From the NCBI GenBank assembly GCA_000002445.1, contig CP000066.1:1120001-1184000 (forward strand): a DNA stretch of 64,000 bases, written 5' to 3'. The stretch comes from Trypanosoma brucei (lineage: Eukaryota). The position numbers and the translations under genes are program-made. Shown piece by piece: positions 1-64,000 of the stretch; the first letter of the stretch is position 1; each line of letters starts with the position of its first letter. The notes below the pieces were generated by a model. That model saw nothing but the letters and a program-made list of their open reading frames with translations. It searched no databases and was not told where the DNA came from.

Positions 1-111
1 GGATGCGGAAACTCGCAGCAGCGACTGGCATTCAACGCCGAACAAAAGGGAAGTGAAGATTCGTCCGTTACCGCATCTGCTGAGGGGGTTTATTCATATC
101 ATTGGAAAGGA

Positions 112-510
112 ATGTTTTGTCGCGGCGTGATGGGTCAATTACGATGGGCATTGGAGTGTGATAGCGTTGCCTGCCCACTGAAACGTGCCGATGGCTCCAA
201 GCACGTTTGCGACCCCTATTGGCAAGTTCTTTCGGAATACACCTGTCGGGCCCTCCTTGCGGAAATGGTTTTTTGTCGTGTTTCGGAGTATATCGTGCGC
301 GTTGAGGGTGTTTGGAGAAAATGTGGTCAGGAATTGGCGAACAAACATGTGTCGCATGGGAGTCAAAAGGAAGAAGAGGAGAGGGCGCATCCGCCGCGCA
401 CGTCGAATTGGGGTTACATACGATACATGGGGGATCATTTGTATGATGACATGTTTGGGGGAAACTTGCCAAATGAAGGGGCTCCGAAGAGATTGTCTTT
501 GATGAGGTGA
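112..510 (+). CDS. hypothetical small Cys-rich protein (132 aa), low-confidence
   Basis: ATG-initiated ORF on the same strand as the downstream plus-strand gene. No recognisable domain. It lies upstream of the polypyrimidine/AG acceptor region of the next gene, so it would be the penultimate gene of the rightward unit. Confidence 0.2.
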   Translation: MFCRGVMGQLRWALECDSVACPLKRADGSKHVCDPYWQVLSEYTCRALLAEMVFCRVSEYIVRVEGVWRKCGQELANKHVSHGSQKEEEERAHPPRTSNWGYIRYMGDHLYDDMFGGNLPNEGAPKRLSLMR

Positions 511-879
511 GGTAAAAAACAAGCGAACAAACAAAAAGTAAAACCATGGGCAAAAAGAAAAAGAAAAGAAAAGGGTCCTGTTTTTGCTCTCTTTGTTGTT
601 TATATCTGTGTGTTTGGGTTTTCTGTGGGGTTTCAACTGGGCTTCCCGAGTGATGCCGTGCCATACGTTTTTTTTTCTGCTGCCTGTTCGGCCCTGCCCA
701 TTTGTTTTTTTTTTTGCAATTCGAACCGTACAGTGGGAGAATGTGTCACTTCCGTATATGTTGGAGTTGCCTCTTCTAGCGTGATGTAGTTGGTTTTGTA
801 ACTGTGTGAATGCGCGCTTTTGAAACCGTAAACCGCTACCAAGCATATGCACATGCGTGTACAATTCCATTCGGTCTTT

Positions 880-1025
880 TTTGTTTCCATTTCTGATCCC
901 AAAACGACGACTTCACTTATATTTTCCATCCCCCTTCTGACTTTTCCCTTTCCTTTTCCCTTTCCTTCCCCCCCCCAAAAAAATTAACCGAAAAAAAACA
1001 AAAAAAAAAGTTCTAAAAAGAAGGT
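880..1025 (+). promoter_or_regulatory. polypyrimidine tract plus AG dinucleotides: predicted trans-splice acceptor/5'UTR region of the AP-1 sigma gene
   Basis: Plus strand reads ccatcccccttctgacttttccctttccttttccctttccttccccccccc, followed by A-rich sequence and AG sites about 90-100 nt upstream of the ATG at 1110. This is the classical trypanosomatid spliced-leader addition context. Confidence 0.4.
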
Positions 1026-1109
1026 GTGACGAAGGAAGGAGGTAAACCAGAAGCATATATTAAACTTGCGGTGGCCGCGCGTGCCAATTCCATCCATAAC
1101 GTCATTGGC

Positions 1110-1589
1110 ATGATAAGATATCTTTTGCTTATAAGTCGCCAAGGCAAAGTACGGTTGGCGAAGTGGTACGTTTCCATACCGAACAAAGAAAAAACTCGAA
1201 TTGTTCGTGAACTTTGCCAAACCGCTTTGGGTCGTTCCGCCCGTTTCTCCAACGTGTTGGAGCTCCGCGGCTCCAAATATGTTTGCCAGCGGTATGCGTC
1301 TCTTTATTTTATTGCCTGCATTGACAAGCAAGACAATGAATTGGCAATTTTGGAGATGATTCACCACTTCGTAGAGCTATTGGACCGATACTTTGGCAAT
1401 GTTTGCGAGCTGGACCTTATCTTCAACTTCCACCGGGCATATTTTGTGCTTGACGAAGTTATTTTGGGAGGGGAATTGGAAGACACAAGTAAGAAATCAA
1501 TATTACGGCAGATTGAAATGCACGAGGCGGCAGCGGAGGACACGGAATTATCCAGAGGATCCGGCACAAATTCCTCAAAGGCACGCTAA
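1110..1589 (+). CDS. clathrin adaptor complex AP-1 sigma (small) subunit
   Basis: Translation from the first ATG (MIRYLLLISRQGKVRLAKWY...KRYASLYFIACIDKQDNELAILEMIHHFVELLDRYFGNVCELDLIFNFHRAYFVLDEVILGGELEDTSKKSILRQIE) aligns along its whole length with AP sigma-1 chains (SRQGKLRLQKWY, RYASLYFC, DNEL, VCELDIIFNFEKAYFILDE, QDTSKKSVL). The 28 codons the ORF track adds upstream are probably 5'UTR. Confidence 0.85.
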   Translation: MIRYLLLISRQGKVRLAKWYVSIPNKEKTRIVRELCQTALGRSARFSNVLELRGSKYVCQRYASLYFIACIDKQDNELAILEMIHHFVELLDRYFGNVCELDLIFNFHRAYFVLDEVILGGELEDTSKKSILRQIEMHEAAAEDTELSRGSGTNSSKAR

Positions 1590-1740
1590 AACTCCCCTTC
1601 TTTTCCCTTCCCTTCCCTTTCCTTCCCTATCCAAAGGCGGCTAACAAAAAGAAAAAAAAAGAAGAGCATGAGGAGGAGGAGGAGGAGGAGGAGGAGGGAA
1701 AACAAAAACAAAAACAAACACAAACACACACACAAGGAGG
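1590..1740. repeat. simple-sequence block: (CCCTT)-type polypyrimidine, (GAG)n about 10 units at about 1668-1698, (CA)n/(CAAA)n at about 1700-1735
   Basis: Read directly in the sequence immediately 3' of the AP-1 sigma stop codon. Confidence 0.8.
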
Positions 1741-2645
1741 GTTCGAAATGAAGCGTGTCGCCTCCATTTTTTTTTCTTTTTCCCACCACCACTCTCGCCT
1801 CTGTAGTTGCTGCAGCTTTCTCTTCCCTTCTTTCATCTGTTGTTTTTTCCACCATTTTCTTTCTGTGTGTTTTGCTTCTCTTACAGAAATTAAACTTTTA
1901 TTCCTATTTGTATTGCCTTTTCTTTCTTGTGGAAACGTTCCGTTCACCATCAGAAGTTACTCTTGTTCCTCGCAAAGGTCGCAAAGGATTAACGTGATTA
2001 TTATTATTATCTTTAAAAGGAAGAAAGAGGGAAATAAAGAGAAGGAGAGTCAAATTTCATAGGCAACATCGCGTTAAATATGGACTAACGCGGCGATTAA
2101 GTGGTCAAAAGTTACTCGACCAACAAAGTCAATGGTATCGCCGGTAGCGTCAAAAATAAAAAGTGCATCTCACCGGATCATCCCTCAATAGCGCACCAAA
2201 CAGTCCTCCACGTGAGAGCGGAAGCAAAAGGCAGAAAAGGTGCATGAACAAATGCGGAATAAGCCCCGCGCCCTAATAGCAACAGAAATAGTAAAAATGG
2301 TATCGTCGCCGCCCAAGAAAAAAATTAAATTGTAACTCCCCCCATTCAAAACCGAAAATACGAGAAGATCATAAATAAAACAGCATTCTCACTTTGGCAG
2401 TATCGGCTTTCAAAAGATTCCACAGCTATTCACACAAAAAAAATAAATAAAATTTACACAACCCGTTTTCAAGAATAAAAAACACAGATCTATATAAAAT
2501 CCATCAAAAGCGAAAAAAAAAATAATGAACAAAGAGTAAGGGAAATGCTATACTATCAGCCGCCGCGTCTTTTCCCATAAAAAGAAATCGAGACATAAGT
2601 CTCGCCCCCGTCGCTCTTTAAAAGACCCCTCCCCTTTTTTTCCGT

Positions 2646-3510
2646 GTGGCCCAGGGCGGTGGGGAAACGGAAGGGTGTGTGTTTGTATGCTTTTGGGGCC
2701 GCCTGATTTGTCAGGGTGGCCCAGGGCGGTGGGGAAACGGAAGGGTGTGTGTTTGTATGCTTTTGGGGCCGCCTGATTTGTCAGGGTGGCCCAGGGCGGT
2801 GGGGAAACGGAAGGGTGTGTGTTTGTCTGCTTTTGGGGCCGCCTGATTTGTCAGGGTGGCCCAGGGCGGTGGGGAAATGGAAGGGTGTGTGTTTGTATGC
2901 TTTTGGGGCCGCCTGATTTGTCAGGGTGGCCCAGGGCGGTGGGGAAATGGAAGGGTGTGTGTTTGTATGCTTTTGGGGCCGCCTGATTTGTCAGGGTGGC
3001 CCAGGGCGGTGGGGAAACGGAAGGGTGTGTGTTTGTATGCTTTTGGGGCCGCCTGATTTGTCAGGGTGGCCCAGGGCGGTGGGGAAACGGAAGGGTGTGT
3101 GTTTGTATGCTTTTGGGGCCGCCTGATTTGTCAGGGTGGCCCAGGGCGGTGGGGAAATGGAAGGGTGTGTGTTTGTATGCTTTTGGGGCCGCCTGATTTG
3201 TCAGGGTGGCCCAGGGCGGTGGGGAAACGGAAAGGTGTGTGTTTGTATGCTTTTGGGGCAGCCTGATTTGTCAGGGTGGCCCAGGGCGGCGGGGAAACGG
3301 AAGGGTGTGTGTTTGTATGCTTTTGGGGCCGCCTGATTTGTCAGGGTGGCCCAGGGCGGTGGGGAAACGGAAGGGTGTGTGTTTGTATGCTTTTGGGGCA
3401 GCCTGATTTGTCAGGGTGGCCCAGGGCGGTGGGGAAACGGAAGGGTGTGTGTTTGTATGCTTTTGGGGCCGCCTGATTTGTCAGGGTGGCCCAGGGCGGT
3501 GGGGAAATGG
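2646..3510 (+). repeat. tandem array, 70-bp unit x about 12.4 copies, G-rich on plus strand (consensus GGTGGCCCAGGGCGGTGGGGAAACGGAAGGGTGTGTGTTTGTATGCTTTTGGGGCCGCCTGATTTGTCAG)
   Basis: Exact 70-nt periodicity is visible (ORF-track pseudo-ORFs start every 70 nt: 2646, 2716 ... 3346). Units are about 98% identical, with a few point variants (AAACGG/AAATGG, GTATGC/GTCTGC, GGGCC/GGGCA). Each unit carries four G3-4 tracts. Confidence 0.95.
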
Positions 3511-6500
3511 GCGGGGGGTTGTGAAGTCTTTTATGTGGGCGGTGTTTGGTGCTGGGCGAATTCGGATGTGATTGTTATGCGTTGCTTGTGTTCCTGCGTA
3601 ACCTTATTTTCCCCCTTTTTTTGAGGTGAGAGAAAAGGTTCGGAAAGGGCGAAACATGGAAGGGAAACGGGACTGCCTGGTGTCGGTTGAGCAGTTTTTC
3701 CGGCGAGTTCACTGCTCACACGCGTTTTGTGGGACAGAAAATCCGACAGCTGCCCGGAGGCAAGTGAATCGGGCGCTTGTGTGGATGGCAGGCGGGGATC
3801 GGGCGTCCGGTAAGGACGGTGATGCCGGGAAGCGCGGTCGTTAGGGCCAACGGTCGTGGCGGCGCGGTGGGGGGCGCTTGATCCTTAACTTTGGAAGGTG
3901 CGTCTCCCTTTTTTTTTTGAAGTAAACTTTGGAAGTTATTTTAACCAGGTGGACGGTGGTTGCGCTACTGTTTTAGTTTTTTTTTCTTTATGCTTTTTAG
4001 AATGCTCTTTGCGGCGGGGCGATTGAAAGTCGCCTCGGCTTGGGGGTGCGCTTTTTTTTTTATTATCATTATGCAGGCGGGAAAGCGTTGAGCTTTTCGG
4101 GGGGACGGGCTTCCGCCAAAAGCTCTTGTGGGTGGAGGTGCAGTTTTATAAGGGGCGGCAGCGACAAAGCTGTTTCTAATGCTCCCTCTTTTTTTTTTGC
4201 ATTTCGGTGGCCCTGAGGGTTAGTTCCTCAAAGAAATCCGCTGCAGCAGCTTAATTCATTCGAGCGTCATCGGAGGGACACGGGGGACTTGTATGAGGGA
4301 CGACGGGTTCGGCAAGTGGAGAGTGGCGCCGTCGCACCCTTTTTTCGAAGTCAAGAAGGTGTGCAGAGAAAACCTTTTGAATGGTTTTGGCACCGTTTTG
4401 TTTCTTTTTAGAGGAGAAAGGGGAAACACGGCCCACTTTGACGTGTGGTGTGGCTCTGGGAGAACTCTAACCGCTTATTTTCAATGAAAGCCTTTCCCTG
4501 CTCCGAGTTCCGGCGCGAAAGAGAAGCACGCGTTGGGGTTTGGGAAAGGGGGGTGCAGCAGAGAAGGCTTGGGGAGCATCCTTTCAAAACGTCCCTGCAA
4601 TCCTTCTTGCCCACCGAAATAAAAAATTTCTTCATGACCTTTCCCTAATCCATGTTTTTTTCAGAAAAAATTCATGTATTTTTTTCTTCTTAGAACTTTG
4701 CTTAAATCAGGAGTGCCTTAAATAAAGTAAGGCGCTAACACTTTCGCCGGATTTATTAAAGGGTGTTCCTACCTCAGTTCCCCCAGCTTTGAAACTTTCG
4801 ACTTTCACCAACCCATGCCCCACAAGGGTCGTCAAGTTAGTGATGTAGCGGTTCGAGATGCGCCCCGCCAAGTCGGTGTAAGAAAGGCCTGTGACCGGTT
4901 TGCCAACAACACGAAAGGCGCTAGCGTCAGGCCCGGTTGTTGCCGCCTCTGTTCGTGCTTGAGCCGCCTTGCTTAAGAAATTCGTGGCGGAGACGCTCGG
5001 CTTTTTCTTGTGAAAAGACAAACCCCCTTCCGCGGTGTTGCCCGTTTCGCATCTCCCCGGAACGGCGGAAGTTGCTTGGGGGGGGGGGGGGAGGGCGGGA
5101 TGCCCTGTGCCCGTATTCATCTGCATGCTGCGCTGGTCTTGCGTTCCGTAGTCTTGCCGATTTTGCGTCGGCTTGCTGCTTCCCGCTCCCGTTGGCCGCT
5201 CTGTTCTCTGTTCGACGGACCCCTCACGACCGGTGCTGCAACCTGTTTTTTGGAAGGGCACGTGACGTGCAACGTGCCCGGGACGACACACCCGCATTCG
5301 CCTTATCGGCCGGCGGCCCTTTAGCCGCGCGTGTATGCGGAGGGAGAAGGGGGAGGGGAGGGGATGTGCTCAGAAAGCCGCGGAGGTGCATTGGACGCTG
5401 CCTTTGACCGTGGTGAATTACATTGAGGGGTTCGTGTATTCATCTGGTTTTGGCAGCGCCAGTGGCTATGACAGTCGTTCCTTGGGGCGCATTTTATTGG
5501 GGTCGGGGTGTCAGAGGAATCTTTTCCAATTTGCCGTGCACTTTTCTCACCGCAGGGCATTGCCGCTCCGCTGCACAGGGAAGGTCCCGCTCGATGAGGC
5601 GGGTGGTCTTCTGCCCCCTATAAGAGACGCAAATCGAAGGTCAGCTCAAGTCGAATATTTACTTTCTACGGGCGCCGGGGCAACGGCCTCACCCGTTCTA
5701 AAATGGGGGACTGCAGAACGTTACCGCTCGTTCGGGAAGGGCTGGACGTGGTTGAAGGTCCGAAAACAACGAAAGCTTTGGAAAGTGTAGCGTTTACGCT
5801 GTAGCTTTCGAATATTAAGTAGCCCGCTATGGCGGCAGCCCGTTTTCCCCATAGCTTCAATGAAAGCACGGTAAGATTGGAGCAACCGAGCGGGAATCGG
5901 TGCTCATTAGCCATGGGAAAGTGATGCAAGCTCTCATCGTGATGTGTGGGGCGCCTGCGCGCCAGAGGGCGAAAGCGGGAAAGCGACAGTAGATTACTGC
6001 CCGGAGCGGCGTTTCAAAGTAACCAGTGACGTGGGCTCAATCCGACTGAGACCGGTTAAGGGAGAGCAGTTCCCCCACCGGAACCACTTGCAAACAAGGC
6101 TGCAACGTGAAAGCTGGAAAGGCTGCCGAAATTTTTGACGGTGGTCGTGGATTTGCCTTCCTGCGCACGGCAAAACCGGGGGTGGCGTAGAAAGCATCGA
6201 TCAGTTCGGACGGCGGTAGCATAACGCTAGCGGTGGAAAACGGTTTGGCCAGGGTCTCGGAGACAATGTCCAGCAGGACTCTGAAGGAGGTGAGAAAAGA
6301 CAACTAACGGCGCAGGATGGCCTTGACAACGCCGTTGCATCCGCTGACCGGTAACCGGTGGCCATGAAAAAAAGACGTGGGGCGATGGCGTGCGGACAGC
6401 CGGTGGCAGAAGCTTCCGGTATTTCCCGACGTGGCGGACGATGTGCTTTTGCCCTCCCGCACGTGATTCCGCGCTCCTTTGTGCACGCACCGTCCCCTTC

Positions 6501-7209
6501 CGCCACCAACCGAAGCTCACGGCCAATTTTAAACGGGTCGAAATGCGGTTTCGAAGGTCCCACAGCCGCGCGGCTTCGCGCTAACGAAGAACCTCTATAC
6601 GATCCGATGGCGGATTTTCGGGTGCCACAGAAAACGATATCCCACGCGGGGGAGCAACGCCCAGCCGCCCGCGGAAATTCCGAGGGGCGCTGACGCGCGA
6701 CGGGAGCGCCGTTCGGCGAATGGAACGTCTCCGGGTCCCTCTTTACCTGCGGTCCACACTACCTTCAAAATATTTGCGGGCACCTTCCCGACGAGACCTG
6801 TGCAGACAAAGTTGCAGTTCATCCAACCCAGCTTGAAACACAAAGAAACGAAAAGCAAGCATCTACGAAACCCGCGAAGCAGTGACAGCAATAACGGAGC
6901 AACTCACCCGCAGCAATCTAGGCACAGTAGATGAGTTGAGCCATCTCTTTCTTTCTTTTCAGTTACCTTACGGCAGCCCCAGGTGCACGTCCGCAAGGTA
7001 AACGCTAATAGAGGTCAGAACCATGTCGTATCGGTTGCGACGTACTTCTATCCCTTTTTCTTCGTAGTGTACCGGTCTTCCTTCACCCCATTACCTTACC
7101 TTCGCTCCCTTCCTTCAATCCCCTTTGTGGCGCAGAAGCGCCTTGCGCTTGCCGATGCCAGTCCCAGTCCATATTGAATTCGCAACTCCTCTGCAGTGCC
7201 TTTGGACCC

Positions 7210-10200
7210 CTACATTTCAATACCCTCGGCGTAGTTCTGGTAGCGGTCGTAGAGAACCGTTCGAACGTTCTCCCTGGATTCTGCGATCCGCTTCCGCATG
7301 AAGTCTGCTGCCCACGCTTCACTCTTATGCATCGCGAGGCGCCAGGACAGATCGTGAATTGTCTTTTTGGGCTTAAAGCAAGGAAGACCACTGCTGAGCA
7401 TCAGTTCAACAAGCACACAAATCTCGTGGGCGTATTGTCGAACAGCGAGGAAGCAACGAATCGTCAGGTCCACAAATAGATTGTAGCTCTCCAGATCCAC
7501 TAGAGCTTTTGCGAGGGAGGGGCTTGGTTGCTTCCCTTTCCCTTCATTCACCGGGTACCCCATGAGCTGCGCCATTTCCAGGGTTAACTTGAACGGGGAC
7601 GACTCGAAGTTGATGTCGCCTCCCGGTGAAAGGTCAAACAAAAACCCGAAGTCTATGTGCACCAAGTGGCCATAGGAGTCGATAAGAATATTGCCGTTGT
7701 GACGGTCCTTTATGTTGAGGACGAAAGAAGCGGTGGCATATGAGGCCATGCTTCGGATAAAACACTCCCGAGCGCGATGGAATCTTACGGATTCTGGGTA
7801 GCCGTAGGTCTGTACAAAGTACTCCGAGAGGTTACCTTCCACCAGTTTCCCAATCTGATCACGACTCATTGCCCGGGGAACACACTCGATAACACCACAA
7901 TCCCTCCCGGTGGCAACCACCTTGTACGGATAAAGAAAGGATGGTAGCTGGATGGAGTCAAACACACGGCGGAAGAGCCCTATCAGTTGCAATGCAAGTT
8001 GATCCTGCCTGCAATCATCCCCCATCTTGAAAATGCAGAGCTTTGACGTTACCGCTTCTTTATCCGAGCCGGTCGCCTCTCCTTGTGCATTTTCCCCGTC
8101 CCGACTATTCTGCGGAACGCAGTGAAACTCCACCATGATGGGGCACTTTGCCGCGCTCTGCATTGCACCAGCGGTGTCAGGGCGAAGGGCGACGATTCTC
8201 CAGTTGGGATCTGTGGGCAAATATAAGTGCTGTCCACCGATAGAGTCGTGGAATTCCTTATCGCGCAACCGAAGGCGGAGCCTTCCCTTTCGAAGCGGCC
8301 TCTCGATAGGCATCATTTCTCCAGACAAGGAAATAATTCGGTCAATGAAATTGAACTCACCGTCATGGAAAGCTTTCCTTGAGGCATTGAAGGAGTGCCG
8401 GATCTCCGACGCGAGCTGGGAGCACTTCCGTGCGTGCTCGCTATCTCCACCCCCTTCCGCTTGTAGGGACCAAAGGAGCTGGTGCTCAAACGTTTGGCTC
8501 CTTTTGCACATTTTCTTCAAGAAAGACGGCACGGCCCCGATTGGGTCCTCTGAAAGTATCTGAAGTATTTGAGGGAGGTAAAACGTAAGCGAGTCGCACT
8601 TTTTACACAAAAGGCTGCGAAGGGCGTACGCGGAGACCTGCGGGTACCGAGTCGCATACCGCGCGTGCAGATGGCGGAGGGACTGCACAAGACCACCGTT
8701 CCTGAAGAGGTGGAGCGCAGGATACCCGTTGACCAGCGTTACGCTGTTCAAATAGAGATCCACTGCTCCAGGTATATTGCAGTAGAGCTCTGGATTCTCA
8801 GAGACGATTTGCGCAGCCCAACCCACCACATGTCTGTTGGGAAACCGCGCCACCAACGCAACCAGTACTGCGGGGTCGCTTTCTGACGCCGCCGTGCAGT
8901 GCGATAACCATTCGCCACTGGAAATGGCGTCAAAATAGTCGCGGGACGGCGTTGAGAGGGAATCGGAAGGATGGAGCCAAACGAGGAGTCGATGGTGCTC
9001 GTGTTTGACCAGGAGTTGCAGGAGTCGGATGAGGCTCATTAGCCGTTCCCGCTCAGCGGCAATCAGGCTTTCAATGTCCGTGAAAGTTCCACCCGCAATG
9101 TCTTCACCTATCCTGCGCTGCGCGACACTTCCCACAAGCGTCAGGTTGACAAGGGTGGAATCAGCTGACTTTTCTGGTGAGGCAAAGTCCAGAAACCCAT
9201 CGCTAGAACGTGACAATGCTTTCATGTCCCTGTCCAACATTTCCATAAGTTTTCGCAAGGCCGCTAGTTCCTTCTCCGCGGCCGTGCGGTCCCGCGAGAA
9301 GTACCAAGAAGGCGGCGTCTTTTGAAACCAGTGCATCAAACAGCGATAAAAGCCTTGGCGCAGGGCTCCGACGAAGAAGGCGGGGGTTAGGGCCGGCAAA
9401 CCCTCGCGCGCACGGCACTCGTTTGCAGCTTGTAAATTACGGCAAATGAGACCTATCATCAGGACGCAGCGCGTCATTTCCGAGAAGGACGCATCTTTTG
9501 TGGAGAGCCTGGACGGAGTTTTCACAATCCTCAAGGCGAGTTGCTTTAAAAGGTGGAGAACGGGCGGGACAAATGATACTGGCCCGCCCTCATCGACATA
9601 GCACGCAATTAAAAACTCGGCGAGAAGCTTATGTGGAGAGTTCGTGGCATAATCATGTGAGTAAATGGCCGCATCCCTCCTTAACTGTGGTTTCCTGCCT
9701 GACTCCACTTCGTCAAGGCCTCTCGGTCGGGAGCCGTCAAACAGTCCAACACGATGGGTAATTGTCCACACAAATCCCTCTACAACTTCTGCTAGCAGTG
9801 GGGCTGCAAAGAGCCCCGGTCTCTCAAATAAGATCCACCTCCAGCAACTGATGGCCTTGGCCAGGGCGTCGCTTGAAAACGAACGGATGGGGTACTGCAC
9901 GATGCACCGCAGAAGGCTTATATGCATTGATGTACCAAGCCGCGCGCTCGTCAGGAGCACAACCGCGGAGCAAGCTAGTGTGTCACTTTCATGCAGCTTA
10001 TCTGACAAGGTCTGACCACTAGGTGGGGTACATGTGGACGTCCAGGAACCCCGGTGAACCGTGTCCTCCGCTTCCCCACCTTGGCAACCACGACTAAAAT
10101 CATCCACACCTATTTCACCAGACAGAGCGTTCGTCAACGTCACGAACTGCTGCTCCCTTAGTTGTTTACTCAAACCGAAGGTCTTCACAAGGTCCTCTCC

Positions 10201-13200
10201 CGCTTCCTGCAGGTGCTGAAGCAGCAACTGATCAGCACCACCATGGGTTGCTACCCGAAAGAGTGCCCTAACGTGGCCCTTTGCGTTACTCCTCCTTATG
10301 AGGCTTCGCTCACACATCGGCTTCGACGTTGCCGATAAACCCCCAGCGTTGTGTGCACGAAGGGCCAGGCTTAACCCGATGCCGGGCTCGACCGTGCCGT
10401 ACGTCGGCTGTTCAACGATGAAACGCTCGGCATGTTCCCGCAAGGCGATGGGGGAGCCTTGCTCTGCTAGCTGGGCCCAATGCACTGCAAAAGAGACGGC
10501 ATCACTCAACTGTTTTCGTCGTTCCGGGGATTCCGGATCCGCAGCGACGGCGGGGGGCTCCAACATTTGCTTTGATTGGCAGTAAAGCTCCACCTCTGCT
10601 GCACTTCCCTTTTCAAGCACGCCGATGACGTCCCACAGAAGTGGAAGAGCCTGGCAAGTCCCCACAAACGACGGGAAGGCTGATATAATTTTACTTAGTA
10701 TTTCTTTGGCGGAGCGCCTTACTGATTGAACGGCGAAACCATATAATAAGACGAGTTGTGGTACGTCCGCCTCGATCCGTTTCGCGGCCGTGTCGGGAGA
10801 CGTGGCTTTCAACGCTGAGAGATACCGATTTGTTGCAGCAGCCGTTAGGCACGACGTTGCTGCCCGGAAATCTGCACTAGCGTCGAACTCACAAATTTCG
10901 AACCGGTGGTACTGTGCAATAGTTGAGATGAAGCCGCAGGAAGCTCGGAGGATTTCGAGGGTTGCCAGCGCATGAAAAAGAAAAAGTTCAGAAAACGGCA
11001 ATCGGCGCCCCACCGACGATACACCAGGGCAGCAGTCTTCCAGGTATTGCAGCAACCCCTTTCTGTAAGGCTTTATGGCGTGGCTGTCAGTGCTGTAGTT
11101 GCGCAAATGACGTTCCAAAAGTTCAATATCACTCATGACCTGTTGGTAATCGGTGGATCGCATGCGCAAAAGCTGTGGTGATAAAGAGGCAAGGAGGCGC
11201 ACGCACTTCGTTTGGTTCCAAGACAACACGTACTCACCCCCACGGGGTTGCTTAACATCTGATGATCCCTCCGCACCTTTTCCCTCAGCTTGCGTTAGGA
11301 GCATCACCTTGGAAGTAAAGCCATAATACGTAAGCATCAGCCAATAGGAGCGCAGCTGGGCGGCGTCGCTGTCATCATAGAGTGGAAGACTCATGCTATT
11401 AGGCTGAATGCCACTGTGGTGCATGAAAGAGTCTGTACTTTCCAACTGCTTGAACCTCTGCACGTTATCACGGTAACTCTTGAGACACTGTACGTCTTTT
11501 TCAGGCAAAAGTGTGAGAAGCTGGCAGAGCAGACACAACGGTTGCAGGAACAGCGAAAGCGTCGCAAGGGCCACCTCGCTCATATCGGAACGCATATGGT
11601 GACCGTTCTGCGTTTCCTTCCCACCGTCAATGTTAGTGTCGTAAATAATCCCGGAGCCTGGCCACAAACAGTTGATCATGCATCGGAGGACCGAGTGTAG
11701 TAGGAGACGCAGTACCTTTCCCTCGTTGTTGATCGCCTCAACAAGAGGCGATTTGTTCCATTCATCGCCGGCATCGCCCGAAGCATTGTGGGGTAAATCT
11801 CGAAGCGCCTCACGGACCATCGCAAGGACACGATCATGGCAACGCCGAGTAAGGTGCCAAAAAGCGTCCGCCGTGACCTGTAGTTCGTTGCCTGGAAACT
11901 GTTTATTTGTATGCGACAATTCGATACACCGAGTGTGGGCTCGCAGAGTGTCCTCCACCGTATCAAACAGCAGCTGGGTGTACCGACGTAGACTCTCGTA
12001 AGGCAACGGATTGCACAACGAATGGTGCCTCGACAAGAGAACACGGTTCATCATCTCAAAGCACACAGAAAAGCGCAGCGATACGTCGACGGGACCTTGA
12101 TCCAAACGTCCCTCAACGTTACTCCCTGCTTCATCAGCACCGTCCCCCAACTGCTGCAACCCGTCATTTCGCGTTACAGCATCGTTGACCTCTGTGCTGA
12201 CAAGGGCGCGTATGTAAGCATTTGTGGCACACAGTCCCTGCAAGCAGAGCGCGGCGGTTCGGCTTCTCGTCTCCACATTGGATGATGTGGCAATTCCCAG
12301 ATTTCCCGCCCTTAAAATGCAACGAATGAGTTCATGTGTTACTTGTTCAACACCACCGTAAAATTTGTTGGAAAATTGTATTCTCCTCATTTTGGCCCCT
12401 AAGACCGAGAAGGGATGTGTACTTGTCGACAGCGCTCTGCCATCGGTGGATGCGACGAACGCCAGAACTTTTGCACTGTGCTCCGCAATATCTTGGTGAA
12501 GCGACACCACCGGCCCAGCCGTACCAATCGCGGCGAAAGCACTCTTGGGTAGGAGAAGAAACTTAACGATGTTGCCAATCACCCCGAGGCGAAGGGCGTC
12601 TTCCTCCATGGAGGGCACATACCCCGCATCACCTGAGCCGTTACCACGCTCGTGTTGTTGTCCGCTGTGCGCGTTGTGTTGGCAAGTGCTGTTGACTATG
12701 GCGTAGCACCGAATACGCTCCAGCTCCGCTTGGAGCAAGCTCACCACTACAGCACGCAGGCTGGTCCCATACAATACAAAACTACGATTTTGAACCTTGC
12801 CCCATTTGTCCTCAGAATCCTGAAGAACCGCCCAGACGCCTTCAATGAGCGTTTCGGCTTCGACAACCTCCCTTCGGTCAACAAAATTAGATATTGAACA
12901 GCAGGAAGTAGTTCCCCCATCCCCATTTCCCCCACTACGTGCTGCACTGTCGCCCGGACAGGAAATTGACATCGCAGTTTCCTTCAGCCACCCCATTAGA
13001 AGCCTCAGCGTAGCTGCCACTAATCGCGCCTGGATGCCCTCCCTTCGCTGGAGGCCCCTGAGTATATATTCCGGCCGTAACAGCGTTAGACACCAATAGC
13101 GCAATTTGGTATAGCAGACACCATGAACCGATGATAGTGCTTCCACAAGGTAACACAAAAGCTCCTTGTATGGAGGATCCCTTCGATGTGAGGATGTAAC

Positions 13201-14148
13201 GAGCGTATCCGTTAGGTTGTGCAGGTGCTCTATGAGCTCCGTGCCGAGATCCACGTTGCCGGCTTCTCCAGCGATGGCGATTCCCTCAAGCGCACCGAGT
13301 GCAATGGAGTTGTCTACGCACTCGTCTGCATTTGAGGGAATGCATTGAACGAGGAGTGGATCGACGACATGCGCCCCAAAACCCACTAAACCTTCCCTAC
13401 TCAACTCGACACTACCATCACCAACATCCTTGCCAGCATAAGTAGACGTGGGACAACCCGCCTTCTCCCTTTCCAACCCTCCGCTGCCACTGCTTGCATG
13501 CCGAAGGTGGATGCCACATGCAACAAGTGAAGAGACAAACCCCCGAATGTCAACCCCCAATGAAAAAGTTGTTGCGTTGAGCTGTTGCATAAGTGAGGTG
13601 TACAAAGAAACGCACTCCAGATAGAACGATTTTGTGCGATCAAATGGGAGTGAGCGGCACTCGACCGCTAGAGCCACAAGCGCGATTAGCACTGGAGCAT
13701 TCTTCCCAGAAATACGACCCTGTCCCGCAATCAAATCCTTCGCTTGTGACATCTCGAATAGCTGCGTTACTCGTGGGTGAAGCAACATGTAACCACTGTT
13801 GACAACCGAGAGGGCATGTGTGGTTGGCATGGCACCACCGTGCAGATGCTGGGGCATACTTACACTTGACAAAGAGGCCAACCATGGGTCTGTACGACTT
13901 CTCCCGAACAGCACATCCGCACCCGAATAGCCCTCTTGCATGCACGGGCCCAACAATTCCTCCCTCCCGGAGACGGCGAGCGGCGCGTCGCCCCACCTCG
14001 GACCTCCGCTACCGAGCGCAAGCGCCTGTGGCGAATTATCCGTTGCGGGGGTGTCTAGCGGTTGTCGACGCAGTTGGTAGCCAAGCACACGAGCAAAGGC
14101 GAATGCAGGAGAGTGGCTGACCCATGAGGGGAACCTGATGTCGTCCAT
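7210..14148 (-). CDS. phosphatidylinositol 4-kinase, type III alpha-like (2312 aa)
   Basis: ATG at 14146-14148 verified. The C-terminal catalytic domain has the PI3/PI4-kinase signature motifs GDDCRQD (catalytic loop) and HIDFGFLF (DFG/activation loop). The lipid-kinase accessory region (...LSEYFVQTYGYPESVRF...) and a very long N-terminal HEAT/armadillo-like region are as expected for the approximately 2000+ aa PI4KIII-alpha class. Confidence 0.9.
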   Translation of the reverse strand: MDDIRFPSWVSHSPAFAFARVLGYQLRRQPLDTPATDNSPQALALGSGGPRWGDAPLAVSGREELLGPCMQEGYSGADVLFGRSRTDPWLASLSSVSMPQHLHGGAMPTTHALSVVNSGYMLLHPRVTQLFEMSQAKDLIAGQGRISGKNAPVLIALVALAVECRSLPFDRTKSFYLECVSLYTSLMQQLNATTFSLGVDIRGFVSSLVACGIHLRHASSGSGGLEREKAGCPTSTYAGKDVGDGSVELSREGLVGFGAHVVDPLLVQCIPSNADECVDNSIALGALEGIAIAGEAGNVDLGTELIEHLHNLTDTLVTSSHRRDPPYKELLCYLVEALSSVHGVCYTKLRYWCLTLLRPEYILRGLQRREGIQARLVAATLRLLMGWLKETAMSISCPGDSAARSGGNGDGGTTSCCSISNFVDRREVVEAETLIEGVWAVLQDSEDKWGKVQNRSFVLYGTSLRAVVVSLLQAELERIRCYAIVNSTCQHNAHSGQQHERGNGSGDAGYVPSMEEDALRLGVIGNIVKFLLLPKSAFAAIGTAGPVVSLHQDIAEHSAKVLAFVASTDGRALSTSTHPFSVLGAKMRRIQFSNKFYGGVEQVTHELIRCILRAGNLGIATSSNVETRSRTAALCLQGLCATNAYIRALVSTEVNDAVTRNDGLQQLGDGADEAGSNVEGRLDQGPVDVSLRFSVCFEMMNRVLLSRHHSLCNPLPYESLRRYTQLLFDTVEDTLRAHTRCIELSHTNKQFPGNELQVTADAFWHLTRRCHDRVLAMVREALRDLPHNASGDAGDEWNKSPLVEAINNEGKVLRLLLHSVLRCMINCLWPGSGIIYDTNIDGGKETQNGHHMRSDMSEVALATLSLFLQPLCLLCQLLTLLPEKDVQCLKSYRDNVQRFKQLESTDSFMHHSGIQPNSMSLPLYDDSDAAQLRSYWLMLTYYGFTSKVMLLTQAEGKGAEGSSDVKQPRGGEYVLSWNQTKCVRLLASLSPQLLRMRSTDYQQVMSDIELLERHLRNYSTDSHAIKPYRKGLLQYLEDCCPGVSSVGRRLPFSELFLFHALATLEILRASCGFISTIAQYHRFEICEFDASADFRAATSCLTAAATNRYLSALKATSPDTAAKRIEADVPQLVLLYGFAVQSVRRSAKEILSKIISAFPSFVGTCQALPLLWDVIGVLEKGSAAEVELYCQSKQMLEPPAVAADPESPERRKQLSDAVSFAVHWAQLAEQGSPIALREHAERFIVEQPTYGTVEPGIGLSLALRAHNAGGLSATSKPMCERSLIRRSNAKGHVRALFRVATHGGADQLLLQHLQEAGEDLVKTFGLSKQLREQQFVTLTNALSGEIGVDDFSRGCQGGEAEDTVHRGSWTSTCTPPSGQTLSDKLHESDTLACSAVVLLTSARLGTSMHISLLRCIVQYPIRSFSSDALAKAISCWRWILFERPGLFAAPLLAEVVEGFVWTITHRVGLFDGSRPRGLDEVESGRKPQLRRDAAIYSHDYATNSPHKLLAEFLIACYVDEGGPVSFVPPVLHLLKQLALRIVKTPSRLSTKDASFSEMTRCVLMIGLICRNLQAANECRAREGLPALTPAFFVGALRQGFYRCLMHWFQKTPPSWYFSRDRTAAEKELAALRKLMEMLDRDMKALSRSSDGFLDFASPEKSADSTLVNLTLVGSVAQRRIGEDIAGGTFTDIESLIAAERERLMSLIRLLQLLVKHEHHRLLVWLHPSDSLSTPSRDYFDAISSGEWLSHCTAASESDPAVLVALVARFPNRHVVGWAAQIVSENPELYCNIPGAVDLYLNSVTLVNGYPALHLFRNGGLVQSLRHLHARYATRYPQVSAYALRSLLCKKCDSLTFYLPQILQILSEDPIGAVPSFLKKMCKRSQTFEHQLLWSLQAEGGGDSEHARKCSQLASEIRHSFNASRKAFHDGEFNFIDRIISLSGEMMPIERPLRKGRLRLRLRDKEFHDSIGGQHLYLPTDPNWRIVALRPDTAGAMQSAAKCPIMVEFHCVPQNSRDGENAQGEATGSDKEAVTSKLCIFKMGDDCRQDQLALQLIGLFRRVFDSIQLPSFLYPYKVVATGRDCGVIECVPRAMSRDQIGKLVEGNLSEYFVQTYGYPESVRFHRARECFIRSMASYATASFVLNIKDRHNGNILIDSYGHLVHIDFGFLFDLSPGGDINFESSPFKLTLEMAQLMGYPVNEGKGKQPSPSLAKALVDLESYNLFVDLTIRCFLAVRQYAHEICVLVELMLSSGLPCFKPKKTIHDLSWRLAMHKSEAWAADFMRKRIAESRENVRTVLYDRYQNYAEGIEM

Positions 14149-15384
14149 ATCGAAAGTGGTATAATAAAAAGGATTTGGGGCAGCGATGCGGCGGAGGTCA
14201 GAACCACAAGAGCGAACGCACGTGCCTTCTCCCCAAATCCTTTTCCTTGTCTCTCCCCCTACTTTTCCTATCCGAACTCCTCTTCAGCACCCACTCAACA
14301 GCCCTAATCTTGTGATGTAGGGGGATACGTAACACTTGAAACTACAAACGACGGGGGGGGGGGAGAAAAAGAAAAAAAAAGCGAAAGCAAAGAGGTGACA
14401 ATTTAGGACATTAGAGTGCCCATTGGGCGTCTTTAAACTCTACCAACCTGACTCATCTCCGAGGGCTCTCTGCGAACGCGCATCGTTTAAAAGTTCCCAT
14501 TCCAACTCCTAACGACCCACAACATTATTTCCCAATGTGCTTCTTTGTTTCTCTCAACCTCAAAGGCGCGAACTATTCTTCGTCCACTGCACTGAGAGAA
14601 ACTGGGAAAACGAAGGGACTCCGTGTTGCCCATAAGAACACTGTCCGCCGCCTGTAATCCCAACCACTACCCACCTTTCGTTTCCCATTTCATCACCGAC
14701 CCGACATTCGCCTGAAAACTCGGGGAAGCAGCGGAACCACATTAATTACGCAGCGTTTGGTCACGTGGAGATACAGCGACAAGCAGGAGGAGGTTACCCG
14801 AATCGAAAATAGCGGCGGCTCAATGGGGCCAGTACGCACCAAAAAAGAAAAACAAACATGCCGCAGTTGGCGCAACACGTTGCACAATCTGTGAGCGTGG
14901 TACAAAAGCGAAATATTTGCGGCGATCGGTACCGACGGCATGCGCCGTAAGTAGTACTTTACCCCTTCCAAGAAGAGGGTTCGCACAATTGCCTCTGCCT
15001 TATGCGCTCTCTCCATTTCACTGGTACCACCACTGACCCCATCAACAACATCAGGGAACATCGATGTTTCTTTTGCTCACGGATGTCCTCTCTGGTGGCG
15101 GTGTGGTGGGGGAGGGAAGGGAAGGAGTGGGGGATAAAAAAAAGAGACGCGAAATTTGCCTTCAGATGCGGACGGGGAAATGAACAATCCATGCAGAAGG
15201 TGAACAAGCCAACATACACATCCGTCTGGCGAACCAACCCCCTTCACCGCCGTGACTCCTCGCAACAGATGCGTGACGCGTAAATGTGCGCTACCCTGTC
15301 GAACACACACACGCACACACATATAGAAACCGATTCCCACCAAATTTGCGCTTTGCCCCCTTTCTACACTTTTCTGTGTGTTAT

Positions 15385-18300
15385 CTATTCAAGTGGCGGT
15401 AGGTCAGTATAGGTTGGTGAGCGTGCAATGGCGTCCGCAAGATCCTGTTCAAACAAATTTTCCAGAGCACGTAAAGAGGCGATGTGGAGGGCTTGCGCCC
15501 TCGTAAGTGCCGCACCAAACCCCACCAATTGCACCTCGCCCTTCCTTGTTTCCCTCCTATGCCTCTGTAAGTAAATGCGGCACTGAAATCCACCACCGTT
15601 GCTCGGCTGTTGCTCGACACGCAGCCAGCGCTCATTGCGAAACTCCCGAGTAACACACCGTCGCAAAAGTGTGTAAGGCCGAGGAGGACCTGCCGACTCT
15701 GCTCGCTCAAGTTGACGCTGGAGGTCTCGCAAAACGGCTGCTGGCAACACTTCCACCACTGGTGCCGTAAGTATTTCTTCAGCAAAGGAATGAATCTCCT
15801 TGGAGTGTGCTGAAAGATACGTCAGTGCTCTTGGGAAGCTCTGCCGACATGCGAGAAGCAGCACGTCACGCACCCCCTCGCGCTTTGACGTGGCGACTGC
15901 CCGCGCAACCGCCAAACCCCCCGCCCTCGAGAAGGAAAGAGTCACGAACCAATACCCTCCAAGCTCCCTTGCATCAATATCAACCACCTGTTGCTCCACC
16001 GTGGAAGGTGATGCTCCATCGTCCTCAATGGCAGTAGCAGTGCCGGTAGACACACCAAAGAAGGTGTTGAACATGTAGAGCGAAAGTTCACGCGAATTGG
16101 TTATGGGTGGGGGGGCGTGGCACTCATATTCTGTCCACAACTGTTCACCCTTGTCGCCAGCTAGTCGGTTCGTGGCCGCCCTCAGCGCACTACACAGCAC
16201 ACATGCAGCGCTCTCGCCCTCCTCACCAATACGTTCGCTGACAAGCAAGTCACCTTTCTGGCCACATACAGCGGCACGAAAGCGGGCACGGAATGGTCGC
16301 AGCAGGTACTCGACACTTCCATCGTTCCCCGCCTCCTCTTCAGCGCCATCCGATTCCTGCTGCTCCAAACTCCATGTGAAAGGGGCCATGCTTGGCGCTT
16401 GTTCCTCCAACAGCAGCATAACCTGGTGGACGAACGATTCCGACCCAACTCGAAACACAGAGTTGTACACGTTTTGTGCATCCTGGTCGGGATTCACTGC
16501 GTCGCCACGGTTCAGCTTCGCGTACGCCTCAAGTTCCTTTGGAAAGTACCTTTTTGCGAGCGAATAAACGAGGACACGTCGGGCATGTTTAACCTGCGGA
16601 TACGGAGGTGACACGGCGACGACACGCCGCTGCTCTTCACCCTCCACCTGCGCCTCCATCTCCGCAACCCACTGGGGAAGACCCAAGTCACCTGATGCGT
16701 TGCGTAACCTCACCCTCAAGTTGTGCCACCCCAAATCTTCCTCGGCAAAGGCAGAAACAAGCGAAAAAATGTTTCCCATATGCTCCACTCGCTTTTCACG
16801 GGGAAGAGCCCGAAATTTGCTTCCACGAGCCATTGTATCTCCAGAAAGATCAATATCTGGGTGCAACAACAGTGCATCACGGTACTGATTGGGGAAATTT
16901 TCCCTCAGTGCGTCAAGGCAAGCATTGCGCCACGCCTCACCCCTCTTCCTTGCGCGCCGCTCAATTAGAAGCTGATTCGAACGCAAACCATCATCAACTG
17001 TAAGCACTGCTGTGGCTTCGCCCGTGGCACGGTCAGTGTGATAAGTTGTCTGGTAAAAACTTCCAATGAGCTGCGAGGTTAGGGTTCCCAGGAGTGCATA
17101 GGCATTCCATTTCCCACGGTGGTTGGTAGCCACGTTGTAATTGTCATGTTTTTGAACAGCGAGGCTTAGAAGTTGCGTAGTTGGGAAGAAAACACCCCCG
17201 CCTCGTGGATCGAAGTAAACGCGACCCACCTCGGGGTACTGGTCAAGAAGGTACGTAAGCGCCTGCACATAGCAGTCAAACTCGAGGCGATAACGACCAG
17301 GACCGCTTTGCTGCCAAACAACACACCCATCTGACGTGAAGGAAGCGGTAAAGAAGTATCGATGCTTTCCGTGTGGCACGCCCTGATCACCGTCACCGTC
17401 CTTCGGCGCGGTAGAAATATCCCGTTCCTTGTCATCGCCAGCACCATCACCCTCAACACGCACCAAAGCAATATCCTCCGTTTTCTTTCCATATTCCCGG
17501 GAGAGGTGCTGCACCATCGCATCAAACTGCCAGCGCATCCGAACGAGGAGCGGCGAGGATGGGAGAAGCTGAGTGGCGATGTTTGCATCGGGCGAGAAAG
17601 TTAACTCAGCCCGTAGTGCCTGCAACGATGCGTTTTGATAGGCAACTAATGGTGTGGCCTGCCGCTTCACCTGGTGAACGCTTATGTTTCCCCGTGCGTC
17701 CTCCACGGTAACGGCAGCAGTAAATGTTGCCGCCCGAAGCACACGGTACTGTTCCTCTACGGGAATGGGCTCTGTTGGCTCAGCTCCCTCCCCGTGGCAC
17801 GTGACCGGTGATGGTGATGATGGCGACGGAGTTTCCTGGTCATGCCTCTGGGAGTCACCTTTTTCTTTTTCCAACGAACCCTCAGTGCATTCCTCGAAAC
17901 AATGGCTTTCCACAATTTTCTCCCAAGGCCGTACGAGGACCTCAACCTCACGGACGCTTTCCAACTGAACAGAAGGTGACTCCAATTCCGCACGGTAGCG
18001 ATCACGCAGCATCGCCAGGCAACGCACCAACGAGTCGTTTGCGGATTGACCACGGGCCTCTGCGCTGAAGGAAAGGGAGGGCGTCATGCCCCATTCATCA
18101 CGCTCATAGGCACGGCACCGCCACCTCAAATCTGCCCCTTGTTCTGATTCTTGCCCTTGCTTCCCAGAGGAGTTCCGCGGGGACTTAATAGAAAACTTAA
18201 GCACTCGGCTAAAGTGAACACACAACTCTCTCAGTTCATCGATGATTGCTTTAAGCTCCAATTGACGTGGCGATAGCGTCGGCTCTTCCTTGCCTTTACG

Positions 18301-19041
18301 ATAGCTACCTCTTTTTTGATATCCGCGGTTACGTCCCGTACCGCGGCACCCATGCGATGAAGCGGAGGCCCTTTGCTGTGGGTGAATAAAAACTACGTCG
18401 CTTTCTAACGCATCATTCAGCACCGCGTGCAAAACTTCCTTTGCCTCGCCTCCGCTCGCCACCGCTAGCTCTAAGGGGAAGCCTAGCAAACGACACGTAG
18501 CGGATGCTCGGTATTCCGTGACACCACACAGTTGCTGCTCTTGCTTTGATTGTTCTTCTGAATCAAATGAAGCACCCCCTCCTACGGGTTCGTCGTCTTC
18601 TACAACCTCTTCTTCTTCCTCACCGTGTGGAGCTGCCTTGGTTGAATTCCTCGAGTGGCGCCGCTGGCAACGCCGGAGCACAAGTTTGGCCTGCGGGCCA
18701 AACCTTTCCCGCAACAGCGCCTCCGCTTCTGGGAGTCCACAACCACCGTTGTCCGTGCCCACTTCTTCCACTGTTTCACCTGCAGTAAATAACTGCCGGC
18801 GCCCGTGAAGGAGGCAATCGGTCATCGGTGCCGTCACGAGTGGCAGATGAGAGCGCCTGATGGATGGGCTTCGAGTGGAACAGCTCACAGCTGCAGGACA
18901 CGTGTGGGGGGACAAGGTGCGTAACAAAGCGTAACTACGGTTCCCTACGAAGGCCCACGAACAGATGTTGTGCGGTGTGATCAGGGGCAAGAAGGCCCTC
19001 CTTCGCACAAGCGTGCTAAAGGTCATGGTGCACCTCTTCAT
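15385..19041 (-). CDS. large hypothetical protein with at least three dsRBD-like modules and an N-terminal mitochondrial-presequence-like segment
   Basis: The track ORF (to 19242) starts at TTG and first runs through a polypyrimidine-encoded FCFFFIFYFLPP stretch. The first ATG is about 19041 (MKRCTMTFSTLVRRRAFLP..., Arg/Ser-rich amphipathic). The C-terminal half contains repeated helices of the type G-x-G-x-S/T-K/R-[KR]-x-A...AA..AL (ERRARKRGEAWRNACLDALREN; ATSKREGVRDVLLLACRQ; VGFGAALTRAQALHIASLRALENL). Confidence 0.55.
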   Translation of the reverse strand: MKRCTMTFSTLVRRRAFLPLITPHNICSWAFVGNRSYALLRTLSPHTCPAAVSCSTRSPSIRRSHLPLVTAPMTDCLLHGRRQLFTAGETVEEVGTDNGGCGLPEAEALLRERFGPQAKLVLRRCQRRHSRNSTKAAPHGEEEEEVVEDDEPVGGGASFDSEEQSKQEQQLCGVTEYRASATCRLLGFPLELAVASGGEAKEVLHAVLNDALESDVVFIHPQQRASASSHGCRGTGRNRGYQKRGSYRKGKEEPTLSPRQLELKAIIDELRELCVHFSRVLKFSIKSPRNSSGKQGQESEQGADLRWRCRAYERDEWGMTPSLSFSAEARGQSANDSLVRCLAMLRDRYRAELESPSVQLESVREVEVLVRPWEKIVESHCFEECTEGSLEKEKGDSQRHDQETPSPSSPSPVTCHGEGAEPTEPIPVEEQYRVLRAATFTAAVTVEDARGNISVHQVKRQATPLVAYQNASLQALRAELTFSPDANIATQLLPSSPLLVRMRWQFDAMVQHLSREYGKKTEDIALVRVEGDGAGDDKERDISTAPKDGDGDQGVPHGKHRYFFTASFTSDGCVVWQQSGPGRYRLEFDCYVQALTYLLDQYPEVGRVYFDPRGGGVFFPTTQLLSLAVQKHDNYNVATNHRGKWNAYALLGTLTSQLIGSFYQTTYHTDRATGEATAVLTVDDGLRSNQLLIERRARKRGEAWRNACLDALRENFPNQYRDALLLHPDIDLSGDTMARGSKFRALPREKRVEHMGNIFSLVSAFAEEDLGWHNLRVRLRNASGDLGLPQWVAEMEAQVEGEEQRRVVAVSPPYPQVKHARRVLVYSLAKRYFPKELEAYAKLNRGDAVNPDQDAQNVYNSVFRVGSESFVHQVMLLLEEQAPSMAPFTWSLEQQESDGAEEEAGNDGSVEYLLRPFRARFRAAVCGQKGDLLVSERIGEEGESAACVLCSALRAATNRLAGDKGEQLWTEYECHAPPPITNSRELSLYMFNTFFGVSTGTATAIEDDGASPSTVEQQVVDIDARELGGYWFVTLSFSRAGGLAVARAVATSKREGVRDVLLLACRQSFPRALTYLSAHSKEIHSFAEEILTAPVVEVLPAAVLRDLQRQLERAESAGPPRPYTLLRRCVTREFRNERWLRVEQQPSNGGGFQCRIYLQRHRRETRKGEVQLVGFGAALTRAQALHIASLRALENLFEQDLADAIARSPTYTDLPPLE

Positions 19042-20038
19042 GTCATTGTGGGGTGGCAAAAAATAAAAAATGAAAAAAAAACAAAAAAGAGAGTGTGTGA
19101 CAGAAGTATGGAAACATTGAATAAAAGGAATAAATTCAAGTGGACGACACACAGAACGAGAGAGCGCCAACCACAAAGGGTGACTAGAAATGAAAGTGTG
19201 TCTGGAACGCGACACAGCGGAACCGTAATGGGGTATTCTCAAAAAAAAAATAGCTGGACAAACTGCCGTTAGTACAAAAATTGAGTCGTCTATGTGCCTT
19301 AGTATGCAGCGCCCTTCCCTTTCGTTTTACCCCACCTTATTCGCCCCTAAGCCCCGTTTTCTTTACCTAATTTTTTCCCCTTTTTCTCTCTTTCCAATCC
19401 ATCCTCTTACCACACAGTATTGTACGCTCAGTCAGCGATTACCGTGGCGCATAACTACCCCTTCCACATCTACACGCGACGGTAAATCGTACATCAACAC
19501 AGAAGAACAATAAAGAACAACGACAACGAAAATAAAATGACCACGCGTGCTAAAGCCGCTGCGACACAAATATATATATATATATATAAAGTACGGAGCT
19601 GCACCTACATACTCATGTCCTTCCTTTCATGTGTGCTGGTGTGCTGTGGCACCTCCCATTGGGGATACGTGTGCGTTACGTTTTACTCCAAACGCCCGTG
19701 GGACGACATGCTTTAGGTGGTAACGTCACTCAGGAGGAGGCAAATAATTTTTTATTTGGCCTTCTTTTCTTTTTCACCCTCTCATTCACACACAACGCCA
19801 AGGAACGCTGTTAATCCCTTCTCTGAAAAGAGTCAGCACGCGCAGCCTACACACAAGCATAGAGCCTACCCCCTCAATAAAAGGGAGAGGGATGGAGGAA
19901 ACGAGATCACGTATTGACTGTAGCCACGGATTTCCGATGAGTTATGCCGCTGGCCTCTCATTCTTTCCTCTTCACTCTGTTTCCTCCTCCCTTTTCTCCA
20001 TCTCCCCTATCTTCGTTCCCTTTGCGCACTGCCACTCC

Positions 20039-20041
<3 letters not shown>

Positions 20042-20072
<31 letters not shown>
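20042..20072. repeat. (AT)n microsatellite, about 15 units, followed by (GT)n
   Basis: Read directly. Similar (TA)n tracts at about 19571-19588, 48701-48714, 51565-51590 (preceded by (CA)n 51551-51565), 53093-53110, 55544-55563, all in intergenic DNA. Confidence 0.9.
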
Positions 20073-20076
<4 letters not shown>

Positions 20077-20258
20077 CGTGTGTGTATGCGTGCGCAAGTT
20101 CACCCACCCGCTATTCCTAACAGAGGAAAACAACACACCCCACTAATCATACCCAGTCGCCCAGCAGGCCACACTCGCATGGTCGAAAATAAATCGCGAA
20201 TTAAAAATAAAAAAAGATATAAAAGAATGCATGCGTGGGGAGGGAAGGGTGCTGAATA

Positions 20259-22118
20259 CTAAATGAAGAAGCATGGAATAGCTACCTTCGACATCGCCGT
20301 TGCCCGCACAGCGGCATCTGTGACGGCTCGCGGCATATACAAATACTCGCGGAGATGCAGCAGTTCCTCGAACATTGCTTTGCTGAGATCACTGTCCAGA
20401 AACCCAAACATATTCGGGATGAAAACGGTTTCGGCCTTTAGACTATAGGCGAGCGCCAGCACTTCCTCCGCCTTCGCAGGCCCTTTGAGGGAGCTGAACA
20501 TGGCGTACACACAAACAGCGGCCAGCGGGTTCAATTCTTGAGACTCGCCTTTCCCCGCTCCTCCTGGGCGCAGCCGCAATACGACAACATCTGTAATCCC
20601 ACCGCCTGTTGACGGTCTGTGTACAAACGAAGACAAACCTTCCCCCACAATGGACGTGAGGAGGTCATCTACGGACTGGGTGAGGTAAGCCACATCAAAC
20701 AAAGTTTCCGCCTGAGAGGTGATAAAGCTGTGCAGATGGTGTAACTGCTCGGTGTTCTTACGATCAACGAGTTCCCATCTGGCACAACGACCGGCATTAT
20801 CACAAAAAGATTTAGTAAGTGCATTTTTAGTGATAATATCTGCACGGAGTACGTCATCGTACTGGAAAAAGTCGGGAAAAACTTCCGTAGCATACCGCCT
20901 CTTGAAGACGTGGCCGGGTGCTATAGACCTTCTCGACCACTTCACCAAACCAACGGCCGGAATGGGGAGCTGAAGGTAACTGCGGAATACGGCAGTTGTT
21001 GCCCCACTGCTCAGCAGAAGTTTGTGCATCTCCTCCAGAAGCAGCGGCGTACGGTTGGCGCCTCTCAGAGCCGGGTGAAGCGCCAACTGCGTTATCAAAA
21101 AGGGGTTCTCAATACGAGCACCACCACTCTTGAGTGCGACGGAACCACCTAAAGGCACAGCCATGACCAAACCAGAAATGTCCTCCTCTTTTCCGTCACC
21201 GTTATTCGGCTTCCGTAAGGCGCCAACTACTTTTGCACGCGGGAGAACAGCTGCAGTAACTGCTGGCTCAGCAGGGGGAAGCCAACTATGGAAACCATGC
21301 CCCTCCTGCGCAAGCTCCAACCCACTCAACCCGCGGAGGATCAAACTGTGGTGGGCATCCGTCAGCTGAGAGACGGTAATATCAGCACTAGCCGTGGCTG
21401 AGGCGGTACGCTCCGCTTTCCAAAATGCTCGCGGCCTGGAGTTTTCCTCAATAGGTGGGGCTGGCTTTGTCATCGTGAACCGAGGTGGCGGGACGGCAAA
21501 CAACTCAAGTACCTCTTCATAGCTTTTAACAAGATCCGCTGCCTGGGGAAACGTCTCAGCCAAAAGCTTCACGACGTCATTGTACTGATTCAGTGTCGCA
21601 ATGTCCACTGGGGTCATTTTCTTTTCGTCCGTTGTGAAGGGAACATTGCTATCAATGAGGTGCTGAAGCAATGCAATATTTCCACTGTCCGCAGCGTAAT
21701 GCATCGCGTTCCTTCCGTGGTTGTCCCTGAAAGTGGTGGGATCGGCGGAGGTAAGAGCAGCAAACTCCCTGAAGGAAACAAGGTCCCCCATCTTGGCCAA
21801 ACGCAACAACTCGAAATCTCCCACTATGCCCCGTCTCACGCATGGACTAGTTTCTAATGTGTGGCCCAATGGCTCCTCCATCGGTTCAGCAAACATACAC
21901 ACTCCAGCCGCATTTTCAGCTCCCGTAAAAAAGTCTTCGTCAGAATCATTGCTACACTCGGAGCCCTCATCATACCCGGGAACGTCTTCCTGCTGTTCAT
22001 GTTGTTGGGCTCCTGCTGAAGCAGTTGAAGGGTGACCCCTCCCTTCCAGTTCGGAGCGCAGCTCACGCAGGCGAGCTTCCTTTGCTTTACGCTCCTCATC
22101 AGTCAATGGCGTCTGCAT
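20259..22118 (-). CDS. ankyrin-repeat-containing protein (619 aa) with N-terminal coiled-coil/acidic region
   Basis: ATG verified at 22116-22118. Residues around 125-190 show consecutive ankyrin repeat consensus (GRNAMHYAADSGNIALLQHLIDSN...MTPVDIATLNQYNDVVKLL). The remainder has no recognised domain. Confidence 0.6.
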   Translation of the reverse strand: MQTPLTDEERKAKEARLRELRSELEGRGHPSTASAGAQQHEQQEDVPGYDEGSECSNDSDEDFFTGAENAAGVCMFAEPMEEPLGHTLETSPCVRRGIVGDFELLRLAKMGDLVSFREFAALTSADPTTFRDNHGRNAMHYAADSGNIALLQHLIDSNVPFTTDEKKMTPVDIATLNQYNDVVKLLAETFPQAADLVKSYEEVLELFAVPPPRFTMTKPAPPIEENSRPRAFWKAERTASATASADITVSQLTDAHHSLILRGLSGLELAQEGHGFHSWLPPAEPAVTAAVLPRAKVVGALRKPNNGDGKEEDISGLVMAVPLGGSVALKSGGARIENPFLITQLALHPALRGANRTPLLLEEMHKLLLSSGATTAVFRSYLQLPIPAVGLVKWSRRSIAPGHVFKRRYATEVFPDFFQYDDVLRADIITKNALTKSFCDNAGRCARWELVDRKNTEQLHHLHSFITSQAETLFDVAYLTQSVDDLLTSIVGEGLSSFVHRPSTGGGITDVVVLRLRPGGAGKGESQELNPLAAVCVYAMFSSLKGPAKAEEVLALAYSLKAETVFIPNMFGFLDSDLSKAMFEELLHLREYLYMPRAVTDAAVRATAMSKVAIPCFFI

Positions 22119-22655
22119 CGCTTGTGAGTTTCCACTTTTGCTTTTCGTCGTGTATTCGCCCCCTCTTTGTTTTTTTTAAATTTATCTATCTGATAACTTA
22201 AATGCTGCACAGGCGTTGTTCAAACCACGCGGTAGTTACACAGCCAACCCTAAATGGGAGTTAGGGAAGGACAAAGAAAAAAACAAAACGTCTTCCTAGC
22301 GCCCACAAACGAGCACAATCCCTTCTCACCCTCTTACGCCTTCTTTTATTTTCTTTCCATGTATGCGATGTAGCGAATAGCAAAAGAAAAAAAAGAAAGT
22401 CATGAGAGGGAAAAAAAAACAAGTGGACGCTTGGGGAAAAAACAGTGCACAAGAGCATGGCAATGGTTGAACCCAACCGTGAAATGCTCAGGGTCGACGT
22501 AAAGGCACACCGCTGGCACCGACGGTCGTCAGCGCTTTGAAAACTCACACAGTCACCTCACACACGGAAAAGAGAATTGGAATCAGTCCACCAGGGAGTT
22601 GCTGCACTGTCTCACGTTCACTACACCCGGCAAACAAAGTTCGCACCGACGGATA

Positions 22656-23153
22656 TCAACCACTGCCGACCGATGAGCAAAACTTCTCGTTCTTTAGGCG
22701 TTCGGCCGGTGCGGTGATGGTGGTGGCACCGGGGACGTACGGTGTGTACTCAGGTGAAGGGACCGGCTCCACCGCCTCCAACAAAATATTAAGCGCTACA
22801 AGAAGTAGGGCTGCAGCAGCTGCGAAACCCCATACTATGTTCCAGTTGGTGAATTTGTCTGCGTCAACAAGCTGTTGCTCTACCGCGGCCTGCTCCCTGA
22901 TGCGAACCGCCTCCGAGCCAAGCTTCACACCGCCATGGCGTCGACTCACCTCCACCTTCTCTGGATTCCGCCACTTCTTAGGACACGTGTTGTGCTCAAT
23001 GAAGGCACATTTCGAACAAATAAGAGGGGCTGAAGGCGACGAACCGGCAAAGGCAGCAGCGCTGCCGCCGCCTCTGCTGCGCAACAAGCCACGCGGCACC
23101 AGGAAACCAGTCGTGCACGTGGCTAAGCAGCAACCTGCATAGCTCGAAAACAT
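22656..23153 (-). CDS. hypothetical small membrane protein (about 165 aa from first ATG), low confidence
   Basis: Sits in the 1.3 kb gap between the ankyrin gene and the ASNSD gene on the coding strand of the polycistron. The track ORF starts at TTG; the first ATG is at 23153. Predicted TM helix WNIVWGFAAAAALLLVALNILL and a Cys-rich segment CSKCAFIEHNTCPKK. A plus-strand ORF overlaps it, so it could be noise. Confidence 0.25.
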   Translation of the reverse strand: MFSSYAGCCLATCTTGFLVPRGLLRSRGGGSAAAFAGSSPSAPLICSKCAFIEHNTCPKKWRNPEKVEVSRRHGGVKLGSEAVRIREQAAVEQQLVDADKFTNWNIVWGFAAAAALLLVALNILLEAVEPVPSPEYTPYVPGATTITAPAERLKNEKFCSSVGSG

Positions 23154-23430
23154 TAATAACGCCCCAACGAGAGTGCAAGCCCACCAATACGCGTGCAACA
23201 GTCTGTCGCACCTGCAGCCAGAGTCCAAGCGGGCAAAACATCGGATAATTAAGCGGGGAAAACGGTAGAGGGGAAAAGAAAGAGGATATCCTGCTGTAAA
23301 CCGATACCAGTTTCACAAAATGGAAAACACGAAGTGATATTTAAACAACCAATAAACAACGGCTGGGCGTGGGTGGGAGAAAATTTTCTCTTCTTGCTAC
23401 GCTTGCATCTTACAATTTTAAGCGAACAAA

Positions 23431-26001
23431 TCAGGGAGAGCTGCAGCATTGCTTCGCAATGCGTGAGCCGAACTGTATCGCACGCTTTTGCAGCCGTACA
23501 ACGTCGCCAAGTCCCAATAGCGCGGCACAGCGCCGCAAAATTTTCTTGTCTCCTACACCGGGTGTGCCACCAGCCCCTGTAAAGCTACAGACCGACGACA
23601 CGGCCAGTTCCAGCACCGAATCATCCACCGCCCCTGCTGAAGTGACACCAGTTTCATCAGATGGCGTGTGGTGGTCGCTAGAGACAAGATGCTGGTGCGC
23701 CCCCGCCACCACTGCACCAAGCACGGCAAGTACTCCCTCATCCAGATAAGGATATCGACCCTCCCTACCACTGTCACTCACCACCCGGTCGTCCCTGCCG
23801 AGATTGCGTTCCCATAGCCGTGAAAAGTCGTGATCAAGTTCTCCAACAAGGCCGCGAATACCACGGCGCTCAAAAGCTCGACGGTGCCGCGTATAACCAC
23901 CGAGGGTTTCGTCAGCACCCATCCCGAGCAACAGGACACGAGCTTCACATTCGTATTCTTCGACGCAGTAACCGAGCGGTGAATCTTCCTCGGTGATTTG
24001 CAGCCATTTAGCAGGCCGCGTGCGCTGTACCCGCGCCACGTCCTCATCCCGAACAAGCCTTATAGCCTTCGACGGTGCTTCGTTTCCTTTCGCGAACGCA
24101 ACCAAACCAGCAAGTGATGCGTCATTCAAGTACTGTCCAAGTTTCTTGTAGCCGTACTGCGACAGCGTGGGGCGGAGCGCAGCGGCGTACTCTTTCCCTA
24201 GTGTCGACAAGAGAACGGGAGCAGTTGCGCATTCCCCACCAGACGCCTCCAACTCTTCTATCATGACATCGATTAAAGGGGAAAACTTCGCAAATTTGCC
24301 ACCGACTTCGTGACCAGACTCCATATCTGTGTTGGCGTCAGAGTTAGCCCCCCCTTCTGATAGTCGATATAGCTTGTGCCGCAATTGATACGCCTTTCTT
24401 GCGGCAAGTTGCTCCGCAACCTGGCTGTCTTGCGTGATGCGTTGCATGCGACCCCGACCCCGTGCAGCGTGCCATAGCGCGGTACCGATACTGATGTCAA
24501 TATCGGTGTCTTTGGGAAATATGAGTCGTCGTATATGCGCATCATCGCTACCAACAGGCACGTCAATCAGTACTAACCTCCACTCCCTCTGCGCCTGCGT
24601 TGCCGCCCCAACCGTTCCGTTAGCCTTATCGTTGGGTTCAACTGCCGGAAGCTGAAGAAGTTGCTCAACTGCGTTAAACGTTGCAAGCCTATCCGGTGTC
24701 AGTTCCGGGGCATCTCCGAAGGCCACGTTGATTAGTTCTATAGGCGTCGCTGTCGGCAAGACATAGTGGGCGATAGCGGCCAATATAGTGCTATCGATGC
24801 CCCCTGAGAACAAAACACCAATGGGCGTGGCCGTATCACCACCACAGTGATCGGCGCGTACACGCACTGAAACTGCCTCCCATAGGGCCGACAAATAGCT
24901 TGATGCAGCCCACATGCCGAACGCTGTCAATTCCTGCATCACGGCGTGGTGGGATATCCTGCCTTTGTTCAAAAGGTACCTCAGCGTGTGCGGGTATTCT
25001 TCCTCCCTTCTGTTCAGCAACTGCGCTTGTACACCGCATGGTGGACGCACCAAAGGGTGGGCACAGTGACTCAATTTCCATGGGTAATGCGCCAACGACG
25101 ATCCAACATTCGAGACCGCTGCCGCACTGAGAGTGAATAAGCCCGTGTTTGGGAGCTCCTTCCAACAGCCGAACCGCAAGGAAGAGCAACCGTCCGCTGT
25201 AGGTGTATTATCCCCGTCGGTTCCCAAAACACCGTTTTCATTGTGGGTATCATTGCATTCGTACTTGCACCGCTTCCTTAGCCCCGACAGTCCGCTTCCT
25301 GCCGCGCAGTGGCCATCGTGTTCCACAGCAACGGAAGATATAACAAATTCCACCACCGATCCGCATTCTGCCGACGCGGCCGTCGCTGCATGCGTCAGAA
25401 GTGATCGCCTCCCCAGTGGGTCTCGACCAAACATGAAAAGGTGCAGCAAATGAGCGTAGTAGACAAAGGCGAAGGGTCCTTTCACTTCCGTTTCCAGGAA
25501 ACTCACACACAATTCTGCGAATGCAGCCTGCGCTACACTTAAGTTGTCTGCACGTACATGGTTGTCACCGAATGTGCAGTCCTGGGAGATCGCGCTGCAT
25601 TCACGCTCAAGCTGAAACAAGCGGTTGCCAATGGCAGCGGTATCCGAACCACACGGTGCCAGCTGTATGCTGCCGCCGAACACCTCCCCGTTCCATTGAA
25701 GAAATGACGGGCAAGTTGACTGATCACCACCGTTGCATTCGGTTACGAGGGACTCACTTCCTAATAGTAAAGGCTGCACCACTGGCTCGCTACCACCACG
25801 CAGTCGAAGTACGCCACTGGCAGCCTCCACAAATACATGTGCATTAACATGTCTCTTCAGCACTGACCAGGCGTCGTGTCCACGTCGACGTACCGCCTCG
25901 AAGAGGGAAGTGCGTGACACATTGCCCTTTTTGCATAGTTTCACGTGGTAGTCATCATCTCTTACGTGCTGCGCATGAATTACGCAACCGATGCCACACA
26001 T
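23431..26001 (-). CDS. asparagine-synthetase-domain-containing protein (ASNSD1-like; class II glutamine amidotransferase + PP-loop ATP pyrophosphatase)
   Basis: The true start is MCGIGCVIH (ATG 25999-26001 verified). Cys2 following the initiator Met is the Ntn-hydrolase nucleophile of class II amidotransferases. The PP-loop motif LFSGGIDST is present mid-protein. The 34 N-terminal codons in the track ORF derive from a polypyrimidine tract (FCFNVCTPFFFFV). Confidence 0.7.
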   Translation of the reverse strand: MCGIGCVIHAQHVRDDDYHVKLCKKGNVSRTSLFEAVRRRGHDAWSVLKRHVNAHVFVEAASGVLRLRGGSEPVVQPLLLGSESLVTECNGGDQSTCPSFLQWNGEVFGGSIQLAPCGSDTAAIGNRLFQLERECSAISQDCTFGDNHVRADNLSVAQAAFAELCVSFLETEVKGPFAFVYYAHLLHLFMFGRDPLGRRSLLTHAATAASAECGSVVEFVISSVAVEHDGHCAAGSGLSGLRKRCKYECNDTHNENGVLGTDGDNTPTADGCSSLRFGCWKELPNTGLFTLSAAAVSNVGSSLAHYPWKLSHCAHPLVRPPCGVQAQLLNRREEEYPHTLRYLLNKGRISHHAVMQELTAFGMWAASSYLSALWEAVSVRVRADHCGGDTATPIGVLFSGGIDSTILAAIAHYVLPTATPIELINVAFGDAPELTPDRLATFNAVEQLLQLPAVEPNDKANGTVGAATQAQREWRLVLIDVPVGSDDAHIRRLIFPKDTDIDISIGTALWHAARGRGRMQRITQDSQVAEQLAARKAYQLRHKLYRLSEGGANSDANTDMESGHEVGGKFAKFSPLIDVMIEELEASGGECATAPVLLSTLGKEYAAALRPTLSQYGYKKLGQYLNDASLAGLVAFAKGNEAPSKAIRLVRDEDVARVQRTRPAKWLQITEEDSPLGYCVEEYECEARVLLLGMGADETLGGYTRHRRAFERRGIRGLVGELDHDFSRLWERNLGRDDRVVSDSGREGRYPYLDEGVLAVLGAVVAGAHQHLVSSDHHTPSDETGVTSAGAVDDSVLELAVSSVCSFTGAGGTPGVGDKKILRRCAALLGLGDVVRLQKRAIQFGSRIAKQCCSSP

Positions 26002-27608
26002 TCGCAGCCTTCTTTCTCCCATGTACGCACACGAATATGTAGACACAAAGAAAAAGAAAGGGGTGCAGACATTAAAGCAAAAGGAAGGAGAACTGGGATG
26101 CATTCACGCCAGTAACGGACAGTCCTGTGGTTACATGCAGCAATGCACAGGTAACAAGTGCATCAAGAGACGGCCCAGAGGCGAAATTAGATAGACAAAG
26201 TCAGAACATGGAACCAAAAAAAAAAAACAGTACCAAAACGACGATATACAAACATATGGTTATTTATGCATGTATTACATGTTAAACCAAATTAATTATA
26301 CAAGCCGTTTTTATATCCTTACCATTAGTAGCTCCAAAGGTGAACCCATTACCTTTCCATCAGAAACACAATGTCGTATCTAATTATAAGTTGCAAAAGC
26401 AACGTCACTGCGAGGTCCACCCCCACATCCGGGTTTAAGAACCATAACAGTGACAGCAAATCACGCGAATCACTAAATATTAGCACCGTGTAAGCAACAA
26501 ATAGCGCGGATATAAACGCATCCGGTAGGTGAAGTGCATCAGAAAAGTGGGCAGGCAGCCGATTCACGTCATTTTTCCACCAACTAAAACACACACGGCA
26601 AAACATAACATGAAAATAAAGAAGCAGCCTTGGCACCACCTTGTGGATAAAATGAGGGAGGAAACAGTTCGTGGATCCACAATACAATACTGAGGTAATG
26701 CATTTGGAACACGCCACTCATTAACGTTCACCGAAGAAGCAAGAGGCAGTAAAGCCGGCATGACTACGAAAAAAAAAAAGAAACGAAATAGCCGTTCCCA
26801 GCCAGAGTGGCACACTTCAAAACATGACACAATGCATCCTCCCTCACTTGCCAAAGTAAGAGCAGGAAGATCGAGAATTACAGAATGTACGATGCTCGAA
26901 TAAAATTGCCATTTACAAGTTTACGTACCCTTTTCTCTTTGTTATTTCCCTCTTTTTAATCACATATCAGCTGCTTACCATCATTTTATTCCTTAGACCT
27001 TCCAGAATCCTCACACCCCACGCCCCTTTAAGGTTAAGGGACATTAATAAACAATTTTTGAGCATAAGCAGTTCCAGCGGAGGACTCAAGAGCCTCAAAA
27101 GGCCATCCCACTAACCTATAAATTCCACACCTCAAGTGTCAACAGCAGCTTTTCCAAACACACACACAAACACAAAAAAAAAACGGAGCAGTGGGAACGC
27201 CAATGAGCAGGAAATACGAAAAATGGAATAAACAGCGAGAGACTGCAACCAGACAGCACACGACAACCATTCAAAACGTATTTAAAAAACATTATATATT
27301 CATTCCCACTACCTTTACACAACAACAATATCAGCAATATATCCACAACAAGATTTCGAAATTTATACAACAAAACACAGAATAAAAGGAAAAAAATATA
27401 TACATATGTATAAGCTACGCAAAGAAAAAAAAAGTACATGTAAAAAGGATTATAAACAGATCATTAATAAAAAAACTAAGGCCAAATAAACATACTACAC
27501 ACCAGCATAATTGATGAAAACGAGAACCGTAACACAGACTCAATTAACAAAACAGCAACTTACAATACAAGAGATCAACGACACAAAACATTTTGTTCAC
27601 CCGAAACG

Positions 27609-27731
27609 TTACGTCTCCCGCAGATGTGTCGCAAAAACGGAGAATCCGTAAGTCGATGATACAACAAGACCAGCATAAACTCCTGCCATCAGCATGCGTA
27701 CTCGCGCAAGGTCATCGACAAGGTAAACCAT
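27609..27731 (-). pseudogene. 5' gene remnant (40 codons) of a nodulin-like MFS copy, marking the downstream end of the tandem array
   Basis: Reverse-complement reads ATGGTTTACCTTGTCGATGACCTTGCGCGAGTACGCATGCTGATGGCAGGAGTTTATGCTGGTCTTGTTGTATCATCGACTTACGGATTCTCCGTTTTTGCGACACATCTGCGGGAGACGTAA. This gives MVYLVDDLARVRMLMAGVYAGLVVSSTYGFSVFATHLRET*, identical to the N-terminus of copies B/C. It is preceded by the same conserved upstream block (27732 to about 27975) and followed by unrelated sequence. Confidence 0.75.
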
Positions 27732-28264
27732 AACTGCAGGGACTGCGGGTCGGTTTGTTCTGAGTGGAAGTGCGCAAGTAGTAGCTCTATTTTACTCTTT
27801 GTGTGGAAACATTTGTCAGGTAAAGAAGAAAAATGAGTAATAAGAGTGTTAGAAAAGGAATCCATAGAGAGGTAAAGGGAAGCACTGATATGTATCACTG
27901 CCGTGTTGCAACGGCTTCGTGACGGAAAAAACAAAGGTTTCGCAGAGACTGGGAAACTGACCACGTAAAATCATTCAAATAGCGTTTTATTTTTACCACA
28001 AGGTGGAAGAGCGAAACGTGGCTACCTGCTCACACGAACAAAACACTCTAAGGTAAAACAAAATCCGCCCATCAACCACTAAGAGTGATCAAATGGCACA
28101 CCCTCTTGCTTGCAAGAAGCAACACAATGTGGGAGTGAGGAGCAATTATTATATTGATTAGTAGTCACATCAAGGATAAATTCAACGTAACAAGATTTAT
28201 GAGATAGAGGCAAATGCATATTTTCAATTTAGAGTTCAGGTACGGCAACAGCTGTAAAACAACC

Positions 28265-30052
28265 CTACTGCTGCGCTGCTCCGCCACTGTGTGAGCCCCC
28301 TTCATTTGGCTGCCCCGCATCCTCTGTAACAGGAGCAGCGACACCACTCATCTCATCAGCTGGCTCATTACACCTGTTCTGCTCAGCATTAATGAAACGC
28401 GAAAATCTGAAGTGGACAATCGCTGCAGCGATTACTGCCACAATATTGACACCCATCAGTATGAGCATCTGGTTTTTGACACACGAAGGGTTTTTACACT
28501 CGGGTTTCGTACCAAGCTTCTCAGCCTCAGCATCGTACATACCACCGAACATGAAGAGGTTGAGCGCTATCGTTGACACAATTCCGGAGGAAAAGCCGAA
28601 GTTATAGTGCTTTCCCAAATCCTGTGAATACATTATACGAAACGCAAGCACAACACTTCCCCAACCTGCTCCGTTACCCAGCGACCCAAGGAAGAAAGGA
28701 AGGATCAGCGCGTTAGCGGGAAGCAACGCGAAGAGCAGGAAGGCGATGCACAACATCAGAGGGCAAAATGGGAGCGCAATTGTTGTGGGAAACGTTTTAA
28801 GCCCCTCTCGCTGCCGCCGTGTCAGCACCATATCCAGATATCCCATAGACATGCGACCAACAGCACTGCCAACAGATATCATGGTGATATACAGTGTTAG
28901 AGTGGAGCTTTTCTTCTCACCGTAACTTTTGCTCTCATAAATTTGTGCAGCGTTCATCTGCATGACGACCGCAGTACCCCACACGCCGAAGCATGTAAGC
29001 CACATGCACCAAAGATCCACGGTAAGCAAGTGCTGCCAGAAGGACCCGCTGTACTGCGGCAATGGCTTCACCTCGTTCTTCGTTGTAGCTACCGCTGATT
29101 CGGTCACAACATCCTCCAGTGCCTCTCCAATTGTGTCCATATCCGTAGGGCGCACTGGAGTATATCGTCCAAGCCATTGAAACGGCAACGCAACGACACA
29201 AAATGATGCCATCATGAGCACTGCAATAATCGAAAAGGCCAAATAGGCAGCCGGAGGAAGCTTTACATATCCACCAATGAGTGATTGTGTGGTGAGAAAC
29301 AACAGCAGGCTGAGGACGAGTCCCACAGCTGTCTTCATCCTTCTGGGAGGCGCAGGCTGGTTCATGTATAACTGAAGTGTCTGCTGTCGCTTCGTCCACT
29401 CCTCTTCACTTAGCCGTTGCTTCCGCCACGCACAAGGAAAGTACATGGGAAGCCGAATGAGAACGAAGGCAATGAGTGACACGACCACCAACTGTATGGC
29501 AACAAAGTACGCGAAACCCGAGTAGTTGTTTTTTTCCACATCATCGGATGTGGTATCCTTAAACCACCCGTTGAAGTAAGCCATTAGCACTCCGGTACCG
29601 AGACCACCAATTGTCTTGGACACGAGCACAATGTAACCCCTGTCAAGTGGAAACTGCAGCATCAGTGGCATAACAGAACTTACATCCAAGATAGGAAATG
29701 CACAGTATACAAGGGCATTAAAAAAAGACAAAAGGCCAACGCCTGGACTCGCTATCTTTCTGTCGAAGGTGAGACCAAAAAGCAGGAAGCCCAAGAATCC
29801 AAGGAAACCAGCAATTGGCAGGACCACCATCGGACCAGCGTAATCGAACAGGGCGCCGCTGGGAAAACTGAAATACATAATGCAATTGCCAACGGTACTG
29901 ATAGTTGTAACTTCAGTTTGTGTTAAATTGAGTTTTTTCTTCAGGAATGGCGTGAAAATCGAAAAGCAGTATGCCTTTGAGACACCCAACTCCGCATACA
30001 TGCCTGACATCAGCATCCGCATACGGGCAAGGTCATCGACAAGGTAAACCAT
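28265..30052 (-). CDS. nodulin-like major facilitator superfamily membrane protein, array copy A (595 aa; N-term type alpha, C-term type long)
   Basis: ATG verified. About 12 predicted TM segments. The N-terminal domain matches the Nodulin-like pattern (Y-x-F-S...L-x-L-[ST]-Q-[ST]...ISTVG...G...G-x-L-x-D...P). C-terminal tail ...VTEDAGQPNEGGSHSGGAAQQ. Confidence 0.8.
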   Translation of the reverse strand: MVYLVDDLARMRMLMSGMYAELGVSKAYCFSIFTPFLKKKLNLTQTEVTTISTVGNCIMYFSFPSGALFDYAGPMVVLPIAGFLGFLGFLLFGLTFDRKIASPGVGLLSFFNALVYCAFPILDVSSVMPLMLQFPLDRGYIVLVSKTIGGLGTGVLMAYFNGWFKDTTSDDVEKNNYSGFAYFVAIQLVVVSLIAFVLIRLPMYFPCAWRKQRLSEEEWTKRQQTLQLYMNQPAPPRRMKTAVGLVLSLLLFLTTQSLIGGYVKLPPAAYLAFSIIAVLMMASFCVVALPFQWLGRYTPVRPTDMDTIGEALEDVVTESAVATTKNEVKPLPQYSGSFWQHLLTVDLWCMWLTCFGVWGTAVVMQMNAAQIYESKSYGEKKSSTLTLYITMISVGSAVGRMSMGYLDMVLTRRQREGLKTFPTTIALPFCPLMLCIAFLLFALLPANALILPFFLGSLGNGAGWGSVVLAFRIMYSQDLGKHYNFGFSSGIVSTIALNLFMFGGMYDAEAEKLGTKPECKNPSCVKNQMLILMGVNIVAVIAAAIVHFRFSRFINAEQNRCNEPADEMSGVAAPVTEDAGQPNEGGSHSGGAAQQ

Positions 30053-30300
30053 AACTGCAGGGACTGCGGGTCGGTTTGTTCTGAGTGGAAGTGCGCAAGT
30101 AGTAGCTCTATTTTACTCTTTGTGTGGAAACATTTGTCAGGTAAAGAAGAAAAATGAGTAATAAGAGTGTTAGAAAAGGAATCCATAGAGAGGTAAAGGG
30201 AAGCACTGATATGTATCACTGCCGTGTTGCAACGGCTTCGTGACGGAAAAAACAAAGGTTTCGCAGAGACTGGGAAACTGACCACGGAAAACCATTCAAA
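30053..30300 (-). promoter_or_regulatory. conserved upstream block (polypyrimidine tract + AG acceptor) repeated 5' of array copies A-D and of the gene remnant
   Basis: Minus-strand reads ...ccctttacctctctatggattccttttctaacactcttattactcatttttcttctttacctgacaaatgtttccacacaaagagtaaaatagag...ATG. Equivalent blocks at 27732 to about 27975, 32314 to about 32560, 34650 to about 34900, 36969 to about 37215. Absent upstream of copy E. Confidence 0.5.
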
Positions 30301-30561
30301 TAGCGTTTCTAAACTGTCGTGCAGAAAAGAATGAAGTAAAGGTAGGACCGTTGTAGGAAATATATATTTCGTGAATTTGTTAAAAGAAAAAAAAACAACA
30401 TCATAAAAAACGACAGATGGCAACACTACTCATGATAATGAAGCCGCCATTAAAAAAATAATGAAAAAAAAATAACGGTACAACGAAGTTTTGATTATAA
30501 AAGAAACCAAGCATAAAATATAACCCTACTGCACTCCCGTAATGTCACCGTGGTCACCTCC

Positions 30562-32313
30562 TTAATTTTCTTTTTCTGAATCCTCTGTAACAGGAGCAGC
30601 GACACCACTCATCTCATCAGCTGGCTCATTACACCTGTTCTGCTCAGCATTAATGAAACGCGAAAATCTGAAGTGGACAATCGCTGCACCGACCGCTGCC
30701 ACAACATTGACACCCATCAGTATGAGCATCTGGTTTTTGACACACGAAGGTTGCTTACACTCGGGTTTCGTACCAAGCTTCTCAGCCTCAGCATCGTACA
30801 TACCACCGAACATGAAGAGGTTGAGCGCTATCGTTGACACAATTCCGGAGGAAAAGCCGAAGTTATAGTGCTTTCCCAAATCCTGTGAATACATTATACG
30901 AAACGCAAGCACACCACTTCCCCAACCTGCTCCGTTACCCAAAGCCCCAAGGAAGAAAGGAAGGATCAGCGCGTTAGCGGGAAGCAACGCGAAGAGCAGG
31001 AAGGCGATGCACAACATCAGAGGGCAAAATGGGAGCGCAATTGTTGTGGGAAACGTTTTAAGCCCCTCTCGCTGCCGCCGTGTCAGCACCATATCCAGAT
31101 ATCCCATAGACATGCGACCAACAGCACTGCCAACAGACATCATGGTGATATACAGTGTTAGAGTGGAGCTTTTCTTCTCACCGTAACTTTTGCTCTCATA
31201 AATTTGGGCAGCGTTCATCTGCATGACAGTTCCAGTACCCCACATACCAAAGCATGTAAGCCACATGCACCAAAGATCCACGGTAAGCAAGTGCTGCCAG
31301 AAGGACCCACTGTACTGCGGCAATGGCTTCACCTCGTTCTTCGTTGTAGCCACCGCTGATTCGGTCACAACATCCTCCAGTGCCTCTCCAATTGTGTCCA
31401 TATCCGTAGGGCGCACTGGAGTATATCGTCCAAGCCATTGAAACGGCAACGCAACGACACAAAATGATGCCATCATGAGCACTGCAATAATCGAAAAGGC
31501 CAAATAGGCAGCCGGAGGAAGCTTTACATATCCACCAATGAGTGATTGTGTGGTGAGAAACAACAGCAGGCTGAGGACGAGTCCCACAGCTATCTTCATC
31601 CTTCTGGGAGGCGCAGGCTGGTTCATGTATAACTGAAGTGTCTGCTGTCGCTTCGTCCACTCCTCTTCACTTAGCCGTTGCTTCCGCCACGCACAAGGAA
31701 AGTACATGGGCATGCGAGTTACGCTGAGAGCAATGAGTGACACGACCACCAACTGTATGGCAACAAAGTACGCGAAACCCGAGTAGTTGTTATTGCTCAA
31801 GTCATCGGATGTGGTATCCTTAAACCACCCGTTGAAGTAAGCCATTAGCACCCCGGTACCGAGACCACTGATTGTCTTGGACACGAGCACAACATAACCC
31901 CTGTCAAGTGGAAACTGCAGCATCAGTGGCATAATCGTCGAAACATCCAACCACGGCGTCCCCAGATAAAGAATAGCGTTAAAAGTGGAGAAGAGACCGA
32001 CGCTGGGGTTCGCTATCTTTCCATCGAAGGTGAGGCCAAAAAGCAGGAAGCCCAAGAATCCAAGGAAACCAGCAATTGGCAGGACCACCATCGGACCAGC
32101 GTAATCGAACAGGGCACCACCAATAAAACTGCAGTAACCGATGCAATTGCCAACGGTACTGATAGTTGTAATGTCACTCTGTGAAAGACGATATTTCTCC
32201 CGCAGATGTGCCGCAAAAACAGAGAATCCGTAAGTCGATGATACAACAAGACCAGCATAAACTCCTGCCATCAGCATGCGTACTCGCGCAAGGTCATCGA
32301 CAAGGTAAACCAT
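30562..32313 (-). CDS. nodulin-like MFS membrane protein, array copy B (583 aa; N-term type beta, C-term ...VTEDSEKEN)
   Basis: ATG verified at 32311-32313. The core is >95% identical to the other copies. Unique short C-terminal tail and unique 3' flank (30427-30561). Confidence 0.8.
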   Translation of the reverse strand: MVYLVDDLARVRMLMAGVYAGLVVSSTYGFSVFAAHLREKYRLSQSDITTISTVGNCIGYCSFIGGALFDYAGPMVVLPIAGFLGFLGFLLFGLTFDGKIANPSVGLFSTFNAILYLGTPWLDVSTIMPLMLQFPLDRGYVVLVSKTISGLGTGVLMAYFNGWFKDTTSDDLSNNNYSGFAYFVAIQLVVVSLIALSVTRMPMYFPCAWRKQRLSEEEWTKRQQTLQLYMNQPAPPRRMKIAVGLVLSLLLFLTTQSLIGGYVKLPPAAYLAFSIIAVLMMASFCVVALPFQWLGRYTPVRPTDMDTIGEALEDVVTESAVATTKNEVKPLPQYSGSFWQHLLTVDLWCMWLTCFGMWGTGTVMQMNAAQIYESKSYGEKKSSTLTLYITMMSVGSAVGRMSMGYLDMVLTRRQREGLKTFPTTIALPFCPLMLCIAFLLFALLPANALILPFFLGALGNGAGWGSGVLAFRIMYSQDLGKHYNFGFSSGIVSTIALNLFMFGGMYDAEAEKLGTKPECKQPSCVKNQMLILMGVNVVAAVGAAIVHFRFSRFINAEQNRCNEPADEMSGVAAPVTEDSEKEN

Positions 32314-32861
32314 AACTGCAGGGACTGCGGGTCGGTTTGTTCTGAGTGGAAGTGCGCAAGTAGTAGCTCTATTTTACTCTTTGTGTGGAAACATTTGTCA
32401 GGTAAAGAAGAAAAATGAGTAATAAGAGTGTTAGAAAAGGAATCCATAGAGAGGTAAAGGGAAGCACTGATATGTATCACTGCCGTGTTGCAACGGCTTC
32501 GTGACGGAAAAAACAAAGGTTTCGCAGAGACTGGGAAACTGACCACGTAAAATCATTCAAACAGCGTTTCTAAACTGTCGTGCAGTAAAGAATAAAGTAA
32601 AGGAAGAGCGAAACGTGGCTGCCTGCTCACACGAACAAAACACTCTAAGGTAAAACAAAATCCACCCATCAACCACTAAGAGTGATCAAACGGCACACCC
32701 TCTTGTTTGCAAGAAGCAACACAATGTGGGAGTGAGGAGCAATTATTATATTGATTAGTAGTCACATCAAGGATAAATTCAACGTAACAAGATTTATGAG
32801 ATAGAGGCAAATGCATATTTTCAATTTAGAGTTCAGGTACGGCAACAGCTGTAAAACAACC

Positions 32862-34649
32862 CTACTGCTGCGCTGCTCCGCCACTGTGTGAGCCCCCTTC
32901 ATTTGGCTGCCCCGCATCCTCTGTAACAGGAGCAGCGACACCACTCATCTCATCAGCTGGCTCATTACACCTGTTCTGCTCAGCATTAATGAAACGCGAA
33001 AATCTGAAGTGGACAATCGCTGCAGCGACCGCTGCCACAACATTGACACCCATCAGTATGAGCATCTGGTTTTTGACACACGAAGGGTTTTTACACTCGG
33101 GTTTCGTACCAAGCTTCTCAGCCTCAGCATCGTACATACCACCGAACATGAAGAGGTTGAGCGCTATTGTCGCTGCGACACCGGAGGAAAAGCCGAAGTT
33201 ATAGTGCTTTCCCAAATCCTGTGAATACATTATACGAAACGCAAGCACACCACTTCCCCAACCTGCTCCGTTGCCCAAAGCCCCAAGGAAGAAAGGAAGG
33301 ATCAGCGCGTTAGCGGGAAGCAACGCGAAGAGCAGGAAGGCGATGCACAACATCAGAGGGCAAAATGGGAGCGCAATTGTTGTGGGAAACGTTTTAAGCC
33401 CCTCTCGCTGCCGCCGTGTCAGCACCATATCCAGATATCCCATAGACATGCGACCAACAGCACTGCCAACAGACATCATGGTGATATACAGTGTTAGAGT
33501 GGAGCTTTTCTTCCCACCGTAACTTTTGCTCTCATAAATTTGGGCAGCGTTCATCTGCATGACAGTTCCAGTACCCCACATACCAAAGCATGTAAGCCAC
33601 ATGCACCAAAGATCCACGGTAAGCAAGTGCTGCCAGAAGGACCCACTGTACTGCGGCAATGGCTTCACCTCGTTCTTCGTTGTAGCTACCGCTGATTCGG
33701 TCACAACATCCTCCAGTGCCTCTCCAATTGTGTCCATATCCGTAGGGCGCACTGGAGTATATCGTCCAAGCCATTGAAACGGCAACGCAACGACACAAAA
33801 TGATGCCATCATGAGCACTGCAATAATCGAAAAGGCCAAATAGGCAGCCGGAGGAAGCTTTACATATCCACCAATGAGTGATTGTGTGGTGAGAAACAAC
33901 AGCAGGCTGAGGACGAGTCCCACAGCTATCTTCATCCTTCTGGGAGGCGCAGGCTGGTTCATGTATAACTGAAGTGTCTGCTGTCGCTTCGTCCACTCCT
34001 CTTCACTTAGCCGTTGCTTCCGCCACGCACAAGGAAAGTACATGGGCATGCGAGTTACGCTGAGAGCAATGAGTGACACGACCACCAACTGTATGGCAAC
34101 AAAGTACGCGAAACCCGAGTAGTTGTTATTGCTCAAGTCATCGGATGTGGTATCCTTAAACCACCCGTTGAAGTAAGCCATTAGCACCCCGGTACCGAGA
34201 CCACTGATTGTCTTGGACACGAGCACAACATAACCCCTGTCAAGTGGAAACTGCAGCATCAGTGGCATAATCGTCGAAACATCCAACCACGGCGTCCCCA
34301 GATAAAGAATAGCGTTAAAAGTGGAGAAGAGACCGACGCTGGGGTTCGCTATCTTTCCATCGAAGGTGAGGCCAAAAAGCAGGAAGCCCAAGAATCCAAG
34401 GAAACCAGCAATTGGCAGGACCACCATCGGACCAGCGTAATCGAACAGGGCACCACCAATAAAACTGCAGTAACCGATGCAATTGCCAACGGTACTGATA
34501 GTTGTAATTTCACTCTGTGAAAGACGATATTGCTTGCGCATGTAGACGGAAAAAAGGGAGAATCCGTAAGTCGATGATACAACAAGACCAGCATAAACTC
34601 CTGCCATCAGCATGCGTACTCGCGCAAGGTCATCGACAAGGTAAACCAT
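32862..34649 (-). CDS. nodulin-like MFS membrane protein, array copy C (595 aa; N-term type beta, C-term type long)
   Basis: ATG verified at 34647-34649. 3' flank 32547-32861 is identical in type to that of copies A and E. Confidence 0.8.
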   Translation of the reverse strand: MVYLVDDLARVRMLMAGVYAGLVVSSTYGFSLFSVYMRKQYRLSQSEITTISTVGNCIGYCSFIGGALFDYAGPMVVLPIAGFLGFLGFLLFGLTFDGKIANPSVGLFSTFNAILYLGTPWLDVSTIMPLMLQFPLDRGYVVLVSKTISGLGTGVLMAYFNGWFKDTTSDDLSNNNYSGFAYFVAIQLVVVSLIALSVTRMPMYFPCAWRKQRLSEEEWTKRQQTLQLYMNQPAPPRRMKIAVGLVLSLLLFLTTQSLIGGYVKLPPAAYLAFSIIAVLMMASFCVVALPFQWLGRYTPVRPTDMDTIGEALEDVVTESAVATTKNEVKPLPQYSGSFWQHLLTVDLWCMWLTCFGMWGTGTVMQMNAAQIYESKSYGGKKSSTLTLYITMMSVGSAVGRMSMGYLDMVLTRRQREGLKTFPTTIALPFCPLMLCIAFLLFALLPANALILPFFLGALGNGAGWGSGVLAFRIMYSQDLGKHYNFGFSSGVAATIALNLFMFGGMYDAEAEKLGTKPECKNPSCVKNQMLILMGVNVVAAVAAAIVHFRFSRFINAEQNRCNEPADEMSGVAAPVTEDAGQPNEGGSHSGGAAQQ

Positions 34650-35210
34650 AACTGCAGGGACTGCGGGTCGGTTTGTTCTGAGTGGAAGTGCGCAAGTAGT
34701 AGCTCTATTTTACTCTTTGTGTGGAAACATTTGTCAGGTAAAGAAGAAAAATGAGTAATAAGAGTGTTAGAAAAGGAATCCATAGAGAGGTAAAGGGAAG
34801 CACTGATATGTATCACTGCCGTGTTGCAACGGCTTCGTGACGGAAAAAACAAAGGTTTCGCAGAGACTGGGAAACTGACCACGTAAAATCATTCAAATAG
34901 CGTTTTATTTTTACCACAAAGTGGAAGAGAGAAAAAGAAGAGTTAGGAAAAAAAAAACGTTCGAAGACAGAAAAAATAGTAACCCACTAATCACTGAGAG
35001 TGGATATACAACATACTTTTAATACTAAAAAAAAATTTAAAAACTTATTTCTTGAATCGGGCCGCACCCTCACGCAGAAACAACAACCACATCTAACAGA
35101 AAAGAAAACATACGATTTTTAACACAAAGAAGGATAACACACGGTAAGACAGAAAAATACTATGGAAATATGCAAAAAATACTATTTCGTTTTTCTTAAC
35201 CCCCCAAAAA

Positions 35211-36968
35211 TTATTGCTTCTTTCCTGAATGTCCACCGCTAGTAACAGGAGCAGCGACACCACTCATCTCATCAGCTGGCTCATTACACCTGTTCTGCTC
35301 AGCATTAATGAAACGCGAAAATCTGAAGTGGACAATCGCTGCACCGACCGCTGCCACAACATTGACACCCATCAGTATGAGCATCTGGTTTTTGACACAC
35401 GAAGGTTGCTTACACTCGGGTTTCGTACCAAGCTTCTCAGCCTCAGCATCGTACATACCACCGAACATGAAGCGGTTGAGCGCTATTGTCGCTGCGACAC
35501 CGGAGGAAAAGCCGAAGTGGTAGTGCTTTCCCAAATCCTGTGAATACATTATACGAAACGCAAGCACAACACTTCCCCAACCTGCTCCGTTACCCAAAGC
35601 CCCAAGGAAGAAAGGAAGGATCAGCGCGTTAGCGGGAAGCAACGCGAAGAGCAGGAAGGCGATGCACAACATCAGAGGGCAAAATGGGAGCGCAATTGTT
35701 GTGGGAAACGTTTTAAGCCCCTCTCGCTGCCGCCGTGTCAGCACCATATCCAGATATCCCATAGACATGCGACCAACAGCACTGCCAACAGATATCATGG
35801 TGATATACAGTGTTAGAGTGGAGCTTTTCTTCTCACCGTAACTTTTGCTCTCATAAATTTGGGCAGCGTTCATCTGCATGACGACCGCAGTACCCCACAC
35901 GCCAAAGCATGTAAGCCACATGCACCAAAGATCCACGGTAAGCAAGTGCTGCCAGAAGGACCCGCTGTACTGCGGCAATGGCTTCACCTCGTTCTTCGTT
36001 GTAGCTACCGCTGATTCGGTCACAACATCCTCCAGTGCCTCTCCAATTGTGTCCATATCCGTAGGGCGCACTGGAGTATATCGTCCAAGCCATTGAAACG
36101 GCAACGCAACGACACAAAATGATGCCATCATGAGCACTGCAATAATCGAAAAGGCCAAATAGGCAGCCGGAGGAAGCTTTACATATCCACCAATGAGTGA
36201 TTGTGTGGTGAGAAACAACAGCAGGCTGAGGACGAGTCCCACAGCTATCTTCATCCTTCTGGGAGGCGCAGGCTGGTTCATGTATAACTGAAGTGTCTGC
36301 TGTCGCTTCGTCCACTCCTCTTCACTTAGCCGTTGCTTCCGCCACGCACAAGGAAAATACATGGGCATGCGAGTTACGCTGAGAGCAATGAGTGACACGA
36401 CCACCAACTGTATGGCAACAAAGTACGCGAAACCCGAGTAGTTGTTTTTTTCCACATCATCGGATGTGGTATCCTTAAACCACCCGTTGAAGTAAGCCAT
36501 TAGCACCCCGGTACCGAGACCACTGATTGTCTTGGACACGAGCACAACATAACCCCTGTCAAGTGGAAACTGCAGCATCAGTGGCATAATCGTCGAAACA
36601 TCCAACCAAGAAAATGTGCAATTTACGAGAGCATTGTAAAAGCAAAAGAGACCGACGCTGGGGTTCGCTATCTTTCCATCGAAGGTGAGACCAAAAAGCA
36701 GGAAGCCCAAGAATCCAAGGAAACCAGCAATTGGCAGGACCACCATCGGACCAGCGTAATCGAACAGGGCACCACCAGGGAAACTGAAGTACAGCATGCA
36801 GGTTCCAACGGTACTGATAGTTGTAATGTCTCCCTGTGTCATATTAAATTTGCTCCTTAAGAATGGCGTGAAAATCGAAAAGCAGTATGCCTTTGAGACA
36901 CCCAATCCAGCATAAACTCCTGCCATCAGCATCCGCATACGGGCAAGGTCATCGACAAGGTAAACCAT
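35211..36968 (-). CDS. nodulin-like MFS membrane protein, array copy D (585 aa; N-term type alpha, C-term ...PVTSGGHSGKKQ)
   Basis: ATG verified at 36966-36968. Unique C-terminal tail and unique AT-rich 3' flank (34883-35210). Confidence 0.8.
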   Translation of the reverse strand: MVYLVDDLARMRMLMAGVYAGLGVSKAYCFSIFTPFLRSKFNMTQGDITTISTVGTCMLYFSFPGGALFDYAGPMVVLPIAGFLGFLGFLLFGLTFDGKIANPSVGLFCFYNALVNCTFSWLDVSTIMPLMLQFPLDRGYVVLVSKTISGLGTGVLMAYFNGWFKDTTSDDVEKNNYSGFAYFVAIQLVVVSLIALSVTRMPMYFPCAWRKQRLSEEEWTKRQQTLQLYMNQPAPPRRMKIAVGLVLSLLLFLTTQSLIGGYVKLPPAAYLAFSIIAVLMMASFCVVALPFQWLGRYTPVRPTDMDTIGEALEDVVTESAVATTKNEVKPLPQYSGSFWQHLLTVDLWCMWLTCFGVWGTAVVMQMNAAQIYESKSYGEKKSSTLTLYITMISVGSAVGRMSMGYLDMVLTRRQREGLKTFPTTIALPFCPLMLCIAFLLFALLPANALILPFFLGALGNGAGWGSVVLAFRIMYSQDLGKHYHFGFSSGVAATIALNRFMFGGMYDAEAEKLGTKPECKQPSCVKNQMLILMGVNVVAAVGAAIVHFRFSRFINAEQNRCNEPADEMSGVAAPVTSGGHSGKKQ

Positions 36969-37501
36969 AACTGCAGGGACTGCGGGTCGGTTTGTTCTGA
37001 GTGGAAGTGCGCAAGTAGTAGCTCTATTTTACTCTTTGTGTGGAAACATTTGTCAGGTAAAGAAGAAAAATGAGTGATAAGAGTGTTAGAAAAGGAATCC
37101 ATAGAGAGGTAAAGGGAAGCACTGATATGTATCACTGCCGTGTTGCAACGGCTTCGTGACGGAAAAAACAAAGGTTTCGCAGAGAATGGGAAACTGACCA
37201 CGTAAAATCATTCAAATAGCGTTTTATTTTTACCACAAAGTGGAAGAGCGAAACGTGGCTGCCTGCTCACACGAACAAAACACTCTAAGGTAAAACAAAA
37301 TCCGCCCATCAACCACTAAGAGTGATCAAATGGCACACCCTCTTGCTTGCAAGAAGCAACACAATGTGGGAGTGAGGAGCAATTATTATATTGATTAGTA
37401 GTCACATCAAGGATAAATTCAACGTAACAAGATTTATGAGATAGAGGCAAATGCATATTTTCAATTTAGAGTTCAGGTACGGCAACAGCTGTAAAACAAC
37501 C

Positions 37502-39289
37502 CTACTGCTGCGCTGCTCCGCCACTGTGTGAGCCCCCTTCATTTGGCTGCCCCGCATCCTCTGTAACAGGAGCAGCGACACCACTCATCTCATCAGCTGG
37601 CTCATTACACCTGTTCTGCTCAGCATTAATGAAACGCGAAAATCTGAAGTGGACAATCGCTGCAGCGACCGCTGCCACAATATTGACACCCATCAGTATG
37701 AGCATCTGGTTTTTGACACACGAAGGGTTTTTACACTCGGGTTTCGTACCAAGCTTCTCAGCCTCAGCATCGTACATACCACCGAACATGAAGAGGTTGA
37801 GCGCTATCGTTGACACAATTCCAGAACTGTAGCCGAAGTGGTAGTGCTTTCCCAAATCCTGTGAATACATCGTACGAATTACAAGCACACAACACCCCCA
37901 ACCTGCTCCGTTGCCCAAAGCCCCAAGGAAGAAAGGAAGGATCAGCGCGTTAGCGGGAAGCAACGCGAAGAGCAGGAAGGCGATGCACAACATCAGAGGA
38001 CCAAATGGGAGCGCAATTGTTGTGGGAAACGTTTTAAGCCCCTCTCGCTGCCGCCGTGTCAGCACCATATCCGTGAACCCCATAGACACGCGACCAACAG
38101 CACTGCCAACAGACATCATGGTGATATACAGTGTTAGAGTGGAGCTTTTCTTCCCGCCGTAACTTTTGCTCTCATAAATTTGTGCAGCGTTCATCTGCAT
38201 GACAGTTCCAGTACCCCACACGCCGAAGCATGTAAGCCACATGCACCAAAGATCCACGGTAAGCAAGTGCTGCCAGAAGGACCCACTGTACTGCGGCAAT
38301 GGCTTCACCTCGTTCTTCGTTGTAGCCACCGCTGATTCGGTCACAACATCCTCCAGTGCCTCTCCAATTGTGTCCATATCCGTAGGGCGCACTGGAGTAT
38401 ATCGTCCAAGCCATTGAAACGGCAACGCAACGACACAAAATGATGCCATCATGAGCACTGCAATAATCGAAAAGGCCAAATAGGCAGCCGGAGGAAGCTT
38501 TACATATCCGCCAATGAGTGATTGTGTGGTGAGAAACAACAGCAGGCTGAGGACGAGTCCCACAGCTATCTTCATCCTTCTGGGAGGCGCAGGCTGGTTC
38601 ATGTATAACTGAAGTGTCTGCTGTCGCTTCGTCCACTCCTCTTCACTTAGCCGTTGCTTCCGCCACGCACAAGGAAAGTACATGGGCATGCGAGTTACGC
38701 TGAGAGCAATGAGTGACACGATCAGCAATCTAGCGGCAATGAAGTACATGAAACCCGAGTAGTTGTTTTTTTCCACATCATCGGATGTGGTATCCTTAAA
38801 CCACCCGTTGAAGTAAGCCATTAGCACCCCGGTACCGAGACCACTGATTGTCTTCAACACGAGCACAACATAACCCCTGTCAAGTGGAAACTGCAATATC
38901 GCCGGCATGATCGTTGCAACATCTAATGTTGGGATCCCCGAATAAACTATTGCGTCGAAGACACAGAAAAGGGTTAAAGTCGGGTTCGCTATCTTTCCAT
39001 CGAAGGTGAGACCAAAAAGCAGGAAGCCCAAAGACCCTAGAAACCCACCAAGGGGGAGTAGCACCATCGGACCAGCGTAATCGAACAGAGCACCGATTGG
39101 AAAGCTGCAGTAACCGATGCAATTGCCGACGGTACTGATAGTTGCAATTTCACTTTGCGACAGACGATACTTTTTTCGCAGAAGAACGGCCATTAATGTG
39201 AAGCAATATGGGGCCGCTGTAGAAGCCATTGTATACACCCCGGAAGCTAACATGCGTACTCGCGCAAGGTCATCGATAATATACGTCAT
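37502..39289 (-). CDS. nodulin-like MFS membrane protein, array copy E (595 aa; divergent N-term type gamma MTYIIDDLARVRMLASGVYTMASTAAPYCF..., C-term type long)
   Basis: ATG verified at 39287-39289. First copy in transcription order. Unique upstream flank (39290 to about 39520) lacks the conserved block. About 60 substitutions are concentrated in the first roughly 190 residues. Confidence 0.8.
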   Translation of the reverse strand: MTYIIDDLARVRMLASGVYTMASTAAPYCFTLMAVLLRKKYRLSQSEIATISTVGNCIGYCSFPIGALFDYAGPMVLLPLGGFLGSLGFLLFGLTFDGKIANPTLTLFCVFDAIVYSGIPTLDVATIMPAILQFPLDRGYVVLVLKTISGLGTGVLMAYFNGWFKDTTSDDVEKNNYSGFMYFIAARLLIVSLIALSVTRMPMYFPCAWRKQRLSEEEWTKRQQTLQLYMNQPAPPRRMKIAVGLVLSLLLFLTTQSLIGGYVKLPPAAYLAFSIIAVLMMASFCVVALPFQWLGRYTPVRPTDMDTIGEALEDVVTESAVATTKNEVKPLPQYSGSFWQHLLTVDLWCMWLTCFGVWGTGTVMQMNAAQIYESKSYGGKKSSTLTLYITMMSVGSAVGRVSMGFTDMVLTRRQREGLKTFPTTIALPFGPLMLCIAFLLFALLPANALILPFFLGALGNGAGWGCCVLVIRTMYSQDLGKHYHFGYSSGIVSTIALNLFMFGGMYDAEAEKLGTKPECKNPSCVKNQMLILMGVNIVAAVAAAIVHFRFSRFINAEQNRCNEPADEMSGVAAPVTEDAGQPNEGGSHSGGAAQQ

Positions 39290-40790
39290 TTTGTGACCTT
39301 TCTGTGTGTACAGGTTGCACTATACTGTTTCGAGTTTGTAAGGGGAATGGGTATCGTTGTTGCTGAGGAATACTGCTTCCTTTCTTGGCTGGTTTTTGTT
39401 TTACTTTCGCATTACCTATCTGTAAGTTTGTTTTTGAAGAGTAGTTGATTGCTAATGGGCTATGCCGACACAGTTTGCTGTTAATTATTGTCGCTTCTGC
39501 TTTTTTTTAAAAAAAGAAAAAAATGCTCATCTTAAAACTGTTTAATATTCTTGGGGGGAGGGGAGTGTCTTCATTTCTTGCAGAGTACCTATGGCGCAGT
39601 ATTTGCTATTGTGGCCACACTTCGTGGCAGCAAAGCCCCTCAAACATCTCTGCTGCGAAGCACGATTACCAGCATTGTTATTTGGATTCATTTATGCGAT
39701 GCTTTGCATTTCCTCCCCCGACACGGCAGTCTTTAAGTGTTCGGGAGCTCCCTCGTGATGGCACCTCCTGGCAGCGTACTAAAATGTTTAGCGCAATTTT
39801 CGTTTGTTGCACGTCTCGATCTCTGAGGGCAATGACACTGGGAAGAACATGGAAAGGTTCCGGTCCCCAGCTCTTAGACCCTCATTATACCACGGGTAGT
39901 TGGTGGATCTAGCGCTTTGCCTCGGAAGGGAAAACTGTGCTCCCGCTGTCGCGATTTGTCAACATCGCAGCGTTACAAAGAAAAAAAGCGAAGGCGTACA
40001 AGTTAATGGGCAAACGGTTGTGTAAAATGTATGCCATGTGGGTGGGTGTGGAGAGGGGGGGGATAAAGGTGAGCACGGAAACGCTGACGGTACGCCAAAT
40101 GCATCAGCTTCAAGTTGTACGGCCATCGGCAGCGTAACGTTGTAATAGAGTTCCGTTTTTTAAAGGAAAAGACAAAGGGCAACAGCAAAACAATAGGGTT
40201 GTAAGGCATGCAGAGAGAAGAGTGAGAATAATTGGCCAAAACCAAGCACAGACACCAATCCCTCAACAGCACTAACCAGAGAGACAGCAACCAACGGCGA
40301 AGAAGAGCAATGGAAGGGAAAGTGCTAACGTAGTTTCAAGGTGATGCGTCCCGCGGTGCCATTAAAAGGACCGAGACTTGCCAGACACCAGCGCCCCACC
40401 GTGTGCAGTAAACAGAGACAAGGTGACCCACGAGTCACGAAAAATAAAGGGCGTGAACATCTCGTCCATACAGCATGGGGTGACTCACGTCACAAAGCCC
40501 AAACTACTGATGTTATCCACATCCCGGCGTGGTGGTCACCCGCTTCTATCAAGTGACTAGCTACTCGGCAGCAAAAGAATGGGGGGAGGAAGTGCTAGCA
40601 TAAACACTCATAATGAAGATCTTAGAGTTACAACAAAGGAGGGAAAGTGTGGGGAAGCATGCATAACATGCGCTCCGTGGGATTGTGTTACATGCCGTTC
40701 GCGAACAGGCAACTTCTTTAGTGTGTATTGGACCGCTGACAGAGACCAATTAAAATCATCCTCGGAACTTCCTTAAACCAGACTATCAGA

Positions 40791-42863
40791 CTAGCGACGC
40801 AGTAAGAAGGCGAAGAGTACACCCATTAATGGCACGACGACGATGGCAGCTACCAAGTGAATAGTGATAAGTGGTTTACTCTTCAACCACATCAGCCACA
40901 TTCCTCCTTGTGGTGCGGGAAACAACAACAAACTCTTGTTCTTCGGCAGAGCCAACGTCTCTTCCGCGTTGCAACGCACCACACCACTCCCAAACCCGCT
41001 GCTCGTGGAAAGATCGCTTGCCCTCTCCACAGCGCGGCACGAGCGCCGACTATTTTCACCGTTACCATACGATACAACAGTTGATTGATCTCGGCATTCA
41101 TGGAATGGTAGAGCAGAAACCACGACGTTCTGCGCAATATCTGCGGTCAATACATCATTTAGTGACGAAACAGCGACGGAAGAGATGGGCTCACGGTGCA
41201 ACGCTGGTAGCCACTTGGCCCCTCGCCGCTCCTTTGGTGGACGGAGTGTTCGCGTTTGAAAGCTACCGTTATCACTATATGAAACGGCTGCAAGCGCCCC
41301 GTCGACTGTTCCAACGAGCCAGTTGTGGGGGATGGCGGTTCCAACTCCCTCCCCTCGCATAGCAGCCCCGTCTGAGCTCTCCCTACAATAATAGCAGGGG
41401 CTGATGGAAGTAACGCCATCATTCACCACAGGTGATGGTTCGGGTGAGAAGTACACGCGCAACGCGAGCCTCCTTCGCCTGGTTCTCCCCACGTCGTTCG
41501 CAGCACATGACTCATCAACGACACCACAAGGGAGTTCAGAAGCGTTTGTTGCAGCAACATCATCGCAAGGGGAAGATGTGCTAACCACCCGAGCCGACAG
41601 CATGTACGACTGGTTGCTCATGACATTGAAGACAACGAGAACAATCCTAGCCACTAGCATCTCCCCGCGCACACCCTCCTCGCAATGTAGGCGACGGGCC
41701 CGTCTCCACAATTCACTGGCTACACAGGGCTTGACGTTTTCAACCCCAAACAACTGCACTATTCGCATTGACGATTTCATCAACGAAAAAGGAATACGGC
41801 AATCCTTTCCAGTGAGCACACAAAAATCATCAAGCCTCGTACCAACACGTCTGCTCTCGCTCCGCCTGCTGCTCCAGTCAACCCCACCGCCGATGGAAGC
41901 GGCCAGCTCAGATGCCGTGGTCGAGACCAATCTTTCGTGTATTTGCAACTTCATGGCGGACAATCGAAGCGTTTTGTCCTGCACAAGAACTGCGATGATT
42001 AGATAATCGGAGTATCGCTGGTACCCTTTCGCCCCGTCCTTGGTTTTACTTTTTTTGGGCACAAAGAAACGGTTGGCGTGAAGATCATTGACACGAGCTG
42101 GAAGCGACCAGCTGGCGAGGGGTTCTACGCTCTCCACTAGTGAAGGCGATATTCCCGGCGATGATTGCTTATAATCAGGTGTGCTGCCCCCGCACGTACC
42201 TTCATTACCACTGAGTTCGCCACTGCCAGTTGATAGCGGCTTCCGTAGTAAAGAAGAAAGCTCATACACCAAAATCCCTTCCTCATCGTGGGCAACAACG
42301 ACAGCACCTTGGACGATTGCAATAGGCTTCTTGTCTGGGTTCTTGGGGTCAGCGGGAACACTAACACGGGCCTGTCGCCTTAAAGTGAGGCCCTTTGTTT
42401 CAGGGTCCCTCCACACATCAATCAGCGTAAAGCACGTAATGTGACTAATCGCCAGATAGCCCAATACACCCTCCGACAACTTGGTTTTGTCATTGCACAT
42501 CAAAAAGGACGATGCGCACCAAGGTATATCCCCTTCCAAGTCAATGGCTGTGACAAAACTCCACGGCCTCGAGGGCAATTGGTCCTCCCGCTTTGCCTTT
42601 ATTGAATCCTCATCGGGGCCCTGGAGGGTGCTAACGGAAACAATGGCGAGCAAATTGGCCATACCAAACCGCCTGCCTCCTCCTCCCGCTCCAACAACGG
42701 CATAGCGGTCGTCCAACCACCGCGTGAAGTACACAGGCGAAGGGAACTGCATACAATTGGCAGCCTTCCCAGACGCCGCCACAACATCCGCTGCTGAAAG
42801 TGAAGGGGGCCCCTCGCTACTCATTGTTTCCGAGGACGGAAATACCTTGGTGTCCGCGTTCAT
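40791..42863 (-). CDS. SEC12: Sec12/PREB-like guanine-nucleotide exchange factor (WD40 propeller + C-terminal TM anchor)
   Basis: ATG verified. N-terminal PVYFTRWLDDRYAVVGAGGGGRRFGMANLLAIVSV parallels yeast Sec12 ...[27 protein letters not shown]. Single C-terminal TM helix (LITIHLVAAIVVVPLMGVLFAFLL) gives type-II topology, as in Sec12. Confidence 0.55.
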   Translation of the reverse strand: MNADTKVFPSSETMSSEGPPSLSAADVVAASGKAANCMQFPSPVYFTRWLDDRYAVVGAGGGGRRFGMANLLAIVSVSTLQGPDEDSIKAKREDQLPSRPWSFVTAIDLEGDIPWCASSFLMCNDKTKLSEGVLGYLAISHITCFTLIDVWRDPETKGLTLRRQARVSVPADPKNPDKKPIAIVQGAVVVAHDEEGILVYELSSLLRKPLSTGSGELSGNEGTCGGSTPDYKQSSPGISPSLVESVEPLASWSLPARVNDLHANRFFVPKKSKTKDGAKGYQRYSDYLIIAVLVQDKTLRLSAMKLQIHERLVSTTASELAASIGGGVDWSSRRSESRRVGTRLDDFCVLTGKDCRIPFSLMKSSMRIVQLFGVENVKPCVASELWRRARRLHCEEGVRGEMLVARIVLVVFNVMSNQSYMLSARVVSTSSPCDDVAATNASELPCGVVDESCAANDVGRTRRRRLALRVYFSPEPSPVVNDGVTSISPCYYCRESSDGAAMRGEGVGTAIPHNWLVGTVDGALAAVSYSDNGSFQTRTLRPPKERRGAKWLPALHREPISSVAVSSLNDVLTADIAQNVVVSALPFHECRDQSTVVSYGNGENSRRSCRAVERASDLSTSSGFGSGVVRCNAEETLALPKNKSLLLFPAPQGGMWLMWLKSKPLITIHLVAAIVVVPLMGVLFAFLLRR

Positions 42864-43486
42864 TGTTGTGAATGATACGATAGGGAAGAAAGCAAAAAAA
42901 AAAAAGAGAGAGAGAAGTGCTGGAGGCAGCGGACAATCACAACCGAAGAAACCGGCACTGAATTCAAGAGGTTTTAAAAAGCCAGCGGCAGTTTCGGTGA
43001 ATGTCCAGGGGAAGCAGGAATTATTAAATCCGCGACGTCTCCACCAAAAGGGGCTGCGATGCCCCGCCTAAGTTTCATATATAATTTTTTTTTTGACTCC
43101 CCGCAAAATAGGAACACAGCTCAACGTGGCGCCACTCACATTACGTCCACGTGTTCCGGGGGCAAGCAACAGCCAGAACAGCCCCAGCTGGAAAGCGAAA
43201 GAGTTCTTCCTGACGTCGAAGCCCAAACAAGAACAAAGGAGGCGACAGCGCTCCGCACAAAAAAGGAGAGGCACGTACATATACTTATGTATCTGCATGC
43301 ATATGCACGGAAGTAGAAAGGGAAACACCTGCATGTCCAGACGTAACCAAATGCATAACTCCTTTTGTCATGCGCACTTCCGCCCAGTTGTAACCCCTAG
43401 TCACATTCTTCCCTTCTCCTCCACCGTTGCTGCCACTCAACTCCATCCGTGTCTTAGTCCCCACGAACATATCAAGCCCAGGCGAT

Positions 43487-44068
43487 TTAATTCACCCTCC
43501 ACCGATAGTTGAAACGATCGTTATGAATCTGCTTCATCGTCGCAACGTGCTTTGGTACGACATTAACCATTGGGAGTGCACGCACCTGCCGGCGGACCGC
43601 CGCAGACTTCCGCTCCCGGGCCACATTATCTGTTGCATTCCAAGGATCCCCAAGTGCCGCATTCACTGCTGCCTGCCCATACGTGTTCACCAGACGCGCT
43701 TGATCCTCCAGGACCTTCATTGTCTTGAACTGCATGAATGCAATAAACGACTTTTGCAATCTCCGGTGCCAGCGGCGCCGGAGCATCTCCCCCTCGCGTA
43801 GTTTGCACTCCGTTGAGTTCGATTTTTCCTGATATGAGCGGAACAACTGAAAGTGACGCAGCCGTGAGTGGTGCACGTAATGCATGATACGTCGATCCAC
43901 CAGCGTTATTGGCTCATTGGGCCGCACTTCCTCAACCATCGGCGTGCGCCCGTAGAAGTGACTGATACCACCGTGAGCACCCTTCCACTTACTGTACTTC
44001 ATAGTTCCCATCGCCTTGCGGTGGTACATCATGTAACCACCCAACCATAGGCGGGTTGTGTGGAGCAT
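43487..44068 (-). CDS. hypothetical protein (193 aa from first ATG)
   Basis: The track ORF (to 44119) begins at GTG; first ATG at 44066-44068 verified. No recognised domain. On the coding strand of the polycistron. Confidence 0.45.
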   Translation of the reverse strand: MLHTTRLWLGGYMMYHRKAMGTMKYSKWKGAHGGISHFYGRTPMVEEVRPNEPITLVDRRIMHYVHHSRLRHFQLFRSYQEKSNSTECKLREGEMLRRRWHRRLQKSFIAFMQFKTMKVLEDQARLVNTYGQAAVNAALGDPWNATDNVARERKSAAVRRQVRALPMVNVVPKHVATMKQIHNDRFNYRWRVN

Positions 44069-44409
44069 GGTGCCGATAATTATCACTTTTAAAACTGCAC
44101 ACGGGTCAACAGAACACACAACGGCGCCCGTGAAGTGATTGACACCGAGGAACCCCCAGCTATCCTGGTGTGTTACTGAGTCGTGGTTTGAGTTTGAGCG
44201 GTGATTAATGAAAAGAACAGAAGGTAGAGTAAGTAAACCAAGTCGGGCAGTACCAATTTAAAAACGCGAGTGGGGTAAAAGCGAGGCCACGCAAACAGCA
44301 TCCCAGAGTGTGCTGCAGGGGGATACTGGTGTTTTTTTTCTTCGCAAATTGTTATCCTTACGCGGCCCACACCAATTCCATTGTAACGGCCACTCCATGA
44401 AACCTTGTG

Positions 44410-46095
44410 TTACTGTCTGGTGAGTTCACAAACCGCAGCCACATAATAAAACGTTGTTATATCCCTTTCCTCCGTGGCACCCTCCTTCTCCTCCACCTCA
44501 CAGCCATGTGGGAGGACGACCATAAGCACGATGGCGTAGTAACTCGTCAACTGGTTCCACCGGTTATTGCAGAGCCAGTGCACATACGCCTCCTTCCGAC
44601 CTCCGCTGTTGATATTCTTTTGCCAACCCTTTACAATCGCGGCTGCGTGAGACGCAAGGGGATCCACGCCTATGACTTCGCTATGAGCGGCTGCCCCATC
44701 ATCGACAGCGACATCTTCGATTTCTTCCACTTTTATTTCTGCATTCTTTTTATTTTTCATCTGTTGTCTAATTGAAGCACTGGTGCGAATCAGGGATATC
44801 ACCTGGTCCGCCTCCCCAGTTAGCACACCAAAGCAGCAATGCCGACCAGCAAGGTCCATTAACTCCTCTTGTACAACTTGCTCTTGACCACTTCCCGATA
44901 CGTCGTAGTGATGGGGGTCCAGATCGCTCGGGGAAAAATACAAAGAAGGCGGTAACCTTCCGATCGAGTGCGAGTCATCTTCCTTCGCCACCAGATGCGG
45001 TATAAACGGGCGTTGGCGTCCATCGGACACGCGAATGGAGCGCAGGAACGGCGGTAACCCAAAAAACTCGGCAACGTGCAGGAGACGCGCTAGCGCTTCC
45101 GCACGGTCATATTTTTGTAAAATGTAGGCTCCAGAGGAAATGCGTAGCGGCATAACGAATGGCGAGCCCCAAGACTCACCGCACGGTACACACTCATTCA
45201 CTTTCTCCAGTAAGTTCCTTACCACATCTTGTTCTCCCTGGCGCATGGCACTCACTTCAGGCATGGGCTCCACAAAGTCGATCTGGCCTGCTGATGGACC
45301 GAAGAGTAATTTTGCAACTTCACCTTTCGTACCTACACGGCGTAGCGCGGGAACCAAGCGAAGGTGGAACTCCCGCATTTGCTGTAAGCGTCTCAAGCAT
45401 TCTAGACGTCTGCGTAAAGCACACGGACTTGTTGGTAGCAATTCTGAAGCTGTACTATTGATGGTGCCAGTACGACCTCCATGAGTAAGCAATATGGAAA
45501 ACTTCATTGGAACCGCAGCCTCCGAAAGCTCCACTAGCTTACGCACCAACCTCCAGCGTTGATGGGGTGGGAGAGTTACCGGTACCCCGTTATTTTGAGT
45601 GAGGCTCCTGCCACCTTGAAGACCGTTTTCCACGTAAATGGTAGGCTGTAAAAGCCATGTGGCATCCACGAGAGCCTGTACAGCTACCAGTAGCCGATCC
45701 TCCGTGAGGGCTGAAAACGGGAAGCGCGGCTCTCCCGACATGAAGGGCAATAATTGATCCACCTCTACAAGTGTTCCAATGTTGGCTAAAGACTGCACCA
45801 AAATAGCTGGTCTGCACATACCGCGCCAGAGGTTCACTTCTGGTGCTGTCGGAAGAATGTGTAGGCGGTTTCCCCGCGGCTGTTGTTTCCCGACAGGGGA
45901 TGGTTGTACGCCCACGGCACCTGCAGCCCCCGACCTTTTCCCAGATTGCGGCATAACATCCGAATTTTGACGACCGGATGCCTTCCATGGAGCTGCAGCA
46001 GACGGTACCTTCTTGCTATGGCGCTGCACCGGTGGCTTCACATTGGATGACGCCACAGACTGCTTCTTTGATGCTGCAGGCCGCCGCCGTACCAT
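44410..46095 (-). CDS. hypothetical protein (561 aa), basic N-terminus
   Basis: ATG verified at 46093-46095. Lys/Arg/Ser-rich first 70 residues (possible NLS). No confident domain assignment. Confidence 0.55.
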   Translation of the reverse strand: MVRRRPAASKKQSVASSNVKPPVQRHSKKVPSAAAPWKASGRQNSDVMPQSGKRSGAAGAVGVQPSPVGKQQPRGNRLHILPTAPEVNLWRGMCRPAILVQSLANIGTLVEVDQLLPFMSGEPRFPFSALTEDRLLVAVQALVDATWLLQPTIYVENGLQGGRSLTQNNGVPVTLPPHQRWRLVRKLVELSEAAVPMKFSILLTHGGRTGTINSTASELLPTSPCALRRRLECLRRLQQMREFHLRLVPALRRVGTKGEVAKLLFGPSAGQIDFVEPMPEVSAMRQGEQDVVRNLLEKVNECVPCGESWGSPFVMPLRISSGAYILQKYDRAEALARLLHVAEFFGLPPFLRSIRVSDGRQRPFIPHLVAKEDDSHSIGRLPPSLYFSPSDLDPHHYDVSGSGQEQVVQEELMDLAGRHCCFGVLTGEADQVISLIRTSASIRQQMKNKKNAEIKVEEIEDVAVDDGAAAHSEVIGVDPLASHAAAIVKGWQKNINSGGRKEAYVHWLCNNRWNQLTSYYAIVLMVVLPHGCEVEEKEGATEERDITTFYYVAAVCELTRQ

Positions 46096-47016
46096 ATAAC
46101 TTCGTAGGGGTCTCTACGCATTAACAAGGGTGATTGCAGTTTTTTTTTTAAAAAATGTGAGGGGATAACATCGCGAAACGGAAAAGACCCATAAATGAGG
46201 ATTACGAGACGGAGCACCATGAACCAAATTGTCTTCGAATAGCTGAGGCAAACACAAAAAGTTGCGGTTTCGCTCGAAGAGGAGGGGATGGGGGGAACAG
46301 CCGAGGAAACAAAATGGCAACAGTTTCCACGAAGCGTAGTCAACAGAGCTCACAAGGATGTGAGGGGAAACCGTCAATGGGCAATACCCTCTCTGAGACG
46401 CACACGCACACGCAAAGGCACACATCTAAAGGCGTGTTTTTGCTCCCTCAAGTGTAGGCAAGCGTTATTAGTGATGTGGCTGCGACTATCGACACACAGG
46501 GAAGAGGAGGGAAAAAAAAACACGATGTAGACATTTGCCCTATTGGCCATTTTAGTTTTCCCCTCTCATTCTTCGGTTTCATTCACCACTCAAACTCGGC
46601 GGCAACTTAGCCGACATTTTCCAACTCTAGACTTTCCAAATGGCCGCAACGGTTAGGCACATTTACTGCACTCACTGACTGAAACGAGGTTAGAAAAGGG
46701 GGAAAAAAGAGAATAACATCAGTGACAACGACAACAACTAACCTTCCTCCCCCACCCCCAAAAAAAGAAAAAGAAAATGTTGAAAATTTATACATACATA
46801 CAAACACAAAGCCCAGTTACTCCTCCCCTCCTTCTGTGCTCTCCAATAAGTCCCGGTCATTTCTTCTTTTCTCTTTTAACCCTCTCAGAAGAGAGCAGAG
46901 CGTGACAGCAAGCAAACAATAATAAAAATGAATAAACAAATAAATAAACGGAGAAGTTTAGCACAACAGCAAAACAATGCCACTAATATTTATAAACAAA
47001 CCCAGGAGGGCTTTCC

Positions 47017-48369
47017 TCAGCCCAGCAAATAACGCTTCACCAATTCACACCCACGCGTACGGATTGCATAGAGCTGCAGCACCCAATACAAACCGTCTCG
47101 CACCCTCCTATCCTCCCGTGCAACGCCGCCACCACAACCCATTGAACCCTCAATATCATCCGGCAGCTCAACACCACTGCACCAACTTCCAAAAAACTGT
47201 GGAACCACAACCCATACAAATTGCCCATCCCCAGAGAAGAAACACGACTGCAAGCCGCAGTGTTTGATGCACCCACCAGTAGTGCTGAAGGAGTTAGAAG
47301 AATTTCCGCGCCCGCTGTTTTGTGTAACGGTGGCTTGCGCAAAGCTTCGCAGCTCCGCACCACCGTCTGCTGAGGCAGCGGGACAGGCTGGCTGCTCCGA
47401 CAACTCATCGCAATCAGCGCTACCACAACGAAATACGTGCAATGTCCCGCGGCTGCTCAGAGCGGCGAGCTGGCGGCCGTTTGAACGACCCGTTGAGTCA
47501 AACGCGAGAGAATGTATGCGCGCCTTCGTCACGCCGCGACGGAACACAAAAAGTAACCGTGCACTCGGTATTTCAAACACCTTCACCGTTGTGCCGCGGG
47601 AAGAAGCTGTTGCCAGCCGGCTTCCATCGCGCGTCATAGCGAGACACACAATTGGGCCCCGGTGCGCCTGCACGATTGCCACGCGCTCTACAGAAGGGCT
47701 GCGACCGCCATGAGGCTCAGTGTTTGGTTCCACCTTGCCGCCTAACCGCTTTCCACAAACCTGAGCAACCCACACATCCCCGAGTCCGTTGTCAGACTGC
47801 GGATACGCTAAATAAGTTACGGGCTCCCCGCGCGGGTCCATCGTGGGTTCGGAGAGTTGAACCAACCCACTGGGGTTGCGAGGCTTAGTGGTGCTTAATT
47901 TCGCCAGATGCCGCAGCGTGGCCAGGTCCATAACATGCACACAATCCTCTAGAATTACAACTAGCAGCTCGCTGTTCATACGCACACCCACAACAGCCGC
48001 CTCAAAGCTCGCGGTGGCGATAACTTCATCTGCGCAGACATCGTAAAGTTGGAGAGCGCGTGGTGTTGTCATTACTCTCCCCTCTTCTCCTCCTCTTCCT
48101 TCCCCCATATTGTCAGACCTCCAACTACCGGTCACCCCACCACAACTCAGAACAAATGCAATGAGAGGAGTTTCACCAAGTACTGCTACAACACCAGGAA
48201 TGCCGTCCACTTTACGACAGCTTTGAACCGTTGATGCTTCACCGGCGGCGGGGATCAATTTCCGTGGAGATTTTCCCACGTCAAGGTGATACCCACGGAG
48301 TCCATCACGACAACCAAGCAACAGAAAGGCTCCACCAGCACTCGAGGCCAACGCGCAGACGTCGCTCAT
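47017..48369 (-). CDS. ATG18: Atg18/WIPI-family PROPPIN (WD-repeat phosphoinositide-binding beta-propeller)
   Basis: ATG verified. LATASSRGTTVKVFEIPSARLLFVFRRGVTKARIHSLAFDSTG matches yeast Atg18 [41 protein letters not shown], including the diagnostic FRRG PI3P/PI(3,5)P2-binding motif. Size (450 aa) and WD-like repeats are consistent. Confidence 0.8.
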   Translation of the reverse strand: MSDVCALASSAGGAFLLLGCRDGLRGYHLDVGKSPRKLIPAAGEASTVQSCRKVDGIPGVVAVLGETPLIAFVLSCGGVTGSWRSDNMGEGRGGEEGRVMTTPRALQLYDVCADEVIATASFEAAVVGVRMNSELLVVILEDCVHVMDLATLRHLAKLSTTKPRNPSGLVQLSEPTMDPRGEPVTYLAYPQSDNGLGDVWVAQVCGKRLGGKVEPNTEPHGGRSPSVERVAIVQAHRGPIVCLAMTRDGSRLATASSRGTTVKVFEIPSARLLFVFRRGVTKARIHSLAFDSTGRSNGRQLAALSSRGTLHVFRCGSADCDELSEQPACPAASADGGAELRSFAQATVTQNSGRGNSSNSFSTTGGCIKHCGLQSCFFSGDGQFVWVVVPQFFGSWCSGVELPDDIEGSMGCGGGVAREDRRVRDGLYWVLQLYAIRTRGCELVKRYLLG

Positions 48370-50159
48370 GCGTGAAAGTACCCCTCAGTTCCCGTTTGCC
48401 GAAGTCTGCACGCTACGTTGTGCTTCGGGAAGGGAAATGACATTTTCGGCATGCGGTAAAGCAACAGTAAAAAGAAAAGAAAAGAACACAACAAAAGAAT
48501 GATAATTACAAAGGCAATATAGAAAGATAGTAAAAGGGAAGCCTAAGCACGTGACACCCTCATTGCAGAGCGCAAAAAAAAAAAAAGGTGTATGCCACGA
48601 AAATGAGGTTCACAGAATTTCCTCACCCTCCCTCCTCCTTCGTTCAATTATACTTACCACCTCTTCTCTTATTTTGCCCATCTGGTCGATTAGATGGTAC
48701 TATATATATATATAATCGGTACTAACCTTATTTATTAGATATCGAGAGAGAGCTGACGACACAGCGACAGTAAAGTTGACTCAAACGACAGCAGACAATC
48801 TAAAACTGTTCCCGCCTTCGTTTTCCTTTCCTTCTGCTGTTTCCATTTTCTTTTCCTCTTTTCATTTCCGTATGATTAACAATTTTTTTTTAAAAATTAA
48901 AACTAGTGTTATTCGTTTCCCTAACAGTCACAAGCTCTTCTTTTCCTCTGTGAATCGTATCTGACCTCAGCTACCTCTTTTTTGTGTCCCCTTCCCCCAT
49001 TGACGCCTGCCCCCTCCCCACTCCAAATGCATTTTAGACAGTAAGTAGGAAAAGAACAATGACACCAACAAACATGACGGCTGCCGGCAGCAACAACAAA
49101 AACCAACAAAAACCAACAACAATAATAATAATGATAATAATAAAATTAAAACAGCGCTAACGATGAAGCAACAAAATAGGAAACTTCAGTGCTTCATCAC
49201 ATGCGCAAAACATCTCATCATTCCCACTCCCTCTCGCCCCCGTCAAGACATACTCCCCTAACCTTATTAGTGGTAATCCCGTCGTCTCCCTTCCCTTCCA
49301 CTTGGAACAAAATATAAAATTGACACGTGACAACACTTCCGGGATGTAAGTGAAACAAACCAATAAAAACAATGCAAAAATGAAAATAAAAATAAAAATG
49401 AGATGAGATGAAAGAACTAAACAAAAAAGGGGGGTAAACAAATGAAAAGAACTGCGGGTACCACCTTTCAACCGCTAGGAAATTGTTGGTAAAGACGAGC
49501 AAAGCCGAAAAACAGAAAAGAAAAAGAAAGAAAACGCCAGCACTGACCAAAGGTGAGAACGAATCATCATCAAAACAGGACGGGATATGGGCAGACACAT
49601 TTTCTGAGTGCAGCCGGTGGAGTGCTCACCCACGAACAAAAAGAAAAGAAAAAAAAAAGAAACATCGCAAAAAACAATAACAACGTGCGATCATACATTC
49701 CTTGCACGGCACAACCTGTTATCCTTTCCCCCCTTTTCCTTTTTTTTTTACTCTGCTTCAAGCGTGATCAAAAAGTCTACGTGCGCACCAACATAAATTC
49801 TCCCCCTTTCAGCGTTTACTGTTTTTTTTCCTTCTCCTGCGCGGAAGATGGGGATACGGCACGAGAAATGTGCTTTGTGTAACATTCACTACCTACATAT
49901 TTTTAAATAAATATATAAATATACCTGTTTATGTTCATCTTTAATAGGTTCTCGGCCCTTTATGTCGTTTCCTCTTTTTTCCCCCCCTTCTGCGACCGCC
50001 ACAGAGACGGAGGAGAGTACCGTACTCAAGTGGGAAGGGTAATGTAACGTGCAGCAGCAGAAGCAAAGCGAAGGAACAAGTGCTTACTGGTACCTGACGA
50101 AACTTCCACTGTCTCGCACCCGCAATGTATTTTCACACCGCCTCGGTTCCAGACAACTC

Positions 50160-51125
50160 TTATAACTGCGGCGGGTTCTCGAACAACAAATTTGCTGCTC
50201 GTTCAATGCTTCGCTTTGCCTTGAAGAAGGCTACTTTACACTGCTCTCGTGTGAAACCTAGCTGCATCAATTGTTCAATCTTTTCCTCTTCCACCTCCGT
50301 AGGAACACGGTCCAAATAGCGTTGCGTCTCACTACCATCTTCATCCTGCTGCTCAACAACAGCTTCATCATCCAAGTCACTTGCTGCTGCCAAAAACTGT
50401 GACATTACTTCCTCTAACATTTCTTCGTCAAATTCTTCATCCTCTTCCGTTGTCATCACGCCCTCTTCTCTGTCCCGCTGCAGCTCCTCAAAAAAGTTGT
50501 CATTACAGACAAGGTCGAGAAAGGCCTGGCGGTTTTTGGCTATGAGTTCCAAAAGCACCGGATCGTCCGCACTAATTTGCCGTAACACCCCTTCCGGGTC
50601 GGCGAGAAAACGCTGCCGCATCTCAATGAGGTTTGGAACCTCGAAGAGGCGTGCGAGCATTGCCTCCTGACCATCGTCATCATCATCATCATCATCACTT
50701 CCATCACTTCCATCATTCTCATCAAACTCACTTTCCTCGTCCCCATCGGCTTCTTCCGTCCCGCTCTTCTCAACGCCAGTGACGGCTTCAGAATTCCCTT
50801 CCATAGTTCCTGCTGTGGTTGGTGGGGGCGGTACTGCAGATCCATTTTCCTTTGATTTCCCGCTCCCGCTCCCACTCTCCTCTCGCTCATGCTTCGCTAC
50901 CACCGTAATGGTGTCACCATCCTGAATACCAATATTGCGCAGTAAACGTTTATCGTCATTGAGGTCGAAAGTGGCATGCTGCAAGCGAAAACTACCTAAT
51001 GGAAGGCGGAAGTTTATTGCGATGACGGTGCGCAAGTTGTTGAGTGTTGCTTCGGGGTTGGAAATTGTGAGTTCCTTCGTGTTATTACCCGACCCCCCAC
51101 CACCGAGTTTCGCTATCAGCTTCAT
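50160..51125 (-). CDS. RAD23: RAD23-like protein: N-terminal ubiquitin-like domain, poly-Asp/Glu linker, XPC-binding (Sti1-like) domain, C-terminal UBA
   Basis: First ATG at 51123-51125 verified ([10 protein letters not shown]...); the 52 upstream codons in the track ORF are low-complexity FLFLSFL. UBL: ...[59 protein letters not shown], compare RAD23 [85 protein letters not shown]. No internal UBA1. Confidence 0.6.
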   Translation of the reverse strand: [321 protein letters not shown]

Positions 51126-51549
51126 TGGTTTATTGGTTGCGCGCACACGGGCACGCTTTACCGCTCCTCTACTAAACGGAATTATATTCAAACACAAAAA
51201 GGAAAGGAAGAGAAAGGAAAGAAAAGGAAAGGGAGGCAAAAACAAAGAAAAATTGTATGGTAAGCCTTGGCATACACCCACAGTAGTGACACACCGCCTG
51301 AAGACGATAGAAAGAATTGCGCGGGGAGGTGGTAGAGAATTGACAGACTGACAAACGGGTGAAAAATGGAAAAAATGAACAAACAGGGTCTACAGCGAGA
51401 GGAACGTATAATACCAGCGTGTGATGAGGAGGGAAAAGAGGGAAAATAAAGCAGCACAAGGTAAACGCGTGCACACAAACCTCTCTAAAAGAGGAGGGAT
51501 GAATCTGTTAATGGAGTGAGTTTGATTCCGTGCCATTTCAACGTACAAG

Positions 51550-51587
<38 letters not shown>

Positions 51588-51659
51588 TAAACGTGCTTGC
51601 CTTCTGAAGCTGGGACCATGTGCTTCACTCCGCCAAGAGGCGACATCAAACTCGTCAGC

Positions 51660-52073
51660 CTAACGAATGCGTGCAAAATCCGCGTCTGTAGAGCCGAAGG
51701 GACAGTGGCCACTGCCCGGTAAGGCCCATACGCTGTTTGGCAGCGCACTTCCAGTCCACACGGCTACATGAGAATTAATGCGAAGCAACTCCTCCATTGC
51801 CCACGAGGGATCCGTCAGCGGTGGGCAACTGCGCACAAATTGCGCCGCCAACGGCACGTCGTCATCGTCATAAACCGCACACACGTCAAATTCACTGCAT
51901 GTGCCGGTGGTGCTGCCGCTCCGCGTGCCCCTTTCCTTTTTGTCATTTTCATCAGAATGTGAAGCCTCCGACTGCCTGATATTCTTCATTCCTTCCTGTT
52001 GGGCGTGCAGTAATTGCATTTCTTGCAGCAACTCCGTCCGAATGCGGATATCGGAGGGATTATTGCTGGACAT
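51660..52073 (-). CDS. hypothetical small protein (137 aa)
   Basis: ATG verified at 52071-52073. On the coding strand. No recognised domain. Confidence 0.4.
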   Translation of the reverse strand: MSSNNPSDIRIRTELLQEMQLLHAQQEGMKNIRQSEASHSDENDKKERGTRSGSTTGTCSEFDVCAVYDDDDVPLAAQFVRSCPPLTDPSWAMEELLRINSHVAVWTGSALPNSVWALPGSGHCPFGSTDADFARIR

Positions 52074-53209
52074 GGCAACACCAAACTATATCGCGAACGC
52101 ACGACTGTTTCCTGAACTTTTGAAACTTGTAAGCAGCAAGGCAAAGGCGCGTGTTTTCAAAGCGTTACATTTTTAACACACCAAATAGAAGAGGGGAGAA
52201 ATCAACAGAGGAAGGAACAAACGGCCATGCACAAAAGATAGAAAAGAGCAAAAGGTCGCAATCCAATTAAAAACCGATCTCTCGTGAAGTGGCACCGGAA
52301 TTAAACTCGATTCACCACTGCGACGAAAATACGATAATCCTTCGCAAAAGTTAGGTCAAATTTCACATCTCCCATAACCGTTAATACGTAAAAGTCACTT
52401 CATTCCTCTTTCAATTGCACGACCCGCACAACCGCGCCGATCACATTATGTGACGGCAATGCCGCCGACAGCGAGGCAAAATCCGTAACCGAATCACTAT
52501 TCATTCATTTCGCTCACACAAGCATATATACAGCAGAGCGAAAAAAGAAAAAAGGAATTAACAAAAAAAAACGGAAGCAGAGAAAAGCAACAAAACGTAG
52601 AGGGAAGTGCAAAAGCAGAAGCAAAAAAAAACCTCAGCTGTACGGGACGGCCGGCGGACCATCTTTCATTTTCCATACGTCAAATAAAGAGGCAATGATC
52701 AAACAAATAAAGTGTAGCAAAAATGCAAACACGCACATTCACAAGTTGAAAAAAAAAACACTGAAACCACAATCCGGAATTGTGGCAGGCCGTTCCCGGA
52801 CGGCTCACTTCACATGGGGGAAAAAAAGAGAAACGAATTAAAGTTAATTAGAATAAATTGAAGGATAGACATATACATGCATATGTTTAAAGATATTTGC
52901 TCATGACTAGGCATGGAACCCGAATTATTACCACATCTACAACACACACCGACAGCGTTCCTGCGTATATTTATTGTTTTTTTTTATTACGCCACTCGGA
53001 GGTAATCAACTTATTTGGTGTATCCACATCTTTTCCCCCTTGCTGTTTAGGCTCGTGTCTGTGCGCACTAAGGCAATTGTTTTTCCTCAGACATATATAT
53101 ATATATATATTCTTTTGGCGATGGCAGCCCTCTCTGCCCGCTTCACTCGCACCATACATCTCAAAAAAAAAAGGGGGGGGGCAGGGGTGCACCCCGGTTC
53201 GTTACATGT

Positions 53210-54436
53210 TTAAAGGCTTGCATTTCCATTGCGGTCTTTTGTTAGTGACGGTACCGCTTTGCGCGGTTCCGGTAATGCTCGGGGCAACGGGGAGGACGCG
53301 AAAGTTCCAACGTTTGTGGTCCGCTCGCCCAGCAGTACCGCATTGGTATCATTCCCCCATAAACCGTTCCCCCGCAGCTGGCAATTCCCCAAACCAGTGC
53401 CGACACAAGGAATACTGATGGGAGCCGCTTGAGTGGGCAACAGTACAGAAGTGTTTGGACCTTTCTTTTCCATTGAAGCCTTGGGGGATGAGGCCCATGA
53501 GCCCTTGAAGGGAGGTACTTTGCTTACGGGTGTGTGAACTTTCTCATTTGTAGGGCTGGCGGTGGAGCGGATCATAATGCATTTTCGTGGCGATCCGTGT
53601 TCAGACACATCTATTGGTGGCAGCGGGCTGCTGACACGGATGTTACTTTTGCCGCACATCGACTCAAGCGACTCCCTCGTTAAAACCAAACGAGGAACGT
53701 CCTCATTAACATCGTCCCCATGGCACTCCCTCTCATTATCCACCCCGAATCGTACGTTGGAGTCCTCCCTGATCATAACAACTTCCCTCCTCGATGGGCT
53801 CCGCGGCTCACACCCCTTAAGGGGCCTTCGCGTTTGAGAGGCCATCGCCGACGGGCTGCCGTTATCGGCTATACTGCTCGCCGCGGATGCTTTCTGATTA
53901 TGTGTAATACTCGCCTTAAAAGTTCTCGATGTCATGGAGCCTGGACTCGATGCTCTAGGACTCTTGCATGAGCAACCGCCCTTCCCATCCCGGCGGTAGA
54001 GTGGCGACCCAACCGACATTACCTTTTTGTGTGTGGTACCCAACCTGCTCCGTAGGACATTAATGGCAGCAGCCATGTCGATGCTACCAATAATAGAGTT
54101 ACAAGGGGAGGCTCCCATTTGATGTTCAGCATCCGTTGGTGAGTCGTCAACAGCCTCGCTGAAACTCGCACACGATGGCGATAGCGATTCCTCTGGATAT
54201 GATAGCGCTGTGCTGGATTTATAACTAACGTCACTTGACACAACGTGCGAATATGACGGGTCTGCAACGCCTCTGGCGAGCACCCCCACGCTCGTGTAAT
54301 GGATATCATTATTAGGTGTCATCACTTCACGTTCCTGCTTGGCACTACCACCCTGATCTGTGCCAAGATTTTCTTCTTCCTGACTTACACTCGCATCTGA
54401 TGTAACCTCTCGTGGATTTGGACCCTCTGCCGGCAT
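53210..54436 (-). CDS. hypothetical Ser/Pro-rich protein (about 408 aa from first ATG)
   Basis: The track ORF (to 54487) starts at GTG; first ATG at 54434-54436. Low-complexity, serine-rich, probably disordered. Confidence 0.4.
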   Translation of the reverse strand: MPAEGPNPREVTSDASVSQEEENLGTDQGGSAKQEREVMTPNNDIHYTSVGVLARGVADPSYSHVVSSDVSYKSSTALSYPEESLSPSCASFSEAVDDSPTDAEHQMGASPCNSIIGSIDMAAAINVLRSRLGTTHKKVMSVGSPLYRRDGKGGCSCKSPRASSPGSMTSRTFKASITHNQKASAASSIADNGSPSAMASQTRRPLKGCEPRSPSRREVVMIREDSNVRFGVDNERECHGDDVNEDVPRLVLTRESLESMCGKSNIRVSSPLPPIDVSEHGSPRKCIMIRSTASPTNEKVHTPVSKVPPFKGSWASSPKASMEKKGPNTSVLLPTQAAPISIPCVGTGLGNCQLRGNGLWGNDTNAVLLGERTTNVGTFASSPLPRALPEPRKAVPSLTKDRNGNASL

Positions 54437-56214
54437 TTCGAGAGTTTTTAGCCTTTGCCAAATATTGATGAACCCGCCGCGGCGCACTCGAAAGAGTTTT
54501 CAACCGGATGCAAGTAGGTGGTAACGTACCGTAAAGGCAAGACACCTGCTGTCAAGCGACAATTAATGTTAAAAAAAAAAAGGGCGGCACCCCACTGGTT
54601 GTTCGAACAAGTACTGAGCTGTCTTCCAGTTCTCCTGCTTAAGGGTCCGCTTCACCTTATTTTCCCCAGCGCCTTCCCTTCGTTTATGCTCTCTTCCTTT
54701 TCTTCTTCAATCGCTTTTTCTGTCTTTTTTCAAGGACTGGAATCCACTGAACCGTCCCTATTTCTCTTCGCCTTTTCCGTTCGCGAAGGATCGCGCAGGC
54801 ACGCACACGGCGCAAAAAAAAATGTGAGGAAAAAGGTAAAGAGGACAAAAGAATCAGAAAGCACGAATCATTTGAGGGAGAAAAAAAAAACAACGAATGC
54901 ACACATGAAGAGGACTAAGCGTTAAAGTATATGCACGCATCACCGCCACAAGTCATATCACAAAGACAAACGGTACGAGGATTTAACGACGCGTGGAGAG
55001 CAGACGCCGTAATTGAAGCACACGCAAAAACGGCAGGACGCTGCGAAAAGGAGGAAGAAAAAAACGTGCACATGGCCTAACACCAATTGCAGAAGAAAAG
55101 GGGGAGGAATGAAAAGGCGTTGAATAGGCCGAATGAGGAACGCGTACGGAACACCAGAGGAGTGGGAAAATAAAAATAAAAACCTGCAGCAACGAAGACA
55201 GTAACAACCAATCAACTAGCCCAGGAAAAACAAAGAAAAAGGGAAATTATATCTTCAACACCCACGCGATAACTACTGAGTAAAAATAGATGAAGTACCC
55301 GCCCTCAGTGGCAAAACGAGGGGGAAAAATAATTCCCGGCACGAACAAAAGAACACACAGTGACATCGTCAGCAGTGGGTCGCTTACAGTTTCTGCTTCA
55401 CGCAATGGCGACAGTCCTCCTCCTTTACCCTTCTCTCTTTTGTAATGTCTCATTAGCGTATTTTATCTTTCTCTTCCGTTCACTTTCTTGTTTGCAACCC
55501 CCTTTTGTTGCCCCCCCCCCCGTTCCCTCCCCATCACTTTGAATATATATATATATATATATACATAAACATACATGTATATACAATTTAGCCGTTTACT
55601 TAGAAGAACCCGCTGCAAACGCTGCGCGCGAGCAGGGTAAAAGAACAACAATCTGAAAAGGAGAGGGGAAAATGAAAGGGGAAAAAAGAGAAATCAAAAA
55701 TAATGATCATAAAAGTTGACTAACCGCTAACCACTTGACAAAAATCCGGAGCCAGAGTTCGCCCATAACCAACTTTCCTCCCTTTTCTTCCCCTCCCTTC
55801 ACTCTAGGTTCACAACTACTCTTTACTTACCCTTTTGTTATTTAATACCAACCTCCCGTCCGGTGCAGAGTGTTGTCTCCACCAGTATGTGTGCGCCTGT
55901 GACACCTTATCCCTCATCTTTTTCTCATCCTGCTAGGACCTGTTCCAACCTTTCGAAAAAGTAGTGTGGAAACAGCCGAAGTTATTCTTCCTGCCTTCCT
56001 CTTTGTTTTAGTTTTCTTATGGTTTTTTCCTTTCGTCCTTCCTTCCTTCTTTCTTCCTTTTTTTCTTTTCCCCCTTGCCTTCCTCCCCATCCTCCTTTAG
56101 AAACAATACTAAAAGGATGGAAGGTGCATGTAGTCAAATCTAGCACTCGCCACACTTTGCACTCTCACTAACACACGTGCGAAGTCACCTTACCTCTACG
56201 CCAGTCTGCCCTTT

Positions 56215-58152
56215 TCAGTCCACCTTGATGCTTCCATATATTTTGCGAACAAACATAATTCCCGATGTGAGCCCCACTGCTCCCGCTGCCAGCCCATAGG
56301 CATACGATATCAATCCCATGTACAAGAAATACAGTAAAGAGGAAGCAAAAGTGTGAATTGCCAATTGCGTCATGTAGAAGAAAATCGAGTAAACGAAGAG
56401 CGGCACACCGAACCCACCAGGGATGAAGAATGCGGGCCACCACCACTGGTGATTCTCACGGCACAGAACGTAATATAGATGGAACACTGTGACAAGAGCT
56501 GTTATGATGACCCAAATAAAGCTCACCAACGCCAGAAACCCAAACACATAATACACCTGCCCAGACCACAGCGCCTGCAGGACAAAGTTGAGCTCTAATA
56601 TGATTGTACATAGCGGAAAGATGGGAGGAACCACCAGTAAAAACAGAGTCCGATTCATATACGTCTGTGGTGGAATCTCGCGCGCTAAACGGCCAACAGC
56701 GACAGGATTAGCGAGGGACTCCTGGCGGAATGAGAACGAGGCGCCGAGGACGGTAAGTGGAACACTGATAAGAATCCACAGCGACAGTAGAATAAACAAG
56801 AGCGAAAATGGAATCGTTCCCGAAGAGCCATGGGAATAATTGATGATATTGGCGAAGGTGTAGACGCCAACGATGGCGCCAGGGAAGGCGCAGCCGCAGA
56901 AAAAGATGTGCTTCCACTCACATCGTCCAAAGTACTTGAGCAAGAAGCCGCACACGTACCCAGACACAACTGACATAAACACGAACAGAAATATAACAGC
57001 ACTCAAAAGAGCACCGCGGCGGGCGGGAGAAAGGAAACCAAGCAAAGCAAATAACATTGTTCCGGCGCTCATGCCCAACACCTGGTACCCATTTCCAGTT
57101 AGGGCGGCAAGCAGTGGGGCGCGGTCTGGCGGCCGAAACACATCAGCATGAACAAGCTTCCAACCGCTTTCCTCCTCACCATCTTCCAGAACGGGGGAGT
57201 TGTAGCGGCTGAAGTCCTTGTGGAGAGTACGCATGAGAATGGTTGCGACAGAGGCGGCACACATGAGCACGACAACTAAACTGCTGCAGACATAAAGCCA
57301 GTGAAATGCAGGACTGGAATCTGCAACCGAGCTGTGGAGGTATTCATCCCACCGGGTGGCCCAAATAACATCAGATTTCTCCCATTTGACGCCATACGAC
57401 CAGTGCACAACGGCTCCCCCACGCACATCATCGGTGGTAAGATAGTCTAACGCGCTCCCAGTGGCGGACATATCCGCATTACAACTCAGCCCGTCATCAC
57501 TGTGTTTGATGCTATAAGGCGTGGCCTTAAGTCCAACTACCATGAATTTGTTAGGGTCATGAGGGGCATGATTGTACTTGATCACAAATTCAAGGTGATT
57601 GTTAATGAGTGTTTTACCGGTGCAGGCACTGGGCGTGCCAATCCAATAGCCGCGGTAGAAAGTGTGACGCATGTCCTTTGGGACGGAGGCACAATGAGCA
57701 AGCAAGTCCGGTGGCACCTCTCCGAAAACGGGAAGGTTGTCGATGTTCATGAAACCGCGATACCCCTTTTCAATGGAGCCCTCCAAGTCATCTATATTAC
57801 TCAAAATGGTCTTAGTGTTGGCAACTGCGTCACAGTTTGGAAGCACGGTACAGTTCGTGTTTTTCTTCATGTTTGTGACGTACAAGGAATTCTGTATACG
57901 ATCTCCCCATATGATTTCACCGATGGACTCGTCCTTTGTAATGATTTCACTCGGCCTACAGAAGGGAAGCGTGTAGTACTCCTTTGGGAACAACACCTGA
58001 AGTGAGCGAAGTGAGTTCACCCAAAAATGAACCTCGTCACCTTCAGCATAGTACCTGGGTTGAACACCTGGAATGTAAAAGGCGTCAGTCACAGCCAATG
58101 CAGAGATGAGGAAGGCAAAGACGCCAAGCGCAACACACGAGAAGCGAGTCAT
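56215..58152 (-). CDS. transmembrane 9 superfamily (TM9SF/EMP70 nonaspanin) protein
   Basis: First ATG 58150-58152 verified (MTRFSCVALGVFAFLISALA signal peptide). FYIPGVQPRYYAEGDEV...VNSLRSLQVLFPKEYYTLPFCRP...ESIGEIIWGDRIQNSLY matches the TM9SF luminal-domain consensus (FYLPG.AP, LPYEYY.LPFC.P, ENLGEVL.GDRI.NS). Followed by nine predicted TM helices. 645 aa is typical. Confidence 0.85.
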   Translation of the reverse strand: MTRFSCVALGVFAFLISALAVTDAFYIPGVQPRYYAEGDEVHFWVNSLRSLQVLFPKEYYTLPFCRPSEIITKDESIGEIIWGDRIQNSLYVTNMKKNTNCTVLPNCDAVANTKTILSNIDDLEGSIEKGYRGFMNIDNLPVFGEVPPDLLAHCASVPKDMRHTFYRGYWIGTPSACTGKTLINNHLEFVIKYNHAPHDPNKFMVVGLKATPYSIKHSDDGLSCNADMSATGSALDYLTTDDVRGGAVVHWSYGVKWEKSDVIWATRWDEYLHSSVADSSPAFHWLYVCSSLVVVLMCAASVATILMRTLHKDFSRYNSPVLEDGEEESGWKLVHADVFRPPDRAPLLAALTGNGYQVLGMSAGTMLFALLGFLSPARRGALLSAVIFLFVFMSVVSGYVCGFLLKYFGRCEWKHIFFCGCAFPGAIVGVYTFANIINYSHGSSGTIPFSLLFILLSLWILISVPLTVLGASFSFRQESLANPVAVGRLAREIPPQTYMNRTLFLLVVPPIFPLCTIILELNFVLQALWSGQVYYVFGFLALVSFIWVIITALVTVFHLYYVLCRENHQWWWPAFFIPGGFGVPLFVYSIFFYMTQLAIHTFASSLLYFLYMGLISYAYGLAAGAVGLTSGIMFVRKIYGSIKVD

Positions 58153-58788
58153 TCCGACCGCCTCCGCGTGCGCACGTGGGTAAATATGTAAAAAAAAAAA
58201 TGGCGATACGCTCAAAATAAGTGAAGAGAAGGTTTCTTTAATGTTGTTGTTTTGGGTGTAAGTGAGGGAAACAAAGATGTGGGTCAACAGAGAAGGTGAG
58301 AGGTGAAAGCGGTTAGTAAAAGAGCTCAAGAACGAAAAACTGGATTCAATGGAAGTCAGAGAAAAAATAGAATGCACCAAATAGAGCCACGCACCGCGAA
58401 GCATGCCCGCGTGCAAGTGGTGCTCATTCTTTCAACAGGATGCCGTCCAAGGGACTGCAACACACTTTTCAAATGGGGTGAAAGGGAGGGGGAACAACGT
58501 AAAAACATGTCCGTAACTATAAATTTTTCGTTACACACGTGCCAACGAAAAAAAAAAGGAGGTCAGTAAGAACGTGGTACCGGTGACATAGAAAGGATGG
58601 AAGACAATGACTCCCCAATTCACATCAGCAAAAACTCTCTTCACCACGCCAATGTCAAAAAGCCGAAGGCTGGACAGCAGCCACACCCCCGCTCTCCGCA
58701 CGAACCACTCGCTGGGGCCTAATTGCGCAACAGCCTTCACCCAAACCTGCACGAGTAAACCCATTTGTATCGTACCCTCGCATTTCCA

Positions 58789-59454
58789 TCACACCAAATC
58801 ATTGCGCCATGCCGCACGAGTGGGGACGCTGTCGGTTTGACCAGAATTTAGCAAGGCAGACCTCTCAACAGACGTTTTCGCAGGGTTTCCAACATTTTCC
58901 CTTGCTCTGTATGCCCCATTTCCCCCAACAGCGCGGGACGTCACGGGTGATGATGCGAGGATGATGTCCTGCAATTCGCGACGCCTACAAATGACAGCTG
59001 TCATGCCGCATGTTATGCCAAACCCCGACACCACTGACAACCACCACGCAAAGCCACCGCCCGTTACTCGCCATCCCACCAAGCAGCAGAAGAAAAAATA
59101 GATGACATAGGTTGTGAAAGCAAAGTCTAGTGCGAATTTACGGCGTTGTATAGTGTGTGCGAGTGGGTAGGACACCACAAGTGCAGTCATCACGTGCATG
59201 AAAAAGAACCGCGAGGCGGACCCATCAGCCATGTCCTCAACATGAACCATAAACAATGAACGCAGTGGTATGTGGAAGCAACGACTAAGCAACTTCAAGT
59301 ATGAAATGTTTTCGCTATGAGAGAAAAGGAGCAGCAACACGCCTAACGCAACGCGGACCATGGCCATGATCAAAAAGAAGGCACTCACTACATGAAGTAT
59401 TTGAACGGACACAAAACGTGGATCACTAAGCGATGCCCCCAAAGGGATCGCCAT
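58789..59454 (-). CDS. SYS1: Sys1-family Golgi integral membrane protein
   Basis: ATG verified. Four predicted TM helices. RRKFALDFAFTTYVIYFFF...ICRRRELQDI parallels yeast Sys1 RSKIAWDFAITIHAIHFIVVF...TTRWRELRDT. Confidence 0.55.
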   Translation of the reverse strand: MAIPLGASLSDPRFVSVQILHVVSAFFLIMAMVRVALGVLLLLFSHSENISYLKLLSRCFHIPLRSLFMVHVEDMADGSASRFFFMHVMTALVVSYPLAHTIQRRKFALDFAFTTYVIYFFFCCLVGWRVTGGGFAWWLSVVSGFGITCGMTAVICRRRELQDIILASSPVTSRAVGGNGAYRARENVGNPAKTSVERSALLNSGQTDSVPTRAAWRNDLV

Positions 59455-59907
59455 ACGTTTCGCTTCACGTTGATACTTTAATCGCGACTGTACCGTCTCG
59501 TAACTTGTTTCTCCGCCTCAGCTGCCCACTCGGAGCCCGGCGCCCCTTTTTGGGTCCACCCAACTTGCTTTTTTTTTCTTCTTGTCTGTTGTCGCCGAAG
59601 TCTCTTCAGCCTCCCCCTCCCTTCCTTCACTGCTTTTCAGCTCTACCACCAGAGTAATGAAGCAAAGGCATAGGGGAAAAGTGAAAAAAAAAAACGAGTC
59701 CGGGAAGAGCATCAGGGAAGCCTGGAACGATACACAAGTACACTGATAATTTCCATAAAAAATGAGAGAGGGTGACGTAGCGGTAGACGCTCCCGTAACA
59801 AACTATTTGTCCCCACCAAGAGAAACCCTGACAATAGTCGCGTCCCAGCGAGTTCGCTGCAAGTCGCACACCAACCACCTCTTCTCCGCACAGCACATAC
59901 ACTGGCA

Positions 59908-62900
59908 TCACTCAAGAAGCCCAGACTGCACGATATGTGCCAGGTTGTGCTCCGCGCTTAGCAGAGTGTCCACCGCGCGCTGTAGCTCTGCCGGTAGTGG
60001 CCTCAATCCACTCCAATGTGATTTTGCCGCGGCCCTAAGCTCTAGAAGTGTACTAAGGGATTCAGACCCACGCGTAACAACGGGAACGAAGCCATCCACC
60101 ACCGCTAAACCCGGCACATCATCCATGACGGCCAAAGTGCGAGGGTCATTGCAACATGCACTGGCCAACAAAAGCGCAAACGGGGTGGTAAATACTCCAA
60201 ACACCGGTTGGATCATACAGTGAGTGTCCCCACTAGTTGGAATCTTGTCAAACGCGGCAAAACAAGGAAGCGAACTGTAGACGCGGCTGGATGCAGTGGC
60301 GCCAGCGCCGGCAGATCCATCTCCGCTTTTTGCCACCACCCCGCCCCGCGGCTGACTAACACCACAAGAAACAAGCAGAGGGGGCGGCACACGCACGTTC
60401 AGAACCCTCTTCAGATCCTTAGACTCCACTGTGACCTGCGACGTCGCATTATGAGCTACTGCCCTCTTCTGTACGAAAGCGCGCGGGAATGAGGCAAACG
60501 TAACAGCGAGGCGCAGTCGACCCTCCCGTGACGGCGCAAGTCCGTCTGTTAACGGTTGGCATAACGCTTCCGCTGTGGGAATAGGCGAAGAGGTAAGAAG
60601 TACCCTGAGAGGGTCGAAGGCGGGCACACTTGCCTCAACGTGCTCAACTAATCGCCGCAGCCTTGGGACTATAATGTTAAGGAAGCGCTGCGCATCCTCA
60701 CTGAGAGCCGGCAACATAAGCTCAAGTACGTCATAACCACCAACCTCACCTCCACGACACGAGGAGCGGTGGCCATCAACAATTGACCCGCGGCCTGTTA
60801 GTGAAGATAACACTAGTGCTAGCACTCGAAGGCAGAGGTGTTGACAGTCCATCAAGAATCCAGCAAGGAGCAACTTGGCAAATTGCAGCGGCAGCGCGCC
60901 ATTCACTGACACCTGCTCACCACCATGTTGGGGAAGCGGCGGTGGCACGCAAGCTGCTAGAAGCGATAACGCCACTGTTATTAGATTAACTCCCTCAGCA
61001 TCGCCTTGCGATCTGCGCTCCAAATCCTCAGGGGAAGTGAGACCCATGGAAATGAAAAGATTGCGTGCGGCAGAAGGGAGTGTAAGAGGTTTGGGCGAGG
61101 TAAGTAATCCGAGTTCGCATTGAACCGCTGAAAGAAGCAACTGCAGTTCCTGTGAATCAAAAAATCCTTCCCCCCTTCGCAGAGATTGAACAAGTTGGGC
61201 ATATTGCTCCGTTCGTGGTTTCGAAGGAAAGGGGATTTTATGCTCCGAGAGGAGTGCGTGAAGAGGTCCAATAAGCTTCCCTTCATCAGCGACGTGAGAA
61301 GCGCCTTCAACTCTCAACTGCGGGTGGGACCGGAACATCTGTGCAGTCGCCTGAAACGCCGACTTCAACTGAAGCTGTTTAAATAGCTCGGCGATGGCCC
61401 TGTTCCTTGATTCTTCCTCGTTGTCGCAATACTCGCCTTTACCTGTCATGCGCAGACCGCTCTCATCTTCCATTTCCAACAGCGTGATAAGCGTCACCTG
61501 AGAAGATGGGCCAGTTGTAGCACGCTCCTTTACCATCAAGCGCAATGGTTTAAACGGCGCATGCAACACCGTGTAAAGTGCCATGACGGACAGCTTACCG
61601 CGAGGTGTAAAGTCACGGAGGGAGGAATCGTATATATCCTTGCTCTGATTCCGCAGTATCACACGCTTACTGTCGGTTACGCCGTCCGGCAGACGGCTAT
61701 TTTTTATAACACCAACTATGTATTCATAATGCATAGCGGCACGCGCCACAGATTCGTACCCTTCATCTCCCGCACCACGTGCCACAAAGTGGGTACCTAA
61801 AATTGGTTGCTCCACGAGGTACCGTCGGTTCGGTACCCTTCCGTACACTTCAAAGCGAAATGAGTACGGAGGTGGTGAAGGAAGTCCAGAGGCAGCACAC
61901 TTCTGGGGCAGTTGAGACCTGGCATTTGTGAAGAGCGGAAGGGCTTCGACGATATCAAGACCGGTGTCCTCTAGCTCCACACCACTCCTGGGAGCTCTCT
62001 TCTGTTCAAAAAGCGCATCGAAAATTAGGTGTTCTTTGCACCTCTTTATGTATGCGCGGCAGGCGGTGAGGTAACTTCCCCACACGAATGGCTTCCGACA
62101 CTCGGACCGCGGTGGTACCGTAGGCACCACTGGCTTCTCCTTATGCATATCGGGAAGACTCTTCAGTCCTGGCGGGGATTCTGTGTTGGCGGGCATCAGC
62201 GGGTCACCAGGCATGGGGGCCGGCCGACCCCTCCGACGTGCATTTCCAGCAAACTCCGCTTGCCTTGAACCACTGTAAACGGGCACGCCGAGAGCACCAA
62301 GCGTAAAGATAGCGTGCATGCAACATAAAGTATAGGCCTCCTTCTTCGTAGAGGCGCAGCCAACTGCATGTCGGCGGCCGAACTGTGTTGGTAGAGGAAT
62401 TTCAGCAATGGCACGGTGCACAAACCCATGGAGAGGGCTGCTGACATTGTACTGTCTTGTTACGCGGGAGACATCGACACCCATTCGTCGGCAATAAAAG
62501 TCGAAGAGACGCGGCGCGGTCTGAAGGATATCCGACGAATGCACTGACACTAACTTCGACAAATCGCACAATGTGTCGTCTTTTAGGTCAACGGAAGTAG
62601 GTGCACTCGGGGCCATCGTACTTCCCATGCTTGGAGTGCTTGACGTGACGTCGGGGAGACGTTGTGAGGGCGGAGGCGACTCCATCGCCGGCATTTCTTC
62701 CTTCGGTACAGATTCCCGCATCTTCGTTGTCGCCTCTTTTGAAAGTCGCGCCCACAGGCACGACTTTTCGTGCTCTTTACGCACGGGTGGGGGAATACAA
62801 ACAATTTGTCGTCTCTGTCCAGGTCCGAGCGGTGCCCAGCGCCCAAGGAGAGCTGCCGCACCGCTGTGTTTCTTCTGCAAGGCTGGAAGATCGTACATCG

Positions 62901-64000
62901 CAACCCCAATCTCGTCCAGAACGAGTTCAGCATGTACGGCGCACATCACCATCGCCTCGTCCTCCCTGTACGCCTCTCCGTGAGCCACTACACATTCAAA
63001 TGTTTCAGGCACTGGCAACACAGCCTTGCATATCCAACGCTTCAGTCCCTCATCAGCGTCGCTACTGACAGTAGTTTTCAACACACTCTCAAGCCGCTTG
63101 CCGTGCCGCTCCAGGTAGTCCCTCAAGCGCACTATGGCAAAGCGATCCGATTGCCTTACCGAAGGGAGCGTGTGCACGTAGTTACGTCCTTCTTCCACGT
63201 TTGTGTTTGGGTTGACAATAATATAACCATCGGCATCAGGCTTTAACGACCAGTCACTCTTCGGTAGCTCCGCACGTGCCCGCTGCAGTCGCGACTCTTC
63301 CGTGCCCATGAAGTTAGCTTGCTTCCCTGTGCCCCCTGATCCCTTGGTGAGGCACCGGGCTGGTGAAAGTCCAGGAACCATGATGCGACCAACGTGACTC
63401 ACCACATAGCGATACGGCGGCGGCAGCTTCGTGCTACGTGTGAGGTTCTGAGGAGCCTTTCCTTCATGAGACTGATTTTCTGGCTCACTGCCCAAAGGTC
63501 TGTTCAGGACCTCGAGGACGTGGAGAGCATGCATTGAGGCAGCAGTCTCCGCCTCTAGCTCCGATGTCCCTATTCCTATGGCCACGAAGGATGGTAGCAG
63601 TTCATCCGCATCACCGGCCATTACTTTTTGGTCTTTGTTTTCCTCCTCACTCCCCCTCACGGGGGTCACTGGCACCGTCACCGTGGCGCGATAGACGTGG
63701 TGATCTTTTATTCCAAGGGCTTCCACAAAAAATGGTGAGGCCGCGCTGCCGTGGCAGGTCCCGTGCTGGGTTATATAATCCATAAACTTGCGACGAGCGG
63801 ATAGAACAAGTGCGTCTAACTCCGTTACGTGAGTATAATTTTCAATTGCCTTGGCATGGCTCATGAGGAGCGACTCCAGCGAGGCTGCCACATCACCCGA
63901 GGCCACCTCGTCTGCCTCTTTGGCTAACTGTAATGGTGGAGGTGAAGGTCTGTCATAATGATACTCGCAGTCGTCCGGTCCACAGCACCACCGATTTACT
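59908..64000 (-). CDS. very large protein (>=1360 aa) with at least five dsRBD-like helix motifs; 5' end lies beyond the window
   Basis: The reading frame stays open from 63906 to the window edge (no stop in ...VNRWCCGPDDCEYHYDRPSPPPLQLAKEADEV-ASGD...), and the track 'start' at 63906 is a GTG. Repeated motifs: IGIGTSELEAETAASMHALHVLEVL; VAHGEAYREDEAMVMCAVHAELVLDEIG; VGCASTKKEAYTLCCMHAIFTLGALG; VARGAGDEGYESVARAAMHYEYIVGVI; MTGKGEYCDNEEESRNRAIAELFKQLQL. Confidence 0.55.
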   Translation of the reverse strand, partial: VNRWCCGPDDCEYHYDRPSPPPLQLAKEADEVASGDVAASLESLLMSHAKAIENYTHVTELDALVLSARRKFMDYITQHGTCHGSAASPFFVEALGIKDHHVYRATVTVPVTPVRGSEEENKDQKVMAGDADELLPSFVAIGIGTSELEAETAASMHALHVLEVLNRPLGSEPENQSHEGKAPQNLTRSTKLPPPYRYVVSHVGRIMVPGLSPARCLTKGSGGTGKQANFMGTEESRLQRARAELPKSDWSLKPDADGYIIVNPNTNVEEGRNYVHTLPSVRQSDRFAIVRLRDYLERHGKRLESVLKTTVSSDADEGLKRWICKAVLPVPETFECVVAHGEAYREDEAMVMCAVHAELVLDEIGVAMYDLPALQKKHSGAAALLGRWAPLGPGQRRQIVCIPPPVRKEHEKSCLWARLSKEATTKMRESVPKEEMPAMESPPPSQRLPDVTSSTPSMGSTMAPSAPTSVDLKDDTLCDLSKLVSVHSSDILQTAPRLFDFYCRRMGVDVSRVTRQYNVSSPLHGFVHRAIAEIPLPTQFGRRHAVGCASTKKEAYTLCCMHAIFTLGALGVPVYSGSRQAEFAGNARRRGRPAPMPGDPLMPANTESPPGLKSLPDMHKEKPVVPTVPPRSECRKPFVWGSYLTACRAYIKRCKEHLIFDALFEQKRAPRSGVELEDTGLDIVEALPLFTNARSQLPQKCAASGLPSPPPYSFRFEVYGRVPNRRYLVEQPILGTHFVARGAGDEGYESVARAAMHYEYIVGVIKNSRLPDGVTDSKRVILRNQSKDIYDSSLRDFTPRGKLSVMALYTVLHAPFKPLRLMVKERATTGPSSQVTLITLLEMEDESGLRMTGKGEYCDNEEESRNRAIAELFKQLQLKSAFQATAQMFRSHPQLRVEGASHVADEGKLIGPLHALLSEHKIPFPSKPRTEQYAQLVQSLRRGEGFFDSQELQLLLSAVQCELGLLTSPKPLTLPSAARNLFISMGLTSPEDLERRSQGDAEGVNLITVALSLLAACVPPPLPQHGGEQVSVNGALPLQFAKLLLAGFLMDCQHLCLRVLALVLSSLTGRGSIVDGHRSSCRGGEVGGYDVLELMLPALSEDAQRFLNIIVPRLRRLVEHVEASVPAFDPLRVLLTSSPIPTAEALCQPLTDGLAPSREGRLRLAVTFASFPRAFVQKRAVAHNATSQVTVESKDLKRVLNVRVPPPLLVSCGVSQPRGGVVAKSGDGSAGAGATASSRVYSSLPCFAAFDKIPTSGDTHCMIQPVFGVFTTPFALLLASACCNDPRTLAVMDDVPGLAVVDGFVPVVTRGSESLSTLLELRAAAKSHWSGLRPLPAELQRAVDTLLSAEHNLAHIVQSGLLE

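What the first reader, a model, noticed from the sequence alone, without database searches (positions are those of the whole stretch)
30427..35210. Alternating 3'-flank classes within the array suggest copy-specific post-transcriptional regulation
Copies A, C and E are followed by one conserved 3' region of about 300 bp (e.g. 27965-28264, 32547-32861, 37202-37501). Copies B and D each have a unique, AT-richer 3' flank (30427-30561; 34883-35210). In trypanosomes gene expression is controlled almost entirely through 3'UTRs. Tandem arrays with distinct 3'UTRs are the classical route to life-cycle-stage-specific isoform expression, as in hexose transporters, PGK and aldolase. The same logic may apply to this transporter family.
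Basis: partly seen in the sequence, partly recalled or inferred. Interest (0 to 1): 0.5.

Follow-up and report, generated by a model that had tools for sequence, protein, structure and literature searches.

The report
Pyruvate-transporter gene array with three 3'UTR types
The five tandem pyruvate-transporter genes of Trypanosoma brucei carry three different 3'UTRs, and published array data show mRNA levels tracking UTR type across life-cycle stages, so this is a good but ordinary example of how trypanosomes regulate gene copies.

Summary
The window is T. brucei TREU927 chromosome 3 (offset 1,120,000). The array is the known TbPT pyruvate-transporter cluster, Tb927.3.4070-4110, on the minus strand and transcribed E>D>C>B>A.

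Copies A, C and E share one 3' block (97-100% identical, GC 0.40). B and D each have their own U-richer block (GC 0.33-0.34). Divergence starts inside the CDS, in the last 9-21 codons. It ends about 10-45 nt before the mapped poly(A) sites, so the blocks make up nearly the whole 3'UTRs.

Published poly(A) mapping puts the B, D and E flanks in mature mRNA. Published gene-specific microarray data track the classes:
- A and C are about 5-fold up in bloodstream forms, and E about 2-fold up.
- B is 2-fold up in procyclic forms.
- D is flat.

B and C have near-identical 5'UTR and CDS and differ by a roughly 430-bp gene-conversion tract. They therefore act as a natural UTR swap.

B carries a twin UA(U)6 (RBP10-type) element, conserved in two other T. 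brucei subspecies. A like element with the same spacing sits in one flank class of the T. vivax array.

This is a new example of a known kind, of modest interest.

The parts
37502..39289 (-). Copy E = Tb927.3.4110, 595 aa. First gene of the array, with its own unique 5' flank.
   Evidence: ORF. Exact match to XP_844003.1. Coordinate match.
35211..36968 (-). Copy D = Tb927.3.4100, 585 aa, C-terminal tail ...VTSGGHSGKKQ.
32862..34649 (-). Copy C = Tb927.3.4090, 595 aa. The CDS is B-like up to about 160 nt before the stop, then alpha-type.
30562..32313 (-). Copy B = Tb927.3.4080, 583 aa, C-terminal tail ...VTEDSEKEN.
28265..30052 (-). Copy A = Tb927.3.4070 (PT1), 595 aa. Last full copy of the array.
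37178..37501 (-). 3'UTR of E, alpha class, 324 nt, GC 0.398, no UA(U)6 motif.
   Evidence: Poly(A) site chr3:1157178 (Kolev 2010 supplement)..
34859..35210 (-). 3'UTR of D, delta class, 352 nt, GC 0.330, U 46%. UA(U)6 motifs start at 35181 and 34978. The distal third is a diverged homologue of alpha.
   Evidence: Poly(A) site chr3:1154859..
32523..32861 (-). 3'UTR of C, 339 nt. Alpha class for ~269 nt, then a B-like distal segment (32554-32592).
   Evidence: Annotated UTR 1152523-1152861 (Trenaman 2024 supplement)..
30297..30561 (-). 3'UTR of B, beta class, 265 nt, GC 0.336, U 44%.
   Evidence: Poly(A) site chr3:1150297..
27941..28264 (-). 3'UTR of A, alpha class. The end is inferred by homology with E and was not mapped.
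   Evidence: 98-100% identity to the E flank in 100-nt windows. Poly(A) position is inferred.
30453..30476 (-). Twin UA(U)6 element in the B 3'UTR: GUUAUUUUUUUUUCAUUAUUUUUU. The two motifs start 14 nt apart. Candidate RBP10 site.
   Evidence: It is the only twin on the transcribed strand of the 64-kb window. It is conserved in gambiense and equiperdum. It matches 21 of 24 nt of the T. vivax class-2 flank.
32593..33025 (-). Alpha-type gene-conversion tract in copy C, flanked on both sides by B-like sequence.
   Evidence: Informative-site scan. Agrees with Jackson 2007, conversion of Tb17.3 by Tb17.5.
30053..30296 (-). Shared intergenic and 5' region: polypyrimidine tract, AG splice acceptor (first mRNA base at 30117) and 65-nt 5'UTR of A. 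Equivalent acceptors lie at 32378 (B), 34714 (C) and 37033 (D).
   Evidence: Splice acceptor sites chr3:1150117 and 1152378 (Kolev 2010 supplement). AG context. Identity across copies. The C and D positions are inferred from identity.
27609..27731 (-). Truncated sixth copy: a 40-codon ORF with a B-like N-terminus, preceded by a complete shared 5' region that supplies the processing signals for the A 3' end.
   Evidence: 116 of the first 120 nt are identical to B, and homology is lost after about 27610.

Best explanation
This is the TbPT pyruvate-transporter array of T. brucei. It is transcribed as part of one polycistron, and the five mRNAs are then given different fates by three classes of 3'UTR.

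- The alpha UTR (A, C, E) gives high mRNA in bloodstream forms and low mRNA in procyclic forms. Bloodstream forms must export large amounts of pyruvate.
- The beta UTR (B) gives the opposite bias. The most likely reason is that its twin UA(U)6 element is bound by the bloodstream-specific repressor RBP10.
- The delta UTR (D) gives roughly constant expression.

The alternating order is not itself a mechanism. It arose because a roughly 430-bp gene-conversion tract pasted the alpha tail and UTR onto a B-like copy, creating C.

What is shown:
- the identity of the locus;
- the UTR classes and their boundaries;
- inclusion of the flanks in mature mRNA;
- copy-specific mRNA levels that track UTR class;
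- the conversion tract.

What is inferred:
- that the UTRs cause the expression differences;
- that RBP10 acts on B;
- the factor that represses alpha in procyclics, which is unknown.
For: Identity of the locus:
- Exact protein and coordinate matches.
- Pfam PF06813, and orthologues named 'pyruvate transporter 0'.
- Tb927.3.4070 is PT1.

UTR classes.

Mapped processing sites place the class-specific blocks within the 3'UTRs, where they fill most of their length.

Expression:
- Jensen 2009 shows A and C about 5-fold up and E about 2-fold up in bloodstream forms, B 2-fold up in procyclics, and D flat. Only gene-specific probes were used.
- PT1 mRNA falls in a stumpy/procyclic-like drug-resistant line.
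- Tagged PT1 gives a much stronger signal in bloodstream forms; that study prioritised N-terminal tagging, which preserves the 3'UTR, though which end of PT1 was tagged was not checked.

Natural swap:
- B and C share an identical 5'UTR.
- Their CDS is mostly identical, apart from two short variable stretches.
- They differ in the tail and UTR, yet are reciprocally regulated.

Reporter hint: a fragment overlapping 197 nt of the C alpha UTR was enriched in a bloodstream-form positive reporter screen (log2FC 3.9, FDR 0.052).

RBP10 link:
- RBP10 binds UA(U)6 and destroys or represses procyclic-specific mRNAs in bloodstream forms, including PGKB, which has two motifs (PMC5568443).
- B has two motifs and alpha has none.
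- The B twin is conserved in gambiense and equiperdum.

Conservation:
- The class order is the same in gambiense and equiperdum.
- There are five orthologous pairs between T. b. brucei and T. b. gambiense (PMC2854126).
- The T. vivax array independently has a GC 0.40 motif-free flank class and a GC 0.31 class with a twin UA(U)6 at the same 14-nt spacing.
Against: - Only one per-copy expression dataset could be read, and it is a microarray. B and C have only 4 specific probes each, and the effect for B is 2-fold.
- D has UA(U)6 motifs but is not procyclic-biased. Its motifs are not conserved: 1 of 2 in gambiense and 0 in equiperdum. Its UTR is only 81-84% identical between subspecies.
- The gene IDs were not found in the held supplements of the RBP10 paper, so binding is untested.
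- No consensus element for bloodstream-specific UTRs is known (PMC8982893), so the alpha mechanism is open.
- The cloned TbPT0 (AFV15805) pairs a D-like N-terminus with an alpha tail. CDS/UTR pairing therefore varies between strains.
- The class-specific block also changes the protein tail, so UTR and protein effects are confounded.
Confidence: 0.65

Rival explanations
1. The flank classes are neutral debris of concerted evolution. Gene conversion and indel decay in a tandem array left three sequence variants with no regulatory meaning. The array differences then reflect probe behaviour or other features.
For: - Jackson 2007 documents conversion at exactly this 3' end and mosaic histories across the array.
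- My scans show mosaicism throughout.
- The D UTR is poorly conserved between subspecies.
- Alternation alone has P=0.1.
Against: - Expression tracks UTR class in all five copies, measured with gene-specific probes.
- B and C are near-identical apart from the 3' block yet reciprocally regulated.
- The B twin motif and the class order are conserved in three subspecies.
- T. vivax shows a parallel.
- The central CDS is homogenised to ~100%, while the UTR classes resist homogenisation.
Confidence: 0.15
2. The selected difference is the protein's cytosolic C-terminal tail (21, 9 or 11 class-specific residues). It would give isoform-specific trafficking, turnover or regulation, and the UTR divergence merely travels with it.
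For: - Class divergence starts inside the CDS.
- The conversion tract in C carries the tail and the UTR together.
- The cloned functional TbPT0 has the alpha tail.
Against: - A protein tail cannot explain differences in mRNA abundance.
- In T. vivax the two flank classes follow identical C-termini.
- The first ~45 nt of the B UTR is a decayed copy of the alpha tail. That looks like loss rather than a designed tail.

This rival is not exclusive of the main explanation.
Confidence: 0.15
3. The classes act mainly through mRNA processing (efficiency of polyadenylation or of downstream trans-splicing) rather than through stability or translation.
For: - The major poly(A) site of B lies 35 nt upstream of the homologous site used by D and E.
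- U-rich tracts in B and D could serve as extra polypyrimidine signals.
Against: - The polypyrimidine tract, AG acceptor and about 200 nt upstream of them are identical in all units.
- Processing differences would not readily give opposite stage biases.
Confidence: 0.05

Closest known systems
TbPT0-4 pyruvate transporter cluster of T. brucei (Sanchez 2013, J Biol Chem 288:14428; Tb927.3.4070-4110)
   Same: It is this locus. The proteins and coordinates are identical to the TREU927 genes. The nodulin-like domain PF06813 is present, and orthologues are named pyruvate transporter 0. From memory of the abstract, since the paper is not held: a five-member clustered family, up-regulated in bloodstream forms, and RNAi of the family is lethal.
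   Different: As far as I could read, the literature treats the family as bloodstream-up-regulated as a whole. The per-copy split by 3'UTR class, with B biased to procyclics and D flat, sits only in supplementary tables.
PGKB/PGKC of the T. brucei phosphoglycerate kinase array
   Same: - Adjacent co-transcribed paralogues have completely different 3'UTRs that determine stage regulation.
- The procyclic isoform's UTR carries two UA(U)6 motifs and is bound by RBP10 (PMC5568443).
   Different: - For PGK, reporter and binding experiments exist. Here there are none.
- The PGK isoforms also differ in compartment, whereas the PT copies differ mainly in the N-terminal variable region and a short tail.
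THT1/THT2 hexose transporter array
   Same: A transporter array with bloodstream-biased and procyclic-biased isoforms, also shaped by gene conversion (cited in Jackson 2007).
   Different: - THT isoforms lie in two blocks, each of several identical copies. Here the classes are interleaved.
- One class switch here can be traced to a single ~430-bp conversion tract.
Array Tb17 in Jackson 2007 (BMC Evol Biol 7:54): allelic gene conversion
   Same: The same array. [quoted passage not shown] I recover it at 32593-33025.
   Different: That paper treats the event as sequence evolution and does not link it to expression.

Membership tests
TbPT pyruvate-transporter array (Tb927.3.4070-4110) | Sequence identity to the annotated TREU927 genes and the same chromosomal position | tested here: met
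   E is an exact match. A-D are exact suffix matches to XP_843999-844002. Gene starts 1148265, 1150562, 1152862, 1155211 and 1157502 equal window coordinates plus 1,120,000.
TbPT pyruvate-transporter array (Tb927.3.4070-4110) | Nodulin-like MFS domain | tested here: met
   Precomputed PF06813 on the closest relatives at 88-99% identity and on the gambiense array genes.
TbPT pyruvate-transporter array (Tb927.3.4070-4110) | Pyruvate transport activity of each copy | not testable with these tools
   Reported only for TbPT0, which is a mosaic closest to D with an alpha tail.
Trypanosome tandem paralogues regulated by isoform-specific 3'UTRs (PGKB/C, THT1/2 type) | Co-oriented tandem paralogues with shared 5' processing signals | tested here: met
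   All five are on the minus strand. The last ~290 nt before each ATG is identical, and an AG acceptor is mapped 65 nt upstream of the ATG.
Trypanosome tandem paralogues regulated by isoform-specific 3'UTRs (PGKB/C, THT1/2 type) | Distinct 3'UTRs present in mature mRNAs | tested here: met
   Published poly(A) sites for B, D and E, and the annotated UTR for C. The class blocks fill most of each UTR.
Trypanosome tandem paralogues regulated by isoform-specific 3'UTRs (PGKB/C, THT1/2 type) | Copy-specific mRNA abundance differing between stages | tested here: met
   Jensen 2009 supplementary values with gene-specific probes. This is a single dataset.
Trypanosome tandem paralogues regulated by isoform-specific 3'UTRs (PGKB/C, THT1/2 type) | 3'UTR sufficient to confer the regulation on a reporter | not tested
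   The only hint is one alpha-UTR-containing fragment enriched in a bloodstream-form positive screen. The B versus C comparison is a natural but uncontrolled swap.
RBP10 target mRNAs | UA(U)6 motif(s) in the 3'UTR | tested here: met
   B has 2 (shuffle P 0.009), D has 2 (P 0.029), and alpha has 0. The B twin is conserved in 3 subspecies.
RBP10 target mRNAs | Higher mRNA in procyclic than in bloodstream forms | tested here: inconclusive
   B is 2-fold up in PF-log. D is flat.
RBP10 target mRNAs | Physical binding by RBP10, or a response to RBP10 depletion | not testable with these tools
   The gene IDs are absent from the held text of the Mugo & Clayton 2017 supplements.

The most novel reading that the evidence does not exclude
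Selection keeps two regulatory kinds of pyruvate-transporter gene apart, against the homogenising pull of gene conversion, across African trypanosomes. One kind has a bloodstream-type UTR. The other has a U-rich UTR with a twin UA(U)6 'procyclin-26mer-like' element. The same twin element with the same 14-nt spacing (21 of 24 nt identical) marks one flank class in both T. brucei and T. vivax, even though coding sequences cluster by species. Conversion tracts such as the one in copy C would then be a quick way to re-tune how many copies are bloodstream-type.
Probability: 0.3. Interest if true: 0.5.

Novelty: new member of a known kind. Interest (0 to 1): 0.3.

Why it matters
Pyruvate export is essential in bloodstream T. 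brucei, and the TbPT family is discussed as a drug target. It matters for target validation and for reading RNAi or knock-out phenotypes to know which copies are bloodstream-type (A, C, E), which is procyclic-biased (B) and which is constitutive (D).

The B/C pair is a ready-made UTR swap. It could be used to dissect an RBP10-type element and the still unknown signal that represses bloodstream-type mRNAs in procyclics.

Beyond that, this is one more instance of a well-established principle.

Tried and rejected
- Sanchez 2013 (PMC3656298) is not held. Its statements are cited from memory or through other papers.
- An exact look-up of the contigs encoding copy E found nothing.
- T. congolense array DNA could not be fetched.
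- Supplements: none are held for Siegel 2010. The gene IDs are absent from the held RBP10 supplements. The Jha 2014 tables are cut, leaving only a uORF entry for E. The acoziborole paper's supplements gave only SNP rows.
- A search for TbPT1-4 by name found no paper discussing per-copy regulation.
- The T. melophagium and T. cruzi loci were uninformative: fragmented gene models and no twin motif beside the transporter genes.
- No Rfam family lies in any flank, so an embedded ncRNA is rejected. There are no tRNAs.
- A two-gene duplication unit (alpha gene plus non-alpha gene) was considered as the source of the alternation. The B-like truncated sixth copy fits it. The N-terminal relationships (A~D, B=C) and the bounded conversion tract in C fit conversion better.
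- There is no significant similarity between alpha and T. vivax class 1, or among the central parts of the three T. brucei classes.

Full report
**What is there**

The region holds five tandem ORFs on the minus strand:
- A 28265-30052
- B 30562-32313
- C 32862-34649
- D 35211-36968
- E 37502-39289

Transcription runs E>D>C>B>A. After A comes a full intergenic unit and a truncated sixth copy, with its ATG at 27731, 40 codons and a B-like N-terminus.

Copy E is identical to T. brucei brucei TREU927 XP_844003.1. Copies A-D contain XP_843999-844002 as exact suffixes, because those NCBI models start at an internal Met 10-12 codons downstream. Gene starts listed by Jensen et al. 2009 for Tb927.3.4070-4110 equal the window coordinates plus 1,120,000.

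So A=Tb927.3.4070 (PT1), B=.4080, C=.4090, D=.4100 and E=.4110. The family carries Pfam PF06813 (nodulin-like), and orthologues in other trypanosomes are named 'pyruvate transporter 0'. This is the TbPT cluster of Sanchez 2013. That paper is not held and is cited through.

**Check of the observation**

Alignment of the five downstream regions and of whole repeat units confirms three classes.
- The A, C and E flanks are 97-100% identical for about 270 nt.
- The B and D flanks are each alone.
- About 290 nt before every next ATG is identical in all units.

GC of the 3'UTRs is 0.398 (E), 0.401 (C), 0.336 (B) and 0.330 (D). B and D are mainly U-richer.

Several refinements follow.
- Divergence begins within the CDS straight after ...AAPVT, giving three different C-terminal tails.
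- All-copy identity resumes at AAACGCT (E 37222, D 34903, C 32567, B 30306, A 27985).
- The B-specific flank is therefore about 255 nt, not 135 nt.
- The first ~45 nt of the B UTR is a decayed copy of the alpha coding tail, created by an earlier stop.
- The distal third of the D UTR is a diverged homologue of alpha.
- The central parts of the three classes show no significant similarity.

Strict alternation has a chance probability of 0.1 for five copies. The same order is nevertheless found in T. b. gambiense DAL972 and T. b. equiperdum. Jackson 2010 counts five orthologous pairs between T. b. brucei and T. b. gambiense.

**Are the flanks UTRs?**

Kolev et al. 2010 (supplement) mapped splice acceptor sites at chr3:1150117 and 1152378. 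These are window 30117 and 32378, which lie 65 nt upstream of the first ATG, just after an AG that follows a polypyrimidine tract.

The same supplement mapped major poly(A) sites at:
- 1150297 for B (265-nt UTR)
- 1154859 for D (352 nt)
- 1157178 for E (324 nt)

The database UTR of C is 1152523-1152861, or 339 nt (Trenaman 2024 supplement). The class-specific blocks therefore fill nearly the whole of each 3'UTR, and the B and D flanks are in mature mRNA. No Rfam family lies in any flank.

**Does expression follow the classes?**

Jensen et al. 2009 kept only gene-specific 60-mer probes. Signals for cultured BF / slender / stumpy / PF-log / PF-stationary were:
- A: 24190/28387/18950/4084/4646
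- C: 9918/8497/6459/1847/2362
- E: 9554/11396/11430/5369/6156
- B: 10555/11170/12028/21632/15496
- D: 9936/7354/9899/6786/12241

A and C appear in that paper's bloodstream-up list (5.3x and 5.1x). B appears in its procyclic-up list (2x). The alpha copies are thus bloodstream-biased, B is procyclic-biased and D is flat.

Other data agree. PT1 mRNA falls in a stumpy/procyclic-like drug-resistant line. Tagged PT1 is much brighter in bloodstream forms, in a study that prioritised N-terminal tagging because it preserves the 3'UTR. A fragment overlapping 197 nt of the C alpha UTR was enriched in a bloodstream-form positive reporter screen (log2FC 3.9, FDR 0.052).

**A natural UTR swap**

Sliding-window identity shows that B and C share an identical 5'UTR. 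Their CDS is mostly identical over the first ~1450 alignment columns, apart from the N-terminal variable stretch at columns 100-250.

An informative-site scan finds that C carries alpha-type sequence from about 33025 (160 nt before its stop) to about 32593 (269 nt after it). B-like sequence lies on both sides of this tract. This is a bounded ~430-bp gene-conversion tract. It matches the event Jackson 2007 reported for this array ('Tb17'), conversion of Tb17.3 by Tb17.5 at the C-terminus and 3'UTR.

B and C are reciprocally regulated. The 3' block is therefore by far the best candidate for the determinant. The alternating order is a by-product of this event, not a mechanism.

**Mechanism**

RBP10 is a bloodstream-specific RNA-binding protein. 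It binds UA(U)6 in 3'UTRs and represses and destabilises procyclic-specific mRNAs. PGKB, the procyclic member of the PGK array, has two such motifs and is RBP10-bound, whereas most PGKC mRNA is unbound (PMC5568443).

The motif counts here are as follows.
- The B UTR has two UA(U)6 motifs 14 nt apart (30453-30476).
- D has two dispersed motifs.
- Alpha has none.
- The transcribed strand of the whole 64-kb window has only 11 motifs and a single twin, the one in B.

The B twin is conserved in gambiense and equiperdum. The D motifs are not.

I therefore propose RBP10-mediated repression of B in bloodstream forms. This is inference, with confidence about 0.4. How alpha is repressed in procyclics is unknown, and no consensus for bloodstream-specific UTRs has been found in general (PMC8982893).

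**Cross-species parallel**

The T. vivax array (L003) also has two 3'-proximal flank classes upstream of a shared 222-nt 5' region.
- Class 1 follows copies 1-3. It is 336 nt, has GC 0.40 and contains no UA(U)6.
- Class 2 follows copies 4-7. It is 199 nt, has GC 0.31 and carries a twin UA(U)6 at the same 14-nt spacing.

All eight motifs in that 21.7-kb locus belong to these four twins. The only significant similarity between the two species' flanks is this element: 21 of 24 nt, z 3.7, with 0 of 300 shuffles reaching the score. In T. vivax the C-termini are identical across classes, which argues that the UTR rather than the protein tail is what differs functionally. The sequence is low-complexity, so this is suggestive, not proof.

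**Limits**

- One microarray dataset carries the expression argument.
- D does not behave as a stage-specific copy, and its UTR is poorly conserved (81-84% identity).
- The cloned TbPT0 (AFV15805) pairs a D-like N-terminus with an alpha tail, so CDS/UTR pairing differs between strains.
- No reporter, half-life or RBP10-binding data for these UTRs could be found.

**Verdict**

The locus, its gene conversion and its bloodstream up-regulation are already in the literature. The link between UTR class and per-copy stage bias, and the twin UA(U)6 element, appear not to have been spelled out. This is a new member of a known kind (PGKB/PGKC, THT1/THT2), of modest interest.

Noticed in passing
window 39820-39886 (-): An H/ACA snoRNA, TB3Cs2H1 (Rfam RF01545, 91 bits), lies about 530 nt upstream of the ATG of copy E. 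This region is where the E 5' flank differs from all other copies. Kolev 2010 lists 'new transcripts' Tb3.NT.52 and Tb3.NT.53 nearby.
   Followed up: partly
window 27609-27731 (-): A truncated sixth array copy: 40 codons with a B-like N-terminus, preceded by a complete shared 5' region and splice acceptor (predicted at 27796). It should give a spliced transcript with a tiny ORF, and it supplies the downstream signals for polyadenylation of copy A.
   Followed up: partly
L003 (T. vivax SOPI01000639.1) 4814-5149 and 11759-11957: The T. vivax pyruvate-transporter array has two 3'-flank classes arranged in blocks (copies 1-3 versus copies 4-7). The U-rich class carries a twin UA(U)6 with the same 14-nt spacing as T. 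brucei copy B.
   Followed up: partly
window 30023-30052, 32278-32313, 34614-34649, 36939-36968: The NCBI protein models for A-D start at an internal Met, 10-12 codons downstream of the first ATG, whereas E uses the first ATG. The mapped splice acceptor 65 nt upstream of the first ATG is compatible with the longer ORFs. The N-termini of A-D therefore look under-annotated in those records.
   Followed up: partly
window 39401-39412 (-): The Jha 2014 supplement lists a 12-nt uORF in the 5'UTR of Tb927.3.4110 (copy E), with ribosome-footprint counts. Only E has this 5'UTR, so E may have an extra translational control layer.
   Followed up: no
P0076 (AFV15805, TbPT0) versus window copies: The functionally characterised TbPT0 is a mosaic of the TREU927 copies: D-like at residues 1-170, B/C-like at 172-174, A-like at 196-201, with an alpha-type tail. 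This points to strain-level reshuffling by gene conversion.
   Followed up: partly
window 2646-3507: A 70-bp tandem repeat of 12.3 copies (98% matches), G-rich on the plus strand. It sits in a ~6-kb stretch (871-7209) with no ORF of 200 aa or more, and it produces the GC-skew spike at 3-4 kb. Kolev 2010 lists a new transcript, Tb3.NT.49, at chr3:1123626 (window 3626).
   Followed up: no
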